Made by a program: the position numbers and the translations under genes. A stretch of 63,886 nt of DNA, counting the filler, from Nanobdellota archaeon (GTDB lineage Archaea; Nanobdellota; Nanobdellia; Woesearchaeales; CAZZGN01), in assembly GCA_051819665.1 (NCBI GenBank). It is 4 parts of 4 records of this genome, joined end to end, with 100 filler letters (N's around TTAATTAATTAA, not from the genome) between each part and the next. Parts side by side here need not be neighbours in the genome. Positions count along the whole stretch, not along the records: positions 37,947 to 56,269 come from JBNJDG010000019.1; 3 more parts are not named here. One strand, written 5' to 3'. Shown piece by piece: positions 1 to 63,886 of this stretch (positions are counted from its first letter, which is position 1; each line of letters opens with the position of its first letter). The notes under the pieces were generated by a model that did no database searches, had not been told where the DNA came from, and worked only from the letters and a program-made list of their open reading frames with translations.

Positions 1-1
1 A

Positions 2-703
2 GAGCAGTACATCTCGATAGAAAAAGGGAAAAACAAGAACCTGGATGAAGAGAAAATAACCCTCGAATATCTCGGAAGGGGGGAAGAAAGGCTCACTCTC
101 GGAAGCCATGACCGTAACTGGTTCAGGATAAAGGTCAAGGGAACGGATAATGAACCAATCTTGCCGGAAAGACCGATAAACTATTTCGGCAGGCAAAGGT
201 TCTCGAAGAACAATCACAATATAGGAAGACACCTTGTAAAAAAGGAGTTCAAGGAAGCCGTAGACCTCATCCTTGAAAGCGAAGGGAAACAGGAAGAAGC
301 ATTAAGGGAATTCTTCAAGAAGAATCCAAACGATTATATCGGAGCATTACAGAGGATACCGAAGAAGATCCTCACATTATACATACATGCCTATCAAAGT
401 GAGCTGTTCAACTCCATGGCGAGGGGAACAAAGAAAGAAAAACTCCCCCTCATCGGTTTCGGAACAAGGCCTGATGAAGAGACAAAGAATATACTCAATG
501 AGGAAGGTATCAAACCCAGAGACTTCATAATAAGGCAGCTGCCAGAACTTTCTGCCGAGGGAGAATACAGGGACGTCATAATGGATGTGAAAGATTTCGA
601 TAAAGAAAAAGAAGAGGATGGATGGGTAGTCACCTTCAGCCTCGGCAAAGGCTCTTACGCCACCACACTCATTGAGCAGATATTCCGTCAAGAACTTTCC
701 TAA
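2..703 (+). CDS. truD: tRNA pseudouridine(13) synthase TruD, 5'-truncated by the window edge
   Basis: Frame open from base 2; motifs NYFGRQRF, LYIHAYQSELFN and C-terminal FSLGKGSYAT. Confidence 0.9.
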   Translation, partial: EQYISIEKGKNKNLDEEKITLEYLGRGEERLTLGSHDRNWFRIKVKGTDNEPILPERPINYFGRQRFSKNNHNIGRHLVKKEFKEAVDLILESEGKQEEALREFFKKNPNDYIGALQRIPKKILTLYIHAYQSELFNSMARGTKKEKLPLIGFGTRPDEETKNILNEEGIKPRDFIIRQLPELSAEGEYRDVIMDVKDFDKEKEEDGWVVTFSLGKGSYATTLIEQIFRQELS

Positions 704-1295
704 TCTCTGAGAATACGTTCTCTATATCCTGCTCCCCATTTATCTCTTTCACCTTATCCTTAAAATAATCAAGAACCGGTACGGTCTCATTATTGTATAT
801 CTCCATCCTCTTATGGATAGCTTCCGGTTTATCATCTTCCCGCTGGTAGAGATCCCCGTCGTCATGATCACACTTCTCGGGTTCCTTCGGAGGCTTGAAA
901 TTTATATGATAATTCTCGCCGCATTTTGGGCATATCCTCCTGCCTGCAAGCCTCTTCAGGGTCTCTTCTGCAGAAAGCTGTATCTCCAGTACAATATCGA
1001 TATCAGTTATGGTGTCAAGGTACTTCGCCTGCGTCTTATTCCTGGGATATCCATCAAGTATAAAACCTGAAAGCCCTTTTACCTTATCTTGTACAAGCCT
1101 GTTGGTCAGATCATCAGGTACAAGCTTCCCATTATCAATATAACTCTTTGCCTCTTTACCCAGATCAGTCTTATTCTTTATATTCTCCCTGAATATATCC
1201 CCTGTTGAGATATGAGGGATATCATATCTCTCAGCTATCTTCTGTGCCTGTGTTCCCTTTCCGCTACCCTGCGGCCCTATCAATAAAATCTTCAT
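669..1295 (-). CDS. adk: Adenylate kinase (LID-containing type)
   Basis: GPQGSGKGTQ P-loop, HISTGDIFR, LDGYPR, LID region CPKCG; start moved to MKILL. Confidence 0.95.
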   Translation of the reverse strand: MKILLIGPQGSGKGTQAQKIAERYDIPHISTGDIFRENIKNKTDLGKEAKSYIDNGKLVPDDLTNRLVQDKVKGLSGFILDGYPRNKTQAKYLDTITDIDIVLEIQLSAEETLKRLAGRRICPKCGENYHINFKPPKEPEKCDHDDGDLYQREDDKPEAIHKRMEIYNNETVPVLDYFKDKVKEINGEQDIENVFSEIRKVLDGISAQ

Positions 1296-1299
1296 ATTA

Positions 1300-1758
1300 T
1301 CACCCGAAATATTCCTGATGGAAATCGCTCTGTTCATCCTTTGCCCAGGTGTCCTGGACCTTATCAACAAAATAAATTATCTCCTTCCTTGATTTCTTCC
1401 ATTCTTTATGGAAGTTCTTTATGAACGAGGCATCCTTCTCCTCGCCCAGATTAAGGTTAAGCTTAGCCGTCTCCCTATATAATATCATGAGCCTCTTAAA
1501 AAGCGCAAGAAGGCTATTCTTATCCTTTTCTGTGAAATCCTTCACCTCATACATGTTAGTGAAAGTGGATTCAGGTTGTACAAGCTCCTCCAGAAAACGG
1601 ACATTCTGCTCGAGCTTATCCGCCATCCTTTTTCTCACCGCTCTTAGGATATTGCTGTCTTCAGGTGCACCAATCTCAAAATCCTGGTCAAGCTCCTCAT
1701 AATCAGGTAAAGAATATTTCTCCTTCAGTTTATCGTAATTCTCTTTGAATTCTGCCAT
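1300..1758 (-). CDS. Hypothetical helical protein
   Basis: ORF co-directional with and 4 nt from adk; start MAEFKEN; no recognised motif. Confidence 0.75.
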   Translation of the reverse strand: MAEFKENYDKLKEKYSLPDYEELDQDFEIGAPEDSNILRAVRKRMADKLEQNVRFLEELVQPESTFTNMYEVKDFTEKDKNSLLALFKRLMILYRETAKLNLNLGEEKDASFIKNFHKEWKKSRKEIIYFVDKVQDTWAKDEQSDFHQEYFG

Positions 1759-1780
1759 ATACAGGAATAAGCCTGAAAGA

Positions 1781-2602
1781 TTATTTATAAAGTTTTTCAA
1801 TAAATGCCTCTATTTTCTGTGAGAATATCGAAGGCTCAGCAAGCACATCCAGATGATCGCCGAAGAGCATCTCCAAACTTGCATTCGGGAGTAATTCGGA
1901 CATCTTTTTCTCAGTCTCGTAGCTGAAAAACTGATCATCACCACTCCCAATGACAAGGGCAGGCTTTATTATCTCTTTAAGCCTATTACTGAGGTCAAGA
2001 TTGAACATCTCATCCGAGTAATAGAACACATTCGGGAGATGCATATGCCTTATCCTGTCAATGATAAGTGAGCCCTCACTTGTAGACTCATACCTTGAAA
2101 GATCAACTATATCTTTCTTGTAATGTTCTTTATGTATGCTCTTGGCTAACTTTTTTGAGAGAGGATCAAGCCTTTTCACATCAAACTCAAATTTGCCGAC
2201 CTTAAAATAATCAGGCCCTTTATAGGATGAGTCAAGTAAAATCATTCCTTCAATCACTTCTTTGAAACTGAGTGCAAAAAGCAGCGAAACCATTCCACCC
2301 ATACTGTAACCTATAGGGATGACTTTTTCAACCGATAATTTATCCATGATATGTTTCATATCTGCCGCTATATTTTCGAGATGAAATCCTTCCTTATCCT
2401 TTGGAACATCAGACTTACCATGGCCCCTCATATCCATATAGATTATCCTGTAGCCTTTCTTCCTGAAATGCCCTATTTCCGGTTTAAGATTTGTCCAGTT
2501 AGCCATCCAACCGTGGAGAAAGAAAAGACAAGGTGTATCCTTATCAAGATTATGTCTCCCGTAATGTACGTTATAGCCGTCTTCTGTCTTTATATAAGGC
2601 AT
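1781..2602 (-). CDS. Alpha/beta hydrolase
   Basis: FLHGW, DMRGHGKSD, nucleophile elbow GYSMGG, C-terminal His; start MPYIKT. Confidence 0.9.
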   Translation of the reverse strand: MPYIKTEDGYNVHYGRHNLDKDTPCLFFLHGWMANWTNLKPEIGHFRKKGYRIIYMDMRGHGKSDVPKDKEGFHLENIAADMKHIMDKLSVEKVIPIGYSMGGMVSLLFALSFKEVIEGMILLDSSYKGPDYFKVGKFEFDVKRLDPLSKKLAKSIHKEHYKKDIVDLSRYESTSEGSLIIDRIRHMHLPNVFYYSDEMFNLDLSNRLKEIIKPALVIGSGDDQFFSYETEKKMSELLPNASLEMLFGDHLDVLAEPSIFSQKIEAFIEKLYK

Positions 2603-2622
2603 TTCTTTAGAAGAAAAACAGG

Positions 2623-2636
2623 AATATTTAAATATT
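2623..2636. promoter_or_regulatory. Palindromic AT box AATATTTAAATATT, probable bidirectional TATA
   Basis: Perfect 14-bp palindrome in the 57-bp gap between divergent hydrolase genes, ~20-25 nt from each start. Confidence 0.5.
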
Positions 2637-2659
2637 ATCGATTTTCTTGTTATCACTGC

Positions 2660-3379
2660 ATGATGAATATAAAAAATCAAGGAAAGCTGAAAGAGGAAAA
2701 ATTCAAAGACATGAAATGGTATAGGATGGGCAAAGGAGAACCTATCCTCTTTCTTCACGGCTTTGGAATAGACCCTAAAGAGTATGAGCTCATAGAGAAA
2801 CTAGCGGAGAATAACGAAGTGATTGCTCCGAGAACTGCCGGTTTTACGAAAGACAGAAAGATCAATGATATAGCTTCAAGGATTGATGAATTACTGAAAG
2901 AAGAGATAAAGACAGATAATCTAAGTGAAGTATACTCTCATTCCATCGGAGGCAGTACAGGAGCTCTCCTGTTGAATGATGATTTCTATACAAAAGATAA
3001 TGTCATGGTATCCCCTGTTGAGAAGGTGGATTATAATGGACATGAGTTATTGAGAAGAGGGTTGACGGATTTCATGAAGGGAAAATACAAGAACCATGGA
3101 GTCTCATATGCCCTCGGTTTCCTGAAGAACCTTCAGAACAACTTCGCCCTTGCCCAGGATACAACTGATTTTGATTATGAGGGAATAGAGCTTAAAGGCA
3201 AAGGTATAGGAACAACAATCATCACAACAGAAAAGGATGGTCTGTTCGATCACAAATATATAGATGAACTGAAGGAAAAGGTCGACCTCAAAGGATATGA
3301 GAATATCAGCGGTTGCCACAACGAGATCCTAAAAAACCCTGACAAGATTATCAATACTGCAGAAAAATATCAGAAATAA
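2660..3379 (+). CDS. Alpha/beta hydrolase fold protein
   Basis: GKGEPILFLHGFG, HSIGG elbow, D and H (GCHN) triad candidates. Confidence 0.85.
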   Translation: MMNIKNQGKLKEEKFKDMKWYRMGKGEPILFLHGFGIDPKEYELIEKLAENNEVIAPRTAGFTKDRKINDIASRIDELLKEEIKTDNLSEVYSHSIGGSTGALLLNDDFYTKDNVMVSPVEKVDYNGHELLRRGLTDFMKGKYKNHGVSYALGFLKNLQNNFALAQDTTDFDYEGIELKGKGIGTTIITTEKDGLFDHKYIDELKEKVDLKGYENISGCHNEILKNPDKIINTAEKYQK

Positions 3380-3394
3380 AGAATTATAGAGGAT

Positions 3395-3997
3395 TCATTC
3401 CTCTACAAAGTCTTCAAGCTTAGCATTGAACTCCTCATCAGAATTTATCATGCCTTTCTTCTTCATGAACTCCTTCGTTATAAGGTAGTACATGAGCCCG
3501 AGGCTCTTCTTTCCTTTGTTGTTACAAGGCACAACAAGGTCGATATTATTCGACTGGTTGTTCGTATCGCAAAGGGCAACGACCGGTACGCCGATCAGCA
3601 TAGCATCATTTATAGCGTTCCTGTCAGGCCACGGATCCGCAACCATGACGATCTTCTTTTCTGTATAGAACCTCAGATTAGGATTAGTCATGATACCCGG
3701 AGGATACCTGCCGGCGAATACTTTTATTCCTGTCATCTCTGAGAGTTTCTTGACTGATTTCCAGCCATTCTCCCTCCTGCAGACTATCAATATATCCTCA
3801 GGATTATACTGTGCGAGGAAGTTCACTGCTACTGAGATCCTCTCGTCTATCTTCTGGAGATTGAGTATCTTAAGCCCGTCACTCCTTACTTTATAGATGA
3901 ACTTATCCATATAATTGGTCTTGAATTTCGTTCCTATGTGTATACCCGATTTAAGGTATGTCTTCGAATCTATTAGGTAATCTTCTGTCATCTTCAT
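3395..3997 (-). CDS. rps2: 30S ribosomal protein uS2 (archaeal)
   Basis: YLKSGIHIGTK, GRYPPG, ALCDTNN, PCNNKGKKSL. Confidence 0.97.
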   Translation of the reverse strand: MKMTEDYLIDSKTYLKSGIHIGTKFKTNYMDKFIYKVRSDGLKILNLQKIDERISVAVNFLAQYNPEDILIVCRRENGWKSVKKLSEMTGIKVFAGRYPPGIMTNPNLRFYTEKKIVMVADPWPDRNAINDAMLIGVPVVALCDTNNQSNNIDLVVPCNNKGKKSLGLMYYLITKEFMKKKGMINSDEEFNAKLEDFVEE

Positions 3998-4002
3998 CCT
4001 CC

Positions 4003-4260
4003 CAGCAATAGAAACAATCTATCGCTGAATTTTTGTCGCCCGAATCATTTCCTGGATTCGTGGCACAAAGTGGGTTTCGCTAAGCTCAAGCCCACCTTTA
4101 AGAGTGGTGCTTTATGCGCCACCAAAGTGCCAACTGATTTTTCAGTTGCGTCAAGCCCACTCTTAAACAGCAATAGAATTTATTTATCTATCGCTGAATT
4201 TTTATCGCCTCATCAGCACACAGGGAGTCCCTTTCGGCCATCCTCCCTGATTCGGCTCTA
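4003..4260 (-). ncRNA. Structured rps2 5' leader or unclassified ncRNA
   Basis: Non-coding stretch dense in inverted repeats; duplicated hairpin unit at 4003-4040 and 4168-4209; TATA-like box at 4283-4290. Confidence 0.5.
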
Positions 4261-4282
4261 GACTATGGGAAGCAGCTACGCA

Positions 4283-4290
4283 TTTATAAA
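4283..4290 (-). promoter_or_regulatory. TATA box upstream of the rps2 leader
   Basis: TTTATAAA about 25 nt upstream of where the structured region begins. Confidence 0.5.
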
Positions 4291-4314
4291 TCTATTTCTT
4301 TTCAATATGGAAAA

Positions 4315-5430
4315 TTAAGCATACATCGTCCCGAACACCATCCCGGCAAGGAAAAATACGATCAATAAAGCCGCAATTACCCTGCTTCCGGTGACTGTGA
4401 ACTCAGGATCCCTCTCTCCCAGTCTCCTTGAGCGATTATGCATGACCACTACCAGAACAGCCTGCAAACCCCCAGTTACAGCACCCACATAACCCAGTGT
4501 GCTTATGAAAGAAGTCAAGCCAAGGAGAACCACGGCTATGGGAGGGATTATGGTGGCAAGCCACGAAATTTTGTTGCTGAGGCCGAAGTCAAGATGGAAG
4601 ACCCATTTCAACGCAAGACCCAGGCTCAGGAAGGATGTTGCCATAGCAAAAAAAGCGAATACATTCATCAGGAGACCTGCGGTCTTCCCGAGTGTCTCAT
4701 CAAGCACAAGGTTCGCCATGGTCTCTCCCGAACCGAATTCCACAGCAGAAGTACCTATGACTACAAAAGAGAATACTATATACAGAGCTAAAGGGAGCAA
4801 TCCTCCAATGATTATGGCCTTCTTCAACTTCCTCTTATTTTTACACAGCTCTTCTTTCATCTCAGGGATAGCAACCATACCCTTGAACGCAAACACCAAG
4901 ACACCGAAGGGCATGAATATATTCATCCCGTTGAAACCGGTAAGATAATCGGCATTTATATTACCCACACTCATGAAATACAAAGCTATGGTTATAAGAG
5001 CTATCCCTATAACCATCCACTGCTCAAACCTTCCGATGACACTCAACCCTTTGTATAACAACATGGAAGCCAGCAGGAAGAAAATGATGGTGCCCTGCAA
5101 GGGAGTTACAGGAAGCAGAGCCTCCAATACCTCACCCTGTCCGATCAGATAAGCTACAAGAGAACCATATATGCCGAGGACCATTGTGATGACCATGATG
5201 TTCCTTCCCTTTACACCGAGATACTTGCTGGCATACCCGCTCAGCTCGTAAGTCTTATTGGTCCTCAAGGTTATCTCACCTATGAACAGGTTTATGAAGA
5301 TCATAGCAAGAGCCACAACTACAGCAACTATCAAACCTGTAAGAAATCCTCCCCTGTACAATGCATAGGGGATCCCCAGGATGCCTGCACCGATCGTGGT
5401 CCCAATAAGAAGAGTTATCGCCCTTATCAT
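4315..5430 (-). CDS. Amino acid permease (Trp/Tyr permease, HAAAP-like)
   Basis: N-terminal GTTIGAGILGIP motif, ATSFL motif, ~11 hydrophobic segments. Confidence 0.88.
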   Translation of the reverse strand: MIRAITLLIGTTIGAGILGIPYALYRGGFLTGLIVAVVVALAMIFINLFIGEITLRTNKTYELSGYASKYLGVKGRNIMVITMVLGIYGSLVAYLIGQGEVLEALLPVTPLQGTIIFFLLASMLLYKGLSVIGRFEQWMVIGIALITIALYFMSVGNINADYLTGFNGMNIFMPFGVLVFAFKGMVAIPEMKEELCKNKRKLKKAIIIGGLLPLALYIVFSFVVIGTSAVEFGSGETMANLVLDETLGKTAGLLMNVFAFFAMATSFLSLGLALKWVFHLDFGLSNKISWLATIIPPIAVVLLGLTSFISTLGYVGAVTGGLQAVLVVVMHNRSRRLGERDPEFTVTGSRVIAALLIVFFLAGMVFGTMYA

Positions 5431-5450
5431 TGAACCATCATCCCTTCCAC

Positions 5451-5978
5451 TTATTTATAAGGCTTTCTGAATGAAAGCATGGACAACAGCCTGTCATCAT
5501 CCATCTGATGGTTATCAAGCACCCATCTGTAAAGAAGCGGAGAGACAACTGCAGCGAGAACCACATTACCCGCAAGATGATACAGAGTGAAGGGTATCTG
5601 CATAAGCAGGGTCTCCATAAATCCCTGACCGAAGAATAAAACGCCCGTCCCAATGCCAGTAACAGCATCATAGAATAGAGTGGCGACGAATGAAAAACCG
5701 ACATAATGTATTATCTTTGACCTCTTATTGAAGAAATACCCTGCAGCAAGACCTATGATAGCATAAGAAAGCACAGTCATAAGCGTCCACTCGCCGATTG
5801 TGCCTGTAAGAAGATCGAAAAGGATTATAGAGACAGAAGTGAAGATCATAGCAGCATACTTGCCCCATCTTTTAGCGAAAGGCATCATCGTCGCCATGAT
5901 AGGCTCTACATTAGGCGGGTGAGGCATAAGCCTGAAGAAGAAAACTGTTGCTATACCTATCAGATATTTTATCCACAT
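5451..5978 (-). CDS. ECF transporter S-component-like membrane protein (possibly cobalamin CbrT/BtuM-like)
   Basis: ~175 aa, ~6 TM segments, PHPPNVEP motif after TM1; substrate is inference. Confidence 0.6.
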   Translation of the reverse strand: MWIKYLIGIATVFFFRLMPHPPNVEPIMATMMPFAKRWGKYAAMIFTSVSIILFDLLTGTIGEWTLMTVLSYAIIGLAAGYFFNKRSKIIHYVGFSFVATLFYDAVTGIGTGVLFFGQGFMETLLMQIPFTLYHLAGNVVLAAVVSPLLYRWVLDNHQMDDDRLLSMLSFRKPYK

Positions 5979-5988
5979 GATTTCTGGA

Positions 5989-6480
5989 TCATCCTTCTTT
6001 CTTAAATCTTTTTGGGAACACTGCCAAGTCCTCATATACAGGGCCCTGCTCTGTAAGCGTGCTCCCTATGAGATATATCCTGTCCACACTGAATTCAATA
6101 TCAAGATCCCTCGGCTCAAAATGATCAAGCTTTTTTATCCGGGCCAGGGTAATATGGGGCTTTAGTTTCTTTTTGTTTATCTTAAGGGTTTTCATAAGCC
6201 CTCTGTGTAAAAGTTTCAGCCGTTCATTCTCCTCCGGGAAAGCAGCCACGAGCCTGGGTTTCTTACTCGGAAAGAGCCTTATCTTTGTAATCCTTACTGT
6301 GAACGGGTCAAAATTGAACTTGTCCAGAGCCTTGATTATCTTATCAGGATCCTCATCTTCAAAGAAATGCAGGGTTATATGCAACTTATCCTTATCAACT
6401 ACCTTTAAGCTTCCTTCAGAATTAAAATAAAGTTTACCGGAAATATATTCCGGAATTTTTATAGCCAAAAAACATCTCAT
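5989..6480 (-). CDS. thpR: RNA 2',3'-cyclic phosphodiesterase (2H family)
   Basis: MRCFLAI start, two HITL motifs, C-terminal STLTEQGPVYE. Confidence 0.92.
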   Translation of the reverse strand: MRCFLAIKIPEYISGKLYFNSEGSLKVVDKDKLHITLHFFEDEDPDKIIKALDKFNFDPFTVRITKIRLFPSKKPRLVAAFPEENERLKLLHRGLMKTLKINKKKLKPHITLARIKKLDHFEPRDLDIEFSVDRIYLIGSTLTEQGPVYEDLAVFPKRFKKEG

Positions 6481-6797
6481 TCTTTGGGTTCTTCAGAATC
6501 TTCCTCGCCGAAATCCTCTGAATCTTCAGGAGCCTCTTCAGGTTCTTCGTTACTCTCCTCCTGTTCATCCTGCGATTCTGATGATTCGGACTCGCCTACT
6601 TTTTCTCCGAAGCCGACTTTCTTCAGAACTTTTGTAACCTTAATCTTCACTTCGTCGCCTTCATTGGTGTCAGGCACGAAGATAACAAAGCCGTCTTTCT
6701 TGGCTATACCATCGCCTTTTTCGCCAACCGCTTCTATCTTGACATCAAGCTGTTCTCCCTCTTTTACGGGAGCAAATCCTTCATTATTTCCGTACAT
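6477..6797 (-). CDS. Single TRAM-domain RNA-binding protein with acidic tail
   Basis: APVKEGE...IEAVGEKGDGIAK.DGFVIFVP....GD.V.IKV. Confidence 0.92.
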   Translation of the reverse strand: MYGNNEGFAPVKEGEQLDVKIEAVGEKGDGIAKKDGFVIFVPDTNEGDEVKIKVTKVLKKVGFGEKVGESESSESQDEQEESNEEPEEAPEDSEDFGEEDSEEPKE

Positions 6798-6904
6798 AAT
6801 CTATCTCACCTTTTAACTTCACTTCCTAAGAAGTGCACTGCCTTTGGGCAGATAATAGCTGCGTATAAGAATTAATTTATAAAGTTTTCTGAAAAATAAA
6901 AAAA

Positions 6905-7912
6905 TCAAATGTCCTTAAGGCCATTTGTTTCGACATAGAAGTTGCATTCCCCTTCAGGCATGTTCGGACTGTCGACAAGCTTAGCCACTCTCGAACCTTT
7001 CTTGCCTTTCCTCAGATAGACCCTGAAGGTAGAAGCATGACCTACAATATGTCCACCTATCGCTGCTGTAGGGTCTCCGAAGAACTGATCCGGCTTCGCC
7101 ATAACCTGGTTGGTTATATACACACAGATGTTATGCGCATCCGCTATCTTGAGCAGATGATGCATATGCTTGTTTAACTTCTGTTGTCTTTCAGCCAGGG
7201 TCCCTCTGCCTATGAATTCCGCCCTGAAATGAGCAGTAAGAGAGTCAACCACAACAAGCTTGACATTAAGGTTCTGCTTTGTTATAAGCTCTTCAACCTT
7301 TTCTGCGAGGAGCATCTGATGATCTGAATTGAAAGCCCTGGCAACCTTGATGTGTTTAAGGGCCTCATTCGGATCTATTCCTGCCCCTTCAGCAAGCTCT
7401 TTTATCCTTTCCGGCCTGAAAGTGTTCTCTGTATCAATATAAACGACAGCCGGATCCTTCTCATCCGAGAGCATCTGAGCCCTTACTGCAAGCATATGGG
7501 CCAGTTGTGTCTTGCCTCCTCCGAATTCAGAGAACACCTCTGTCACGGCACCGGTCTCGAAACCGCCACCCATGAGCTTATCCATAGCTTCACTACCGGT
7601 CTTTATCTTCTCAACCTTCTCTCTCCTGTGGAGTATGTCCTCTCCTGATTCAAAACCCATCTCAAGGGCGGATCTTGCTGCATTTATGACTTTCCTCGCA
7701 ACAGCCTCGGACATGCCCGTGGCATCCAGGAGCTGTCCGGGAGTAGCCACTGCAACAGAAAGGACATCCCCGAATCCTGATTCCTTCATCTTGTCAGCGG
7801 TAGCAGCACCCACGCCGGGGAGATCATTAAGAGTGACCTTTACTTCCTCCTTCTTACCTTCTTCCATATTATCACCGGAAACATTTTCTGCATCAGCATC
7901 CATATTAATCAC
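6905..7912 (-). CDS. radA: DNA repair and recombination protein RadA
   Basis: N-terminal HhH DLPGVG, Walker A region [32 protein letters not shown]. Confidence 0.97.
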
Positions 7913-7916
7913 CTAT

Positions 7917-8156
7917 TTAAATCTTTACCTCCATATTGAGATATTCGTAAGCCTTGTTAAGCACAAGTGCTGCTTTCGGAAGGTCATTGACCCTCATGTT
8001 CGAAGTACTTTTCCACTCGCCGTTCTTGTCCTTGAAATTCCTCTCAAGGGAAACTGTCTCAAAAGAGAACTCTTTGCCGTCCTTTTCCGATTTATTCTTC
8101 CAGATAGTGGCAGAAACCGGACTCGCCACAAATTTTTTTTCAGGTGTGTTGTTCAT
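7917..8156 (-). CDS. Small hypothetical protein, possibly ssDNA-binding
   Basis: SD GGAGGT; SATIWKN...SLERNFKDKNGEWKSTS...NDLPKA; 4 nt upstream of radA. Confidence 0.7.
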   Translation of the reverse strand: MNNTPEKKFVASPVSATIWKNKSEKDGKEFSFETVSLERNFKDKNGEWKSTSNMRVNDLPKAALVLNKAYEYLNMEVKI

Positions 8157-8408
8157 TTTTCTTACCTCCTTGCTGATCCCTAAGGGTCACCCATGCGGGT
8201 TTCGCATCTTTTTTCACTCCGGAAAGGGGCAAAAGCCCCTAAAGCCGGAGGGAGGGTGTTGGGATTTTTTAGCCCAATCTAGTCATGAGGAAGAGTCATT
8301 TAAATATCTCATCCGGACATGTCCAGTGTCCAGTGAAAATATATTCGTTAACAGGCAAAATTTTATAAGGAACAAGTTAAAAAAAAGCTATATAAAAAAA
8401 GAGGTGTA

Positions 8409-9920
8409 GTGATTATGAACAGTGATTTCCCTAACCATATTTCTTATTTTAAACACGAAAATATTCCGGAAGAATACCTGAAAAATTCTCTGGGTATCAA
8501 TAAAAAAATCAAAGGTGTTGTAAAACCGAAAAACAAAGAAGAGATAAAAGATATCATTGGATATGCTAATGAAACGAATACTGGTATATGGCCGATAAGC
8601 AGAGGAAAGAACATAGGATACGGCGACATGCTTCCTCTGAAAGAGAACAATGTTATTCTGGATCTCAGTGAGATGAACTCAATCAAATCTTTTGATAATG
8701 AACTGGGAAGAATAAGGCTTGAGCCTGGGGTTTCTCAAGAAGAGCTATATGAATTTCTTACTTCGATAGAAAACAACAACTGGATAATGGATGCAACAGG
8801 AGCGGGAAAAGATTCCAGTATTATAGGCAATAGCCTTGAAGGAGGGTTCGGACACACACCCATGGGCAACAGAAGAAAAAACATCACTGGGATAGAGGCA
8901 ATAATGGGGAACGGAAAAGTCCTAAAACCCACAACATATCCCAATATAGGTCCTGATATTAACGGCATCTTTGTCCAGGGACCGTATGGAGTTGTTACAG
9001 AAGCGGAATTCCAGTTATATAATATGCCAGCAGACTTCAATTCATTCAGAATAACAACATCAAAAGAAGAAAATCTTGAAACACTTTTAGACAATATTAG
9101 GGACTTGAGACAAAAGGAGATAATGGACAGCCTAGTACATATAGCTGACCCGATGAGAATGCTGGTAACCACGAGCAAAATCCCGGAAGAATACAAGGAT
9201 AAAATCATGAACTATGAAGAAGCCTCAAGAGCAGTGAGCAGTGAATCTGAAAGAAAAGTTTACTGGACAGCTCTCGGTGGGATTTATGGGGATAAAGGAT
9301 TAATCAGAGCAAAAAAAAGGAGAATTAAAGAGAAATTCAAAGGGAGTAATGCAAATATAATGTTCTTCAATGATAAAAAAATAGAATTATATAAGAACCT
9401 GGGAAAATCCATGAATTTCACAAAACTAGGAAGCATAGCGGAGAAGGCCATGACAGGATACAAAAACCTTCACGGGCTGATGAAGGGGGTACCTTCAGAC
9501 ATTGCAGAAGATAACATCGGATGGAGAACCGAACCTTACAATACTGGAACACTCTGGATTTCCCCTACATTTGATTCAAAGGGAGAGAATGCAAGAAAGA
9601 TGTACGAAATAACAAAAGAGCATTCCAAAAGACACGGATTCGAGATTCCAGTAACCATAACACTCGTCGAACCTTTCAGATGCGTAGGGATACTCAATCT
9701 TAATTATGATAAACTAAAAGATAAAGAAAAGGCTTTTGAGACATACGAATCCCTCCTGAAAAAATTCTATGAGAATGATATTTTCACTTACAGGACAAGT
9801 ATTATAGGAATGGGAAAAAATATGCACGTACCAAATCCAGGCAATTGGAAGATATACAGGGACATAAACAATGCGCTTGATCCAAACAATATAATTGCTC
9901 CGGGGAGGTACCAGATATGA
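8409..9920 (+). CDS. FAD-binding oxidoreductase, VAO/PCMH (p-cresol methylhydroxylase flavoprotein-like) family
   Basis: WPISRGKNIGYG, LDLSEMN, EPGV, SIIGNSLEGGFGHTP, C-terminal ALDPNNIIAPGRY; SD GAGGTG. Confidence 0.9.
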   Translation: MIMNSDFPNHISYFKHENIPEEYLKNSLGINKKIKGVVKPKNKEEIKDIIGYANETNTGIWPISRGKNIGYGDMLPLKENNVILDLSEMNSIKSFDNELGRIRLEPGVSQEELYEFLTSIENNNWIMDATGAGKDSSIIGNSLEGGFGHTPMGNRRKNITGIEAIMGNGKVLKPTTYPNIGPDINGIFVQGPYGVVTEAEFQLYNMPADFNSFRITTSKEENLETLLDNIRDLRQKEIMDSLVHIADPMRMLVTTSKIPEEYKDKIMNYEEASRAVSSESERKVYWTALGGIYGDKGLIRAKKRRIKEKFKGSNANIMFFNDKKIELYKNLGKSMNFTKLGSIAEKAMTGYKNLHGLMKGVPSDIAEDNIGWRTEPYNTGTLWISPTFDSKGENARKMYEITKEHSKRHGFEIPVTITLVEPFRCVGILNLNYDKLKDKEKAFETYESLLKKFYENDIFTYRTSIIGMGKNMHVPNPGNWKIYRDINNALDPNNIIAPGRYQI

Positions 9921-10918
9921 GACCAATTCTAATTATATCAGACAATAATGAAAGGATAAAAGAACTTAAAAATATTTATAAATCAATGGGAGCAAAATAT
10001 ATCAACATAGTATCTAATCTTGAAGAAGCAGGAAAATTACTGAAAAGCAGTAATGATTCATATATAGGACATTTTACAAATGATGTGAAAACAAACAAAA
10101 TAAACTCCTTCTTGGAAAATCACAAAAACATAGGCATAATAAATGAAGAAAATAAAAAACACCCATCATGCATTGATTATGACGGAAAGGACCTAGAAAA
10201 TAGAATAAATAAAATTGAAGAGATCATTTCCCTTAAAGAAAGGCCTGAATCTAAGAATAACTACAAGAATAATCTCCTGTTCAGACCACTAGAAGGACAA
10301 GAAGAGCTCGAGAAATATTTTAAGATAAGATATGAAATTAACAAAAAGATAAACTATCTCCAAGACAAAAGCAAACAAAAAATAGAATTAGATGAATACG
10401 ATAAAAATTCTATTGCACTCGGCGGTTTTGTAGATGGAGATTTGGGTATAATTGTCAGAATAATAACAGATCAGATAAACGAAGAACAATACAATGAAAC
10501 AAGGAAAATTATCCAGGACAAGAACCTCATTAAGAAATATGAGTCTGAGATAAATGAACCTTTCCCTATGATAAGAGATACAAAGGGAAAGATTAATCAC
10601 CTGATCAATGAACATGGACCATCGAATATTGTCGAATACAGCAGAATAATGACCACCGACAAAAGATTCAGAGGACTTCACCTTTCTACTTCAATGATAG
10701 ACTATATATTCACCTACTCTCAAAACCTAAACAAAGAAATAGGATTAGCTATATGCTGGAAAGGACACACAAATCATAATATAGAAAAAAATAATTTCAG
10801 TGGTATGGTGAAAAACATTGGTAATTTTAAACCACCTTCAATTGAACAAGAATCAAACATAATATACAAAGAACTAACCACACATAAAAGAAGATTCAAT
10901 CATGAATACATCATCTGA
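9917..10918 (+). CDS. GNAT acyltransferase, N-acyl amino acid synthase (FeeM)/acyl-homoserine-lactone synthase-like, with degenerate receiver-like N-terminus
   Basis: YFKIRY, ELDEYD, IVRII, IVEYSR motifs in LuxI/FeeM order; ATGA-coupled to the flavoprotein. Confidence 0.65.
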   Translation: MRPILIISDNNERIKELKNIYKSMGAKYINIVSNLEEAGKLLKSSNDSYIGHFTNDVKTNKINSFLENHKNIGIINEENKKHPSCIDYDGKDLENRINKIEEIISLKERPESKNNYKNNLLFRPLEGQEELEKYFKIRYEINKKINYLQDKSKQKIELDEYDKNSIALGGFVDGDLGIIVRIITDQINEEQYNETRKIIQDKNLIKKYESEINEPFPMIRDTKGKINHLINEHGPSNIVEYSRIMTTDKRFRGLHLSTSMIDYIFTYSQNLNKEIGLAICWKGHTNHNIEKNNFSGMVKNIGNFKPPSIEQESNIIYKELTTHKRRFNHEYII

Positions 10919-11525
10919 GCATTTTTGTGGTCTTTTTGTCACCTAGTCTCTCCGGAGAAGGCATCTTTTTAGGAAGATCTTTTTCATCAAACTCATGTGT
11001 TTCCTTAACACGAAAGATACAAAACTTATCCCCCTTTGCCATACATTTTTTTTCTACACATGAAACATCTTTATTCAAAAGACAACTGACAGTCCCTGCA
11101 AAAAGACCCATAAAATGATAACAAACACCTTTATCCGATTTACCATACACCGACCTGTACTGTTCTGCAATTGAAGAATCCACTTCAAAAATAAAATCAC
11201 ATCTCTTAAAATCATGTTTCTTTATAAATATCCTGCCGTAACCAAGCATTTCACCTTGGCCAACAACATTCTCAAGAACTTTCTTATTTATTCCAAATTT
11301 ATTCTTGATGACCAAAGCAGCGCCATGTCCTTGATAAAAACCCATCCAATAGAAAGTATCAAGGCCCTGGATATTATTTTCAACCTCAAGGGCTCTGATA
11401 AAATAACAAAGAGAATAATTTGAGAATAAAGAACCAGGTATGCCCCAAATGTTTATTCTACCATCCTTGAATCTCAAAGCTTTCGAAAGCAAAACTCTCT
11501 TTGAGATAGCCCCTGTCCTTTTCAT
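10911..11525 (-). CDS. V4R domain protein
   Basis: LGYGR, VCYHFMGLFAG, VEKKCMAKGDKFCIF. Confidence 0.88.
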   Translation of the reverse strand: MKRTGAISKRVLLSKALRFKDGRINIWGIPGSLFSNYSLCYFIRALEVENNIQGLDTFYWMGFYQGHGAALVIKNKFGINKKVLENVVGQGEMLGYGRIFIKKHDFKRCDFIFEVDSSIAEQYRSVYGKSDKGVCYHFMGLFAGTVSCLLNKDVSCVEKKCMAKGDKFCIFRVKETHEFDEKDLPKKMPSPERLGDKKTTKMLR

Positions 11526-11531
11526 CCAAAA

Positions 11532-12284
11532 TCACTCCAGATCATGAACTACAAGTCCCTTTTTCGATATCTCAACCGGATGTATGTCCTCATCATTCTT
11601 CGTGTGCCTCATCTTACGCACAAGAAGAGACCTTGAAAATTCACCGCCCATCGATTCGAACATCATCTGTATTATCCCGTCACAAAGGAACTCCGAGACT
11701 GTATCCCTCGACATGTACTTGCTCTCCTCTGATATCTCTGAGATCAACAAAGAGGTCACATCAAGCTCCTGCAACTCACCTATAAGCATGTAGACATACC
11801 TCTTCAGTATGAAATCGCCGCCTATCGAAGGGGAATATATGGAATCCCTCGTTATGAGGTCCTTGAGGAAAAGATCGTTTATAGCTGCATATATTGGCGC
11901 ATTTATAGTCAATGTCGAGAGAGAATCGATAACAAGCCTCTTTATATAATTCTTCTTTATATAATCCACTATCATCGGGAAAGTAGTGTGGTCTATATCC
12001 TTGACCGGAACGCACATGAGATGGAACTTCTTTTTCTTCTCCAGTCCTTTCAGCTTAAGGCCGAGCTGTTCCCCCTGCGTTATTATATCATCCCTTGCCT
12101 GCTCAAAACTGACATAAAGCGTGTTCTCCCCTTCCTTTGCCCCTGTATAAGCATATTGGAGCGAGAATATCGATTTTGCTGTTCCAGGTGTTCCTGAAAG
12201 GAGTATATTAGCACCGGAAGGCAGCCCTCCGTCAACAAGCTTATCGAATCCTTCTATCCCGGTCTTCACTCTCTCGGATTTCAT
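11532..12284 (-). CDS. KaiC/RAD55-family ATPase (single domain)
   Basis: KTGIEGFDKLVDGGLP, Walker A variant GTPGTAKS, RLVIDSL, VRKMRHT. Confidence 0.92.
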   Translation of the reverse strand: MKSERVKTGIEGFDKLVDGGLPSGANILLSGTPGTAKSIFSLQYAYTGAKEGENTLYVSFEQARDDIITQGEQLGLKLKGLEKKKKFHLMCVPVKDIDHTTFPMIVDYIKKNYIKRLVIDSLSTLTINAPIYAAINDLFLKDLITRDSIYSPSIGGDFILKRYVYMLIGELQELDVTSLLISEISEESKYMSRDTVSEFLCDGIIQMMFESMGGEFSRSLLVRKMRHTKNDEDIHPVEISKKGLVVHDLE

Positions 12285-12985
12285 TTTTCCACCACAATTC
12301 CTTCGTCGGTTATGTCAAATGTATATATCCCGCCATTGACCCTCGCTTTCCTCATCTTCAATACCTCTATCGTCCTCAGGAAAGATTTTCCGAGAGACCT
12401 TGTCCTGAGCCTCATCATACCGTCACATATATATTCAGAGATACAATCCCTTGTATCAGAATCCTTCCCTGCAAGGGTAATATAGAAAGTAGTGGCCTTT
12501 GCTTTCTCAAGTATATGTATGAGGTTGTATATGAACTGCCTCGGTTCAGAAGCACCTATTATCTTGCTCCCTTCGAGTATCCCGAAATTCTCAGAACCGT
12601 CAGTGAAAACCGGACTCATCGAGAGAAGGGCGAGGTTGTCGATGACTATCCTCTTAGCTCCTATGACCTTGGCCTCATCTATTATTATATTAGCCAGATT
12701 CCTGTCAACCTGAGAAAGCTCAAGATCGAGGACACTCACCTTGTTATCCTTTATCTGCTTCTTTAGGTTCCAGCCGAACCTGTCTGCCTGCTCAACGAGA
12801 TTCTTCTGGGACTGGTCGAGAGAAACGAAAAGCCCCGGCTCACCTTTTTCTGCACCATAACATATATATTCCAACCCGAGAATCGTTTTACCTGTACCTG
12901 CCCCTCCGGAGACAAGCACATTCGAATACCTGGGAATACCATCCGAGAGAAGATTTTCAAATCCTTTGATACCAACGTCAACCAT
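12281..12985 (-). CDS. KaiC/RAD55-family ATPase (single domain)
   Basis: GGAGTGKT, GEPGLFVS, KRIVIDNL, VLKMR. Confidence 0.92.
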   Translation of the reverse strand: MVDVGIKGFENLLSDGIPRYSNVLVSGGAGTGKTILGLEYICYGAEKGEPGLFVSLDQSQKNLVEQADRFGWNLKKQIKDNKVSVLDLELSQVDRNLANIIIDEAKVIGAKRIVIDNLALLSMSPVFTDGSENFGILEGSKIIGASEPRQFIYNLIHILEKAKATTFYITLAGKDSDTRDCISEYICDGMMRLRTRSLGKSFLRTIEVLKMRKARVNGGIYTFDITDEGIVVEK

Positions 12986-13082
12986 CTAAACACCCCTTTT
13001 TCATCATCTTATCCGGAGGCATTTATATATTTTTCCCAGAAAATGAAATGAAAATTAAAGCCGGATCCGGCTCATACTAAGT

Positions 13083-14060
13083 CTATTGATTCAGCTCTTT
13101 CTCAGGATCAGGATCCCTGAAGACCAACTGGGAGATCATCTCTTCCCTATCGAACATCTTATTCTTCGTGACCCTGCCGACAATCTTCACAAACTCACCA
13201 AGAAGTTCCTGCTTGACCTCCTCAAAGCTTCCGGGAGCATCCTTATAAGCAAGGATATCATTATCCTCTTTCTTCAGGAGAGATTTAGCCTGGTTCCTGA
13301 AACATACTATCCTGATGTTCCCTGTTCCGTCATCAACCTGGACATTCATCACGAAAGAATATTTGGGATCCACAGAACCATGGGTGTTGCAACGATATTC
13401 CCCCTCAGTAGGCTTTGCCCTCCTGTTGCATTCGGGACAGACCTCGAAGAACCTCGGCTCGAAAGCCTGGACTATGGTCCCGAGGATCTCCACATTCTCA
13501 TCCCCCTCTTTAAGATCCTTTACCTTCTTCCTGTTGCTCGTATATTCCTTGACCTCACCAATAGTGACGCCTTCAGGATTGACGAAGAGCTTGGACCTAG
13601 CATTCATGTGAAGCTCTACACGGTTATTATTGACCCTGACATAGGCATCCCTCACTTTTATTATATCGTTCTCGTTGAACTGCTCAAGCTTATCGGTCAT
13701 ATCATGCCAGAAAGTGACCCTTATCCTGCCGGTCTCATCACCTATCATGACACTGCCGACTTTCCCTTCCTTGCCGTCAGAGGTCTGGAAATTGTTCACA
13801 TCATACTTCTTGATGACCTTACCGGCCGTCTCCGCATTCTTCATGGCCGAGACTATCTGGTCTATCTTCACCGGGCCATCAGCCTTGAAAAGCTTTATCC
13901 CGAGCTCATTGGCTATGATCTGGGCCGCTCCTTCCTTTGATATAAGGCCTGAGAGCTGCTTGGTCTTATCGTTGATCTTCTTCTCGATCTCTTCATCCGA
14001 CAGTGTACTGTTCTCCTTGATCCTTGAAATTATCTGGTCTAAAGGTAACTGCATTTTCAA
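13083..14060 (-). CDS. Replication protein A (OB folds plus Zn finger)
   Basis: GLISKEGAAQIIA, IGDETGRIRVTFW, CPEC...C..H, DDGTGNIRIV. Confidence 0.9.
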   Translation of the reverse strand: MKMQLPLDQIISRIKENSTLSDEEIEKKINDKTKQLSGLISKEGAAQIIANELGIKLFKADGPVKIDQIVSAMKNAETAGKVIKKYDVNNFQTSDGKEGKVGSVMIGDETGRIRVTFWHDMTDKLEQFNENDIIKVRDAYVRVNNNRVELHMNARSKLFVNPEGVTIGEVKEYTSNRKKVKDLKEGDENVEILGTIVQAFEPRFFEVCPECNRRAKPTEGEYRCNTHGSVDPKYSFVMNVQVDDGTGNIRIVCFRNQAKSLLKKEDNDILAYKDAPGSFEEVKQELLGEFVKIVGRVTKNKMFDREEMISQLVFRDPDPEKELNQ

Positions 14061-14126
14061 AAAACCCCCTTCAGGAGTGGCAGGAAATCAATAATATTTA
14101 AAGGTTCTTGTTAATTAAACAGGATA

Positions 14127-16547
14127 TCAATAATCCTCCCTGAAAGGACATTTGCTTAAGGATGCTCCGTCATCATCCTTACAACTGTAAGCATTGTTGG
14201 CAAAACTTATATCCTCTGAGGACAAGTAACAGAGAGGGTTCCTTGACCAATCATTCTTCTTCTCCCTGAAATTGCCGTTGAGATAATATTTGAAATCGAG
14301 ATGATCTCCCTCCGAATAACCTGTGTTCCCGCTCCGGGCGAATACCTCTCCTTCCGAGAGCTTGTCTCCTTCCTCCACATTAACATCGGAAAGATGGCTG
14401 TACCGGGAATAAGTGCCCAGAGACTCATGATGGATTATGACGTTTGTCCCGAAACCACGGCATTCCTTTTTCCCGCCGTTCTTCACATTATCATAATTCT
14501 CGCAGACATAATGTACCTTCCCTGGTGCGACCGAACCGACGGGTGTTCCTTCTGCAATCGAGAAATCGATACCATCGTGCCAGTCCTGCCCTCCATCCAG
14601 CTGCCTCCAGCCATAACAGGAGACGATCTTCTTTTTCTCTACCGGATGGACCAACTCTTTCTCATTCTGCTCACTCTCCATCCTATCTATATAATCAACA
14701 GTATTGGTTCTCTCTTCAGAATCATCAGCTCCCTCAGACTTATGGACATAATTAGGAACCTCATCTATAGCAGAAACCACGAAATAATGGGTGCCCTCAT
14801 CAAACATGCCTGAGAAAGATTCCTTACGCACAAAATTACAGTTTCCGGTGCAGGCATCCTTCTCTAATCCCCCGGGCATCGCTTCTATCTTACTGGAAGA
14901 ATGATAGACAAAATACCCCTCAAGATCCACAAGCTTCCTGCCGTTGATGTTCTTTTCCGGTTTCTCCCAATCGAAAGAGACCCTAGCGGGCTCGCTTAGC
15001 GTGACCTTATATACTCCTCCTGATGAACCCTTCTCATTGATCTTCACCCTCTCCGGCGCAAGATTATCCTGTGGCGTAACTGATTCCGGCTCGACTTCTT
15101 CTATCTCATTCCCGAAAACATCTTCCGCAGTCACCACAAAATCGTATTCCTGCCTATCCTCCAGACCGGCAATGACCTTGACAAAGTTCTCCTCGGTTAC
15201 ATCATCCCTGCTTATATTGATATCCGGCTCAATATTGTTTACACTGCTTATCTCCTCCTTACTGTAATATATGTTATACTTCAGTATATCCCTCTCCTCC
15301 CTCTTCGTGAAGTTGAGGACAACCGCCCCCTCATCCCCTTTCTTGTTCCTGACATCAAAATCAACCCTTCCGGGAGGATAAACATCATTGAAGTATATGC
15401 TGAATTTCACCGGTATCTTCAGGTCCCTCAACTCATCAGCATATATGCTATACTCATTCTTGCCCTTGACGCATACCTTGGCCGTCCTCGGGTAAACTCC
15501 GCAGCTCTCCCCTTCCTTGTTACTGAACTCGTACATGCTCGTCTCCTGGAACTCAGTAGGTGGCGATTTGTATATGCTCACGGGCTCCATCTCTTTATCA
15601 TGAGTGCCGGATATCAGTTTACTGGTTTCAAGCTCTCCCTCATCATACTCAAACACGAATTTCAGATTTTCAGGTGTCCTGACCGAAGAACCATCAGGCG
15701 AGAACCTCGCAGGATTGACGCTCAACTCCTCCTCAAGTTCTCCCATGCTGACATTCCCGTTCTCGAAAAGAGTCATCTCATATTCTCCATCCAGAGAAGA
15801 ATCCCCTATATCCATCGAGAACTCACAGGTACAATCAGTGCCTATGGACTCAAGACAGTCCTTATAATTCTCCACGAAATGATAGAAGACTTTCTCTTCA
15901 CCTATATTACAATCATCAGACCACTCATGCCCTGTCTCATAATCAAGATGGGAAAGCCTCTGAGCGACGCACTGCTGGTAATCCTTCCTGTCCATGCACT
16001 GCTCTCTCAACGAATCCGCCTTACTGAAAAGTTTATCATAAATTTCTAAGTCATAATCCGTATACATCTTGAAAGAAGGCCTTGGGAGATATTTCTCGTC
16101 ATCACCGATCTCAAGATTCTCGGTTGCCACAGCACTAACAACATCATTAACAGCGAACCTGTAATCCATATCCGTATAAGGCCCGAGCCTTTCATTCAGA
16201 TGATGATCCAGGCCTTTTTCTATATCCGGCTTGCAATCGGAAGTCTTATTGAACCAATAATTATAATTCCCGTCCTCACCACAAGGGCTTTTTTCAGGGA
16301 AACCACCTTCCTGACCGAGGTCATAAAGCGCCGAAGGCAGAAGGAAAGAACCCAGCTTCTCATAATACAACAATCTCATATTCCCTTCCTGATACTCCTC
16401 AAGCAAAGAGAGCTGTTTCAGCCCTATATAAGTATCCTCAGCTCCAAGATTTTCCTCGTTCTTATCCATCATATTCAAGATGAAGGAAACGGTCAAAACA
16501 AGGGCGAGCAGAAAGATCAATATGTTCATCTGGGCTTTTTTCGTCAT
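14127..16547 (-). CDS. Class III signal-peptide protein with FN3-like domains and C-terminal M23 metallopeptidase
   Basis: MTKKAQ plus hydrophobic stretch; YNIYY, YDFVVTAEDVFGNE, YFVVSAID (FN3-like); HDGIDF, YSHLS, GNTGYS.G.HLDF (M23). Confidence 0.85.
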   Translation of the reverse strand: MTKKAQMNILIFLLALVLTVSFILNMMDKNEENLGAEDTYIGLKQLSLLEEYQEGNMRLLYYEKLGSFLLPSALYDLGQEGGFPEKSPCGEDGNYNYWFNKTSDCKPDIEKGLDHHLNERLGPYTDMDYRFAVNDVVSAVATENLEIGDDEKYLPRPSFKMYTDYDLEIYDKLFSKADSLREQCMDRKDYQQCVAQRLSHLDYETGHEWSDDCNIGEEKVFYHFVENYKDCLESIGTDCTCEFSMDIGDSSLDGEYEMTLFENGNVSMGELEEELSVNPARFSPDGSSVRTPENLKFVFEYDEGELETSKLISGTHDKEMEPVSIYKSPPTEFQETSMYEFSNKEGESCGVYPRTAKVCVKGKNEYSIYADELRDLKIPVKFSIYFNDVYPPGRVDFDVRNKKGDEGAVVLNFTKREERDILKYNIYYSKEEISSVNNIEPDINISRDDVTEENFVKVIAGLEDRQEYDFVVTAEDVFGNEIEEVEPESVTPQDNLAPERVKINEKGSSGGVYKVTLSEPARVSFDWEKPEKNINGRKLVDLEGYFVYHSSSKIEAMPGGLEKDACTGNCNFVRKESFSGMFDEGTHYFVVSAIDEVPNYVHKSEGADDSEERTNTVDYIDRMESEQNEKELVHPVEKKKIVSCYGWRQLDGGQDWHDGIDFSIAEGTPVGSVAPGKVHYVCENYDNVKNGGKKECRGFGTNVIIHHESLGTYSRYSHLSDVNVEEGDKLSEGEVFARSGNTGYSEGDHLDFKYYLNGNFREKKNDWSRNPLCYLSSEDISFANNAYSCKDDDGASLSKCPFREDY

Positions 16548-17839
16548 TCTGTCTGGACACCCCCCATCGTATATTCCTTTACCCTGAGAGTGAGGTTCTT
16601 GCCTGGCTGTCGAAGAGGGAGCGAAAACTCCGCCAGGACCTTCTCAAGAGACACGTACTCACCAGTATCCGAATAATCCGTTTCCATTATGACACCTTGC
16701 TCATCCTCTATCTGTACCGAATATTCATATCTCTCAGTCTCATAATCCTTCATCATGGCCTCAAACTTCTCCTTTATGGGAGCCATATCCCCCTCATTAT
16801 AAGCATTTGTGATCTTATCCGCAAAGTCCCTCTGGGGGACCATCTCATCATTCTTCTTTACGCCCCTTATATTCTTTATCATCACTTTCCCTTTCGAGCT
16901 TACTGTAACAGGATAATCACAAGGCAGGGAACAATCCTCTATGAATCTCTCAAGCGGTCCGGCTATACTCACTTCCATTTTCGCAGTCAATTCACCAACA
17001 TGACTCCTCACCGGCTGAGCCCTGAATTTCACATCGATGCTTATGTCCTCTGGATAAGAAGGCTCGGGGAAAAGACCATCAAGAGGATTCCTGCTCAGGA
17101 AGAAAGGGAAATATTCAATTTTCCCGTCACCGAAAGAGAACCTATAACCAGGATGACCATAGTCCTTCTCAAGCCCTTTATACTCACCAAGAGGCTCTGC
17201 TTCCGAATCGTTCTTCACGTACCAGAACACATTATCAATCTTCATATCCTGACCCATAACCTCCGCCTTTACAGGAGACTTAGGTATAGGTCTCTTCTCT
17301 GTGTATATCGGTATATCGCCGAATGTTTTCTCAAGATCCTCTATAGCATAATCAGTGGCTATAAGCCTGCCGCCGCTAGAGACCCACTGGCGAAGATCTG
17401 AAGCATCGTAATCCGCACCCGGAGAAAGGAAAGCATTATCCTCCGTATTAGGGTGTCCAGGTACTGCTCCTGTTATATCCACACTATCATAACCTTCCAT
17501 GACAGCAATATCCGCAACAGGCTCAATATCAAATACCAAAGAATCATAATCCTCTTCCATGCCTATATTTATCTTCTCCTTACCGTCTATTATCGCATAT
17601 TCTTTTCCCGAGATATTGAGCTCGTCTGTTTCCATCGAAACCCCACTTTCAACAGGAGACCTCAAAAGTGTAGAGACCTCATACGTGAGCAGATTCTTTT
17701 GCCTCGCTTCCCGTAAGACAATATCATCAGGGCCCTCCTGAGACGAGATTATCGAATAGACAACCAACAAGAGGGCTATCAGTATCATCGCCGAGACGAT
17801 ATCAACTATCTGGTCCGAGTTAATACCTCTCTTGTTCAT
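16544..17839 (-). CDS. Class III signal-peptide (pilin-like) protein with possible GATase-like domain
   Basis: MNKRG plus hydrophobic helix; LRQWVSSGGRLIATD...FGDGKIEYF. Confidence 0.7.
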   Translation of the reverse strand: MNKRGINSDQIVDIVSAMILIALLLVVYSIISSQEGPDDIVLREARQKNLLTYEVSTLLRSPVESGVSMETDELNISGKEYAIIDGKEKINIGMEEDYDSLVFDIEPVADIAVMEGYDSVDITGAVPGHPNTEDNAFLSPGADYDASDLRQWVSSGGRLIATDYAIEDLEKTFGDIPIYTEKRPIPKSPVKAEVMGQDMKIDNVFWYVKNDSEAEPLGEYKGLEKDYGHPGYRFSFGDGKIEYFPFFLSRNPLDGLFPEPSYPEDISIDVKFRAQPVRSHVGELTAKMEVSIAGPLERFIEDCSLPCDYPVTVSSKGKVMIKNIRGVKKNDEMVPQRDFADKITNAYNEGDMAPIKEKFEAMMKDYETERYEYSVQIEDEQGVIMETDYSDTGEYVSLEKVLAEFSLPLRQPGKNLTLRVKEYTMGGVQTE

Positions 17840-18282
17840 ATTCTCTCCTCCACATAACCGAGAGTTAGGGTTGCATTATAAAGCCTTCCGTCGAAAACGA
17901 TCGCATTAAACTCCTTCTGGACATCCACCGGCACATGATCATCACTACGGACTATCTTCGACCCCTCTTCCCACCGGAGGTCAAGCAAAAACTCATACCT
18001 TGACGAATTCATGCACTTGTTAAGCCTCTCTCTGTTAAAGGAATCGAGGTCTATGACAGGATATGTCCTCATAACATCATCGTCATGATAAGCAAAACAG
18101 GTATTGAGTATCCGCGAAACAAGTATATGCTCCTCGAGCTCTTCATCATGCTCTGTTATGGAAGATGTTGTCGAGTCCCCTACCATTATGAATATGAACA
18201 ATATGGCAAGTGCAAGAGGTATCGAGAAGAGCACATAAAACTGGAAATTCGTCGCTTCCCACGCATCCCCTTTCTTGTTCAT
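17836..18282 (-). CDS. Pilin-like protein (class III signal peptide)
   Basis: MNKKGD plus hydrophobic helix; ATGA overlaps on both sides. Confidence 0.7.
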   Translation of the reverse strand: MNKKGDAWEATNFQFYVLFSIPLALAILFIFIMVGDSTTSSITEHDEELEEHILVSRILNTCFAYHDDDVMRTYPVIDLDSFNRERLNKCMNSSRYEFLLDLRWEEGSKIVRSDDHVPVDVQKEFNAIVFDGRLYNATLTLGYVEERI

Positions 18283-18980
18283 CTGAACGCCTCCGAAAAA
18301 TTTCTGATAGACATCTTACCTTCTATCCTTATCATGTTCTCCGTAAGGGAATCATCCGGGAGAGGTATGAAGCCTGAAGACTCGGCAAGCCTGCAGGCAA
18401 GATCAGAGGAATCATCTCCGAATCTTATCTCTTCCTCACCCTCTGCAAATATTATGACCTCACCATATTCATGCTTTGAAGGCAGATCCTTGGAGACATC
18501 GATTTTGCCGAATTCAAGCACATTTAATTCATGATAGTGGCCTTCATTTCCTTCATACACTATACCCAGTGAACTCCTGTTGAGCTCGAGAGGAGTACAT
18601 GAATAAGAAGGCAGTGAAGGATCATCATTCAAATAGATTATATCCGATCTCTTGAAATAATTTTCCTCTCCCGTAGAGCCGACTGAAACATTTATCCACC
18701 CTACAAATTCCCTGCTGTTAGACTCTACATTGAATTCCCCGTCCGAAGCATTGATATCATAATCAAGTTTATGAGAATAATTAACCCATGCCGGTCCCGG
18801 CGAAGCCATTAAAGTTTCGGCCATGTAAGCACCATCAATAGCGAAATACTGCCTTCTCGCAGCCTCAAAACCATTATTCTGGGCAAAATATAGGCCTATT
18901 ATCATGACTATGGTCAGGCCAAGGATTATCCCGAACAGCTTTATCAGTACCTTATGGCTTCCCCTTTTTCCCCTGAACAT
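18279..18980 (-). CDS. Pilin-like protein (class III signal peptide)
   Basis: MFRGKRGS plus hydrophobic helix. Confidence 0.7.
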   Translation of the reverse strand: MFRGKRGSHKVLIKLFGIILGLTIVMIIGLYFAQNNGFEAARRQYFAIDGAYMAETLMASPGPAWVNYSHKLDYDINASDGEFNVESNSREFVGWINVSVGSTGEENYFKRSDIIYLNDDPSLPSYSCTPLELNRSSLGIVYEGNEGHYHELNVLEFGKIDVSKDLPSKHEYGEVIIFAEGEEEIRFGDDSSDLACRLAESSGFIPLPDDSLTENMIRIEGKMSIRNFSEAFR

Positions 18981-19003
18981 AAGACAATCACATTATCAGG
19001 GAT

Positions 19004-19163
19004 TTATATGTCTGTCGATTGGGGTGAGCAATTCCTTGCGCTTTTCCTCATGCAGACATCGATTACATCACTATCATCATTCTCATCAAAAATGATCCTG
19101 TTAGAATATCCCAGTCTGATTATATCCCCTCTATCCCAGTCATATTGCGGCAACCAATCAGTA
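19004..19163 (-). CDS. 3' fragment of a hypothetical gene truncated by the gap
   Basis: Open frame ...TDWLPQYDWDRGDIIRLGYSNRIIFDE...STDI* running out of the N gap. Confidence 0.45.
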
Positions 19164-19263
19164 NNNNNNNNNNNNNNNNNNNNNNNNNNNNNNNNNNNNN
19201 NNNNNNNTTAATTAATTAANNNNNNNNNNNNNNNNNNNNNNNNNNNNNNNNNNNNNNNNNNNN
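19164..19263. other. Assembly gap with artificial TTAATTAATTAA linker
   Basis: N run with a 12-mer giving stops in all frames; identical at all three gaps. Confidence 0.95.
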
Positions 19264-20079
19264 TGTGTATTTACCCTTCATCGTGCTATTATCCGTCTGT
19301 ATCGTGTTATAAACAGGAAGAGAGAACTTCCCTGGTTCCTTGACCTCCCTTGTCACATCCATGACATTATCATAACTTAGGTTATTTATAACATTTCCCC
19401 TTGGGTCTATGACTTCCCTGTCCTCGAAGAAGCCGATCTTGTTTATTCCCTTCACCTCCTGTGACTTAAGATGAAGCTTGAACATCAGGTATACTTTATC
19501 ACCCTTCCTGAAAACCCCTTCCTTATTCTCGAAGCAGTTGTAGAACTGGTCTATCTCGTCACAGAACATGTACTCGAAAAGCTCTATCTTACCCTTCTTG
19601 GGACTGAACAGCTCATCATCACTCTCCTCTTCCGTATCATTGACCGTTTTCTCATCCGTCTTGTTCTGTTCCTCGCTTTCATCATCCTCATCTGTCACTT
19701 CATCGTTAGTGAGAAGATCATCCTCTTCCTGTTGTGTTCCTGAAGGGCTCTCCTCTGAAGGGTCTGTTGTTGATGGGCCGCTCTGGACAAAATATATCAC
19801 AAGGAAAGCCGCCAATGCAATAAAAATTATAACGCCTACCATGAGGAGAACATTCCTCTTAGGCACATTATGCTCATGGTGAACAGGCCTCTGTTCAACA
19901 GGCTGGCTAACCCTCGGGGGCGTGGAGAGGTAAAGCCTCTGTCTCTGATCCTCTTTGAAAGCATCTATGACCGTTTGGTTATCATAGCCGTAGCTAATCA
20001 GGGCCTGTTGTATCTGCTGTCTTGTATAGCCCTGCGAAAGATACGTCCTGACATAGTTCACCAAACTCTGATCTACCAT
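19264..20079 (-). CDS. Single-pass membrane protein with acidic linker, 3'-truncated by the gap
   Basis: MVDQSLVNYVRTYLSQGY N-terminal domain, one TM segment, D/E-rich linker, beta-rich C-terminus. Confidence 0.75.
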
Positions 20080-20083
20080 TATT

Positions 20084-22414
20084 TCATTCCAGCTCTGGCC
20101 TGAATGCGTAGGGTGTCTGCATGGAATACTCCGCAAAATTCTTCATATTCTTAAGCTCATGATGTCTCTCCGGAGGATCAGCTCTGTATGCAAAGAACGT
20201 AACATTATCTGCATCCATAAGATTCTCATAATCTACATGCCAATAGCCAGAGGTCTTATTGACTATAGCCCCACCTAAAGGAGCTGAAGGCATATAAGTG
20301 TTTGTCATGGATGCGTTCTTGCCACTACCTTTACAATCTTCACAATAATACCCCACCTTATAGCAATCAGATTCCTTGAAACATTCCCTGTCCAATTCAG
20401 CATCATCCACCCTGTCTATAGCGCCACTCTTTCCACTACACTGTGGAGGTACTTCACATAAGGGGTCACCATCATCATCCTCTTTCGGATACTTTTTACA
20501 TCTTGTAAGATCCCCCTGTTCTTCTATGCAGATTCTATTCTTCTCCTCTGATATGTTCACCCCTTCATAAGTGATGTAAGTGATTGTAACCCTGTAATCT
20601 CCTTCCGTTAGCTCAAACATATCATAGATCTCTTTACCTTTATTATACAATGCCGGCACACTGCTCTCTCCCTGCCATTTATTATCCTTTACCCTCTCAG
20701 CCTGGACAATCACAGTCTCATTCTCGTTGGGAGATCTGAGTCCGGCATCCCTCGTGCCAAGAGGATCACCTGTTGTGGACATCTTCTCATAAGTGCTATG
20801 ATTAAATATCTTCAAAGAGACATTCTTATGTACAAGAGGTTTCAGCCTTACTTTTTTATTGCTGCCAAGATCTTCCACAGAGATGTATTGGTCAAGATAA
20901 CCATTCTTTCTGAACCTCAAGGTACCTCCCGAAGCCATAGGTAACCTTGTCTTCAACTTACCAGACCCATTTGTAGTCGAAAGCGAACATTCCTCACCCG
21001 CATAAAAATGAACCTTAACATCTTCCACTGATTCACCTGAATAATCATTTAATACTTCAAAATCGTATACTTCTTCACCAGGGAAATCACACAACAAAGA
21101 ACCAGATGAAGAAACATCACCTGTTATATCACTATCTGATTTAAAGAATCTATTGCCCCTGATATTCCCCTCAAGAGCAAATCGGAACACTTTTTGCCTC
21201 CCTTTATCATTTATCTTCCTAAGCTCAACCATTGTCGGGAAAGAAAAATCATAAAAAGCCATGTACTCTGACGGTATCAGATTAGCATACAATTGTTCTA
21301 TCTTACTTCCAGTGTCAATAGTCTGGGACGGACCGATTATTTGCCCTTGTTCCGGCGGACTGACATCAAAGAAAATATCCCACCAATCATAATAAAGGAA
21401 AGACACAAACACGTCTCTCTCCTCAGAGAAAGGTGCTACTGTAAACTCATTAGAGACACCCTGTTCAAACTTATAATCCATATCCTCAATTTTGGGCATT
21501 GCCACTGTTGAAGTATTTGCAAGCCTTAAAGCAGGCATATAGGACATAAGCAGTTTTTCGAATTTATCCTCCAGATTATATTTTGTCCACCTGGGCTTTT
21601 CTACACCAGTTATGACAGTATTAAAAGGAGGGAACTCTCCGTCCATCCTTGCATAATAGGACAGGACATTCTTCGCATGCCTGGAGACGAAACCATTCTC
21701 TTGCTCAAATTTGGTTACCTCATAAGCTTCCTTATAGAAATCATATAATAATGAGCTCATTGATACAGAGAACCGGGACTTCTCAGTATTCTTACCCTTG
21801 AACTTCATAGATATAGGATAATCCATCTCTGAAAGAACGCTGTCATTCCTTACCGTTATACTAACTTCCGGAGACTCTTCAGGCTCCTCTATCTCATAAC
21901 CCTTCTTCTCTAGCCCTGTGAAGGATTTAAGGCACGAGTCCATATTATCCTCTATATACCTCGCGAGCTCTGTCTCTACGGAATTTTCACCAGAGAGAAA
22001 ACAATCATTCTCCTGTTTGCACAATGGCTTCATCAATGAAGAGAAATCACAACTAGAACTGCATTGATTCTTGCTCTTCATATGGTACCAATAAGGCACC
22101 TTATATCCTGAACCAGGATACACTTCAACAGAATTGCCCTCTGTAGTATCAGGAGAGGACACCATATTACCCTGATATATATAACCACCATGATGCATAA
22201 GCTCATCTATGCCTTCTCTTGTAAGATCATGAAGGCACTGCTCCACATAATTCTGCACAGGACCTACATTCGAGGGAACCTCGTCCGGAGAACCTTCCTC
22301 CGGCTCTTTCACATCTTTCTCCGAATCCCCCTCCAGGAAAAAGAACAGACCTGCAACAAGGATTATCAGGACTCCAGCAACTATAAAAAAACTTATCTGA
22401 CCTCTTTTTTTCAT
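20084..22414 (-). CDS. Large class III signal-peptide (pilin-like) protein, Cys-rich C-terminus
   Basis: MKKRGQISFFIVAGVLII; VQNYVEQCL...HGGY. Confidence 0.8.
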   Translation of the reverse strand: MKKRGQISFFIVAGVLIILVAGLFFFLEGDSEKDVKEPEEGSPDEVPSNVGPVQNYVEQCLHDLTREGIDELMHHGGYIYQGNMVSSPDTTEGNSVEVYPGSGYKVPYWYHMKSKNQCSSSCDFSSLMKPLCKQENDCFLSGENSVETELARYIEDNMDSCLKSFTGLEKKGYEIEEPEESPEVSITVRNDSVLSEMDYPISMKFKGKNTEKSRFSVSMSSLLYDFYKEAYEVTKFEQENGFVSRHAKNVLSYYARMDGEFPPFNTVITGVEKPRWTKYNLEDKFEKLLMSYMPALRLANTSTVAMPKIEDMDYKFEQGVSNEFTVAPFSEERDVFVSFLYYDWWDIFFDVSPPEQGQIIGPSQTIDTGSKIEQLYANLIPSEYMAFYDFSFPTMVELRKINDKGRQKVFRFALEGNIRGNRFFKSDSDITGDVSSSGSLLCDFPGEEVYDFEVLNDYSGESVEDVKVHFYAGEECSLSTTNGSGKLKTRLPMASGGTLRFRKNGYLDQYISVEDLGSNKKVRLKPLVHKNVSLKIFNHSTYEKMSTTGDPLGTRDAGLRSPNENETVIVQAERVKDNKWQGESSVPALYNKGKEIYDMFELTEGDYRVTITYITYEGVNISEEKNRICIEEQGDLTRCKKYPKEDDDGDPLCEVPPQCSGKSGAIDRVDDAELDRECFKESDCYKVGYYCEDCKGSGKNASMTNTYMPSAPLGGAIVNKTSGYWHVDYENLMDADNVTFFAYRADPPERHHELKNMKNFAEYSMQTPYAFRPELE

Positions 22415-22425
22415 ATATATCACAC

Positions 22426-23808
22426 TCAAACCGGAGGATCGTCTTCTCCGCCGCCTGATTCACCATCCCCCTCCGTACCACTGTTCACAGGTGTACCAGC
22501 AGTATCATCATCTTTATCCCCCTCTTTATTGGCTGAATAAGTTCCACCCATCTGACTAACTGATACAGGATAAGGGATCACACATCCCTGGTCCATATAT
22601 GAATCCTCCGGATCATATTGGAAATGCCGTGAATTAAAATAAATATTCTTATCCAGATCATCTTCTGTATCCTCTGTTGTAGAGCCATACTCAGGACATT
22701 TCTCATTCTGGCCAGGAGGGTACCGAGCATTACCATCCAATTCAAAACCATTACCGAACCTTATGTATATACCTGTGTATTTCTTTTTATTATAAAATGA
22801 GACTGTATTAGCATCATTATCTCCGGGAGAGACATTCCTTATCTTATCACTTACAAACCAGTCATCCTCACCACCTTGGGTTGTAAGCACTATATTATAC
22901 TGAAGGGACCCATCATCGAGAAGACCCTTATCATCGAGTTGAGAGTTTGAGAGAGATTCTATCTCCCCCGACGTATATGGATGGTGTACATTCCAGGAAA
23001 ACTTATAAAGATAGCCTTTTGGTTTTCCATCAGCATCCGGAAACCATTTATGATCATTGTCCCAATCCATTAAAGCTTTCCCGTTCTCATCAGCATATTC
23101 TTTTCTTCTCCCGTATGCATACATCATTGTGCTTCCGTCAGGGCTGGGCCATCCTCCTGGACCTCCTGTAAACCGAGAAGAATAATAATCCTTATAATTA
23201 TTCCTCAGCTTCTCTGTCTGCTCATAGCAAAAAGCCTTCTCTACTACCTTGGCACTTGGGCTTGTAACCCATTCAGTCAACTTCCTTCCGAACTCACTTC
23301 CACCAACCCAATTATTGAAAGCCGCATTAATCCCCGTAGCTTTATCTATAAAATCACCTATTGCCTTTTCAGAAGCACTAGGAAATATAGAAGTCCAAAA
23401 AGATGTATCCCTGTCATAATACTGATTCGCAAGCTCCTTCTCTTCTTGACTCATCTCCTTACTATCCACATCTACCTTTTCATCGAATTGTTTTTTAAAC
23501 TTTCTCAATTCTTTTTCCTGCTTCTTTTGTACATTTTTTTCATTAGGATTTAGATTTATATCATCCAGAGTGGCATATTGCTCTACACCAACTCCATCGT
23601 CCTCTGTCTCATCTTCACCATCCGTCTCTTCCTCATTTCCATGAAAACATTTCTTTGATGGGTCATCACATCCACCATCATCGTTATTCTCTTTATCTAA
23701 CTCAGGGTCTGTTGAATCACCATATTCCTGCCCCGCCACAAGCACCGACAGGGAGAGCATAAGCATGATTACCAATGACAGTCCAACAATTATCTTACCC
23801 GCTCTCAT
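22426..23808 (-). CDS. Secreted acidic hypothetical protein
   Basis: N-terminal signal peptide; D/E-rich termini; overlaps the upstream gene by 4 nt. Confidence 0.75.
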   Translation of the reverse strand: MRAGKIIVGLSLVIMLMLSLSVLVAGQEYGDSTDPELDKENNDDGGCDDPSKKCFHGNEEETDGEDETEDDGVGVEQYATLDDINLNPNEKNVQKKQEKELRKFKKQFDEKVDVDSKEMSQEEKELANQYYDRDTSFWTSIFPSASEKAIGDFIDKATGINAAFNNWVGGSEFGRKLTEWVTSPSAKVVEKAFCYEQTEKLRNNYKDYYSSRFTGGPGGWPSPDGSTMMYAYGRRKEYADENGKALMDWDNDHKWFPDADGKPKGYLYKFSWNVHHPYTSGEIESLSNSQLDDKGLLDDGSLQYNIVLTTQGGEDDWFVSDKIRNVSPGDNDANTVSFYNKKKYTGIYIRFGNGFELDGNARYPPGQNEKCPEYGSTTEDTEDDLDKNIYFNSRHFQYDPEDSYMDQGCVIPYPVSVSQMGGTYSANKEGDKDDDTAGTPVNSGTEGDGESGGGEDDPPV

Positions 23809-26800
23809 ACCTGACCACCTTCCATTCCTTCATTATCATCATCGCCACCCTCGACCTTGGTCTCATTATAAGCATCCTTCAACTGTTCACAGTAATCAGG
23901 CTCACCACTACTTCCTAGATTAGAGATGATATTTATCCCACCCATGACAGTAGAATAAAGCTGCATTGAAGCCTCAAGCAGATTAAAAGCAGAAGATATT
24001 CCACAAGCCACTGCATTACCATTTGAATCACATGCATAATTTATTCCCTTTTTTGTCCCAACATATATAAGCGCACTGGGATTATTAAGATATTCACCCA
24101 CTGACCTCTCAATAAATTCACCCAATCCTGTCGCCCCCAAAAGCGCATGTAATATCCCCGCTAACTCTCCTTCCATGCATCTCCTATAAGAATAAAGATC
24201 ATCACATACCGATTTAGGAAAATTCGTATTCGCGGCTTCGTAATAACACAAGGACTTCCAGCATTTAAGCTGCATATGCCTTGTAGATTTATATACAAAT
24301 CCTGGCAGACATATTCCCACTATAGATAAAATATAACTCTTTTTTGCCATCTCAAGTTCAGTATAAGGGAAACTACCAACTTCACCTTCAATACTTTGAA
24401 CAGTCTCACGACCTAAAAGGCTTTCTGCACCCATACCTTTCCAAATCGCTTCCCCTGTTTCTCTGATAACTGGCAAAAGTCCACCAGGAAACTGGACCGA
24501 TACATCTTCAGGCATAAATTCGCCCATACTGTCAAAAATGTCACCCTCACTATCTGATTCTCCACTACCTTCCTGAGAATCCCCACTGCTCTCAGAACTA
24601 TCCATATCAATTGAGCCTTGACCTTCCCCGAGTTCTTTACCTTCTTCCTGCACATCATACTCGTTCTCAACATCCTCGGAAGCCCCTTCAAAATCAATCT
24701 CGTCGGTTCCCTCACCCTCTTCCTCAGGAGCAGCTGTACACTGCACCAAAGCACATACCCAGCTTGCAATTTTACTGTTAAAGATAGAATCAAGCCAGGA
24801 GATCACTTGTTTAACATAGGCCAGTGCTGTAGCAGCTGGTTGCAAAATACCAGTAGAAGAAAGAGCAGTAATTACAGCCCCAAGAGCACCATTGATTCCG
24901 GAGATTATCGAAGTGATTGTACAAATATCCGAAAGGATATCAATGAAACCCTTTAAATCCCTATACCACCAGCTCCATTCATTATATTGGTCTATCACAT
25001 CCTCTATCTCACTTCCTAACTCAGCACCTGGGCTATCAATGGTTGAAGCTATCTCTACATCTAAAGAAACATTCTCCACCTCAGGAGTGTTATAGACCAT
25101 GTCTCCTTTTGTAGGCGTTATGGCTAGATAACATTCCTTATCTCCTCCGGGAATCCTGAAACTATCCCCCCCTCCATCATATGCATCCCTTATAAGCGAG
25201 GGATCAACCGGAAACTGGATGAAACCGCTGTAATCCTCGCCCTCTTCACTTGTATCCCCCATGAAAACAGAGCCAGCAGTACAATCTCCTGCCAATCTAT
25301 AATCCAGGACCTGTCCATCGCACCCTTTCTCTTTAAGATTAAAAGGAGCCATTTGCAGATAGAAACCACTCATGTACTTAACCGCTGAATACTCCACCGG
25401 CAATATATCATGGAATTCGATATCATAACAATCAGGAGCATCATCCGTCGGGTTGTATATCTCCACCTCTGTCTCATTTTCAAGAACATTCCCAGCAGGA
25501 TCATGGAACTCGAAATCAATGACAGGCTTTGAATGTCCGTTCCTTATCGGATCAGTCTCCCATGTGCATTTATAGTCTCCTTCCTGTTCACTGCAGCTTC
25601 CTTCAACCTCGCCATAACCAGAAGAGCTCTCGCCGATGAGCTCGGTCATATTGGCCACTGCCTTATCAACACCAACATTATCAGACACAGTAGCCTCTAT
25701 CTTCAGAACATCATTGGATTTATGGAAATCCAGAAGGCCATTCTCGGTAACGGATTTGATGGACAGGTTCTTTATCTCGGGTTTCTCACCATCATAATAG
25801 ACCCTTGCCTGATCCTTGCCTTTGAAACCAGTATTACCTGCTATATCCTTAGACTGAGCATTTACATAGAGATAATAATCCTGTGCCGAATTACCTTCTC
25901 CCAGATCAACATCCCAGTAGCATGTCCATCCTTCTTCACAGCGATCTGCAGGTACATTCTCACTGCTCTTACCACGCAATGAGCTCATATCAAGAAATAC
26001 ATCATCCGGAGAAAGACCTGAGCCGGCTTCCTCAATATTCATGATGAAAGTATTCTCTCCTTCCTTGAAATAACTGTCACCATCGAAGGTATTCTCCTTA
26101 CCGATGAAATTAACTTTAAGAGCAGTTTCATCCTTAGTGAAGCTTCCGCCGAATTGAGCTTCAGCTATATTACCTTTCTTATCCGTAGCAGTGACATTGA
26201 TATCCGCCGGGGAAGAAGCAGCCGTTACACCAGTAATAGTACAATTATAACCCTCATGAAGAGGTGTACAATCACTAACAGGCACAGGTATCTCATCATT
26301 ATTCTCGTCAGCAAGGAGCGTAACCTTCTCAAGATTAGCATCATCCACGATCACGCTCAGTTCACCAGTCAGACCCGATGAAGGAATATGGGTCACTTCC
26401 TGACCTTCTTTCCTGAACTCAAACCCCTTTATATCGGGCTTAGTGAAATCTGTTGTGAAAGTCTGCGTAACATAATCAGCATGCTTCGCATTATCAGACA
26501 GACCTTCCCAGAAATTATCCCTTACCTTTATATTGAAATCATGCTCTCCATCTTTTGAATAATCAAGTACCTTAGCGTCATTCGCCGGATCTTTCGTGCC
26601 GGGCTCCTGGGAGATATCAATACTGCCCACAGCATCCTCTCCATCGAATACTCTTATCTCCTTTATACCAACAGAGGAATCACACTCTGAGATATCCTCT
26701 GCATTATAATCGAATTCCAGCCCCCCTTCCGCCTGACTTATCTCTACAGAATGTATCTGCGGACTCTGGCTGTCAATACAAACTTTCTTCTGATGTGAAT

Positions 26801-27185
26801 ATTCGTTATACTTCACCACAGCATCAAAAGGCTCCTTGGGAACCCAGGTCATACCGCATGTGCATTTATATGAATTCTGATGTTCCGGCGTCGCCTCCAT
26901 CTTCGTACAGCTCGAAGTCATGCACATATCACTGGAAAACTTGCTTGTACTATCGAACGATGGAAGCTCGATACTCACCTGGTCCGTCGTCACAGCAGTC
27001 TCTTTGTCCGGAGCCTCAATGATAGCCTCGAAAGTTACAGCCTCATCACCTTTCAGAAAACCATCAACATCGCTCTCACCTCGGGCGTCTACCGAGGTTA
27101 TCTGAGCGAAGCTCAATGCAGAATTAAGCGGAAAGAAAACTATCAGGAAAGTGGCCATTATAGCGAATATCTTAAGGCTGTTCAT
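23805..27185 (-). CDS. Large secreted protein with Ig-like repeats and hydrophobic Cys-rich C-terminal region
   Basis: Signal peptide; repeated D..P.I and D.AGN Ig-like boundary motifs; hydrophobic segments flanking an acidic linker. Confidence 0.75.
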   Translation of the reverse strand: MNSLKIFAIMATFLIVFFPLNSALSFAQITSVDARGESDVDGFLKGDEAVTFEAIIEAPDKETAVTTDQVSIELPSFDSTSKFSSDMCMTSSCTKMEATPEHQNSYKCTCGMTWVPKEPFDAVVKYNEYSHQKKVCIDSQSPQIHSVEISQAEGGLEFDYNAEDISECDSSVGIKEIRVFDGEDAVGSIDISQEPGTKDPANDAKVLDYSKDGEHDFNIKVRDNFWEGLSDNAKHADYVTQTFTTDFTKPDIKGFEFRKEGQEVTHIPSSGLTGELSVIVDDANLEKVTLLADENNDEIPVPVSDCTPLHEGYNCTITGVTAASSPADINVTATDKKGNIAEAQFGGSFTKDETALKVNFIGKENTFDGDSYFKEGENTFIMNIEEAGSGLSPDDVFLDMSSLRGKSSENVPADRCEEGWTCYWDVDLGEGNSAQDYYLYVNAQSKDIAGNTGFKGKDQARVYYDGEKPEIKNLSIKSVTENGLLDFHKSNDVLKIEATVSDNVGVDKAVANMTELIGESSSGYGEVEGSCSEQEGDYKCTWETDPIRNGHSKPVIDFEFHDPAGNVLENETEVEIYNPTDDAPDCYDIEFHDILPVEYSAVKYMSGFYLQMAPFNLKEKGCDGQVLDYRLAGDCTAGSVFMGDTSEEGEDYSGFIQFPVDPSLIRDAYDGGGDSFRIPGGDKECYLAITPTKGDMVYNTPEVENVSLDVEIASTIDSPGAELGSEIEDVIDQYNEWSWWYRDLKGFIDILSDICTITSIISGINGALGAVITALSSTGILQPAATALAYVKQVISWLDSIFNSKIASWVCALVQCTAAPEEEGEGTDEIDFEGASEDVENEYDVQEEGKELGEGQGSIDMDSSESSGDSQEGSGESDSEGDIFDSMGEFMPEDVSVQFPGGLLPVIRETGEAIWKGMGAESLLGRETVQSIEGEVGSFPYTELEMAKKSYILSIVGICLPGFVYKSTRHMQLKCWKSLCYYEAANTNFPKSVCDDLYSYRRCMEGELAGILHALLGATGLGEFIERSVGEYLNNPSALIYVGTKKGINYACDSNGNAVACGISSAFNLLEASMQLYSTVMGGINIISNLGSSGEPDYCEQLKDAYNETKVEGGDDDNEGMEGGQV

Positions 27186-27323
27186 GATAAAATTCCTAAT
27201 AGAAGTAATATTTAAAGTTTATGTTCAGTCTATGGCCCTTCAAGCCCATCAAAAGAGCCTCTAATAAGAGAAAAAGACAATAAGAATCAGAAGAATAAAA
27301 TCAAAATGAAGAGTAAACTTTAC

Positions 27324-27803
27324 TCATTCATTTACATTCGCGAAGACCTGCCCTCTCGCCGTATGGTTAAGGTCGGTCCTTTCATAAGACCATTCTAACT
27401 CAAGGTCCATCTTTGTCTTCCTGGTTCCTCCTGCCTCAAGGCCTGAACAGTCTGCAGAGATGGTATCAGTCTCCCCGTTGTTTATAGTGGTCTCACTGGA
27501 TATGTTCTCACAAACAGCATCTCCCTGGCTCTCATCCAGAGTGAGATTATTGATAACTATCTCTCTTCCCTTACTGTTCTGGATAACCAGGCTTACTGAT
27601 TCATCACCTGCATCCAATTGCCAATCCTGACAGTTGATACCGGACTCAATCTGGCATCTCTCAGGCACGAGCTTACCCGGACTCAAAACACCGAAATAAG
27701 CCAATGCACCGATTATCACTAATACTACAAGAATCGCCCAGCCATAAGTCATCAGAAACTCTAGCGCTGCCTGTCCTCTTTTATTTGAATTCATTAACAT
27801 CAC
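27324..27803 (-). CDS. Archaeal type IV pilin (probable major pilin)
   Basis: KRGQAALEFLMTYGWAILVVLVIIGALAYFGV, Glu at +5; exact start Met uncertain. Confidence 0.92.
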   Translation of the reverse strand: MMLMNSNKRGQAALEFLMTYGWAILVVLVIIGALAYFGVLSPGKLVPERCQIESGINCQDWQLDAGDESVSLVIQNSKGREIVINNLTLDESQGDAVCENISSETTINNGETDTISADCSGLEAGGTRKTKMDLELEWSYERTDLNHTARGQVFANVNE

Positions 27804-27861
27804 CTATCATACACTAATATACATTTTAGGGAACCACTAATATTTAAATATTTTGTTTTTT

Positions 27862-28893
27862 CTATATAAAACCAGAGAATACATACGATAGAACAGTCCT
27901 GAAGAACAGATACATGAGAACAGAAACACCTATGAATATAGGGATATACTTAACACCATCCTTCATATTCCCCTTCCTGATTATCGAAAGGATGAGTGAA
28001 GAGAAGAAAGAGATCACAGTGAGAGCACCCATCGAGAACATCCTGAAAGAAGCGGGATCTATGGATATATCTGAAAGGTCCATCATGGAAAAAGAAGAAC
28101 TCCCTGAGGAGGTAGCATTGGATATAGTTCCCCCTATCTCCTGAAGAACCAGAAGAAGATTATAAGAAAGGCCGAACAAGGCAGGAGCTATGATAAGGAC
28201 AATCGCCACGATGAAGATCACATAAGTCGTATTGGCAGCTGCCATCTCCTGTTTAAGTTCCTTGGTTTCCCTTATATCCTTCTCCACCTTATCTATGATA
28301 TAAGCTACATTACCTCCTCCTTTCATACCCTCAACGATCAGCTGGAATGATCTCTTCAATATGGGAGAATCATACTTTTCTGTAAACTCCATCAGGGCAT
28401 CCTTGACATCCTGACCCGTGACAACTCTCTTAGCAACAAGGCTTATCTCCTTAGCAAGTATGCCGAACTGAGGCTTTATCGCTCTCCACAAAGCCCTTTC
28501 AAAGGTCATCCCTCCCTTAAGATTCTCTGAAAGATAACGGAGAAAGTCCTCAAGGACCGCTTCCATATTCTTCGTCCTCCTATATATCTTGATATCAAGA
28601 TGGATATAAAGAAGCATCACAATAACAAACAACACTGCAGATTGTATAGCCACCCAGAACACGAAAGTAAGAAGCATGAAAAGTAGACTGTTGAGGTCCT
28701 GAATGTAGGGGAATATGAAACCGACAAGCGCAACACCTGTAACAAAAACACTGAACACGAAAAAGAAACCATACTGTCTGTAAGGAACCTCCTCATATCC
28801 TGCCTTAGCAAGATATCTCCTAAGTCTCGGCCTTATACTCTTGGGTATGAAGGCCTTACCGAACTCCCCCAAACTTATAAGATTATGACTCAT
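27862..28893 (-). CDS. Type IV pilus membrane platform protein (T2SSF, TadC/PilC-like)
   Basis: DFLRYLSENLKGGMTFERAL, FGILAKEI, GMKGGGN; multiple TM segments. Confidence 0.9.
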   Translation of the reverse strand: MSHNLISLGEFGKAFIPKSIRPRLRRYLAKAGYEEVPYRQYGFFFVFSVFVTGVALVGFIFPYIQDLNSLLFMLLTFVFWVAIQSAVLFVIVMLLYIHLDIKIYRRTKNMEAVLEDFLRYLSENLKGGMTFERALWRAIKPQFGILAKEISLVAKRVVTGQDVKDALMEFTEKYDSPILKRSFQLIVEGMKGGGNVAYIIDKVEKDIRETKELKQEMAAANTTYVIFIVAIVLIIAPALFGLSYNLLLVLQEIGGTISNATSSGSSSFSMMDLSDISIDPASFRMFSMGALTVISFFSSLILSIIRKGNMKDGVKYIPIFIGVSVLMYLFFRTVLSYVFSGFI

Positions 28894-29729
28894 AGGTTCA
28901 CCATCGGTCTCATTGATCTAAGCATCGCAAGGAAAAAGAACTGCATGACAGTAAGCAGGAACAATATCGCAAATATCACCGGCGGACCCATCGTAAGACC
29001 CATGAAACCGGCGATGACTATGAACATAGTGACTCCTAGAGAAGGCATAACTGTCGCAAGTACCATATACATCATCATGAACGCATTGAGCTTCTTTCCA
29101 TATTCCTTGATCTCTATGACCTGTTCCCTGGTTATCTGGCCAAGCACCTCTCTTAAAGCTATAGAGACGTCCACTCCAGTCTTGAGAGATGTTATTAGCT
29201 CTGTAAGTATCAGCTTGAAATACTTCGAGGGCGTGAGCTCTCTCGCTTCATTAAGAGCCTGCTCAATCGGCGTCCCTATCCTTATATTATCGACGATCTC
29301 CTTGAAATACTTAGCACATATACCATAACTCCTTGACGCATCGATAAGAGTATTATACAGAGGGATTCCCGAATCCAGCTTCACGAGGATATACCTGCCG
29401 GCAAAAAGCACCTCCTGGTTTATCTCCCTCTGCCTTCTCCTTATATGAACCTTAGGTGAATAAAGCACGAACATGAAAGTGAAAGAGAAAGATATAGTCA
29501 TGAAGACCAGCAGGGTCAAGAGCAAAGCCCCTTTGTCTTCCGGAAAAACAAGCTTATCCAGGACAAAGAAAAGCAGAACAGCGAACCCGAATGCAGCATA
29601 AGAAGAGAGGATGAAAGCCTTCTTTATGAAATCAACAGGCTTATCCGGCATATTAGCCATCCTTAATAACTTCTTTATCCATGGTATCCTTTTCAGGATC
29701 GCCTCATAAAACCTTTGCACTTCCCTCAC
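28890..29729 (-). CDS. Type IV pilus membrane platform protein (T2SSF, TadB-like)
   Basis: LDSGIPLYN, GTPIEQAL, TPSKYF, YGKKLN. Confidence 0.9.
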   Translation of the reverse strand: MREVQRFYEAILKRIPWIKKLLRMANMPDKPVDFIKKAFILSSYAAFGFAVLLFFVLDKLVFPEDKGALLLTLLVFMTISFSFTFMFVLYSPKVHIRRRQREINQEVLFAGRYILVKLDSGIPLYNTLIDASRSYGICAKYFKEIVDNIRIGTPIEQALNEARELTPSKYFKLILTELITSLKTGVDVSIALREVLGQITREQVIEIKEYGKKLNAFMMMYMVLATVMPSLGVTMFIVIAGFMGLTMGPPVIFAILFLLTVMQFFFLAMLRSMRPMVNL

Positions 29730-29736
29730 CAGAAAT

Positions 29737-31197
29737 TTATTGGTTCATTTTCTTGTTATAATACTTCCTGAACACTTTACCGACTTCGTTAACATCATTC
29801 ACATTATCCTTTACCAAAGCCTTGAGTATCTTGACTTTCTCATTTATGCTCTCTTCGATCTCCTCTTTCGACATGCCCGTATAAAGTTCAAGTGTATCAA
29901 GCAGCTGTTTAGGCTGGTTCTTCGTGACAAGTTCGTCCTTCCTCACATCAAGCTGCATAAGCACATTAGTATCCGCATTCGAAAGCACCTCGGCTATCTG
30001 TAAAGTTCTCCTCTTACCATTCCTCCGGTTCCTCGACTGCACAACTATAAGACCAAGAGAGGATATGGTCATCTTTGGCACCTCTATCGGCGGATTTATA
30101 AGCCTGTCCACGGTCTCCTTCACATTATTAGCGTGGAATGTGCCGTATACAGAATGACCTGTATGCATAGCTTCAAAGAGCACCTCAGCTTCTTCCTTCC
30201 TTCTTACCTCACCCATGAGTATACGATCGGGCCTCATCCTCAGGGAGTTAACAACAAGATCGAGCATTGATACTCCTCCCTTGCCTTCCGGATTAGGTTT
30301 CCTCGTTTCCAGCGGAACCCAGTGAAGCTCCTCCGGAAGCTTAAGCTCCCTCGTGTCCTCGATGGATATGATCCTCTGGTTATAAGGCATGAAAGCAGAA
30401 ACAACGTTGAGCATGGAAGTCTTTCCTGAACCAGTACCTCCTGACACCAGAACAGAAAGCTCATTCTCTACAGCAAGCCAGATCAGCGCAGCTCCGGGAT
30501 ATGAGATAGTCCCAGACTTCAGGAAATCTGTTATGGTCCAGGGTTTGGTGGCGAACTTTCTTATGGTAATGGTATTCCCCTTTGAAGATATCGGGTTAAG
30601 CGTCGCATTTACCCTGTCACCTGTAAGGAGATGGGCATCCATCAAAGGTTTCAGCATAGTTATCTCTTCACCTACATCACTGCCTATGACTGTAGCATAA
30701 TGCCTCACTCTCTTCTCCGAGGGAATAACTATGTTGGTTAACAGCCATCCGAATTTCTTATGATAAATCCTGACCGGCTCCTGTGCCCCATTTACAACAA
30801 TCTCCTCTATCCTATCATCATTGAGAAGGATCTCTATATCACCAAGGCCTATATTCTGCCTCAAAAGCTCATTGACAAGAAGGTCTGAAGTCCTCTGGTC
30901 CGTCTGCGGAAAATACTTCTTGATGAGTATTAGGATCTCCTCTTTGAATTTCTCCTTAATGTTATTCACTGAATTCTCATCCGAAAAGTTCACCGAACCC
31001 ATGTTAATCTGGGAAACGAACTCCTCCCTTATCTTATTCAGTATAACTTTTGTTGATCTGGTGATGTTCTTTATAGAAACATTATAATGGGCAAATCCCT
31101 CTTCATTGAGATAAATCTTCACGTCCACTATCTGCTTGTCAACATGGACCTTATAGGAATCAAGCATCTTTCCGGAGATCTCTTCATTCTTTATCAT
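29737..31197 (-). CDS. Type IV pilus assembly ATPase (CpaF/TadA/VirB11 family)
   Basis: GGTGSGKT, SIEDTREL, LRMRPDRI.MGEVR, TGH...TFHA. Confidence 0.95.
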   Translation of the reverse strand: MIKNEEISGKMLDSYKVHVDKQIVDVKIYLNEEGFAHYNVSIKNITRSTKVILNKIREEFVSQINMGSVNFSDENSVNNIKEKFKEEILILIKKYFPQTDQRTSDLLVNELLRQNIGLGDIEILLNDDRIEEIVVNGAQEPVRIYHKKFGWLLTNIVIPSEKRVRHYATVIGSDVGEEITMLKPLMDAHLLTGDRVNATLNPISSKGNTITIRKFATKPWTITDFLKSGTISYPGAALIWLAVENELSVLVSGGTGSGKTSMLNVVSAFMPYNQRIISIEDTRELKLPEELHWVPLETRKPNPEGKGGVSMLDLVVNSLRMRPDRILMGEVRRKEEAEVLFEAMHTGHSVYGTFHANNVKETVDRLINPPIEVPKMTISSLGLIVVQSRNRRNGKRRTLQIAEVLSNADTNVLMQLDVRKDELVTKNQPKQLLDTLELYTGMSKEEIEESINEKVKILKALVKDNVNDVNEVGKVFRKYYNKKMNQ

Positions 31198-33854
31198 GAT
31201 TCCCCTCCAAGCACCCTTACATAATTCCTGGAATCACTTTTTTCCGGAAGTATATTTGAAAGTCTCTTGAGATCAACCATTGCCGAGTCCTTATTCCCCT
31301 CTACAAACTCTGAAAATGCCCTTATAGCCTTTATCACAGCAAACTCCTTGTTGATCCCGGTAATCCTCCTGTCCCTCTTTATAGATTTTATCAGAGAGAA
31401 GAAATCATCATATCCACCTTCATATGCTTTCTCCAGCGCCAAGCAAAGCCTCTTCAGCATATAAGCCTTAGTGTTCTTCCCCTTCTTGAGGATCGAACCA
31501 CAAACATTCTCTGCACCTTTATAATCCCCGGAAAGAAGAAGAGAGACCGCTTCATCATAATCCAGATCACCATCTTCCGCATCAATCTCCCCTCCTTCAT
31601 CCCTCATGGACTCTGAATAGTCTTCAACACTCATGTTTTCAGGCTTCTTATCCGCTGCCTTGTCCGCATATTTCTCCACTTCCTGTTTTACGTGATGGAA
31701 AAGCATGTAATCTTCCTTGCATTCATCCCTAAGCTCATTATAGAGAGAGACTATCTCCTCAAGGAGCTCTTTGGTTGGAGAGACCTTAAGCCTTTTAGTC
31801 ATATGATATAGTTTCAATTCCTTCTTCACCTTGAGGACCTCCTTATAGAGTCCGTTATGCCTCTTGACAAAACCAACAGGTAGCTCGTTGAAGATCCTCA
31901 CCATATGATTGTAATTGATCTCAATCAGATCAAACTCTTTCTTCTGTATATGCTCATGCACCGAAACAAGTATCTTAAGTAAAGAATAATACTTCTTCTT
32001 CATCAGAGAACTTACATCCTTCAGGGTCTCATTGTTCATTGAAAGTGTTATATCCCGGTAAGCATCCAGGAGCCTCTGTTTTATGCTTATCTTCTCCTCC
32101 ATGAAACCTGTAGGCAAGGAGGAGTATAATGCCATAGCCTCCTTGTATATGTTCTTCGCAAGATCATACTCCTTCCGCGACATGTACTTTTTTATGGCCT
32201 CGAAGAGGGACTCTATCCTTGCCTTCTTCCTCTCGAACTCTTTCCTCGCATATTCTTTCCTGAGATGAGAGAGCCTCTTGGAGACCTGGAGGATCCTTGC
32301 CTCAAGGGAGTTCTTGTAGCTTATGAAACCTTCAGGAAGGCTGTCGAAGAGCTCATTTATAGTCTCCAGTTTCTTGAAAGCTTTCTCAAAAGAAGACTCC
32401 TTGGTGAGTTCATTGACTTCTTTGAGGAGAGAGATGATCTTCTTGTACTTCTGCCTGAAATCTTTCTCGTATTTCTTCTCTTTCAGCATCGCCAGTCTCT
32501 GGTAGACTGAGAAAAGGTTGTTCTGAAGCCTTATCTTCTCGCCTATGAAACCTTTCGGAAGTCCCGAGAATATCTCCTTCGCATTATGATATGCACTCTC
32601 AGCTTTCTCAATATCACCATTCTTTATGCTAGCAAGTATCTCCTTAAGGAGAAGGTTTATGTCATTCTTCCCTTTCTGGATCTGTTTAGTATACTGCAAT
32701 TTCTCATACTTCACAAGGAGGGAATGTATATCGATTATCTTATTCTCGATATCAAGTTTTTTGTCAAGGAACTTCTCAGGTATGGATTCGTATATCTCCT
32801 CTATCACCTTATAGTCCCTCTCGGCATCATCAAGCTCAGATGCCTTTATATTCTTCTTTATCCTCTCTATGAGTTCCTCTATCCTGTTTATCTTGGCCTG
32901 TAAAGAATCTGAACTTTTCTTTGTGACCTGCTGGGAGATGTCCTTATTCAGCTTGAGCAATGAATCATCAAGCTTTTCCTTACGGGACTTATACTCTTCA
33001 GGGAGCTTATTGTACTCACTCCTAATAGCAGAATATATCTTTTCTACCTTATCTATATCTCCTTTCTTGAGGTAATCATAGGCCTCTTTCATGAGCCTCT
33101 CATAATCCTCTGAACCATTTATGGTCAGATCAATCTCCTGTTTTTTCTTCTCCCCCTTATCTGAAGACTCTTTAGACTTTTCCTTACCCAAGGTCTCCTC
33201 CTGTTGTCTTCTCTTCCTTTCCTGTTCAGCTTTCAACGCTTCCTCCTTCCTCTTCCTCTCCCTCTCTTTCCTTTCCTGTTTAAGCTTCATGAATGGATCT
33301 TTCAGCTCATTATATATCTCATAAAGCTCTGAATTTATCTTCTTATAAGAGGCCTTCAGCCTGTCATACTCCTTCTTGGAAAGAAGGGTCTTCGCATGGG
33401 AGATCAGGTTAGCTACACCGTCAGTCCTCTGTTGAAGGGTAGAGAAATTGACCCTCTCGGCCAGTTCCTTATCATTACTTGCCTGGTTTATAAGCTCCTT
33501 GGTTTTTTTCTGTACTTCGTTAAGCTTCTTGTGCGTGTCCTCGTGCCTTTCGTTCTCAAGATTATCAGAGATTATAGCGAAAGCGGAACCTATCTCAGCA
33601 GAAACCTTACCCAGCTTGTTCATATTCACCTTATGCTGGCTCGTCTCAGGATTCTCAGAAACAAGATAAGGCGTCGTGAACTTATACTTTATAGAAAGCT
33701 CTCCTTCCTCCTCAAGGAATCTTGCCCAGGATTCAACTGTCTCAAAGGACTGCCCCAGCTCGATCGCTGCATCCTCGAAAGAGACTTCACCCTTGGACTT
33801 AACTATATTTATGAGATGATCAACATCAGTCCTCACCATGTCTTCAGCCGGCAT
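31194..33854 (-). CDS. Large helical-repeat protein with N-terminal wHTH-like domain
   Basis: TDVDHLINIVKSKGEVSF...VESWARFLEEEG; six repeats with LP..F...K; ATGA-coupled to the ATPase. Confidence 0.75.
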   Translation of the reverse strand: MPAEDMVRTDVDHLINIVKSKGEVSFEDAAIELGQSFETVESWARFLEEEGELSIKYKFTTPYLVSENPETSQHKVNMNKLGKVSAEIGSAFAIISDNLENERHEDTHKKLNEVQKKTKELINQASNDKELAERVNFSTLQQRTDGVANLISHAKTLLSKKEYDRLKASYKKINSELYEIYNELKDPFMKLKQERKERERKRKEEALKAEQERKRRQQEETLGKEKSKESSDKGEKKKQEIDLTINGSEDYERLMKEAYDYLKKGDIDKVEKIYSAIRSEYNKLPEEYKSRKEKLDDSLLKLNKDISQQVTKKSSDSLQAKINRIEELIERIKKNIKASELDDAERDYKVIEEIYESIPEKFLDKKLDIENKIIDIHSLLVKYEKLQYTKQIQKGKNDINLLLKEILASIKNGDIEKAESAYHNAKEIFSGLPKGFIGEKIRLQNNLFSVYQRLAMLKEKKYEKDFRQKYKKIISLLKEVNELTKESSFEKAFKKLETINELFDSLPEGFISYKNSLEARILQVSKRLSHLRKEYARKEFERKKARIESLFEAIKKYMSRKEYDLAKNIYKEAMALYSSLPTGFMEEKISIKQRLLDAYRDITLSMNNETLKDVSSLMKKKYYSLLKILVSVHEHIQKKEFDLIEINYNHMVRIFNELPVGFVKRHNGLYKEVLKVKKELKLYHMTKRLKVSPTKELLEEIVSLYNELRDECKEDYMLFHHVKQEVEKYADKAADKKPENMSVEDYSESMRDEGGEIDAEDGDLDYDEAVSLLLSGDYKGAENVCGSILKKGKNTKAYMLKRLCLALEKAYEGGYDDFFSLIKSIKRDRRITGINKEFAVIKAIRAFSEFVEGNKDSAMVDLKRLSNILPEKSDSRNYVRVLGGES

Positions 33855-33958
33855 ATTACTTTCATCCCTGATTTTATTTATAAAGTTTTTGCTGTGTGGT
33901 GACAAAAATGATACCACTTTTTGATAGGTATTTGTTTTTTCGCCTTATATGTTAAATC

Positions 33959-34984
33959 CTAAGAATACCTGTATTCACTGTTGTCTAGGTCAGTGAGATT
34001 ATAAACCTCAAAATGATAATCGTCTATCCTGAAAGGATATGTATCATTATTACCCTGGCCTGTATCATAATCTGAGGAGAATTCCTCCAACAACCAAAGG
34101 TCTTCATCACATCCCTCCGAAGTCTCATTGAAATAACAAAAGTCCACGAAGCTGTTATTATAGAATCCTCCCTGAGAACCGGTGGTCATGTTGAAATACT
34201 GGCTCGAATTAGCGAAAGAATGAATCCCGCAGCAATCAGAAGATGAAGTATCATTCACCAGCCTGTTCATATAAGAAGGTGATTCCTTATCATAGATATA
34301 AGTCCCATGCTCGACATGCCCTATGAAATGATCCTCATATTCATCATCCAGAGATTCACCCACCAACCAGGTCTGGTTTGCTGCCTTCCATATGGTCCTG
34401 TTGAGCCCGCCTGTATTGAGATTGAGGTAAAGGTCCCTATAACCGGGAATCAGTATCTCTGTCCTCACCTCATCATCGATGGTCCAGTTAGCATAATCAG
34501 CATCCACAAACGCCTCATAAGATACATTAACAGCAAACCCCCAAGGACCAGTCCTCTCGGATTGGTAAACCTCAAGATCATAAAAATCAAAGGTGGTATT
34601 TACCCTCAAAATATCATCCGACCAGTCAGTGAAATTCCCGAAGACTTTAACCAGGGAAAGATTATATACATCATCATTTCCATAAGTTCCATTGATCACC
34701 AGCTCTTCCATATGAGACTGGAATTCAGAGGCATTATCGAACTCTCCATCAGCTGATATCTCATTGATATAGTGCTCCATCCCTCTTTTACCAGCTACAT
34801 GAAGGGCCCTTTTAACATGGACCTCTTCTATATCACCCACATAATCACTCACAGCACCCATCCTCGATTCGATTACAGGAACCCTGTTAACATTAGTCAG
34901 ATAGGATCTGTACTGGAAAGTACCCACTAATACGGTCATGACAAGTATTGCGATGAATGTGAAGAATACAGCTTTCTTGTTCAT
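33959..34984 (-). CDS. Class III signal-peptide protein (minor pilin-like)
   Basis: MNKKAVFFTFIAILVM; many N-x-S/T sequons. Confidence 0.75.
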   Translation of the reverse strand: MNKKAVFFTFIAILVMTVLVGTFQYRSYLTNVNRVPVIESRMGAVSDYVGDIEEVHVKRALHVAGKRGMEHYINEISADGEFDNASEFQSHMEELVINGTYGNDDVYNLSLVKVFGNFTDWSDDILRVNTTFDFYDLEVYQSERTGPWGFAVNVSYEAFVDADYANWTIDDEVRTEILIPGYRDLYLNLNTGGLNRTIWKAANQTWLVGESLDDEYEDHFIGHVEHGTYIYDKESPSYMNRLVNDTSSSDCCGIHSFANSSQYFNMTTGSQGGFYNNSFVDFCYFNETSEGCDEDLWLLEEFSSDYDTGQGNNDTYPFRIDDYHFEVYNLTDLDNSEYRYS

Positions 34985-35508
34985 TTCCAGACATCCACCT
35001 CCAATGTCTCCACAACGAAACTGCGGTTTACGAAAGCAGAAGCTATCTTCTTTGAAGGGGTCACCAACTCAGAGTCATTGATAGGAGTGGTATTTGACCT
35101 GGAGAGGACAAAGGTCCTCGAATCATTCTTGAGTTTAACAGAATACGAAAACTTTTCGGAGACTGTCTCATTGACAAATTCATCAATCATATTACTGGCC
35201 ATCTCAGCACAATCAGGACACTCGCTCCCGTTCCTGTATGCGAATTCAACCAACTGCTCAGCTACAGTATTCCTCATATCCGTTATATTGCCATTGGACT
35301 TATACTTGGAGAGATATGTATAGTTCTGGTCATTTATCTCATATATCTGCGTTGAAGTCAGGAAGTCACTGAGATCCTCCGAATAAAAGATATTCTGCGG
35401 TTCATAAGGAGTGAAAGAATACTGGGCGATTATTATAGCTACCCCTACAACGACTACACTTACAGCTATAAACGCATCAATGGTCAAGAAATACCCTTTC
35501 TTTTTCAT
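34981..35508 (-). CDS. Class III signal-peptide protein (minor pilin-like)
   Basis: MKKKGYFLTIDAFIAV; C-terminal EVDVW. Confidence 0.78.
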   Translation of the reverse strand: MKKKGYFLTIDAFIAVSVVVVGVAIIIAQYSFTPYEPQNIFYSEDLSDFLTSTQIYEINDQNYTYLSKYKSNGNITDMRNTVAEQLVEFAYRNGSECPDCAEMASNMIDEFVNETVSEKFSYSVKLKNDSRTFVLSRSNTTPINDSELVTPSKKIASAFVNRSFVVETLEVDVWK

Positions 35509-35595
35509 AGCCCACCTCTTTTGCAGCTCCTTAGACCAGTGGATTTAAAAAGATTTTGGTTAATAATTAATATCAGCTGCACTCTACTCCACAAT

Positions 35596-35988
35596 ATGGA
35601 AAAGGTTATGGTCTTCGGCACCTTCGACATGCTCCATGAAGGACACAAGTATCTATTTAGGAGAGCTAAACAATACGGAGATTACCTCATAGCTGTCATA
35701 AGCAGGGATAAGACCACAAAGAAAGTGAAAGGATTCCTCCCGGAAGAGGATGAGAATACAAGGAAAGGGAAGGTACAAAAATTTGTCGATAAAGCTCTCT
35801 TAGGAGACAAGGAAGACCCATACAGGATAATAGAGAAAGAGAAACCCGATATCATCTGCCTCGGTTATGACCAGGACAGCTTTACAACCAGCTTAGAAGA
35901 GGAACTCAGGAAAAGAGGACTAAAGTCAAGGATAATAAGGCTAGACTCACACAAACCTGAAAAATACAAATCATCTCATTTTCGTTAA
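35596..35988 (+). CDS. ribL: FAD synthase (archaeal, cytidylyltransferase-like)
   Basis: FGTFDMLHEGH, PDIICLGYDQ; next to riboflavin kinase. Confidence 0.88.
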   Translation: MEKVMVFGTFDMLHEGHKYLFRRAKQYGDYLIAVISRDKTTKKVKGFLPEEDENTRKGKVQKFVDKALLGDKEDPYRIIEKEKPDIICLGYDQDSFTTSLEEELRKRGLKSRIIRLDSHKPEKYKSSHFR

Positions 35989-36044
35989 GGATATTATTTC
36001 TGAGAACCATAAAATATTTAATTAAGTTTAATACACTTTACCAG

Positions 36045-36677
36045 ATGGAAGAGCTTCTCCTGATAATAGCCGAAGAGAAAGGAATTTATTCAGAATATAA
36101 GACAAGCACGAAAAGCCTTTCCGAAAAGCTTTCTCTCTCCCAGCAGTCAGTCTCGAGAAAACTTAGGGAACTTGAGAACGAAGGGAAGATCAAGAGGGAT
36201 GTTTCTCCGGGAGGCATGAACCTGAAACTCACAGAGAAAGGGAGAGCCGTATTGAGGAAAAAATTCAAGAGACTCCAGAATGTCCTCAAGACCAGGAACA
36301 TGATAAAAGGAGAGGTCACGAAAGGACTTGGCGAAGGGAGTTATTATATAAGGATGTATGCAGACAGACTGGAGGAGAAGCTCGGCTATGAACCATTCTA
36401 TGGCACTCTTAACCTTAAAGTCGACATGGAACATCATAAGTCTTTCATAAGCGATCTGGAACCGATCATCATAGAAGGTTTCAATACGGAAGACCGCAGT
36501 TTCGGGAGTATCAAGGTCTACAGGGTCATAACAGAGGGGATCGAGAGTGCTATTGTCGTTCCCCAGAGAAGCCTTCACAAGGAAGGAGTCATTGAGATAA
36601 TCGGTCCTTCCTCGATGAGAGAGTCATTGAAACTTAAAGAGAGCGACCCTGTAAAGATAGAGAAAGGTGAATTATAA
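36045..36677 (+). CDS. ribK: CTP-dependent riboflavin kinase with N-terminal winged HTH
   Basis: SQQSVSRKL HTH; GEVTKGLGEGSYY, PFYGTLN, IEIIGP. Confidence 0.92.
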   Translation: MEELLLIIAEEKGIYSEYKTSTKSLSEKLSLSQQSVSRKLRELENEGKIKRDVSPGGMNLKLTEKGRAVLRKKFKRLQNVLKTRNMIKGEVTKGLGEGSYYIRMYADRLEEKLGYEPFYGTLNLKVDMEHHKSFISDLEPIIIEGFNTEDRSFGSIKVYRVITEGIESAIVVPQRSLHKEGVIEIIGPSSMRESLKLKESDPVKIEKGEL

Positions 36678-36678
36678 G

Positions 36679-37608
36679 ATGATAAGAGGAGCATTACTGG
36701 TAATCTTCGCAGCGATACTATGGGGGCTTGATGGTACAGTCCTCACGCCCAGACTACATAACCTGGATGTGAGCTTTGTCGTGTTCCTCCTCCATATAAT
36801 CCCTCTCCTGCTCATGAGCACATTCCTTTACAGGGAATACAATAAATTGAAGGTCTTCAGCAGGAAAGACTATCTTTACTTCTCCCTCATAGCATTATTC
36901 GGAGGAGCTTTAGGAACTATCGCCATCGTCAAAGCCCTCTTCTTAGTCAATTTCAAACAGTTATCGGTTGTAGTGCTGTTGCAGAAGCTTCAGCCTGTCT
37001 TCGCGATTCTCCTTGCAAGGATATTATTGAAGGAAAAGCTAGGCAGAAGATTCTTCCTGTGGGCAGGCCTCGCGATAGTGGCAAGCTATTTCCTCACCTT
37101 TGGCCTCAACCTTCCTAATGTTGGCTCGGGCACGAATACCTTGTATGCTTCTCTGATGGCTTTGCTTGCCGCATTCTCTTTCGGAATATCTACAGTCCTG
37201 GGGAAAGGTGTGCTGAACAAGTACGATTTCAAGACATCCACCTTCTACAGGTATTTCTTCACCTCGATCATAATGACACTATTCGTCCTCATCAGCGGGA
37301 AGATAGGTAATCTATCAGAAGTGACCAATACAAATTGGTTATACATATTCATTATAGGTATCACGACGGGCTCAGGAGCTATATTTATCTATTATTACGG
37401 CCTTAAAAGAATAAGGGCGAGCCTTGCAACGATATGCGAGCTTTTCTTCCCATTATCCGCGATAATCTTCGATTATCTTATAAACGATGCGGTTTTAAGC
37501 CCGGCCCAATGGGTGGCTGCAGCAATACTGGTCTTCTCTGTGATCAGGGTGACCTCCCAAAAGAACACCAAAAAGAGATCATCCCTTGACAACGCCGAGA
37601 GGCCTTAG
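36679..37608 (+). CDS. DMT/EamA family transporter
   Basis: AAILWG, LLQKLQPVFAILLA...LKEK, two EamA halves, ~10 TM segments. Confidence 0.9.
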   Translation: MIRGALLVIFAAILWGLDGTVLTPRLHNLDVSFVVFLLHIIPLLLMSTFLYREYNKLKVFSRKDYLYFSLIALFGGALGTIAIVKALFLVNFKQLSVVVLLQKLQPVFAILLARILLKEKLGRRFFLWAGLAIVASYFLTFGLNLPNVGSGTNTLYASLMALLAAFSFGISTVLGKGVLNKYDFKTSTFYRYFFTSIIMTLFVLISGKIGNLSEVTNTNWLYIFIIGITTGSGAIFIYYYGLKRIRASLATICELFFPLSAIIFDYLINDAVLSPAQWVAAAILVFSVIRVTSQKNTKKRSSLDNAERP

Positions 37609-37846
37609 CTTAGCTGATCTTTTCGCTATGCCTGCCTCTTCCACTGTCTTTATGACCTCGTCAACATCCTTATACACGCCGGGTGCTTCTTCACTGACAC
37701 CTTTCCATGAAGCGGACTTCACGAAGACATTCTTATCCGAGAGCTCCTTCCTGACAGAATCCGCCTTGAACTCTCTCTTTGCCTTCGCCCTCGACATAAC
37801 CCTGCCAGCACCATGAGCAGAGCTGCCGAAACATTCCTGCATAGCT
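37579..37846 (-). CDS. rtcB: RNA ligase RtcB, C-terminal fragment
   Basis: SSAHGAGRVMSR, EEAPGVYKDVDEV, LRPLGVVKG; 5' part lost in the gap. Confidence 0.92.
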
Positions 37847-37946
37847 NNNNNNNNNNNNNNNNNNNNNNNNNNNNNNNNNNNNNNNNNNNNTTAATTAATT
37901 AANNNNNNNNNNNNNNNNNNNNNNNNNNNNNNNNNNNNNNNNNNNN
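37847..37946. other. Assembly gap with artificial linker
   Basis: N run plus TTAATTAATTAA at 37891-37902. Confidence 0.95.
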
Positions 37947-37994
37947 TACATCATTAAGATAGGCCACAGAAAAAATATCTACAAAGATTTATGA
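37947..37994 (+). CDS. C-terminal fragment of a RelE/ParE-family toxin
   Basis: Frame emerging from the gap reads YIIKIGHRKNIYKDL*, matching the RelE tail pattern; only 15 codons. Confidence 0.55.
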   Translation, partial: YIIKIGHRKNIYKDL

Positions 37995-38162
37995 ATGCTG
38001 CTTCCAGAGGAGGTATATGAACATCAGGAAACCGAAGACCAGCATGAGGTGCACTACGATCATGGCTATCCAGTAATACTTGAAAATCTTCTCCCGTTTC
38101 TTCGGATCCTTCATCCATCTTTTCCAGAATGGCTCCATGAACCAAGGGTCAATATCTCAGGT

Positions 38163-38570
38163 TTAAAAATATTTATGAAAACTTTCCAGAAAACCATATG
38201 CCAGATTGATGAAATAAACAAGATCAACATCCAGGTCAACTTTTTCTGCAGAGTATTGCACAGTGTGCCTCAGAGACATTATCGTTTCAAAAGCATCCAA
38301 AAATTCAGAGAAATCATAATTTTCCTCAATATATCTGGCTATACAATAATGACTTCTTTCCTTTATCCCATCTTTAATCAATAAGGATCTGGCAAGATGA
38401 AAGTATGAATTATAAAGAGCAATCACAGCCATGTGTTTTTTTGAAAGACCCACCAAATCCTCACATTCATTTAAGAAAAATTCTGCCTGAGATAGGTCCT
38501 TTTTAGCAAGGCCCGGCTGCTTGATAGTCTTTTTTAAAAGACCTTTCCTAAAGCAATCCTTCTCAGTCAT
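38163..38570 (-). CDS. HEPN domain protein
   Basis: YNSYFHLARSLL..DGIKERSHYC, LRHTVQY; downstream of the MNT gene. Confidence 0.85.
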   Translation of the reverse strand: MTEKDCFRKGLLKKTIKQPGLAKKDLSQAEFFLNECEDLVGLSKKHMAVIALYNSYFHLARSLLIKDGIKERSHYCIARYIEENYDFSEFLDAFETIMSLRHTVQYSAEKVDLDVDLVYFINLAYGFLESFHKYF

Positions 38571-39096
38571 CAATATTATCACCGACTGAATTCAGCCTAA
38601 GCCTCAGATAAAATTCAGGGTCTTCCTTCTCAAGCGACCTTATCTTCGAATCTGTAAGTACTGATGGATTTACCTTCATGTTAAGCTCTTTTTCTAAACT
38701 CCTGAACAATCCTGCAATCTCCACTGATTTCTTATCGGTCTTTATCCAAAGATCTATATCACTATATTCATCATCTGTGCCATTCGCAAAACTGCCATAG
38801 ACACCTATCTTACCTAACTTTTTCAGTTTCTTATAGCTTTTAGTTGAGATCAGCCTATTATAATTAAGAAGTGACCTTATCAGCCTTACTTCAGGATTTT
38901 CTCTATTTATAGATAGCATCAATCTATTCTTCTCCTTTGATTTAATAATAAATTTGCTATATTTTTTTGCAAATTGTGTTACAGTTGCCGGAGAGATTTT
39001 TAGTTTTTCAGAAACTTCCCTTACATGAGAAGGTTTTTTTGAAATTGTTTCAAATATCATGATGTTTTTTTGAGTGAAAAATTTTGAAATGTTCAT
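38563..39096 (-). CDS. HTH-fused minimal nucleotidyltransferase (MNT antitoxin-like)
   Basis: HVREVSEKLKISPATV HTH; VYGSFANG....SDIDL. Confidence 0.9.
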   Translation of the reverse strand: MNISKFFTQKNIMIFETISKKPSHVREVSEKLKISPATVTQFAKKYSKFIIKSKEKNRLMLSINRENPEVRLIRSLLNYNRLISTKSYKKLKKLGKIGVYGSFANGTDDEYSDIDLWIKTDKKSVEIAGLFRSLEKELNMKVNPSVLTDSKIRSLEKEDPEFYLRLRLNSVGDNIDD

Positions 39097-39194
39097 AATT
39101 TGTGAACAAAATGTTTTTTATATTTAAACATTTTGTTTTTTTGACTGTGCCAAAAAACATAAGATTATTATATTCAGCAAGAAAAGTTGAACCC

Positions 39195-39425
39195 ATGAAG
39201 AATATATACAAGACAATATTAATTATATTGGCCATAATCATTGGGATTCTCATAATCATAAAAGCGGCATACACCGTTATCTATAAGATGAAATATGAGG
39301 AATGCATGAGCCAGGATATAGAACCTGTATATGACAATGAAACAGGTCATTGGACAAACAGATGCCCCGAAGGATGCACAATAGGATCATGCTTCGGAGT
39401 CCAGACAGCATGCTGTCCTGAATGA
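39195..39425 (+). CDS. Small membrane-anchored Cys-rich protein
   Basis: N-terminal TM segment then six Cys. Confidence 0.55.
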   Translation: MKNIYKTILIILAIIIGILIIIKAAYTVIYKMKYEECMSQDIEPVYDNETGHWTNRCPEGCTIGSCFGVQTACCPE

Positions 39426-39560
39426 CACTGGTAATCGTTTGTAGGTTCTGCCCAGGATATATACTTTCCTGAATTGCACTGTTCGAAAGAACACTGAATC
39501 CTAATAAAGGAGAAGAAATTCATAAAATTTAAAAAAGAATAGGACACGCCAGACAAGAAT

Positions 39561-40259
39561 ATGGCTAAATCGAGAAATCTAATTTTGGGGGTGCTGGTAG
39601 TTACTATACTTGCTATCGCAGGTTGCAGTCCAGCAGAGCAACAGACAACAGAACAAGAAGGTCCTTTAGACCAGGAAAGCCCGGGAGAACAGACAAGCCC
39701 GGAAGAAAGCCCATCACCTATAACCGGTGAGGCTGTAGCTACTGTCAATGGCGAGGAAATAACAAATGAAGAAGTTACAGCGATGAGACAATCGGCAGCT
39801 CAACAGAGACAGAACCTGTCCAGCGAGGATGCCCTTGAGCAGGCGATCAACAATGAACTGCTTTCCCAGAAAGTTGAAGAAGAAGGATATACTGTGACCG
39901 ATAAAGAAGCTGAGGAACAGATGGAATCACAGCTTGCCCAGCAGGGAGCATCCCTTGAAGATTTCAAGGCTCAACTGGAAGAGAGAGGCATGTCATTTCA
40001 GGATCAGCTGGATTCTCTGAAAGAACAGCTTGCTATGCAGCAATTCATCGATGATAATGTCGATGTGAATGTAAGTGAGCAGGAAGCTCAAGAATACTAT
40101 CAGATGTACAAACAGCAGGCCTCAGGAGAAGAAGAGATCGGCTCTTACGAAGAGGTAAAGCCCCAGATAATGAGTGCTCTTGAGCAGCAGAAAATGCAAA
40201 AGGAGACAGAATCACTGCTCAAAGAGCTGAGAGAAGAAGCAGAGATCAATTACAACTGA
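39561..40259 (+). CDS. SurA N-terminal-domain lipoprotein (chaperone-like)
   Basis: Lipobox IAGC; AVATVNGEEIT; LKELREEAEI. Confidence 0.85.
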   Translation: MAKSRNLILGVLVVTILAIAGCSPAEQQTTEQEGPLDQESPGEQTSPEESPSPITGEAVATVNGEEITNEEVTAMRQSAAQQRQNLSSEDALEQAINNELLSQKVEEEGYTVTDKEAEEQMESQLAQQGASLEDFKAQLEERGMSFQDQLDSLKEQLAMQQFIDDNVDVNVSEQEAQEYYQMYKQQASGEEEIGSYEEVKPQIMSALEQQKMQKETESLLKELREEAEINYN

Positions 40260-40346
40260 TAGGATCTTTATCCTATTTTTTTATTAATTCTTAACAGGCA
40301 TAATATTTCCGATAAACTTATATAAGCTGAAGAAACAGAGAAGTTC

Positions 40347-41063
40347 ATGAGAACAGCATATCTATTGATAATCATAACCCTTATCTCTATCGCAGGGTGT
40401 GCCGAACAGGATATAGGTCCGGAAGAGACCCAACAGGAAACATTTGATGGAGAGAAAAGATTCGAAGAGAGGATAAACAACACTTACCTGAAAGGAGGAT
40501 ATGAAATAAAAGTTTACAAGAGCTCACCTTCCAGCGGAGGAAGTAAGGAAGATTCCGAGACAAGGATAATAAAGAGATCCGAACTGGAAAACATAACAGA
40601 GAAAATAAGAAAAATGGAACTGGCCGGTTCTTTCGAAACAGCAGGGAGAGAATGCTATTATTCAGGGAAGGAAGGGCCAAATCATTTTGTATGCTTTTCA
40701 GAGCATAGGATCGTCAATTATATAGAGAAAGACGGCAGGGAATATTACCGGTGGAACAAGAAAGGATCCGGTTTTGACATAGGCAGGAGTGTTCTAATCG
40801 ACAAAGGAGTTAAAGAATGTAAAATGGATTCTGATTGTACTTTGACCACTAAAGGTGTCTGCGATCCTGAAAACAGATGCGAAGAAGGAGAAGTTGGATG
40901 TGACTCCGGATGCAGGACAGCGATAAATTCGGAAAAGGCTTTTGCATGGAGTTTTGTACCATATAAGGAAGATGAATGTCTTCATGATGAATGCATAGAT
41001 GGAGAAGGATCATTCGAAGCGGTCTGCATGGACAACAGTTGCATGGCGAAGATCGTTGATTAG
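40347..41063 (+). CDS. Putative lipoprotein with Cys-rich C-terminus
   Basis: Lipobox IAGC; EC..DSDC...C pattern. Confidence 0.75.
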   Translation: MRTAYLLIIITLISIAGCAEQDIGPEETQQETFDGEKRFEERINNTYLKGGYEIKVYKSSPSSGGSKEDSETRIIKRSELENITEKIRKMELAGSFETAGRECYYSGKEGPNHFVCFSEHRIVNYIEKDGREYYRWNKKGSGFDIGRSVLIDKGVKECKMDSDCTLTTKGVCDPENRCEEGEVGCDSGCRTAINSEKAFAWSFVPYKEDECLHDECIDGEGSFEAVCMDNSCMAKIVD

Positions 41064-41130
41064 GGAATTATCCTGAATTCCCGATAGAACAGCGAAAGGT
41101 TTTTTAACAAAAGATCCCATAGGATAAGTC

Positions 41131-41784
41131 ATGGACGAAGAACATTTGATAGAAAAGACAAAAGCATATGCCAAGGATAAACTCTCCGGCGAGGGTTCCG
41201 GCCATGACTGGTGGCACACCTACAGGGTATGGAAGACTTCTATAAGACTCGGCAAGGAAGAGAAAGCAGATCTGTTCACAATCCAGCTTGCAGCACTTCT
41301 GCATGATATATCTGACTGGAAATTCAATGACGGAGATACGGATGCAGGGCCAAGGATCGCTGGAGAATTCTTAGAAGGATTGGATGTTGATAAAAAAATA
41401 ATAAAGGATGTAAAAGAGATAATAAGAGACATGTCGTTCAAGGGAGCAAAGGTAAGTTCACCCATGAGAACTAAAGAGGGAGAGGTTGTCCAGGACGCTG
41501 ACCGTCTAGACGCGATAGGTGCAATAGGTATAGGCAGGACTTTCGCTTACGGCGGGAATAAAGGAAGGGAGATGTATAATCCAGAGACAGAGCCAAAAGA
41601 GCATGGGTCATTTGAAGAATATAAGAAGAACGAAGGGACGACGATAAATCATTTCTACGAGAAATTGCTCTTGCTGAAAGACAGGATGAACACGAAATCT
41701 GCTAAAGAGATGGCTGAGAAAAGACATATGTTCATGAAAGAATTTCTTGACAGATTCTTCCTTGAATGGGAAGGAAAAGAATAG
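41131..41784 (+). CDS. HD-domain phosphohydrolase
   Basis: GHDWWHTYRV, ALLHD, VQDADRLDAIGAIG, HFYEKLLLL. Confidence 0.92.
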   Translation: MDEEHLIEKTKAYAKDKLSGEGSGHDWWHTYRVWKTSIRLGKEEKADLFTIQLAALLHDISDWKFNDGDTDAGPRIAGEFLEGLDVDKKIIKDVKEIIRDMSFKGAKVSSPMRTKEGEVVQDADRLDAIGAIGIGRTFAYGGNKGREMYNPETEPKEHGSFEEYKKNEGTTINHFYEKLLLLKDRMNTKSAKEMAEKRHMFMKEFLDRFFLEWEGKE

Positions 41785-41825
41785 AATCAGAAAATCTTAT
41801 TAAGTATCTAAAAGATAAAACAGGT

Positions 41826-42431
41826 ATGAGATACCTTTTGTTCGGTGCAAGCATAACAGCAGGAGAAACCGATTATGAGAAAGGGGGCTGGGCAAACCAT
41901 CTCAGAAAGGTCCTTGACACTAAAGAGAAACATCGATACTGCCATAACCTGGCAATTTCAGGCAACACTACAAGAGACCTGCTCAGAAGGATTAAGCAGG
42001 AAAGCAAGGAAAGGATAAAGGATAAATCCAAAGAAGAATGGACTATATTCCTCTCTATAGGGACTAATGATTCCCGAATAGAGAATAACGAAGCAAATGT
42101 CCCAAAAGAAGAATATAAGGAGAATGTAGAAAGGCTTTTGAGTATATCAAAGGAACTTGCTGGCAGAGTTATTGTAGTAGGAGCACCACCAGTCATAGAA
42201 AAAGTATGTAACCCGTTCAAAGGACGGCTCTATTTTTACAATAAGAGAATCAGAGAATACGCAGACATGATGAGAGAATGTGCAGAGAAAGAAGATATAG
42301 AATATATAGAGATATTCTCCGGATTAAAAGCCAGGAACGATCTGGAAGAGCTTTACGATGACGGACTTCATCCCAACAAGAAAGGACACGAACTGATCTT
42401 CAATATTATCAGGAAAGAACTTGATCTATGA
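41826..42431 (+). CDS. SGNH/GDSL hydrolase
   Basis: FGASITAG, AISGNTT, IGTND, DGLHPN. Confidence 0.9.
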   Translation: MRYLLFGASITAGETDYEKGGWANHLRKVLDTKEKHRYCHNLAISGNTTRDLLRRIKQESKERIKDKSKEEWTIFLSIGTNDSRIENNEANVPKEEYKENVERLLSISKELAGRVIVVGAPPVIEKVCNPFKGRLYFYNKRIREYADMMRECAEKEDIEYIEIFSGLKARNDLEELYDDGLHPNKKGHELIFNIIRKELDL

Positions 42432-42466
42432 GAATATAATAGTAAAAGAACAGAAAAAAGACAGGC

Positions 42467-43084
42467 TCATTCAAGCCTTTTCTTTATCATCTTCAGCCTG
42501 GAGAAGTTCTCCCTCTCCATCTCCTCAAGCCTCATAGTTATGTAAGTGACATCTTCCCTGAGCCTCGGAAGCATGACCCTCTCAAGAGCATTCACTTTCC
42601 TCTTCGTCTTCTTTATCTCTTCAGAGAGAAGCTCGACGGATTTCTCCATCTCTGCAAGCTTCAGAAGGTTCTTGAGAGCATTATTGAAGTTGGAGGCTGC
42701 AGTATCAAGCTGTGTGCTTGTGGAGATCATCGAATAAGAGGGATTATAATCCTCAAGCTCGATATCATACTGAGGCACCCTGACACCCATGACTGTCTTC
42801 CTGGTCTCTTTAACATCAGGTATCTCTTTCGCTGAATCAGCTGCCCTCTTGACCTCTTCAACACCATCAACAGCCTGGGCCATGATCAATGACCTGTAGG
42901 ATTCCTCAAGCTCCTTCTCCACTTCTTTCCTCTTCTTCTTGACCTTATCCACGAGAGTGAAGAACTCGCTGATAAGAGCGTCCCTCTTCTGTTTCAGGAG
43001 CTTGTGTCCCTTGCTTGCCAGTTTGATCTTCTTCTTCCTGGCAAGAAGTTCCATCCTTGTGGCTGCTTTCAGATCTGATGCCAT
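42467..43084 (-). CDS. atpD: A/V-type ATP synthase subunit D
   Basis: TRMELL, GHKLLKQKRDAL, TKRKVNALE. Confidence 0.96.
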   Translation of the reverse strand: MASDLKAATRMELLARKKKIKLASKGHKLLKQKRDALISEFFTLVDKVKKKRKEVEKELEESYRSLIMAQAVDGVEEVKRAADSAKEIPDVKETRKTVMGVRVPQYDIELEDYNPSYSMISTSTQLDTAASNFNNALKNLLKLAEMEKSVELLSEEIKKTKRKVNALERVMLPRLREDVTYITMRLEEMERENFSRLKMIKKRLE

Positions 43085-43086
43085 TT

Positions 43087-44463
43087 TTATTCCTCGTAAT
43101 ACTTGTCGATGTGTTTCTTTTTGAGCTTCTTGAGCTCATTCTTCGGAAGCTCCTTGAAAAGCTCCCAGCCGGTCTTGAGAGAGCTCTCGATGCCTCTCTC
43201 CTCATCATATCCCTGCTGGATGAAGGTCTTCTCAAACTGCTCAGAGAACTTGAGGAACTTCCTGTCCCTCTCAGAGAGAGCCTCTTCACCGACAACAGCT
43301 ACAAGGTCACGAAGATCCATGCCTTCAGCATAAGCCGTGTAGAGCTGGTTGGAGACACCAGAATGATCCTCTCTGGTCTTACCTTCGCCGATACCTTCAT
43401 TCATGAGCCTGGAGAGTGAAGGCAGCGGATTTATAGGAGGATAGATACCTTTCTGGTGGAGATCCTTCGTGACAACGATCTGTCCCTCCGTGATGTAACC
43501 TGTAAGGTCAGGGATAGGATGGGTTATGTCTCCCTGAGGCATCGTAAGGATAGGGATCTGTGTCACAGAACCTTTCCTGCCCTTTATCTTTCCTGCCCTC
43601 TCATAAACTGACGCAAGGTCCGTATACATGTATCCAGGGTAGCCTCTCCTGCCGGGGATCTCGTTCCTGGCAGCTGCAATCTCCCTCAGAGACTCACAAT
43701 AGTTGGTCATGTCAGTGAGTATGACGAGGATGTGCATATCATGCTCGAAAGCGAGGTATTCTGCAGTAGACAATGCTATCCTCGGCGTTATGACCCTCTC
43801 GATAGCAGGGTCCTCTGCAAGGTTCATGAAGCCGACCATGTTCTTCAGGGCTCCTGTCCTTTCGAAATCCTTCATGAAGAATCTAGATTCCTCATATGTG
43901 ATACCCATCGCTGCGAATACTACTGCAAACTTGCTCCCTTCTCCAAGTACTTTAGCCTGCCTCGCGATCTGAGCAGCAAGCTTGTTATGCGGGAGCCCTG
44001 CCTCACTGAACAGGGGAAGCTTCTGTCCCCTCACAAGAGTGTTCATCGTGTCTATCGTGGAAACTCCCGTCTGGATGAACTCCTCAGGGAACTCCCTTGA
44101 GGTCGGATTGATCGGAAGACCATTGATATCCTGCATCTTGTCAACTACAACATCAGGAAGTTTGTCTATGGGCCTTCCCAGACCATCGAAGATCCTTCCT
44201 ATCATATCCTTAGAGAGACCCACCTTCATCGTCTCTCCGGTGAACCTTATGGTCGTCTTCCCTGTATCAAGACCGCTCGTGCCTTCGAATACCTGGACTA
44301 CAGCAAGATCCTCTTTTGCTTCAAGGACCTGACCTGTCCTCTTCTTGTTATCTGAGCCAAGAACCTCGACGATCTCGTTATATGAGACGCCTTTGACTCC
44401 TTCCACAACTACCAGGGGACCTGAAATCTCCCTGATTGATGAATATTCAACTTTTTTACTCAT
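43087..44463 (-). CDS. atpB: A/V-type ATP synthase subunit B
   Basis: [45 protein letters not shown]. Confidence 0.97.
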
Positions 44464-46234
44464 CGAGACCACCCTTCAACTCTGAAAACTCATTCTTAAT
44501 CTCTTTCATTATCTCGTTTGCATGTTTCTCGAAAGTCTCGTTATCGTGTTCTTTCATCCTTCCGATACTCTCTTTCACTTTCATATCCGAGATAGATTTT
44601 ATTGATACTCCTTTCTTAAGGGCCTTCTCGCCCTCATCCATGAACTCAAGGATAACATCAAGCATCTCTTTCTGCTTCTTGACCGGGCAGAACGCATCCA
44701 CTTCATGGAAAGCATTCTGCTGGAGGAAGTCCTCCCTCAACATCTTGGTTACCTCAAGGATGAGCCTCTCATGTTCAGGCAGTGCATCAGGACCAACAAG
44801 CTGGACGATCTCCTGGAGCCTTTCCTCCTGCTGGAGAAGACCTATGGCCTTGTCCCTTCTCTCTCTCCAGTTTCCGCCTGCTGTCTTGGTGAACCAGTCA
44901 GTGACATCATCAAGATACAGCGAGTATGAAGAGAGCCAGTTGATAGCAGGGAAATGCCTTCTGGAAGCGAGGCTCTTATCGAGCGCCCAGAATACCTTAT
45001 TCACTCTCAGTGTATTCTGTGTCACCGGTTCGGAGAAATCCCCGCCAGGCGGGCTCACTGCTCCGATGATCGTGACCGAGCCTTCATCACCTGCAAGGGT
45101 CTCTACCCTGGATGATCTCTCATAGAACTGCGAAAGCCTTGTTGCAAGGTAAGCAGGATAACCCTCTTCACCGGGCATCTCTTCAAGCCTTCCTGAGATC
45201 TCTCTCATAGCTTCTGCCCATCTTGACGTCGAGTCTGCCATCAGAGCCACTGAATAACCCTGATCCCTGAAATACTCAGCTATTGTCACTCCTGTATATA
45301 CAGAAGCTTCCCTTGCCGCCACAGGCATGTTTGAAGTGTTAGCAATAATGATGGTCCTGTTAAGAAGCGGCTCTCCTGTCCTAGGATCCTTAAGGTTAGG
45401 GAAGGTCTTAAGTACATCAGTCATCTCGTTACCTCTCTCTCCGCATCCGATATAGACGATTATGTCAGCATCGCAATACTTTGCCAGTGACTGCTGAGCA
45501 ACTGTCTTTCCTGCTCCGAAAGGACCAGGGATTGCAGCTGATCCGCCTTTAGCGACAGGGTTGAAAGTATCGAGGATCCTCTGTCCCGTAACCAGAGGAA
45601 CTGTCGGGCCTTTCTTATCCGTAACAGGCCTCGGTTCCCTGACAGGCCATCTCTGAGCCATCTTTATCTCTTTTACTCCTTCCTCTGTCTTTATCTTGGC
45701 CACTACATCATCTACAGTATATTCTCCTTCTGAAACTATTGACTGCACTTTTCCTGAAACATTAGGAGGAGTCATTATCTTATGTTTTACAGTCGTGGTC
45801 TCATCAACCACACCGATTATGTTCCCCCCTTTCACTTCATCTCCAGTGCTTACATTAGGTTTGAAATTCCACTTCTTTTCCTTGTCGAGAGCATCAGCAT
45901 CAACACCCCTGTCGATGAAATCTCCTGATTTCTCCCTTATTATGTCAAGCGGTCTCAGGATACCGTCATATATGCTTGTAATAAGACCTGGTCCGAGCTC
46001 TACTGAGAGAGATTCTCCCGTAGCCTTGACTTCAGCTCCGGGACCTATGCCTGCAGTTTCCTCGTAGACCTGGATCGTCGCCTTGTCCTGTTCAAGCTCG
46101 ATAACCTCGCCGATAAGGTTCTCCTTACCGACCCTCACAAGCTCATACATCTTTACACCGGTCATTCCGCTAGCTTCTACAACCGGCCCTGCTATCTTGA
46201 CAACCGTTCCAGTAACATTCTTTTTCTTAACCAT
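44456..46234 (-). CDS. atpA: A/V-type ATP synthase catalytic subunit A
   Basis: [42 protein letters not shown]; no intein. Confidence 0.97.
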
Positions 46235-46235
46235 A

Positions 46236-46520
46236 TTAATCTTCCTCCTTGAGTGCTACTCCTATCGTCGATTTGAAAATCTTTGATAACCTTTCCATCG
46301 CAAGCCCCTTATTGCCGCTCTTATCCGGGATCACAGCGAGAGAAGGTTTTACATCACCTACATATTTTGATACCTCCTCCGTCACAATAAGGATCTTACT
46401 GTCCTCAACCTTCTTGAGGTCTTCATCTATCCTGTTCTTATCGAACACTATCCCGTTCTTGACCCCTGCCAGCTCAAAAGCGAGCAGAGTGTCCTCGTCC
46501 GCAATGATTGATACGTCCAT
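46236..46520 (-). CDS. atpF: A/V-type ATP synthase subunit F
   Basis: [23 protein letters not shown]; operon position. Confidence 0.9.
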
Positions 46521-46521
46521 T

Positions 46522-47568
46522 CTAATCCCTTACCACCAAATGTTTCCAGATATCATCACTCTTGTAAGACTCGGACTTAAGCTTGGTTACTATGTTCAGG
46601 TTCCTGACCTCAAGTTCCTTGTCTATAAGATACTTCACTATGGTACCTGCCTTGAGCGCATGTTTCGCATTGACAGAAGATGATTCCTTCATGAAAGCGT
46701 TATATATGGATGACTCGATCTCCAACGGGTCCGAACCCTTCAAGAATTCCTTATAAAGGCTCTTCGAAAGGATGCTCTCAAGCTGCATATTATCTGATAC
46801 AGACTGGAGCTCTTTCGGACTGATAAAGCCACCCTCTATGAAATCAAGCTCTGTTATACCTTTTATCCTCCTCAAAGCTATCCTTATGTTCACGAGGTCT
46901 ATAGATTTCCTCCAGTAATCGAGGAAGACCTTCGCACCGTCCTTATCCTTCAATACCTTGATCTGTTCAAGCACTTTCTTATAATAATAGATATCAAGCT
47001 GATTAGCAAGATACTCAGGAGTCACATTCGGGTTGGAAGAGACTATATGCTCAAACTCCGTGTCCTTTAGGGCTGCAATGAAAGACTCAACATCATTACA
47101 GGATTCCAGTCTTATCTTAAGATCCTCGTCCTCTATATACTTCAGGCCCTGCGGGCTGTTCCCGCTGATACAACTATTAAGGGCTGATTTAAGATCGTTG
47201 ATGGTGAACCTGAGCTTCATCGCCTCCACGATAGGAGCTACTTTCTTGGGCAGGAATGAGATCATCCATTCATAATTCTCATGAAGATCCTCTTCAAGTT
47301 TCGAGGAGAACTCTCCTACCGACTTAACATTATCGACCATCGAAGCATAATATGTCTCCTCAAGTATAGAGTAAAGCTCCCTCATCGAGGCTGAACCGAC
47401 AAGCTGCTCATACCCTTTTTTCTTAAGCATCAGACCGGCCCTGGAGGAACATCTGGTATTCGCATAGAGGAAAGGAGCCATATCAACAGCCATCTTGACA
47501 GTAGGAGCTATCGCAACCACTCCGACTATTACAGATCCTCCTATAGCTAATGCTATTACCGCATCCAT
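46522..47568 (-). CDS. atpC: A/V-type ATP synthase subunit C
   Basis: YANTR, IDLVNIRIALR, KELEVRNL; N-terminal hydrophobic helix. Confidence 0.9.
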   Translation of the reverse strand: MDAVIALAIGGSVIVGVVAIAPTVKMAVDMAPFLYANTRCSSRAGLMLKKKGYEQLVGSASMRELYSILEETYYASMVDNVKSVGEFSSKLEEDLHENYEWMISFLPKKVAPIVEAMKLRFTINDLKSALNSCISGNSPQGLKYIEDEDLKIRLESCNDVESFIAALKDTEFEHIVSSNPNVTPEYLANQLDIYYYKKVLEQIKVLKDKDGAKVFLDYWRKSIDLVNIRIALRRIKGITELDFIEGGFISPKELQSVSDNMQLESILSKSLYKEFLKGSDPLEIESSIYNAFMKESSSVNAKHALKAGTIVKYLIDKELEVRNLNIVTKLKSESYKSDDIWKHLVVRD

Positions 47569-47570
47569 TT

Positions 47571-48113
47571 TTAAGCCCCTAAAGCCTTGACTATGCTCTG
47601 TCTTATCTGTTTCTTCTTCTCATCAAGCAGGTCAGAGACAGAGAGGTTTATCCTCGTCTCCTTGCCCTTTAGTATAAGCCCGGCTCTCATGTCGCCTTCC
47701 TTGACCTTGCTCGTGTATTTCTTTACAAGGTCCATGTCCTTCCTGTTACAATAGACTTCCATTCCTTTACCGTTCTCTTCAATAGCTTTCTTGATGAAGT
47801 CCTTGTAAGCTTTGGTCTTATTGATCCCTGAAAGAGCCTTCTCTATTACATCAGAGATGATCTTCTCCCTCTCTTCCATATAGTTCTTCCTGCTCTCCAT
47901 CTCGGCAGAGGCCACTTCCCTCTCCTCATAGAGCCTGGCTTCCGATTTTATCCTCTCCTTCTCGGACTCTAGGAAGGAATCAGCCTTCTTCTTATTCTCT
48001 GCAGCGATTGATTCTGCCTTCTGTTTCGCTTCCGATAATATCTTCTCGACTTCATTGTCCGCATTCGATATTATCTTTTCCTTGAGTTTATCTACACCTT
48101 CGATCGTAATCAC
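47571..48113 (-). CDS. atpE: A/V-type ATP synthase subunit E
   Basis: GVDKLKEKI coiled coil, GLIL; position between K and C. Confidence 0.88.
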   Translation of the reverse strand: MITIEGVDKLKEKIISNADNEVEKILSEAKQKAESIAAENKKKADSFLESEKERIKSEARLYEEREVASAEMESRKNYMEEREKIISDVIEKALSGINKTKAYKDFIKKAIEENGKGMEVYCNRKDMDLVKKYTSKVKEGDMRAGLILKGKETRINLSVSDLLDEKKKQIRQSIVKALGA

Positions 48114-51100
48114 CTATAATATTCCTATTCCCAATAATATGAGTATTGAAACCAATAATCCGAAAATAGCATAAGTCTCAGGGATCACTGACAATACGAG
48201 TGACTTGCCCATCGACTTTGCTGACCTCAACAGAGCACCTATGCTGTTCGCTGAGACCAGACCCTGCCCGACTGCTGATATCGCGGAAAGTCCTATGGCA
48301 AGACCTACACCTATACCCCCTATTCCCTGTGTTATCGATATACCTGACTGGATAGTACCCATAAGACCCACACCCGTAAGCATCAGTATGGCCACGATTG
48401 TTCCATAAAGGGCCTGTGTCTCAGGAAGCACTGAGTAGAGTATCGATTTACCGAACATCTTCTCATTATCACTCACACTCGCCACACCTGAAGAGGAAGC
48501 GATTCCCTGTCCTATAGCCGAAAGTCCGGCCAATCCGACTGCAAGGCCTGCGCCTATGCCCACAAGACCTACTGATACATCAAGACCCGGAGCGAACTCT
48601 CCCAGGATGCCTCCTCCTATCAGGAGAAGAACCGCGACAAGGAAACCGTAAAGAGCCTGTGTCTCAGGAAGTACTGAAAAGAGTATGCCCTTACCGAACA
48701 TCTTGCTTTTCCTCGTAACTACAGATATCCCCGAACCGGATACTATACCCTGACCTATTGCCGAGACTGCCGAGAATCCGACTGCAAGAGCCGCACCCAC
48801 AGCAACCAAGGATACAGGAACGGTCAGGCCTGGCTTGAGGGTCCCTATAAGACCTCCGCCTACAAGCAGGAGGACTGATATCAGGAAACCATAAAGAGCC
48901 TGGGTTTCAGGAAGTACTGAGAATAATATGGATTTACCGAACATCTTGGAATTCTTTACTATACTACCAATCCCCGATGAAGAGGCAATACCCTGGCCGA
49001 ACGCACTTATGCCCGCAAGGCCTACTGCAAGGCCGACTCCCAATGCCAGTACACCTGTAGCATTAGTAAGGCCCATCTTTAATCCACCCATCAGGCCTGA
49101 ACCGATGAGGAGAAGCACCGCTATCAGGAAACCATAAAGAGCCTGGGTCTCAGGAAGCACTGAGAATAATATCGATTTACCGAAGGATTTCTCCTGCTCG
49201 GATGTGGCACCTATCCCTGAGGATGAGGCTATACCCTGACCGAGACCCGAGACAGCAGCAATGCCCACTGCAAGCGAAGAGCCGATGGCAATTATACCAG
49301 CTGCAGTATTTATGCCTGCCTGCACGCCTCCGATTATACCTCCGCCTATCATAATAAGAACAGATATGAGGAAACCATAAAGAGCCTGAGTCTCTGGAAG
49401 GACTGAAAATAATATAGATTTACCGAACATCTTCGGTTTTTTCATGGCCGCGCCAATACCAGAGGAAGAAGCTATACCCTGGCCGATAGCGCTTACTCCG
49501 GCAAGACCTACAGCAAGACCTGCACCGAGGGAAACAAGACCGAAAGATAAGTTCAAGTCAGCCTTGACAGCACCTATAAGGCCTCCGCCGACCATCAGGA
49601 GGATGGAGACAAGAAAGCCATAAAGAGCCTGCGTCTCAGGAAGGACTGAGAACAATATGGATTTACCGAACATCTTGGAATCCTCTGAAGCTGCCCTCAC
49701 ACCTGAAGCAGAAGCGATACCCTGACCTATAGCGCTCACCGCAGCCAGACCTACTGCCAATCCAGCACCTATGGCCACGACTCCCGCTGCTGCAGTCAAG
49801 CCAGACTGTGTCGTCCCTATAAGACCTCCGCCGACCATCAGGAGGATAGATATCAGGAAACCGTACAATGCCTGGGTCTGCGGGAGAACTGAAAAGAGGA
49901 GGGATTTACCGAACATCTTCGGGTTCTTGGTAACAGCACCTATGCTGCTGTTGATGACACTTCCCTGGCCAACTGCTGATATCCCTGCAAGTCCTACCGC
50001 AAGGCCCGCACCTACAGCGACGAGAGCCATCGGGATCGTAAGCCCTGCCTGTACGGCACCTATTATACCAGAGCCGATCATCAACAGGATTCCTATAAGG
50101 AAACCCATCAGTGCCTGCGTTTCAGGTATTATAGAGAAGATTATGCTCTTTCCGAACATCTCTTTCTTCTCCTTGGTCGCAGAGATACCGGATGCGGCTG
50201 ACATACCCTGACCTATAGCTGAGATGGCCGAGATACCCACCGCAAGGGATGAACCCAACCCTATTATTCCAATCGGTGTAGTGATCCCTGTCTTGACAGC
50301 ACCCAGTATTCCACCACCCACAAGCAGAAGGACTGCTATGAGGAAGCCGTATAAAGCCTGGGTCTCAGGAAGGACAGAGAATAATACAGATTTACCGAAA
50401 AGCTTGTCATCCTCTGCAACTGAAGAAATACCTGAGGAGCATGTGATGCCCTGACCAACTGCAGAGACTCCTGCAAGTCCTACTACAAGACCTGCTGAGA
50501 TAGCGAATATGCTTACCGGCATAGAGGTTATGGAAGAAGTCCCGCCAAGGACCCCAAAGCCAATAAGGATAAGGACCGAGATAATGAATCCGTATAAAGC
50601 CTGCGTCTCGGGGAGGACAGAGAATATTATGGATTTACCGAACACTTTACTCCGGTCAAGTACAGCGCCTATTCCACCTGCCGAAGCTATACCCTGGCCT
50701 ATAGCACTTATGCCTGCTATGCCTACTGCAAGGCCTGCGCCTACCGTGGCCCAGCCCATGATCATGCTCACATCAGCACCAGAACCTCCAAAGAGACCAG
50801 TGCCTATCATTATCAGGATGGAGATTATGAAACCGTATAAGGCCTGGGTCTCAGGAAGGACTGAGAATAATATGGATTTACCGAACATCTTCTTCTCTTC
50901 CGCAACCGCACCTATGCCGCCTGCCGAAGCTATACCCTGGCCTATAGCACTCACACCTGCTGCTCCTACCGCAACACCTGCTCCAAGAGCTCCGAGGCCC
51001 TGTGCAAGGGTTACCGGATCGCCTCCGCCGATCACTCCTGCACCGAGGAGTATGAGAATGGCAATAAGGAATCCATAGATCCCCTGTGTCTGTGGCAATG

Positions 51101-51416
51101 CCTGGAACAATAATGATGTTGAGAAATTCTTCGAGTTTTCTGAGACTGATTTAGCACCTGCAGCGCCGGTGATGCCTGCTCCAAAAGCAGAAGCAATGCC
51201 TGATGCACCCACAGCTATAGCTGCACCGATTATGGCCAGACTCGTTCCTGTCGGCTCGAAACCAAATATGCTTGCGCCGGACGAAGCCGCAGCAGCCGTC
51301 TGGTTGGCTGTCTCATTGAGAGTAGCGTTTATAGTATGTGTCCCCTTCTCAGAAAGGAGAGCAAAACTCTCTGATGCCTTCTGCTGTATCATCTCTACCT
51401 GCATTGGCCCTATCAT
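48114..51416 (-). CDS. atpK: A/V-type ATP synthase proteolipid K/c with 13 fused hairpins
   Basis: 13 ~80-aa repeats (SAIGQG ... FGKS..FSVLP[E/Q]TQALYGF); located between subunits I and E. Confidence 0.93.
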   Translation of the reverse strand: MIGPMQVEMIQQKASESFALLSEKGTHTINATLNETANQTAAAASSGASIFGFEPTGTSLAIIGAAIAVGASGIASAFGAGITGAAGAKSVSENSKNFSTSLLFQALPQTQGIYGFLIAILILLGAGVIGGGDPVTLAQGLGALGAGVAVGAAGVSAIGQGIASAGGIGAVAEEKKMFGKSILFSVLPETQALYGFIISILIMIGTGLFGGSGADVSMIMGWATVGAGLAVGIAGISAIGQGIASAGGIGAVLDRSKVFGKSIIFSVLPETQALYGFIISVLILIGFGVLGGTSSITSMPVSIFAISAGLVVGLAGVSAVGQGITCSSGISSVAEDDKLFGKSVLFSVLPETQALYGFLIAVLLLVGGGILGAVKTGITTPIGIIGLGSSLAVGISAISAIGQGMSAASGISATKEKKEMFGKSIIFSIIPETQALMGFLIGILLMIGSGIIGAVQAGLTIPMALVAVGAGLAVGLAGISAVGQGSVINSSIGAVTKNPKMFGKSLLFSVLPQTQALYGFLISILLMVGGGLIGTTQSGLTAAAGVVAIGAGLAVGLAAVSAIGQGIASASGVRAASEDSKMFGKSILFSVLPETQALYGFLVSILLMVGGGLIGAVKADLNLSFGLVSLGAGLAVGLAGVSAIGQGIASSSGIGAAMKKPKMFGKSILFSVLPETQALYGFLISVLIMIGGGIIGGVQAGINTAAGIIAIGSSLAVGIAAVSGLGQGIASSSGIGATSEQEKSFGKSILFSVLPETQALYGFLIAVLLLIGSGLMGGLKMGLTNATGVLALGVGLAVGLAGISAFGQGIASSSGIGSIVKNSKMFGKSILFSVLPETQALYGFLISVLLLVGGGLIGTLKPGLTVPVSLVAVGAALAVGFSAVSAIGQGIVSGSGISVVTRKSKMFGKGILFSVLPETQALYGFLVAVLLLIGGGILGEFAPGLDVSVGLVGIGAGLAVGLAGLSAIGQGIASSSGVASVSDNEKMFGKSILYSVLPETQALYGTIVAILMLTGVGLMGTIQSGISITQGIGGIGVGLAIGLSAISAVGQGLVSANSIGALLRSAKSMGKSLVLSVIPETYAIFGLLVSILILLGIGIL

Positions 51417-53359
51417 CTCTTCTGCACCTCTTCAGTATAAACTCTCTCTTCCCTGAAAGGCTCGAACCTGTCTCCTCCCCCTTCATAGAACTTCCCGAAG
51501 AACTCCACGAACTGGAGCCTTATCGAATGCACGAAACTTCCGAGTGCATTCATGGCGAAGGAGAACATATGACCGCCCAGGAACACAAGTATGCCCGCCA
51601 CAATCCCTACTCCATAGGGTATGGGCCAGAGAAGGTCAACAAGGAGATTGACCGTCATCGCTATACCTGCCGTGGACAGTGCGAGGGCGAAAAGCCTTGA
51701 ATAGGAGATCACATCACCCATGAAGCCGGTGATGTCAAGCAGCCCCAGAGGGCCTTTCATACCGACCACCATCACTACGCTGGCAATACCAAGTATCTTG
51801 CCTGTCATGTCCAATGCTCCCGAAATGGAAGGTATGTAAGACTGGAGGGCAAGAGCTGCCACCGCAAGCTGTATGGTCCACCATACGAGCCTCTCCGATA
51901 CGAATTTCTTGTACTGTTTCTTCCTGAAATCCTCAATCGCTCCGAGGATAAGGCCTATATTGACATGCACGAGGGCGACTATTATCGATATTATCAGGAA
52001 ATACAACGGCTCATTGAGCGGATCCTTCCAGATGGCAAGATCAGCTGTGTTAAGCCCTATGAGATATTTGGGCAGATCACCGAAATAAGAGCCCGTAAGG
52101 ATACCGAATATCATGGAGACTACGCCCATCCCGGCAATGATCGTGGTCATATCCTTGAGCCCCTTGTCGTATTTGCCGAAGAAAAGGCAAAGCAGAAGCC
52201 CCAGCAGGAAAAGACCGAGTCCGTAAATAAAATCAGTGAGCATGAAACCGGCAAAAAGGACGAACGCAGGACCTGTTATGAAAGTCGGGTCAAGATCCTT
52301 GTACCTCGGCGGGGAATAAAGCTCCGTGATGGTCTCGAGAGGCTTCAGCCATTTCTTGTTCTTCATCTTCACAGGCACCTGCTCATTACCTTCCTCAGCC
52401 TTCTCTGTGGTTATACCTATACCTTCTACGGATCTAAGGTCATCCAGCTTAGAGACAGGGACCCATCCCTGCATCATGAAGAAATCCGAGCTCTCTCTCA
52501 TATTATTTACAGCTTCTGATCTCTCCTTAACCAGTTCAAGCTCTTCCCTTAAAGCCACTGATCTTGCATATATGCCCTTCCGGACTTTCTTTATCTCTTT
52601 CAGAGCCTCCGACATCTCATCGTCACATTCAGAGACTTTTCTATCGAGATAGGCTTTAGCATCCTCTTCCCTGACATCAGGGATCTGTATGGAATGAAGC
52701 CCGTTATTCTTCATTATGAAATTAGCCTTATCTCTGGAATCATTGAATACCGCTACAGCCAGGATCCTGTACTTCTTATCATATTCTGCCGATTCGATAG
52801 CATAATCCCCTATCTCCGAATCGAGCTGCTCCTTCATCTCCTCAAATCTATGGGAAAGGATCGTGCCAGTGATAAAGGAAAGGTTCTCTATCTCATTAAC
52901 AGTCTTTATAGGTATCCCTAATGCTCCCAGCTGCTTTACGGCAGAGATCTTCTCCTTAAGCTGCTCCTTCCTCTCTTCAGCGGAAGTATACTTGGCCTCG
53001 AGGTCCAGAAGGGTCTTCTCATTCTTATCAAGGAATCCCTCGGCATCCTTCATGACCTCATCATCGGACATTGATTTAACTTCCTTCTTATCAGGAAGGT
53101 CAAAGCCGAACATCTTCTGGGAGAAAGTGAGCTTCATTGAAGGCATCTTCTGTATGTTCACCAACCGGCTCATCCGGAGAAGGCAGTCAGAAGTCTCCTT
53201 GTGTTTCTCACCCAGGTCAGCATGAGCTATATCAATATCCTGGGACTTCATGTCTATCAACTGCATGACCCCCTTCTTATGAAGATCAGAGATCACCCTG
53301 TCCCTGTCCTCCCTGAGTGCAAATATGTTTGTTTTAAGAATCGTTTCTGACCGCGACAT
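51413..53359 (-). CDS. atpI: A/V-type ATP synthase subunit I (a)
   Basis: QGWVP, DLDPT, DVISYSRLFAL (essential Arg), HSIRLQFVEFFGKFY. Confidence 0.95.
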   Translation of the reverse strand: MSRSETILKTNIFALREDRDRVISDLHKKGVMQLIDMKSQDIDIAHADLGEKHKETSDCLLRMSRLVNIQKMPSMKLTFSQKMFGFDLPDKKEVKSMSDDEVMKDAEGFLDKNEKTLLDLEAKYTSAEERKEQLKEKISAVKQLGALGIPIKTVNEIENLSFITGTILSHRFEEMKEQLDSEIGDYAIESAEYDKKYRILAVAVFNDSRDKANFIMKNNGLHSIQIPDVREEDAKAYLDRKVSECDDEMSEALKEIKKVRKGIYARSVALREELELVKERSEAVNNMRESSDFFMMQGWVPVSKLDDLRSVEGIGITTEKAEEGNEQVPVKMKNKKWLKPLETITELYSPPRYKDLDPTFITGPAFVLFAGFMLTDFIYGLGLFLLGLLLCLFFGKYDKGLKDMTTIIAGMGVVSMIFGILTGSYFGDLPKYLIGLNTADLAIWKDPLNEPLYFLIISIIVALVHVNIGLILGAIEDFRKKQYKKFVSERLVWWTIQLAVAALALQSYIPSISGALDMTGKILGIASVVMVVGMKGPLGLLDITGFMGDVISYSRLFALALSTAGIAMTVNLLVDLLWPIPYGVGIVAGILVFLGGHMFSFAMNALGSFVHSIRLQFVEFFGKFYEGGGDRFEPFREERVYTEEVQKR

Positions 53360-53363
53360 TTGT

Positions 53364-53672
53364 TCACCCTAATAATGCATCTATTGCTGCTTCCACGGCT
53401 TTCTCTTTATTCTTCTCAGCCTTTTTCTTTAATCCAGAGACTTCCTTTTCATTCTGGTCCTTTATCTCAGTCGTCCTTTGCCGGATATTCTTCTTCGCTG
53501 TCTCCATCTGCTCTTCACGGAAGGTCTTGGCCTTCTCACGGGCCTCCTTCATCATAGAATCAATCTTGCCTTCCTCTTTATCGATTATTTCCTGTGAATC
53601 TTTCTTAGCTTTCTCTACTTTCTCCCTGGCCTTCTGCTCTGCGTCTTTCAGCTCTTCTAGTTCCTGTTTCAT
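53364..53672 (-). CDS. atpH: A/V-type ATP synthase subunit H/G (peripheral stalk)
   Basis: Charged coiled coil LKDAEQKA...; first gene of the operon. Confidence 0.82.
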   Translation of the reverse strand: MKQELEELKDAEQKAREKVEKAKKDSQEIIDKEEGKIDSMMKEAREKAKTFREEQMETAKKNIRQRTTEIKDQNEKEVSGLKKKAEKNKEKAVEAAIDALLG

Positions 53673-53745
53673 CTGACCACCTCAGCCCGCTGTTGTGAAT
53701 CACGGGTGACATATAAATATATGTTACTTGGTCTACATAATCTAT

Positions 53746-54606
53746 TTAGATTTTCTTTGAGATAGACCAATTCATCAGGACCTCGGACATGGATTCCAAG
53801 GCCGCCTTTACCCTCACCTTATGATAACTATCAGACCCCTTGACCTCCTGGTAAGGGACATCATTAACCTTCTTAGTATATTCCAAAACATCGTCATAAT
53901 CGAACTTCTTCCCGAAAAGAGAATCCAGATGACCTATCACTTTCTCCGTCTTATCCATATACTTCTCTTCTGAAGAGGGTATCTCCTTCAGATGGTCGAC
54001 AAGCCTCTCGAGATCCTTAGATATGAAGCCTATATAATGGACTTCTATTATCTTATACTTGCTGGATTTATTATGGGTCAGCATACCTATGACAGATTTG
54101 CTTATATGCATATGGCTCCTGTCGATCTCCTCCTCATACCTCTCGATAAGCTCCCTGTTATAGTTCTTCATCATCACATAAAGGAGGTTCTTTATCTTCT
54201 TGATCATCGTCTTTAGGAGAGAGAAGGGATCATCCACCGTGAAAGAGCTCTCGCACATTATATGCTTTCCGTCAAACTCCACAAGCTCTACGCTCAGAAG
54301 CTTCTTCTGCAGCAGGAGCCTGGATATGTCAAGTTCTTTCTCGAGGTTTATAGAGAAAGACTTCAGAGGATTCACATAGCATGCCACTATAAGCTTGTTT
54401 ATGTTCTTCTGGTCCTTACTTGATATGTCAAGCTCTATCTGTTTAAGTTCTTTCTCTTTTATATCCGGACTGACCACCAGAGAACCATCATTGGACTGGG
54501 AGGTCTTCACCTTAGAACCCGAGTTGATCCCGAATTGCTTGCACCAGTTCGTGGGCAGGTAGACATAGAGCATACTGCCCGTCTTCTGCACATTACGTAT
54601 ATCCAT
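53746..54606 (-). CDS. AbrB-PhoU family regulator (archaeal phosphate-uptake regulator-like)
   Basis: RNVQKTGS...LP.NW AbrB N-terminus; EEEIDR and LERLVDH PhoU-like motifs. Confidence 0.82.
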   Translation of the reverse strand: MDIRNVQKTGSMLYVYLPTNWCKQFGINSGSKVKTSQSNDGSLVVSPDIKEKELKQIELDISSKDQKNINKLIVACYVNPLKSFSINLEKELDISRLLLQKKLLSVELVEFDGKHIMCESSFTVDDPFSLLKTMIKKIKNLLYVMMKNYNRELIERYEEEIDRSHMHISKSVIGMLTHNKSSKYKIIEVHYIGFISKDLERLVDHLKEIPSSEEKYMDKTEKVIGHLDSLFGKKFDYDDVLEYTKKVNDVPYQEVKGSDSYHKVRVKAALESMSEVLMNWSISKKI

Positions 54607-54632
54607 TCCGCAGGGAGGTATTTAGTGACTAT

Positions 54633-55643
54633 TTATATATCTTTGGTTATAACCCTGGCCTTCGAAACATTATCCCCGGAGATAAGTTCCAGATTGAATG
54701 CAAGATTATCCTCTTCAGGAAGGGGAGCTCCGAGAGACATAATGACCTTAGTATCTTTCATCTTGCTACAGAAAGCAGGTACCATCCCACCTTTCTCCAT
54801 CCCCAGGCTGTCCAGTAGCTGACAGGATGTCTCATCACCGGCTTCGCAGGAAGATAAGAGCGAATTGCATTTATTGGAACTCTCTGCTGTGAATGAGGCA
54901 GGATAATGGGTTCCCCCTATGAATATCCCCACATGGTCAAACTCATCAAAGGCCCCGGTATACTCAAGCTCTTTTCCTTTTCTTTTATAATTCCCCGCAA
55001 TAAGCTCAACCCTCTTCCCGGAGACAGAAATATCCTTGATGTTAATGTTAGGAGAGAGAGCAAAATCCCCATAACCAGCTATCAGGTAAGTATTTCTCCT
55101 CTCTATCACCTTCAGATCAAGCCTGCCGAGATAAGTCTCTCCTGAGAATACCTTGAAGCTGAACCTATGGACTGGCGTATCACTTGCAGGATGTGTCTTT
55201 TCAATGACCTTTTTCTCCAGCGGTCTGAAATCTACACCACTATAACCGTCAAAGAAAGAGATGAACTTAGAAGGCTCTACTTCAGAATCGTATATCCCCC
55301 TCTCCACCAGGAGAGATGACATCCTTTCCTGATCCAATTCATTCACAGCTTTGCCAAGGCCATAGGCCATATCATCTATCGAGGAAGACCCATCGGGCGT
55401 GCTGAAAAGGATGAACAGCAAAGGAAGGAGAATTATTGTCGAGAATATGAGGACCTTGAGGAAATTCGCCCTGAAAAATATAGCGAATGGATTCTTCATG
55501 CCTACCGAGGTAAGATGATTTACTGCCCTCTTCACCTCTTCCTCCCCATAACCCATCTTCAGGAGATCATCTATAAGAACATGTAAGCCGTGTTTCTTGT
55601 GATGTTTACGAAGGTATTGTATGATCCTCTTATGATTGGACAT
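54633..55643 (-). CDS. Hypothetical single-pass membrane protein
   Basis: 336-aa ORF with one TM segment; N-terminal LLKMGY.EEEV helical domain. Confidence 0.7.
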   Translation of the reverse strand: MSNHKRIIQYLRKHHKKHGLHVLIDDLLKMGYGEEEVKRAVNHLTSVGMKNPFAIFFRANFLKVLIFSTIILLPLLFILFSTPDGSSSIDDMAYGLGKAVNELDQERMSSLLVERGIYDSEVEPSKFISFFDGYSGVDFRPLEKKVIEKTHPASDTPVHRFSFKVFSGETYLGRLDLKVIERRNTYLIAGYGDFALSPNINIKDISVSGKRVELIAGNYKRKGKELEYTGAFDEFDHVGIFIGGTHYPASFTAESSNKCNSLLSSCEAGDETSCQLLDSLGMEKGGMVPAFCSKMKDTKVIMSLGAPLPEEDNLAFNLELISGDNVSKARVITKDI

Positions 55644-55738
55644 TAAGATGAAAATTTATCTTCCTGTTTAAAAAGATTTTGTCTTACCGCGAGGGTAGAT
55701 ATTTCTTATAATCTCTCTTTCAAGCTTTTTATTATTCC

Positions 55739-56129
55739 TTAAAATTCAAGTTCATTCCGAAGAAGATAATCCTTACTCACATTATAACCCCTATAATTAA
55801 TCTCGTTCCTTACCTTTCTAAGTTCATTTATTTTTTTGTATCTCAAATTCAAAGTCAACCATATTCTCTTCGAGATAAGATATAAGGCATAAGTGATTTG
55901 TACAATTATAACCTGCTTTATAGAGATGTGCAAATATTAACTCTTTGATAATGTCATAATAGGCTTCTACTTTCAAAGAGACGAATTTATCCTGAACATC
56001 CTTATCCCAAAACTCAAGACGTAGGTCCGCTACAGAAACCATGTGCTCTGATCTTTCAATGTCAGGCAAAGTCTTCTTTATTATGCCTTTCTCTATACAT
56101 TCCCTCCAGCCCATCTTGTTTGCCATCAT
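55739..56129 (-). pseudogene. HEPN-like gene split by a frameshift in a 7-nt homopolymer
   Basis: EAYYDIIKELI...NHLCLISYL ends at CAA AAA AAT AAA TGA; the other frame continues INELRKVRNEINYRG. Confidence 0.7.
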
Positions 56130-56269
56130 TCCACCTTAATAAAACCATATAGTAAAACACCATTTATTATATTATTCCTAAGTTTATCGGAAAGATCATT
56201 TATATCAGGTTCAAATAAAAGATTTATTTTTTTCCCTAATTTTTCCTCATAAAATTTTAGATCAACTGA
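56126..56269 (-). CDS. C-terminal fragment of an MNT nucleotidyltransferase
   Basis: ...EEKLGKKINL...LRNNIINGVLLYGFIKVE*, directly upstream of the HEPN-like gene. Confidence 0.65.
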   Translation of the reverse strand, partial: SVDLKFYEEKLGKKINLLFEPDINDLSDKLRNNIINGVLLYGFIKVE

Positions 56270-56369
56270 NNNNNNNNNNNNNNNNNNNNNNNNNNNNNNN
56301 NNNNNNNNNNNNNTTAATTAATTAANNNNNNNNNNNNNNNNNNNNNNNNNNNNNNNNNNNNNNNNNNNN
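56270..56369. other. Assembly gap with artificial linker
   Basis: N run plus TTAATTAATTAA at 56314-56325. Confidence 0.95.
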
Positions 56370-56408
56370 TCCAATAAATTTTTATTCAGAAGAATCCAAT
56401 ACAATATT

Positions 56409-56960
56409 ATGGACTTAGTCAACCTATCAAAAGAGTTAATGCATAAGCAGACTCAAGAGAATAAAGCACCTGCCTGGTCATTAACAGAACTTGCAGTAAA
56501 GAAGGGAAAGGAATTATCCAGAAAACACGGAGTTAAGGAAAGACTGGTCCTGGCTTCTTTATATCTCGCCCATACAGTCTTCAGCCCGACATGGAAAGGA
56601 GAGATACAGAAGAACCATCCCAAACTCAGCTCTGAATTTGCAAAAAGATATCTGGATGAATGGGGTGTTGATAAGAATGAGCAAGAGATGATCCTGAACG
56701 CTATTGAAGCTCACCATAACAAAATCCCTGCAAGATCAAAAGTTGCAGAAGTCGTGAAAAATGCTGAATGTTTCAAGTTCGTTACTGTTGAAGGCAGTCT
56801 TGTCTGGCTTCATGAACTAGGCAAAAGGCAGGTCCCCTTTGGAGAAGCAGTTGATAAGGTCATCCAGAAGATGGAACAGAAGAAGAGCCTGCTTACTTTA
56901 GATGATTGTATTAAAGAGGCAGAGGAGAATTGTAATAAGATCAGGGAACTGTTCTCATGA
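56409..56960 (+). CDS. HD-fold-like hypothetical protein (degenerate)
   Basis: YLAHT, NHPKLS, AIEAHH, VKNAEC pattern; canonical HD Asp absent. Confidence 0.6.
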   Translation: MDLVNLSKELMHKQTQENKAPAWSLTELAVKKGKELSRKHGVKERLVLASLYLAHTVFSPTWKGEIQKNHPKLSSEFAKRYLDEWGVDKNEQEMILNAIEAHHNKIPARSKVAEVVKNAECFKFVTVEGSLVWLHELGKRQVPFGEAVDKVIQKMEQKKSLLTLDDCIKEAEENCNKIRELFS

Positions 56961-56985
56961 TTAATGAGATGAAAGTCTAAAAAGT

Positions 56986-57507
56986 TCACATGCTCTCAAG
57001 CGCTTCTTCCAGGACCTGCTCTGGATCCTTATCATCTATATCAATCACTTCCTCATCCTGAATTTTCCTTGAATAGACCCTGTCATAAAGCTCGCTGAGC
57101 TCTTCTTCAGGATTGACCATCGGCCTCAAAGTGTTCATCTCTCTTATCTTATCCCAGCTCCCTTTCAAAAGTATCCGGCGGATCTCTGCATTGTATTGTT
57201 GTCCCAGACCCAGAACCTTCTTTACATCTGTTGATTCATCCTTATCCTTCCTTTCCCATACATCTTCAGTGATCACAGTATATCCTGCTTTAAGATAATT
57301 CTCCAGAGCATAAAGATAATTATCAAATGAGATAGAAAAATCTTCTTTATCCCTGTCCTCATGTGCAGTCATTATCCACCTGAATTCATCAGCGATCAGC
57401 AGAGCTATCTTCCCGTTCATCTTTTCAGTCAGATTCCTGGCTAAAGTGCTTTTACCTGAAGCTGGAGAGCCCCTGATTATGATCAACTTCGGTTTCATAA
57501 GGCTCAT
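56986..57507 (-). CDS. P-loop kinase (AAA_33-like)
   Basis: LIIIRGSPASGKSTLA, DEFR, GYTVITED. Confidence 0.85.
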   Translation of the reverse strand: MSLMKPKLIIIRGSPASGKSTLARNLTEKMNGKIALLIADEFRWIMTAHEDRDKEDFSISFDNYLYALENYLKAGYTVITEDVWERKDKDESTDVKKVLGLGQQYNAEIRRILLKGSWDKIREMNTLRPMVNPEEELSELYDRVYSRKIQDEEVIDIDDKDPEQVLEEALESM

Positions 57508-57653
57508 AGAATGTAAAAAGAATATAAATATTTTGTCGATGTAAAAAAGGCCTGAAAAACTACAAATAAAATCACAAAAAAGCATATATTTGAGAGTATT
57601 TTAATCAGCAAAATAATTTAAATGATTGCATATGAAATTAATCAGGTGAGATA

Positions 57654-57959
57654 ATGAACATAAAAGAAGGACAGGATCTTGTCTACGAACATCTGAAAGA
57701 GGTAGGTTACACAAAAAGCGAGACCAAACCTGAACATGCGTTCCTTCATCTTGCGGAGGAAGTAGGCGAGGTTTCAAGGACAATGCTTCATAAAGGCACA
57801 AAGAGAGGTGATTTTTCAAACACGACAGATGTTGGCAATATGGAAGATGAGATTGCAGACATACTCTGGCAGACGATGAAACTGGCATCATACCTTGACA
57901 TAGATCTTGAGAAAGCATTCAAAGAAAAACTCGAGAAGAACAGGAACAAGAACAAGTGA
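57654..57959 (+). CDS. MazG-like NTP pyrophosphohydrolase
   Basis: LAEEVGEV...EDEIADIL...IDLEKAF; SD AGGTGA. Confidence 0.9.
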   Translation: MNIKEGQDLVYEHLKEVGYTKSETKPEHAFLHLAEEVGEVSRTMLHKGTKRGDFSNTTDVGNMEDEIADILWQTMKLASYLDIDLEKAFKEKLEKNRNKNK

Positions 57960-57965
57960 ATAATC

Positions 57966-58372
57966 ATGGGAAAAAGACCGAAGATAGGAGTAGGAGTTAT
58001 TGTGAAAAGAGACGGGAAGGTCCTTCTCGGTAAAAGGAAGAACTCTCATGGAGACAGCACATGGAATTTTCCCGGAGGACATCTTGAATTTGATGAAGAC
58101 ATAAAGGAATGCGGCAGAAGAGAGACTTTTGAAGAGACAGGTATTAAGATAAAAAACGTGGAAGAGAAGACTTTCACAAACGATATATTTGAGAAAGAAG
58201 GTAAGCATTACGTAACTTTGTTCTTAGAAGCTGATCATGACCAGGCGAGGCAAAAGTAAGAGAACCCGATAAATGCGAAAGTTGGCAATGGTTCGAATGG
58301 AAAGACTAACCAGAACCTTTATTCCTACCTATACAGAACCTTCAGAATAAAGGATACAGACCATTCATATAA
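57966..58372 (+). pseudogene. NUDIX hydrolase (NUDT15-like) pseudogene
   Basis: Nudix box PGGHLEFDE...RETFEETG; frameshift near 58240, then GEAKVREPDKCESWQWFEWKD*PEPLFLPIQNL with an internal stop. Confidence 0.8.
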
Positions 58373-58443
58373 CAGAGAACACAAAAGATAAATATATGAG
58401 ATACAATATATTACACAAATAAAAATCCTTCAGGTGATGAATA

Positions 58444-58881
58444 ATGAGAAAAACCATGCTTATCCCGCTCATACTGGTCCTTATACTATTGGCCGGATGC
58501 GGAACTCTATACGGAGAGAAGATCCACGAAGAGAAGAAAGATTACAGCAAAGAGACCACTTTTAGGTTCAATCTGGAGGAAGATCGTAACCCCCATAACA
58601 TAAACTTAGATATCTCATACAAAGAAACCAGGAACAGGATACAGGGAGAATTCAGGACAGAGTTAACATTCCCTGACGGACAGAAACAAAGGAGTTCTTT
58701 TGATATCCTTAATAAGGATAAAGAAACCACCATATCTGTTCATAAGGAACTTAATCTTTTCAAGATAACTCCAGAAGCAGGAGAATATACGCTTAAAATA
58801 ACTGAAAAAAAGGGTTCAAACATAGAAGGGAAAAGCCTGACAGCCAAAGTCTACAGGGAAGAGAAAGAAGAAACAGAATGA
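58444..58881 (+). CDS. Putative lipoprotein
   Basis: Lipobox LLAGC; SD AGGTGA. Confidence 0.75.
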   Translation: MRKTMLIPLILVLILLAGCGTLYGEKIHEEKKDYSKETTFRFNLEEDRNPHNINLDISYKETRNRIQGEFRTELTFPDGQKQRSSFDILNKDKETTISVHKELNLFKITPEAGEYTLKITEKKGSNIEGKSLTAKVYREEKEETE

Positions 58882-58882
58882 A

Positions 58883-59113
58883 TCATTCTTTACGGAAGAA
58901 TAGGAAGTAGAATGCAATCACCAGCCAGAAAGCGTTGAGTATTATGAACACTATATCATCATTCAGGAACGCATAAACAAGAAGGATTAAAGCCCCGAAC
59001 AGGTTCAGCAGGTTATAGACCCTGCCGCCTCTCTTTATCTTATTGAAATCCTCAAGGACAAAAGCGGATAATATTCCAGACATGCCCAATAGTCCGATTA
59101 TTGTCAACCACAT
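58883..59113 (-). CDS. Small membrane protein (CBU_0592-like)
   Basis: Three hydrophobic segments, YNLLNLFGA...LNAFW. Confidence 0.7.
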   Translation of the reverse strand: MWLTIIGLLGMSGILSAFVLEDFNKIKRGGRVYNLLNLFGALILLVYAFLNDDIVFIILNAFWLVIAFYFLFFRKE

Positions 59114-60030
59114 TTTCTTATCCTCGCTACAAAGAACCCTTCCGTATCATTATCCTGAGGCCAGATCCTCAAACAATTCTTGACCTGCCCATTAAGACCT
59201 TTACCATTGAATTCGGTGAAAGGCTCGCTCCTCTTCATATTGATCTCTATCGGCTCCACCTCTGCATCATCATGCTTATCAAGCAAAGCAGAGATAACGG
59301 CCTCGTTCTCCTCCGGCTCGACACTGCAGGTAGAATAAACGAGAGTCCCTCCTGGCTTAAGCACCTCATAAGCTGAAGTGATAAGATTCACCTGCTCTTT
59401 CGCCAGTTTCTTCGTCATATTCTCGTTCCACATATCAAGTGTCTTCAATGATTTCCTGATCGTCCCTGTACCTGAACATGGAGCATCCACAAGAACCTTA
59501 TCAAAAACCATTCCTGCTTTCTTGAATTGATGGCCCCTCATAAGGGTCATTACACAATTAGTTATACCTGTCCTTTGGACATTTAACGCAAGGGGCCTCA
59601 TCCTTAAAGCCTTATAATCATTAGAGACAAGAAGACCCTCCCCTTTCATATACTGGGCTATCTGTGTCGTCTTCGAACCAGGAGATGCACACATGTCAAG
59701 AACCTTCTCACCAGGCTTCGGATCGAGAATTATAGGAGGTATCATGCTCGCCGGCTCCTGGACATAGATATAGCCCAGAGAATGCTCATCCAGATTACCT
59801 ACATCCTTCCTGCCCTTATCGTTCTTTATCCAGAAACCCTCATCTGTCCAGGGTATCGGTTCAAGGACCCAGCCATCAGGAAGCCTTTCCTTAAGGGCCC
59901 CGACAGAGATCTTGAGTGTATTAACCCTTATTGCTCTCCTTAGGGGGCTTAAACAATACCTTATGAACTCATCATAATCAGTCAGCTGTGAGAAATGATC
60001 CTTGAAAGACTGCTTTATCTTTATGTCCAT
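59104..60030 (-). CDS. RsmB/NOL1/NOP2 family RNA m5C methyltransferase
   Basis: VLDMCASPGSKT, VDAPCSGTG, VYSTCS..PEENE, GFFVA. Confidence 0.95.
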   Translation of the reverse strand: MDIKIKQSFKDHFSQLTDYDEFIRYCLSPLRRAIRVNTLKISVGALKERLPDGWVLEPIPWTDEGFWIKNDKGRKDVGNLDEHSLGYIYVQEPASMIPPIILDPKPGEKVLDMCASPGSKTTQIAQYMKGEGLLVSNDYKALRMRPLALNVQRTGITNCVMTLMRGHQFKKAGMVFDKVLVDAPCSGTGTIRKSLKTLDMWNENMTKKLAKEQVNLITSAYEVLKPGGTLVYSTCSVEPEENEAVISALLDKHDDAEVEPIEINMKRSEPFTEFNGKGLNGQVKNCLRIWPQDNDTEGFFVARIRKCG

Positions 60031-60077
60031 AATGAAAGGGTCATCAGTTCATTTATATGTTTTTTGAAAACTGTTGT

Positions 60078-60884
60078 TCATTCAGAATACATCTCTTCTC
60101 TATGAAAGACAGGCAGCTCAATCTTGGGCAGAGAATAATCTTCTCTCTTTCTCGTGAGCTCATGGCTCCCAAAATATCTCTCTGTTATACTCTTCCAGAG
60201 ATCATACTGATAAAGACCTGAATTCTCCTTTATGCTCTCGTTTGTATGGGACCTTGAATTCTCAAGAGCTCTTGTCATGTTTATTTCTGGAATCCTGGAA
60301 AAGAAAGGATTATCCTCAAGTCTCTGAAGAAGAGGAAATCTCTCAAACAGCCCATTAATCGTTCCAGGGTAATGCCTCACTGGCTCCATGAAAGCGTTAT
60401 TGCCGGCCAGAAACTCATGATAAGCCTCACAGAATCCATCCACCTTATCGATGAAAGAATTTATCTGTGAGGAGATATCGTCCTTCTCAAATCCCATCAT
60501 CTGGAGCTCCTCATACTTATACCCCGAACCATCGAGCTGTTCGGGATAAATTTCTGAAAGTTCCTTTATGGACTTCAGCTCTTCCATATCATGGATATTC
60601 TTCTCTATCCTGCTCATCGATCTCTTACTGGAATGAGGGATATCACCATCAATCATCTCATGATCATCATGAGCCAGGGCAGCATAGAAACCCTTATTAT
60701 TATCAACCTCCGGAAAAACCGAGCTTATATGTGGAGAGAGATGATACCTCATCAATGCAGTACGATAAGAATGTATGAGATCATCCGTACGATAGAACAT
60801 CACATCGATCTTCCTGAATCTCTTTATCCCCGAAAGAGCCTCCTCCCTGCCATCAAATCCCCTGAAGATATTAGAGGTATCCAT
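60078..60884 (-). CDS. HD-domain protein, YfbR/5'-deoxynucleotidase-like
   Basis: L.GIKRF, HSYR, ALAHDDHEMIDGDIP, DKVDG. Confidence 0.78.
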   Translation of the reverse strand: MDTSNIFRGFDGREEALSGIKRFRKIDVMFYRTDDLIHSYRTALMRYHLSPHISSVFPEVDNNKGFYAALAHDDHEMIDGDIPHSSKRSMSRIEKNIHDMEELKSIKELSEIYPEQLDGSGYKYEELQMMGFEKDDISSQINSFIDKVDGFCEAYHEFLAGNNAFMEPVRHYPGTINGLFERFPLLQRLEDNPFFSRIPEINMTRALENSRSHTNESIKENSGLYQYDLWKSITERYFGSHELTRKREDYSLPKIELPVFHREEMYSE

Positions 60885-60920
60885 TATCGGATGGTAGCCA
60901 CTAAGAGATTATAAATTTTC

Positions 60921-62627
60921 TCATAAAGTCTTTGTCATATAAGGGCCTTCAAGCTCATAGCCAAGTTTCCTGTAATATCCCCTCACTCCTACACCGGAAA
61001 TAACGAGAATCTTATCCTTTCCATCTTTTCTTGCTATACTTTCGGCCTTCTCCATGAGTTGTTTCCCATAACCCTTATGCTGTACATCACCTTCCTTACC
61101 AATGGCCACAGATTTACCATACACATGAAGCTCTCTTATCATGGCCGATTTATCAGTGAATTCTTCCCTTGATGCCTTAGAGGGGAATCTCAACCTGCAG
61201 AAACCAAGGATAGCGTCAAGCTTCTTATCATCTATAGAGATGAAGAATTCCTTTCCCCCTGAAGCATCATACTCAATTACATTAATCTCTGGTTCAGGAT
61301 CATGCTCCTTGCCACGAAGAACATGACCTATTTCCCTTGCCCTTATATCTTCCGGCTTTATTCCTTTCTCCTTCATCTCCTCATCAACATACTGCCTCAG
61401 ATTATTCTTCATCACACCAGCTGCAGAAAGCGATGCAGGGATGTCTCTCTGTACCCTCATCACCCTCACATACCTCGGTATGTACCTGAAGACTTCAGCG
61501 ATCAGTTTTGCAGCATATTCCGTATCTATTGGTGTATATTCTCCTCTCTTATACATCTCATAAATTCCAGTATTCTTAAAGACCATCAAAGGATATATCT
61601 TCAACATGTCAGGCCTGTAATCCGGACTTTCAAACAACTCCTTAAAAGAAGCAAGGTCATCCTCATAGCTAACACCGGGCAGGCCGGGCATCATATGGAA
61701 ATTAAGCTTAAACCCTAGGTCTCGTAGTTCCTTCACCGACCTTTTGGTCTCTTCTATACCATGGCCCCTGTTCACCTTCCTAAGCACTGAATCATAAGTG
61801 GTCTGGACACCGAGTTCAAGCCTCGTACAGCCAAGAGAGAGCATCCTGTTCCCGTGCTCAATAAAACCATGATCGGGTTTTGTCTCGATTGTAAGACCTA
61901 TACACCTTATATTGCTCCTCTCATTCCTCTTCTTCTCTTCTTCTAATACAGAGAAGTCAAAGTCCTGTTCTCCTTTCAATCTCAAGAGTTTCTCATTAAT
62001 CCTGTCTATCCTCTCCTTATCGTCCTTATCTCCGGGCAGTTCAAAGAATTCCCTGAACTTGTCTATATCGAACCTATCTTCTTCATAGAATTCCTCTGAA
62101 AAATCGTTCATCGCCTTGAAGGCTGAAGCTATGAATTCTACCTGATATCTTTCCGGAAAAGAGGGGAAAGTACCGCCCATCACGATAAGGTCTATCTTAT
62201 CAGGATTCTGGCCGAGGACGATGTATTGCTCAAGCCTGTTCATGACTGTAAGATATGCATCATAATTGTTCCTCAAAGCTCTCATCGTGGAAGGTTCTCT
62301 GCCTGTGTAGCTCTGGGGCATATCCCCGAAATCACTCTCAACTCCACCCGGACAATAGATGCATTTCCCGTGAGGGCAGCTCATGGGCTTTGTCATAAGA
62401 GCGACTACAGCAACACCGCTTATCGTCCTCGTAGGCTTTGTAAGAAGATGCTTTTCATATCTTTTAGGATCATCTAAGTTAAGGTAGACCTCAATATCCG
62501 TAGGTATATTCTTCAGACCATACTTGCCAGCCAGTCTCACCTTCTTCTTTGATAATCTCTCCTTGTCAGGAGATTCAGAAAGGAATACCTCTAACTCCTT
62601 AAGGAATCCGGGATCAAGTCTTCTCAT
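60921..62627 (-). CDS. elp3: tRNA uridine(34) acetyltransferase Elp3
   Basis: CPHGKCIYCPGG radical SAM motif, GGTF, RELHVYG, QHKGYG, ISGVGVRGYY. Confidence 0.96.
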   Translation of the reverse strand: MRRLDPGFLKELEVFLSESPDKERLSKKKVRLAGKYGLKNIPTDIEVYLNLDDPKRYEKHLLTKPTRTISGVAVVALMTKPMSCPHGKCIYCPGGVESDFGDMPQSYTGREPSTMRALRNNYDAYLTVMNRLEQYIVLGQNPDKIDLIVMGGTFPSFPERYQVEFIASAFKAMNDFSEEFYEEDRFDIDKFREFFELPGDKDDKERIDRINEKLLRLKGEQDFDFSVLEEEKKRNERSNIRCIGLTIETKPDHGFIEHGNRMLSLGCTRLELGVQTTYDSVLRKVNRGHGIEETKRSVKELRDLGFKLNFHMMPGLPGVSYEDDLASFKELFESPDYRPDMLKIYPLMVFKNTGIYEMYKRGEYTPIDTEYAAKLIAEVFRYIPRYVRVMRVQRDIPASLSAAGVMKNNLRQYVDEEMKEKGIKPEDIRAREIGHVLRGKEHDPEPEINVIEYDASGGKEFFISIDDKKLDAILGFCRLRFPSKASREEFTDKSAMIRELHVYGKSVAIGKEGDVQHKGYGKQLMEKAESIARKDGKDKILVISGVGVRGYYRKLGYELEGPYMTKTL

Positions 62628-62747
62628 GGAAAAAGGGAGGAACGAGAGATATATAAAACCAACCCATGGATAAAAGCCACATTATAAGGGTTACATAGAT
62701 TTAAATATAACAGATTAACCGCAAACCGAAAACGGAGGTGATCAAAC

Positions 62748-63886
62748 TTGGATGCCAGTCAATTAATAACATATTTCCCGATAATAATCGTTTTCGCTCT
62801 TTTTGTCTCTTTCCTCGTCTATCTGAAATACAAATGGAGCCTTATTACAAAGATAAACCTGATGATCGTTTATACTGTTATCATAACTGATGGATTGGCA
62901 TTCTATGTATTCACACAACCATACTCATTAAAGCTTATTTTCCTTGTCCTCTTGATTGGAGGTGTCCTTCTGGTAGCCCCACTTGTCTGGTTCGTGAAGA
63001 ACCATATCATCAACAGGGTCTCCAAGATCGAGGAAGGCCTGAAAAGCCTTGAAAAAGGCGATTTCACCTATGAACTCAACAATGACAGCAACGATGAGTT
63101 CGGGAGGATGTCTCAGTCCTTCAATAAGATGGCAGGTAATGTAAGAGAGCTCATCAAGACCACCAAGAAGAACATAGAGACCAATGCTTCAGGAACCGCA
63201 CAGCTCTCATCCTCAGCACAGGAAGTCAATTCCTCCATAGACCAGGTATCTTCTGCGATAAACGAGATGGCAAACGGTGCTCAGAAACTGAGTAAGAACG
63301 CTAACGATGCTACAGAGAAGAGCAAGAAAACAGAAGAAAGCTCAAATAAAGGAGCTGAAGCCGCTAAACAGGTGAATGAGAAGATGGAGGAGATAAGCTC
63401 TTCCACCAAAGAAGGCTCGGACAAGGTGAAAGCTTTAGGGGATAAATCCAAGCAGATCGGTGAGATCGTAGATACTATAAATGACATCTCTGAACAGACA
63501 AACCTACTGGCACTCAACGCAGCTATTGAAGCGGCAAGAGCCGGAGAGTCAGGGAGAGGCTTTGCAGTAGTGGCTGATGAGGTAAGGAAACTGGCTGAAC
63601 AGTCAGGAAAGGCCACAGGCAAGATCTCGGACCTCATCAACAAGATTCAGCAGGAGATAAATGCCTCAGTGGAGAGCATGGACAAGAACACCAAACACGT
63701 GAATGAAGGCATAAACTCTGTCAAGGAAGCAGTGAACGCTTTCGAGGAAATACCCTCACTCGTCGGACAAGTCAATCAGACGATAACGGATATTAGCTCC
63801 GTTGCCGAGGAGAACGCTGCCGAATCTGAAGAAGTTAACTCTTCAATAGATCAGGTGAAAAGCTCCATGGATCAGGTAGCAGAGAC
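62748..63886 (+). CDS. Methyl-accepting chemotaxis protein (TM-HAMP-MA), 3'-truncated; absent from the ORF track
   Basis: SD GGAGGTGA plus TTG; three hydrophobic segments; [55 protein letters not shown]. Confidence 0.93.

Follow-up and report, generated by a model that had tools for sequence, protein, structure and literature searches.

The stretch of DNA analyzed here (the window, 63,886 nt) joins parts of a Woesearchaeales genome end to end, and window 1-19163 represents contig C17 of the 1.12-Mb MAG, which is 96% complete. Names of homologues, like Atlas clusters, indicate Woesearchaeota/Nanobdellota. The minus strand of this contig encodes a modular pilin-like protein in the following context.

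19004..19163, minus strand: last part of another open frame, truncated at the contig edge; the operon probably continues
18279..18980, minus strand: upstream gene 3, 233 aa, of a conserved pilin-like family
17836..18282, minus strand: upstream gene 2, 148 aa, of a conserved pilin-like family (YPGIID motif)
16544..17839, minus strand: upstream gene 1, 431 aa; its conserved pilin-like family measures ~170 aa, extended here by an insert of ~265 aa that belongs to no known family
14127..16547, minus strand: modular pilin-like protein, 806 aa, composed of leader, pilin-like domain, Cys-rich scaffold, two FN3-like repeats and M23 peptidase
16449..16547, minus strand: class III-like leader KKA/QMNIL (slash, putative cleavage site) and hydrophobic helix, residues 1-33, lacking Glu at +5
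16056..16448, minus strand: pilin-like globular domain, residues 34-164, with a second helix (43-79) and strands (129-134, 136-141, 158-162)
15378..16055, minus strand: Cys-rich extension of the scaffold with helical and beta structure, residues 165-390, matching no known fold
14712..15392, minus strand: two FN3-like repeats, about residues 386-612, a probable stalk
14130..14657, minus strand: M23 endopeptidase domain with H657, D661, H718 and H749, in which D751 replaces the third zinc His
13083..14060, minus strand: RPA (OB-fold) gene, a conserved downstream landmark, probably outside the device

The pilin-like M23 gene and its genomic context

The gene had originally been predicted to be the last of an ATGA-coupled run of four pilin-like genes. 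Three ATGA overlaps do link the four genes, but the strict FlaFind-type pattern fits only two of the four leaders, and the run is probably longer because a fifth frame is truncated by the contig end at 19163. The ~265-aa insert of upstream gene 1 (window 16850-17647, minus strand) lies in its pilin-like domain, is common to the homologues of three other genomes (G001, G019 and G146) and gave no Pfam match; thus, a second subunit of the run takes inserts too. A sigma-70 promoter scan was set aside as meaningless for an archaeon. Three runs of one salt-lake metatranscriptome study contain pieces of the pilin-like M23 gene, with parts uncovered; as these pieces are contigs, transcription cannot be shown from them.

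The 806-aa protein starts with MTKKA/QMNIL followed by a hydrophobic helix, i.e. a short basic leader with Ala at -1, which fits the same FlaFind-type pattern and agrees with the class III signal (KKAQ plus hydrophobic helix) of the original prediction. The Cys-containing region is likewise present, with 10 of the 18 Cys located within residues 31-390. Two modules, A (1-125) and B (150-240), make up residues 1-240 of the scaffold; the internal cargo slot between them (about residues 142-152) is vacant in the 806-aa protein. GC3 of the M23 part is 0.54 versus 0.53, and the GC comparison thus shows no shift that would mark this part as a recent import.

The N-terminal part of the protein models as a probable pilin-like fold. 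The structure model reached a pLDDT of 93.8 and a pTM of 0.87. A single-sequence fold of the full protein had a pLDDT of 35. A structure search with the model ranked GspK first and placed eight pilins in the top 16 over residues 40-165; 7b7p, a modular pilin of Streptococcus sanguinis, was also among the matches. GspK carries an extra domain inserted within its pilin beta-sheet, as homologues of the 806-aa protein do, and the aligned GspK range of 29-302 for 82 residues fits this insert. Foldseek against the PDB and viral models, including a second look at its list, gave no significant match, residues 165-390 not being queried alone. In a complex prediction, the 806-aa protein with upstream genes 1 and 2 scored 0.01 (mark, 0.32).

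A prepilin peptidase of the A24 family is encoded on C11, and four secretion ATPases on C1, C18, C31 and C38; together with platform-like genes, named by sequence reading only, none of them is linked to the pilin-like M23 locus. ATPase and platform genes at 27-31 kb of the window were rejected as neighborhood support because they belong to another contig (C18), and C17, C18 and C19 are merely consecutive by size, so that their proximity is an effect of contig concatenation. On C18 (window 20084-35508), a T4F locus combines a pilin and large secreted proteins with an ATPase and two genes for the platform. In G017 and G102, homologues of its 781-aa class III protein stand farthest upstream in the pilin-like array. 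The upstream part that is missing from the array here may correspond to additional class III-like and very large secreted proteins (G000:C27:1-12401 and C23:2589-5545). C38 and C54 carry archaellin-like genes. A stand-alone secreted SLT protein (G000:C51:5110-6252, E 7e-20) is a second murein-active gene of this genome, in which no NlpC/P60 was found.

Domains and motifs of the C-terminal half

A Pfam scan, proposed earlier as a check on the M23 domain, matched Peptidase_M23 (PF01551) to residues 657-759 (E 8.6e-19; 68 bits against a cut-off of 28.7), and the same stretch was matched by 29 PDB sequences including lysostaphin, zoocin A and LytM. H657 and D661 (HDGID) align to the HxxxD zinc ligands of lysostaphin. 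The canonical third ligand is absent: H749-L-D751 has Asp in place of the second His of HxH, as originally predicted. In M23 chemistry as described in PMC9662197, this second His binds zinc, while the first His of HxH and a His ~30 residues before it activate water. Both of the latter, non-ligand positions are present in the 806-aa protein as H749 and H718, the equivalent of lysostaphin H329.

HxD was found in 12 of the 37 aligned M23 domains from related loci; all 12 retain both non-ligand catalytic His, and HxxxD is visible in 11, the remaining one being a fragment. When species genomes were scanned for the HxD pattern, at least 120 stretches were obtained, of which 80 were read. Bacterial records (Bacteroidales, spirochaetes, Bacillota and others) account for 74 of the 80, and the first motif is intact as H-x-[GA]-x-D in 78. 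Judging from these sequences, HLD seems to be a His-Asp-Asp site under conservation and not a product of decay. A single origin of the archaeal HLD domains is conceivable, with 3 changes on a tree versus 9.4 after shuffling and a p-AU of 0.24 (four partial or duplicate rows dropped), and no bacterial donor of the HLD domain was resolved among the HxD stretches read. The M23 of the 806-aa protein is the only one in its own genome. HxD-type M23 domains also occur in bacterial Halanaerobiales, beside Bacteroidales, spirochaetes and Bacillota (L217-L296); the subtype is apparently unstudied, as our literature search for it found no study or experiment.

With the whole protein as query, Pfam fn3 was not matched. 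Queried alone, the first FN3-like segment gave E 0.0022 and 18.6 bits, below the cut-off of 25, and the second gave no fn3 match. Because the segments align with each other as an internal repeat (E 4e-5) and six homologues of the protein exceed the fn3 cut-off, "FN3-like", the name under which two such segments had been predicted, is a fair label.

A conserved scaffold with exchangeable murein hydrolases

Word-indexed protein searches gave almost no matches to the scaffold, but profile searches did. A module A profile matched 134 of 151 genomes of the order, mostly as a single copy (132 of 149 without the unpublished G112 and G121), and 100 of 121 genomes in a phylum sample. Loci were taken from 120 genomes of the order, leaving out the own genome, G112, G121, four listed places and the weakest hits. 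The typical locus consists of class III-like genes of ~330, ~170 and ~180 aa, the module-A gene and then RPA, which was matched in 75 of the 120 loci, many contigs ending early. The family of upstream gene 1 was found in 102 of these loci and adjoins the module-A gene in 100 of the 102. In 20 well-assembled genomes the array usually spans some 15-20 pilin-like genes, with no match to an ATPase or platform gene within 20 kb, and secretion ATPases are encoded elsewhere in all 25 genomes tested. Such scattering of ATPase and platform is general in Nanobdellati (PMC13705601).

A basic-Gly/Ala/Ser leader is present in 112 of 121 module-A ORFs, whose eight commonest +5 residues do not include Glu. 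Glu5 is rare in the three neighboring pilin-like families too, and ordinary pilins of the own genome have Q+1/E+5. A profile comparison among the three families matched their leaders alone.

Outside the order, 18 of 27 listed genomes from other orders of the class have the scaffold in the same gene order, RPA being next in 16 of the 18. Here the protein is bare (159-292 aa) and without Pfam match in all 18; M23 occurs in two of these genomes and SLT in eight, away from the scaffold gene. The scaffold thus predates its enzymatic load, in the absence of which it still has a role. In G163, a genome of a sister order in which the scaffold is bare, SLT and M23 are found on an upstream gene of the array (L337:812-2875); the load can move to another subunit.

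A survey of homologous loci for swapped effector domains, suggested with the original prediction, did find them. A peptidoglycan-active Pfam domain lies inside the module-A ORF in 59 of the 120 loci (121 ORFs, E<=1e-5, one ORF being scanned only up to a gap): M23 in 25, SLT in 21, NlpC/P60 in 6, Amidase_2 in 5, M15/VanY in 4, 3D in 4, GH73 in 1 and YkuD in 1, overlaps included, some ORFs being doubly loaded. With the next gene included (37 downstream ORFs scanned, RPA-sized ones left out), the count is 66 of 120. About nine of the 54 remaining loci have inserts homologous to peptidoglycan-active cargo and several more have weak matches, the rest being bare, truncated or unknown. Other cargo domains are few, namely GDSL lipase (2), TPM, C39-like and TSP3 (1 each) and one methyltransferase. 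The methyltransferase, on the same-family homologue G001, is probably a mis-assembly, as the two halves are colinear with the 806-aa protein on two contigs.

Residues 1-390 had 392 database homologues at E<=0.001; among the 149 scanned, 59 contain peptidoglycan-active domains, adding GH108 and M15_4 to the list. The closest share 35-41% identity over the scaffold and end not in M23 but in M15_4 (P0006, 41%) or GH108 (P0008, P0009 and P0012) in the same layout. Peptidoglycan-active cargo of eight or more unrelated families is thus carried on a homologous pilin-like scaffold. Exchange had been expected at the C-terminus; this is indeed a second slot, used by the 806-aa protein and 3 of the 25 M23 cases, but the main site lies inside the pilin domain, between modules A and B, in the other 22. 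Cargo class is unclustered on the scaffold tree, a weak one (32 changes versus a shuffled mean of 30.5), and Amidase_2 and SLT were found in two genomes of one family. M23 exceeds the cut-off in 32 of 61 genomes and lies in or just after the module-A gene in 17 of the 32. A split partner of the scaffold in G093 (L127:3-4835) has GH3, phosphodiester glycosidase and metallophosphoesterase, possibly aimed at wall glycopolymers.

A candidate contact-dependent wall-lytic filament tip

M23 in an archaeon has already been published: Strock et al. (2025, PMC12352652), who showed that two haloarchaeal enzymes kill, listed it in four Nanoarchaeia genomes, and M23B was found in a Micrarchaeota MAG (PMC8561730). 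The 806-aa protein shares HxxxD and both catalytic His with the M23B peptidases lysostaphin, LytM and zoocin A and with Woldo, also from an archaeon, but has HxD for HxH, and it carries a class III leader and a pilin-like domain where Woldo-type hydrolases use Sec/Tat export (PMC12352652). The modular hydrolases of that study combine a catalytic and a peptidoglycan-binding Pfam domain, whereas M23 alone was found here, and the word "pilin" is absent from its main text. Large SLT proteins of Woesearchaeota and Pacearchaeota, fam00969 (PMC8204110) and GH23 (PMC9723730), come from the same lineage, and SLT proteins of Woesearchaeota have likewise been interpreted as a sign of bacterial hosts or prey (PMC8204110; PMC9723730; PMC10936187; PMC11537232). 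Many SLT-loaded scaffold versions may be among the proteins counted in the first two studies, the main texts of which do not mention pili, pilins or a shared scaffold; the 2,200-2,600-aa SLT proteins are encoded separately from the scaffold in sister orders.

Four-minor-pilin tip complexes are capped by a subunit lacking Glu5, and functional domains can be grafted onto pilins (PMC10191384), as in PilB and PilC of S. sanguinis (PMC10191384; PMC8179133). The modules of PilB and PilC are C-terminal adhesins, in contrast to the two slots described here, which take murein hydrolases from at least eight families. As in the HIJK complex with its GspK or PilK cap (PDB 3ci0; PMC10191384), the 806-aa protein lacks Glu5 and is encoded last of four conserved minor-pilin-like genes, with GspK as best structural match. 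Its assignment as a GspK/PilK-like cap is inferred from this fold, the gene order, the missing Glu5 and the internal insert of its homologues. Our literature search for a pilin-hydrolase fusion in DPANN found none, although supplements of PMC12352652 (S2 Table), PMC8204110 and PMC13705601 may list these proteins. Modular pilins and archaeal murein hydrolases are known separately; within the accessible parts of these sources, their combination is new. The present analysis adds a census across the order, the description of both cargo slots, a model resembling GspK, the bare ancestral form and the examination of HxD.

The reading we favor, with some confidence, is that the 806-aa protein, as a modular minor pilin, caps the tip of an archaeal type 4 filament and delivers a murein hydrolase to the bacterial wall on contact. 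The prepilin peptidase of the genome would cut the leader, whereupon the hydrophobic helix and pilin-like domain would join the three conserved neighboring pilin-like proteins in a tip complex, of which the 806-aa subunit would form the bulky cap. An unlinked secretion ATPase and platform would assemble the filament below. The FN3-like pair would project the M23 domain outward, and, by homology, a zinc site of His657, Asp661 and Asp751 with His718 and His749 would, on contact, cleave the stem peptides or cross-links of murein in the bacterial wall. Across the order, one scaffold takes up different murein hydrolases, perhaps matching or chasing different bacterial walls. The purpose may be local breaching of a bacterial host or prey, or feeding on either.

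Class III leaders in archaea are also found on non-pilin binding proteins, and the ATPase is unlinked to the locus; the protein might accordingly be a processed surface enzyme outside any filament, membrane-anchored or in a short pseudopilus or bindosome-like structure, that scavenges peptides and amino sugars by digesting the murein of debris or attached cells. Archaeal T4F system 1 (Epd-like) and the bindosome are possible relatives of the present system, with which they share many class III proteins; ATPase and platform are scattered in Nanobdellati according to a survey whose main text contains neither "peptidoglycan" nor "hydrolase" (PMC13705601). Dead-cell peptidoglycan has been suggested as an amino-acid source for Pacearchaeota (PMC11537232). 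We nevertheless regard such a scavenger as rather unlikely: a pilin-like globular domain follows the leader, the gene has a fixed place in an array of ~20 pilin-like genes, and frequent swaps of chemically unrelated hydrolases fit target-specific contact better. Asp often serves as a zinc ligand, which argues against loss of zinc chemistry through the His-to-Asp change, as do the catalytic His kept in all 12 HxD domains (HxxxD in 11) and the bacterial spread of HxD with its first motif. A catalytically dead or weak, murein-binding M23 by which the tip only grips bacterial walls therefore seems improbable, even though the replaced His is a zinc ligand, degenerate M23 folds act as binding hubs (PMC9662197), known modular pilins carry adhesins (PMC10191384) and the cargo M23 domains of L025, L113 and L193 are clearly degenerate.

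The original prediction of a pilus-displayed wall-lytic effector is supported by the cargo swaps and the pilin-like model; it had allowed a bacterial or a pseudomurein-walled host, the latter now being less favored, since glycosidases and amidases specific for murein occupy the same slot. SLT, GH73, GH108 and Amidase_2 act on MurNAc bonds, which pseudomurein lacks. To our knowledge, cultured DPANN have archaea as hosts, and one slot (L089) holds a C39-like peptidase, a fold known from a pseudomurein endopeptidase; even so, methanogen pseudomurein or a host S-layer or peptide is a very improbable target. Returning to the tip-cap reading, we see a broader version as conceivable but somewhat doubtful, in which Woesearchaeales are contact predators or parasites of bacteria, armed with an HIJK-like filament tip on which the capping pilin serves as a polymorphic cassette for murein hydrolases. 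The bare ancestral subunit, kept in sister orders, would have gained two slots refillable with bacterial-type enzymes, the cargo would predict host wall chemistry, and the His-Asp-Asp M23 would be one warhead.

The published evidence that any DPANN archaeon lives on bacteria consists of scattered hydrolase genes. A conserved pilin-like gene, usually present once per genome and with an exchangeable part that almost always encodes a murein hydrolase, provides a lineage-wide testable mechanism with a defined subunit, defined enzymes and cargo identity as host predictor. If true, it would extend modular pilins from adhesion to enzymatic attack and suggest an HIJK-like tip in archaea. It would also yield new lytic enzymes, in this case those of an organism from a salt lake, and draw attention to the widespread HxD subtype of M23.

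Elsewhere in the window, an A/V-type ATPase proteolipid subunit c of 1100 aa (48114-51416, minus strand) consists of many tandem hairpin repeats and possibly forms a whole ring in one chain. A low-GC insert (8409-11525) has plus-strand ORFs, named by sequence reading, for an FAD-linked oxidase and a GNAT/acyl-homoserine-lactone-synthase-like protein, which face a V4R-like gene and two KaiC-like ATPases. At the window end (63281-63886), methyl-accepting chemotaxis-like repeat sequence is seen as an antisense frame.

Follow-up and report, generated by a model that had tools for sequence, protein, structure and literature searches.

The A-type ATPase operon and its proteolipid

The stretch of DNA that we analysed (hereafter the window; 63,886 nt, filler included) comes from an archaeal genome of the order Woesearchaeales estimated to be 96.2% complete. 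It carries an A-type ATPase operon on the minus strand, in the order H-I-K-E-C-F-A-B-D. The operon is complete, as originally predicted; its subunits were identified by Pfam and NCBIfam matches, that of H being weak and below the cut-off. A DPANN-type host had also been proposed, and genomes of the same order are indeed titled Woesearchaeota or Nanoarchaeota. The genes are as follows.

53364..53672, minus strand: atpH (peripheral stalk), weak matches to PF16999 and TIGR02926, both below the cut-off
51413..53359, minus strand: atpI (subunit a), PF01496, with the conserved Arg motif
48114..51416, minus strand: atpK, 13 tandem c-hairpins with 11 complete Na+-type sites
47571..48113, minus strand: atpE, PF01991
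46522..47568, minus strand: atpC (rotor socket), PF01992
46236..46520, minus strand: atpF, PF01990
44456..46234, minus strand: atpA, PF00006, PRK04192 above the cut-off
43087..44472, minus strand: atpB, PF00006, PRK04196 above the cut-off
42467..43084, minus strand: atpD, PF01813

The ATG of atpK overlaps the stop codon of atpI, and the atpK stop codon abuts the start of atpE. The essential Arg column of AtpI is conserved in 43 of 43 aligned rows; with this subunit a and a complete A-type operon around it, AtpK qualifies as an A1AO subunit K/c.

The atpK reading frame lies in mid-contig (C19, 10168-13470 of 18323) and encodes 1100 aa. It contains 13 P[E/Q]T motifs spaced by 80-81 aa, and the PF00137 (ATP-synt_C) profile yields 13 stretches above the cut-off (678 bits, E = 3e-209), in agreement with the size and hairpin number first read from the sequence. 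The reported divergence of the repeats was likewise found in both protein (35-72% identity) and DNA (mean identity 60%), and the longest exact repeat within the gene is 32 nt. AtpK is also the only proteolipid, as had been claimed: tblastn gave a single match in the genome, and all 13 PF00137 matches fall within the atpK frame.

Na+ sites and predicted closure of the ring

Several hairpins, as well as the N-terminus, depart from the common pattern.

51252..51416, minus strand: N-terminal tail, ∼55 aa, low model confidence, three N-x-T sequons
51030..51239, minus strand: hairpin 1, NtpK-type head, Gln109 for Glu, no helix-1 Gln, T-Q-x-x-Y kept for site 2
50061..50270, minus strand: hairpin 5, Met437 for Tyr, first half of the internal silenced site
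49818..50027, minus strand: hairpin 6, Gln513 for Glu (CAG, 49878-49880), second half of that internal site
48117..48326, minus strand: hairpin 13, NtpK-type tail, Glu1080 kept, no Gln and Tyr donors

Na+-type c subunits are expected to carry a helix-1 Gln or Glu and the motif E[STQ][STQ]xxY (10.64898/2026.10.01.756066), and the roles of the individual ligands are taken from NtpK (PMC2359735). Each site in AtpK would span two neighbours, hairpin k with its Glu and helix-1 Gln and hairpin k-1 with its Thr, Gln, and Tyr. The complete shared ligand set, conforming to the published pattern, is present at 11 of the 13 junctions. The 13-to-1 seam has no site, because hairpin 13 provides neither Gln nor Tyr as a donor, and site 6 is blank as well. 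The Na+-binding signature noted in the original prediction therefore stands for the 11 sites, where the ligands match those of Enterococcus hirae NtpK, although it is absent in part from hairpins 1, 5, 6, and 13, and the 13 sites implied there are reduced to 11. Judging by these ligands, the coupling ion of the ATPase would be Na+, and the predicted ratio would be 11/3 = 3.67 Na+ per ATP.

E. hirae NtpK (PDB 2BL2), a two-hairpin protein with one Na+ site that forms a K10 ring, is the best match of AtpK in both sequence (E = 2e-20) and structure, with the same head and tail and the same shared-site geometry. In particular, hairpin 1 of AtpK aligns with hairpin 1 of NtpK, lacking Glu and giving T-Q-x-x-Y, and the pattern of hairpin 13, with Glu and without Q and Y, is that of NtpK hairpin 2. 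NtpK lacks the 11 full-ligand hairpins between the head and tail of AtpK. Unlike the NtpK-type chain with two hairpins and one site, AtpK has 13 hairpins and 11 sites, and in contrast to the ring of ten NtpK chains, its ring would be one chain with a site at most junctions. The three-hairpin AtpK of Methanococcales presumably has two carboxylates. The model for this protein, including that of Methanocaldococcus jannaschii (PRK06271), is the top NCBIfam match of AtpK; in Methanococcales the hairpin is triplicated (PMC2359735), and with 3 hairpins rather than 13 several copies are needed per ring.

Could one chain close the ring? AlphaFold yielded a confident model of the monomer (pLDDT 86.5, pTM 0.86) from a 48-sequence alignment; an alignment of 101 sequences had been set aside before folding, as its repeats collapsed out of register, and the single AtpK sequence gave an unusable model (pLDDT 40.8). 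The confidence may owe to the many c-rings seen by AlphaFold. The 156-residue NtpK chain 2bl2_A superimposes on the model at 1.6 Å over 152 residues (Z = 16.7), and since the aligned model range is 49-1097, both chain ends appear to be neighbours by this indirect test. In a Foldseek search of the PDB nothing reached E <= 0.001, the best hit being 2bl2_A at 3.4e-3, and each solved chain found covers a small part of the model at most. The membrane rotor would probably be made up entirely of one AtpK chain.

Two other readings bear on the chain itself. The repeat count could be an assembly artefact, or AtpK could be cut post-translationally into short proteolipids. Four related proteins (P0006, P0013, P0027, and P0263) do equal a 13-mer from which a whole number of 81-aa units has been removed, as left by repeat collapse, and no single contig from RNA runs spans atpK. 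Still, collapse makes genes shorter, not longer, and contigs of independent runs bridge 8 of the 12 hairpin junctions in order, with no joint inside atpK (among the pieces listed, junctions 9/8, 8/7, and 2/1 are unbridged and 6/5 is borderline). Moreover, intact 13-hairpin frames with repeats matched position by position occur in seven other genomes of the order, diverged and including a single-cell genome, which means that the 13 hairpins are no mis-assembly; as for processing, the linkers between hairpins are short and variable and share no motif. We consider both variants very improbable. A ring of two chains, with 26 hairpins, ∼22 sites, and ∼7 Na+ per ATP, is improbable too, if less so. 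NtpK, the closest solved relative, forms rings of 20 hairpins (10 chains per entry), and relatives with 4, 6, and 12 hairpins divide 24 as well as 12. Against this stand the confident monomer model with apparently adjacent ends and the A-type ratios of 3.3-4.3 ions per ATP inferred in print (10.64898/2026.10.01.756066), which agree with the 3.0-4.0 expected of monomeric rings. Also in favour of a single chain, 13 is a prime number, and the single-hairpin K ring of Thermus thermophilus counts 132 chains over 11 entries, or 12 per entry.

Relatives, silenced sites, and origin of the gene

A scan of genome contigs with the single protein gave no matches, while an alignment-based scan retrieved relatives. 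On the constant 13-hairpin frame these have 9, 10, 11, or 12 sites, so the hairpin number does not fix the ratio, and the predicted Na+/ATP ratio would range from 3.0 to 4.0. The idea that a one-chain ring fixes the ratio genetically is thus retained as far as the single chain is concerned and fails for the hairpin count. With a ring encoded by one gene, sites can be switched off individually. Over 154 internal junctions of 13 proteins, Tyr was followed by Glu in 138 cases, non-Tyr by Gln in 15, non-Tyr by Glu in one, and Tyr by Gln in none; the 15 paired changes are largely of one origin and not independent events. The silenced pair lies at hairpins 5/6, 9/10, or both, and in the 10-site form the blanks are spaced 5-4-4, close to three-fold. 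When the two diagnostic columns are masked, the Met hairpins group together (SH-aLRT 94), as do the Gln hairpins (81). The pattern suggests a single cassette that was copied into a second position: the silenced pair would have arisen once and now yield 9-12 sites. We also considered whether the silenced hairpins are what remains of heads and tails from a fusion of 5+4+4 units. Their identity to tails and heads does not exceed that of ordinary repeats and so lends this idea no support, although AU tests did not reject a head or tail origin (p = 0.33 and 0.53).

Lolkema and Boekema (2003) are said to have described the AtpK of Methanopyrus kandleri with 13 hairpins, and the precedent holds in our data (P0231, 1021 aa, 13 hairpins); in the literature searched, it is the only 13-hairpin proteolipid described. 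Its monomeric rotor was deduced from sequence only, in a hyperthermophile, according to the papers that cite it (PMC2359735, PMC3639240, 10.64898/2026.10.01.756066). The Woesearchaeales and Methanopyrus proteins have in common 13 hairpins from one gene, with no other c subunit in the genome analysed here, as well as Na+-type ligands and a presumed monomeric ring; P0021, the cluster representative of the M. kandleri protein, is 48% identical to the AtpK analysed here. On the other hand, M. kandleri AtpK has Glu in 13 of 13 hairpins, no head or tail hairpin, and Arg in place of the E+2 Gln in hairpins 6, 9, and 12, whereas the Woesearchaeales protein, from a small-genome DPANN archaeon, has Gln in hairpins 1 and 6, the NtpK-type head and tail, the blank seam, a silenced site inside the array, and an N-terminal tail, and its repeats do not correspond by position. 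Such proteins are not a one-off, since proteolipids with 12-15 hairpins are found in several lineages.

Of the two origins first proposed, independent amplification or transfer, the sequence comparisons favour amplification independent of Methanopyrus. AtpK repeats match those of five of five Woesearchaeales genes by position (p <= 0.0016) and those of none of three Methanopyri genes (p = 0.29-0.67), the middle repeats split by lineage in the repeat tree (98), and the sister in the best AtpI and A+I trees is Undinarchaeota (99 and 97). A single origin with the Methanopyrus gene, by transfer or common descent with the repeats later homogenised in each lineage, is therefore unlikely, although both genes have exactly 13 hairpins, 2 of 13 position tests against Methanopyri are nominally significant, and a joint Woesearchaeales and Methanopyri clade is not rejected by AU tests (p = 0.52 for AtpA, where the constrained tree is 1.2 lnL better, 0.13 for AtpI, and 0.08 for A+I). 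Lateral transfer of the operon among members of the order is suggested by its patchy distribution, although a single clade of all Woesearchaeales operons is not rejected either (p = 0.16). Under independent amplification, the middle hairpin of a head-middle-tail proteolipid would have been amplified within the Woesearchaeales operon lineage.

Energy metabolism and a proposed one-gene rotor

The genome has rnfCDGEAB beside pyruvate:ferredoxin oxidoreductase, and encodes a membrane PPase and a group A6 [FeFe]-hydrogenase. The GNTTAA motif of the PPase is presumably that of the K+-dependent type, and the pumped ion is not settled by the NCBIfam name. Searches of the genome for the complex I/Mbh large subunit and the decarboxylase beta subunit found neither. 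Full RnfD is present in 21 of 43 genomes of the order with Na+-type AtpK, compared with 1 of ∼103 other AtpK-bearing genomes, the latter figure being read by eye and the genomes including non-independent kin. Among long-AtpK genomes, site number shows no visible relation to the presence of Rnf.

Most likely, ATP synthesis by the enzyme is driven by a Na+ gradient that Rnf and the membrane PPase establish during fermentation. Coupling of Rnf to ATP synthase has been proposed for Woesearchaeota (PMC8421398), and an A1AO enzyme whose c subunit is V-type makes ATP from 87-90 mV (PMC9171764). These points speak against a one-chain ring whose main task is to pump Na+ at the expense of ATP in a salty habitat, where silenced sites would raise the pumpable gradient. 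We regard that role as unlikely, while noting that matching sequence was found in salt-lake runs of one study, that one other genome (G320) additionally has a single-hairpin, H+-like ATPase operon, and that RnfD was not detected in 7 of 12 long-AtpK genomes, so the direction of operation may differ. The contigs of the RNA runs are no sign of expression, because neighbouring non-operon genes are covered too.

Taken as a whole, we give a probability of about three in four to a single AtpK chain that forms by itself the 13-hairpin rotor of a Na+-translocating A1AO ATPase/synthase, with 11 sites and amplified within Woesearchaeales; beyond the observed sequence anatomy, distribution, paired changes, and gene content, this reading combines a predicted fold with a monomeric ring in vivo, an ion specificity, a direction, and a copying mechanism that we infer. 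Compared with the M. kandleri precedent, what is new is the 9-12 sites on a constant 13-hairpin frame, the NtpK-type head and tail, and the silenced internal site. More tentatively, and at slightly below even odds, a one-gene rotor may uncouple ion number from ring size. The Na+/ATP ratio would then be stepped through 3.0, 3.33, 3.67, and 4.0 while the ring keeps its 13 hairpins, as a two-hairpin dead-site cassette is gained, copied, or overwritten by recombination between repeats. At 60 kJ/mol, the predicted minimum for ATP synthesis is 207, 187, 170, and 155 mV for 9, 10, 11, and 12 sites, respectively. Whole-ring genes would have arisen several times, in Methanopyri (13 hairpins), Woesearchaeales (13), Asgard (15), and Gracilibacteria (12), and as 12-mers in Undinarchaeota, Thermoplasmata, and Thermococci-labelled genomes, with internal silencing convergent in at least two whole-ring lineages. 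If so, ring stoichiometry could be read from the genomes of uncultured DPANN archaea. The salt-lake family with 9, 10, 11, and 12 sites on one scaffold would be a ready-made series for asking whether a c-ring can be closed by a single chain and to what extent the threshold of ATP synthesis follows from ion number alone, and a natural scaffold for site-by-site rotor experiments.

The N-terminal tail of AtpK (pLDDT <50 over residues 1-49) has the sequons NAT, NET, and NQT. Tails with 2-7 sequons occur in 10 of 12 Woesearchaeales-type proteins checked, the other two having no tail, and the tail is possibly outside-facing and glycosylated.

The thirteen-hairpin gene and its assembly

The atpK feature is real, and its first interpretation is partly supported. 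The gene, which encodes the c subunit (proteolipid), is located mid-contig in an operon whose order, H-I-K-E-C-F-A-B-D, we read as claimed; its start overlaps the atpI stop, and its stop abuts the atpE start.

48114-51416, minus strand: atpK, ORF of 1100 aa

The 13 P[E/Q]T motifs, spaced at 80-81 residues, and 13 PF00137 stretches (Pfam), the number expected of an ATP-synt_C HMM scan, confirm a 13-hairpin protein of 1100 aa. As first noted, the repeats are diverged, with pairwise identities of 35-72% in protein and 60% on average in DNA, the longest internal exact repeat being 32 nt. No second c subunit was found in the source genome, G000 (1.12 Mb, 96.2% complete), in line with AtpK being its only proteolipid.

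Mis-assembly had been named as a possible objection. Several observations speak against it. Seven other genomes of the order have intact 13-hairpin frames, repeat i of atpK is nearest to repeat i in all five relatives tested (p <= 0.0016), and four salt-lake RNA-library runs from one study yield contigs, mostly at least 99% identical, that cover much of the operon and, as read from the pieces listed, span 8 of the 12 hairpin junctions in order, although this does not prove transcription. No joint inside atpK was seen in the contigs of these runs. The count of 13 is thus no assembly artefact. Still, four database proteins fall short of a 13-mer by exact multiples of 81 aa; repeat collapse does affect the family, and lower hairpin counts in this clade are therefore suspect. 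Within hairpin 4, at 50346-50403, contigs of two RNA-library runs share five substitutions, which may mark a conversion tract or a variant strain.

An AbrB/PhoU-like regulator gene (53746-54606, minus strand) lies upstream of atpH, and similar regulators precede several related ATPase operons of differing types. Elsewhere, N-padded spacers (19164-19263, 37847-37946, 56270-56369) join contigs C17, C18, C19 and C45. Judged by ORFs and motifs, 14127-16547 (minus strand) probably encodes a large protein that is anchored in the membrane and ends in an M23-peptidase-like domain at its C-terminus, and 20084-35508 (minus strand) is probably a type IV pilus-like cluster that includes large secreted proteins.

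Predicted sodium sites and ring

In Enterococcus hirae NtpK, Leu61, Thr64 and Gln65 of the first hairpin bind the ion together with Glu139 and Gln110 of the second, and Tyr68 stabilises the Glu (PMC2359735). The Na+-binding signature proposed for AtpK stands insofar as its ligand pattern matches NtpK, but hairpins 1, 5, 6 and 13 deviate. Hairpin 1 aligns to NtpK hairpin 1 and lacks both the Glu and the helix-1 Gln, while hairpin 13 has the pattern of NtpK hairpin 2; hence the seam, the junction of 13 to 1, is blank. A further, internal site is silenced in both of its halves: Met437 replaces the Tyr in hairpin 5, and Gln513 the Glu in hairpin 6. Read from these ligands, the ring would carry 11 Na+ sites rather than the implied 13; the predicted ratio is then 3.67 Na+/ATP, and the predicted minimum is 141-170 mV at 50-60 kJ/mol.

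Such silencing recurs in the clade. Among 154 internal junctions in 13 of the 19 analysed clade proteins (collapsed duplicates and locus-derived rows left out), 138 were Tyr/Glu, 15 non-Tyr/Gln, one non-Tyr/Glu and none Tyr/Gln. Fifteen thirteen-hairpin chains retain 12 (three chains), 11 (seven), 10 (four, two of them the same protein) or 9 (one) Glu. Silenced pairs are located at 5/6, 9/10 or both, in one protein also at 8/9; locus L024 has one additional, partly degraded site. With diagnostic columns masked, the Met hairpins form one group (94), as do the Gln hairpins (81), and neither is nearer to tails or heads (NtpK-type last and first hairpins) than ordinary repeats are, which suggests that a single cassette arose de novo and was then copied to a position four hairpins distant. 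An origin from heads or tails was not rejected by AU tests. In a Methanobacteriota-labelled 12-mer the silenced pair is of another kind, His..Ser followed by Gln, and its relative has none.

A single-sequence structure model failed. The model from 48 aligned sequences (pLDDT 86.5, pTM 0.86) has 13 regular hairpins. Foldseek gave no match to it at E <= 0.001; the top VIA-align match was E. hirae NtpK (Z 16.7, 1.6 A, 152 of 156 residues, model range 49-1097), and 6m0r_C covers the range 47 to 1099. As a compact four-helix chain can cover both ends of the model only if they adjoin, we infer that the chain closes into a ring.

Distribution and origin of long proteolipids

AtpK matches were found in 150 of the 401 genomes of the order (four flagged as unpublished are counted, and nothing claimed here depends on them), long AtpK in 12 including G000. 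The other 11, spread over 10 family codes, carry seven intact 13-hairpin frames, one with 12, and three split at contig ends. The only genome of the same family as G000 (82% complete) has a single-hairpin AtpK, and G320 encodes both forms. The matches include a single-cell genome, and their record titles read Woesearchaeota, Nanoarchaeota, simply 'archaeon' or, twice, Methanosarcinales. Some Woesearchaeales, namely G320, G030, G221 and G152 (the last three at loci L125, L128 and L129), have both Na+-like and H+-like A-type ATPase operons, in tandem in three of the four.

More widely, we scored the best 8000 candidates and counted hairpins by HMM, obtaining at least 82 homologues of 605-1925 aa. 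Among the 82 listed, 18 have 13 hairpins (12 of this clade, query included, and six Methanopyri-type), 16 have 12, two have 15, 35 have six and 11 have 8-11. Among named loci, AtpK of 4, 5, 6 and 12 hairpins also occurs in records of Undinarchaeota, Thermoplasmata, Hydrothermarchaeota and Methanomicrobiales and in Thermococci-labelled ones. When 1.84 billion representatives were searched with a profile, 43 matched at E <= 1e-30. The 15-mers fall into clusters with proteins labelled Asgard; 15-hairpin chains in Asgard-labelled records (P0074, P0078, P0083, P0239, P0240, P0244, P0248) have Glu in every hairpin and lack Na+ ligands. Proteins P0079, P0080, P0081, P0082 and P0226 have 10-12 or more hairpins; the 10 to 12 of P0079-P0081, labelled Candidatus Gracilibacteria, may reflect assembly, as their internal blocks are near-identical. 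In the Thermoplasmata set (L025, L027, L034, L037, P0042-P0072), many 6-hairpin AtpK have an N-terminal PKD domain, and 12-mers consist of 6+6, of 6+3+3 or of a single run.

The AtpA sequences from Woesearchaeales operons with a long AtpK fall into one clade (13 rows, support 100), separate from the order's two-hairpin operons and from both of its single-hairpin types, H+-like and Na+-like; Undinarchaeota are sister in the AtpI and AtpA+AtpI trees (99, 97). Of the two origins first suggested, independent amplification or transfer, amplification independent of Methanopyri is favoured, though not proven. In a weakly resolved hairpin tree (234 rows, 79 columns), heads group with heads and tails with tails, and Woesearchaeales middle repeats separate from Methanopyri (98). 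No correspondence by position was seen between the G000 repeats and three Methanopyri genes (p 0.29-0.67); for other clade members, 2 of 10 such tests were nominally significant. On the other hand, trees constrained to unite the clade with Methanopyri were not rejected in AU tests (p 0.52, 0.13, 0.08). Methanopyrus kandleri AtpK (P0231) keeps Glu in 13 of 13 hairpins and lacks a head and tail, whereas G000 AtpK has both. PMC2359735 describes a full Na+ ligand set in all 13 M. kandleri hairpins; hairpins 6, 9 and 12 of P0231 have Arg for the E+2 Gln, and these three sites may be impaired.

The M. kandleri precedent reportedly stems from Lolkema & Boekema in 2003. The family gives a natural series in which both the untested single-chain deduction and the ion/ATP question can be put to a direct test. 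In our literature search, which covered a minority of subscription journals, no paper described multi-hairpin AtpK from Woesearchaeota or any other DPANN. For 13 hairpins, the accessible parts of PMC2359735, PMC3639240 and an October 2026 preprint (10.64898/2026.10.01.756066) name M. kandleri alone; the preprint speaks of 'several multi-hairpin structures', and such genes may appear in its Supplementary Fig. S2. The c-ring is absent from the accessible discussion of DPANN ATP synthases in PMC10656485.

Energy genes of G000 and its relatives

In G000, rnfCDGEAB adjoins pyruvate:ferredoxin oxidoreductase. The genome also encodes a membrane pyrophosphatase and a group A6 [FeFe]-hydrogenase, and it has three genes for cation/proton antiporters.

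G000:C1:34557-42802: complete rnfCDGEAB operon joined to the pyruvate:ferredoxin oxidoreductase gene
G000:C3:14407-18276: three-gene [FeFe]-hydrogenase cluster

Both clusters sit in a 1.1-Mb DPANN genome. Rnf-ATP synthase coupling has been proposed for Woesearchaeota (PMC8421398, whose accessible text does not mention the c subunit), and an A1AO enzyme with a V-type c subunit synthesises ATP (PMC9171764). RnfD-family matches occur in 49 of the 401 genomes, full-length in 39. With unpublished genomes removed, full RnfD is present in 5 of 12 long-AtpK, 13 of 21 two-hairpin and 3 of 10 single-hairpin Na+-type genomes, but in only one of the ~103 other genomes with AtpK (a by-eye count; a sample of them checked as H+-like).
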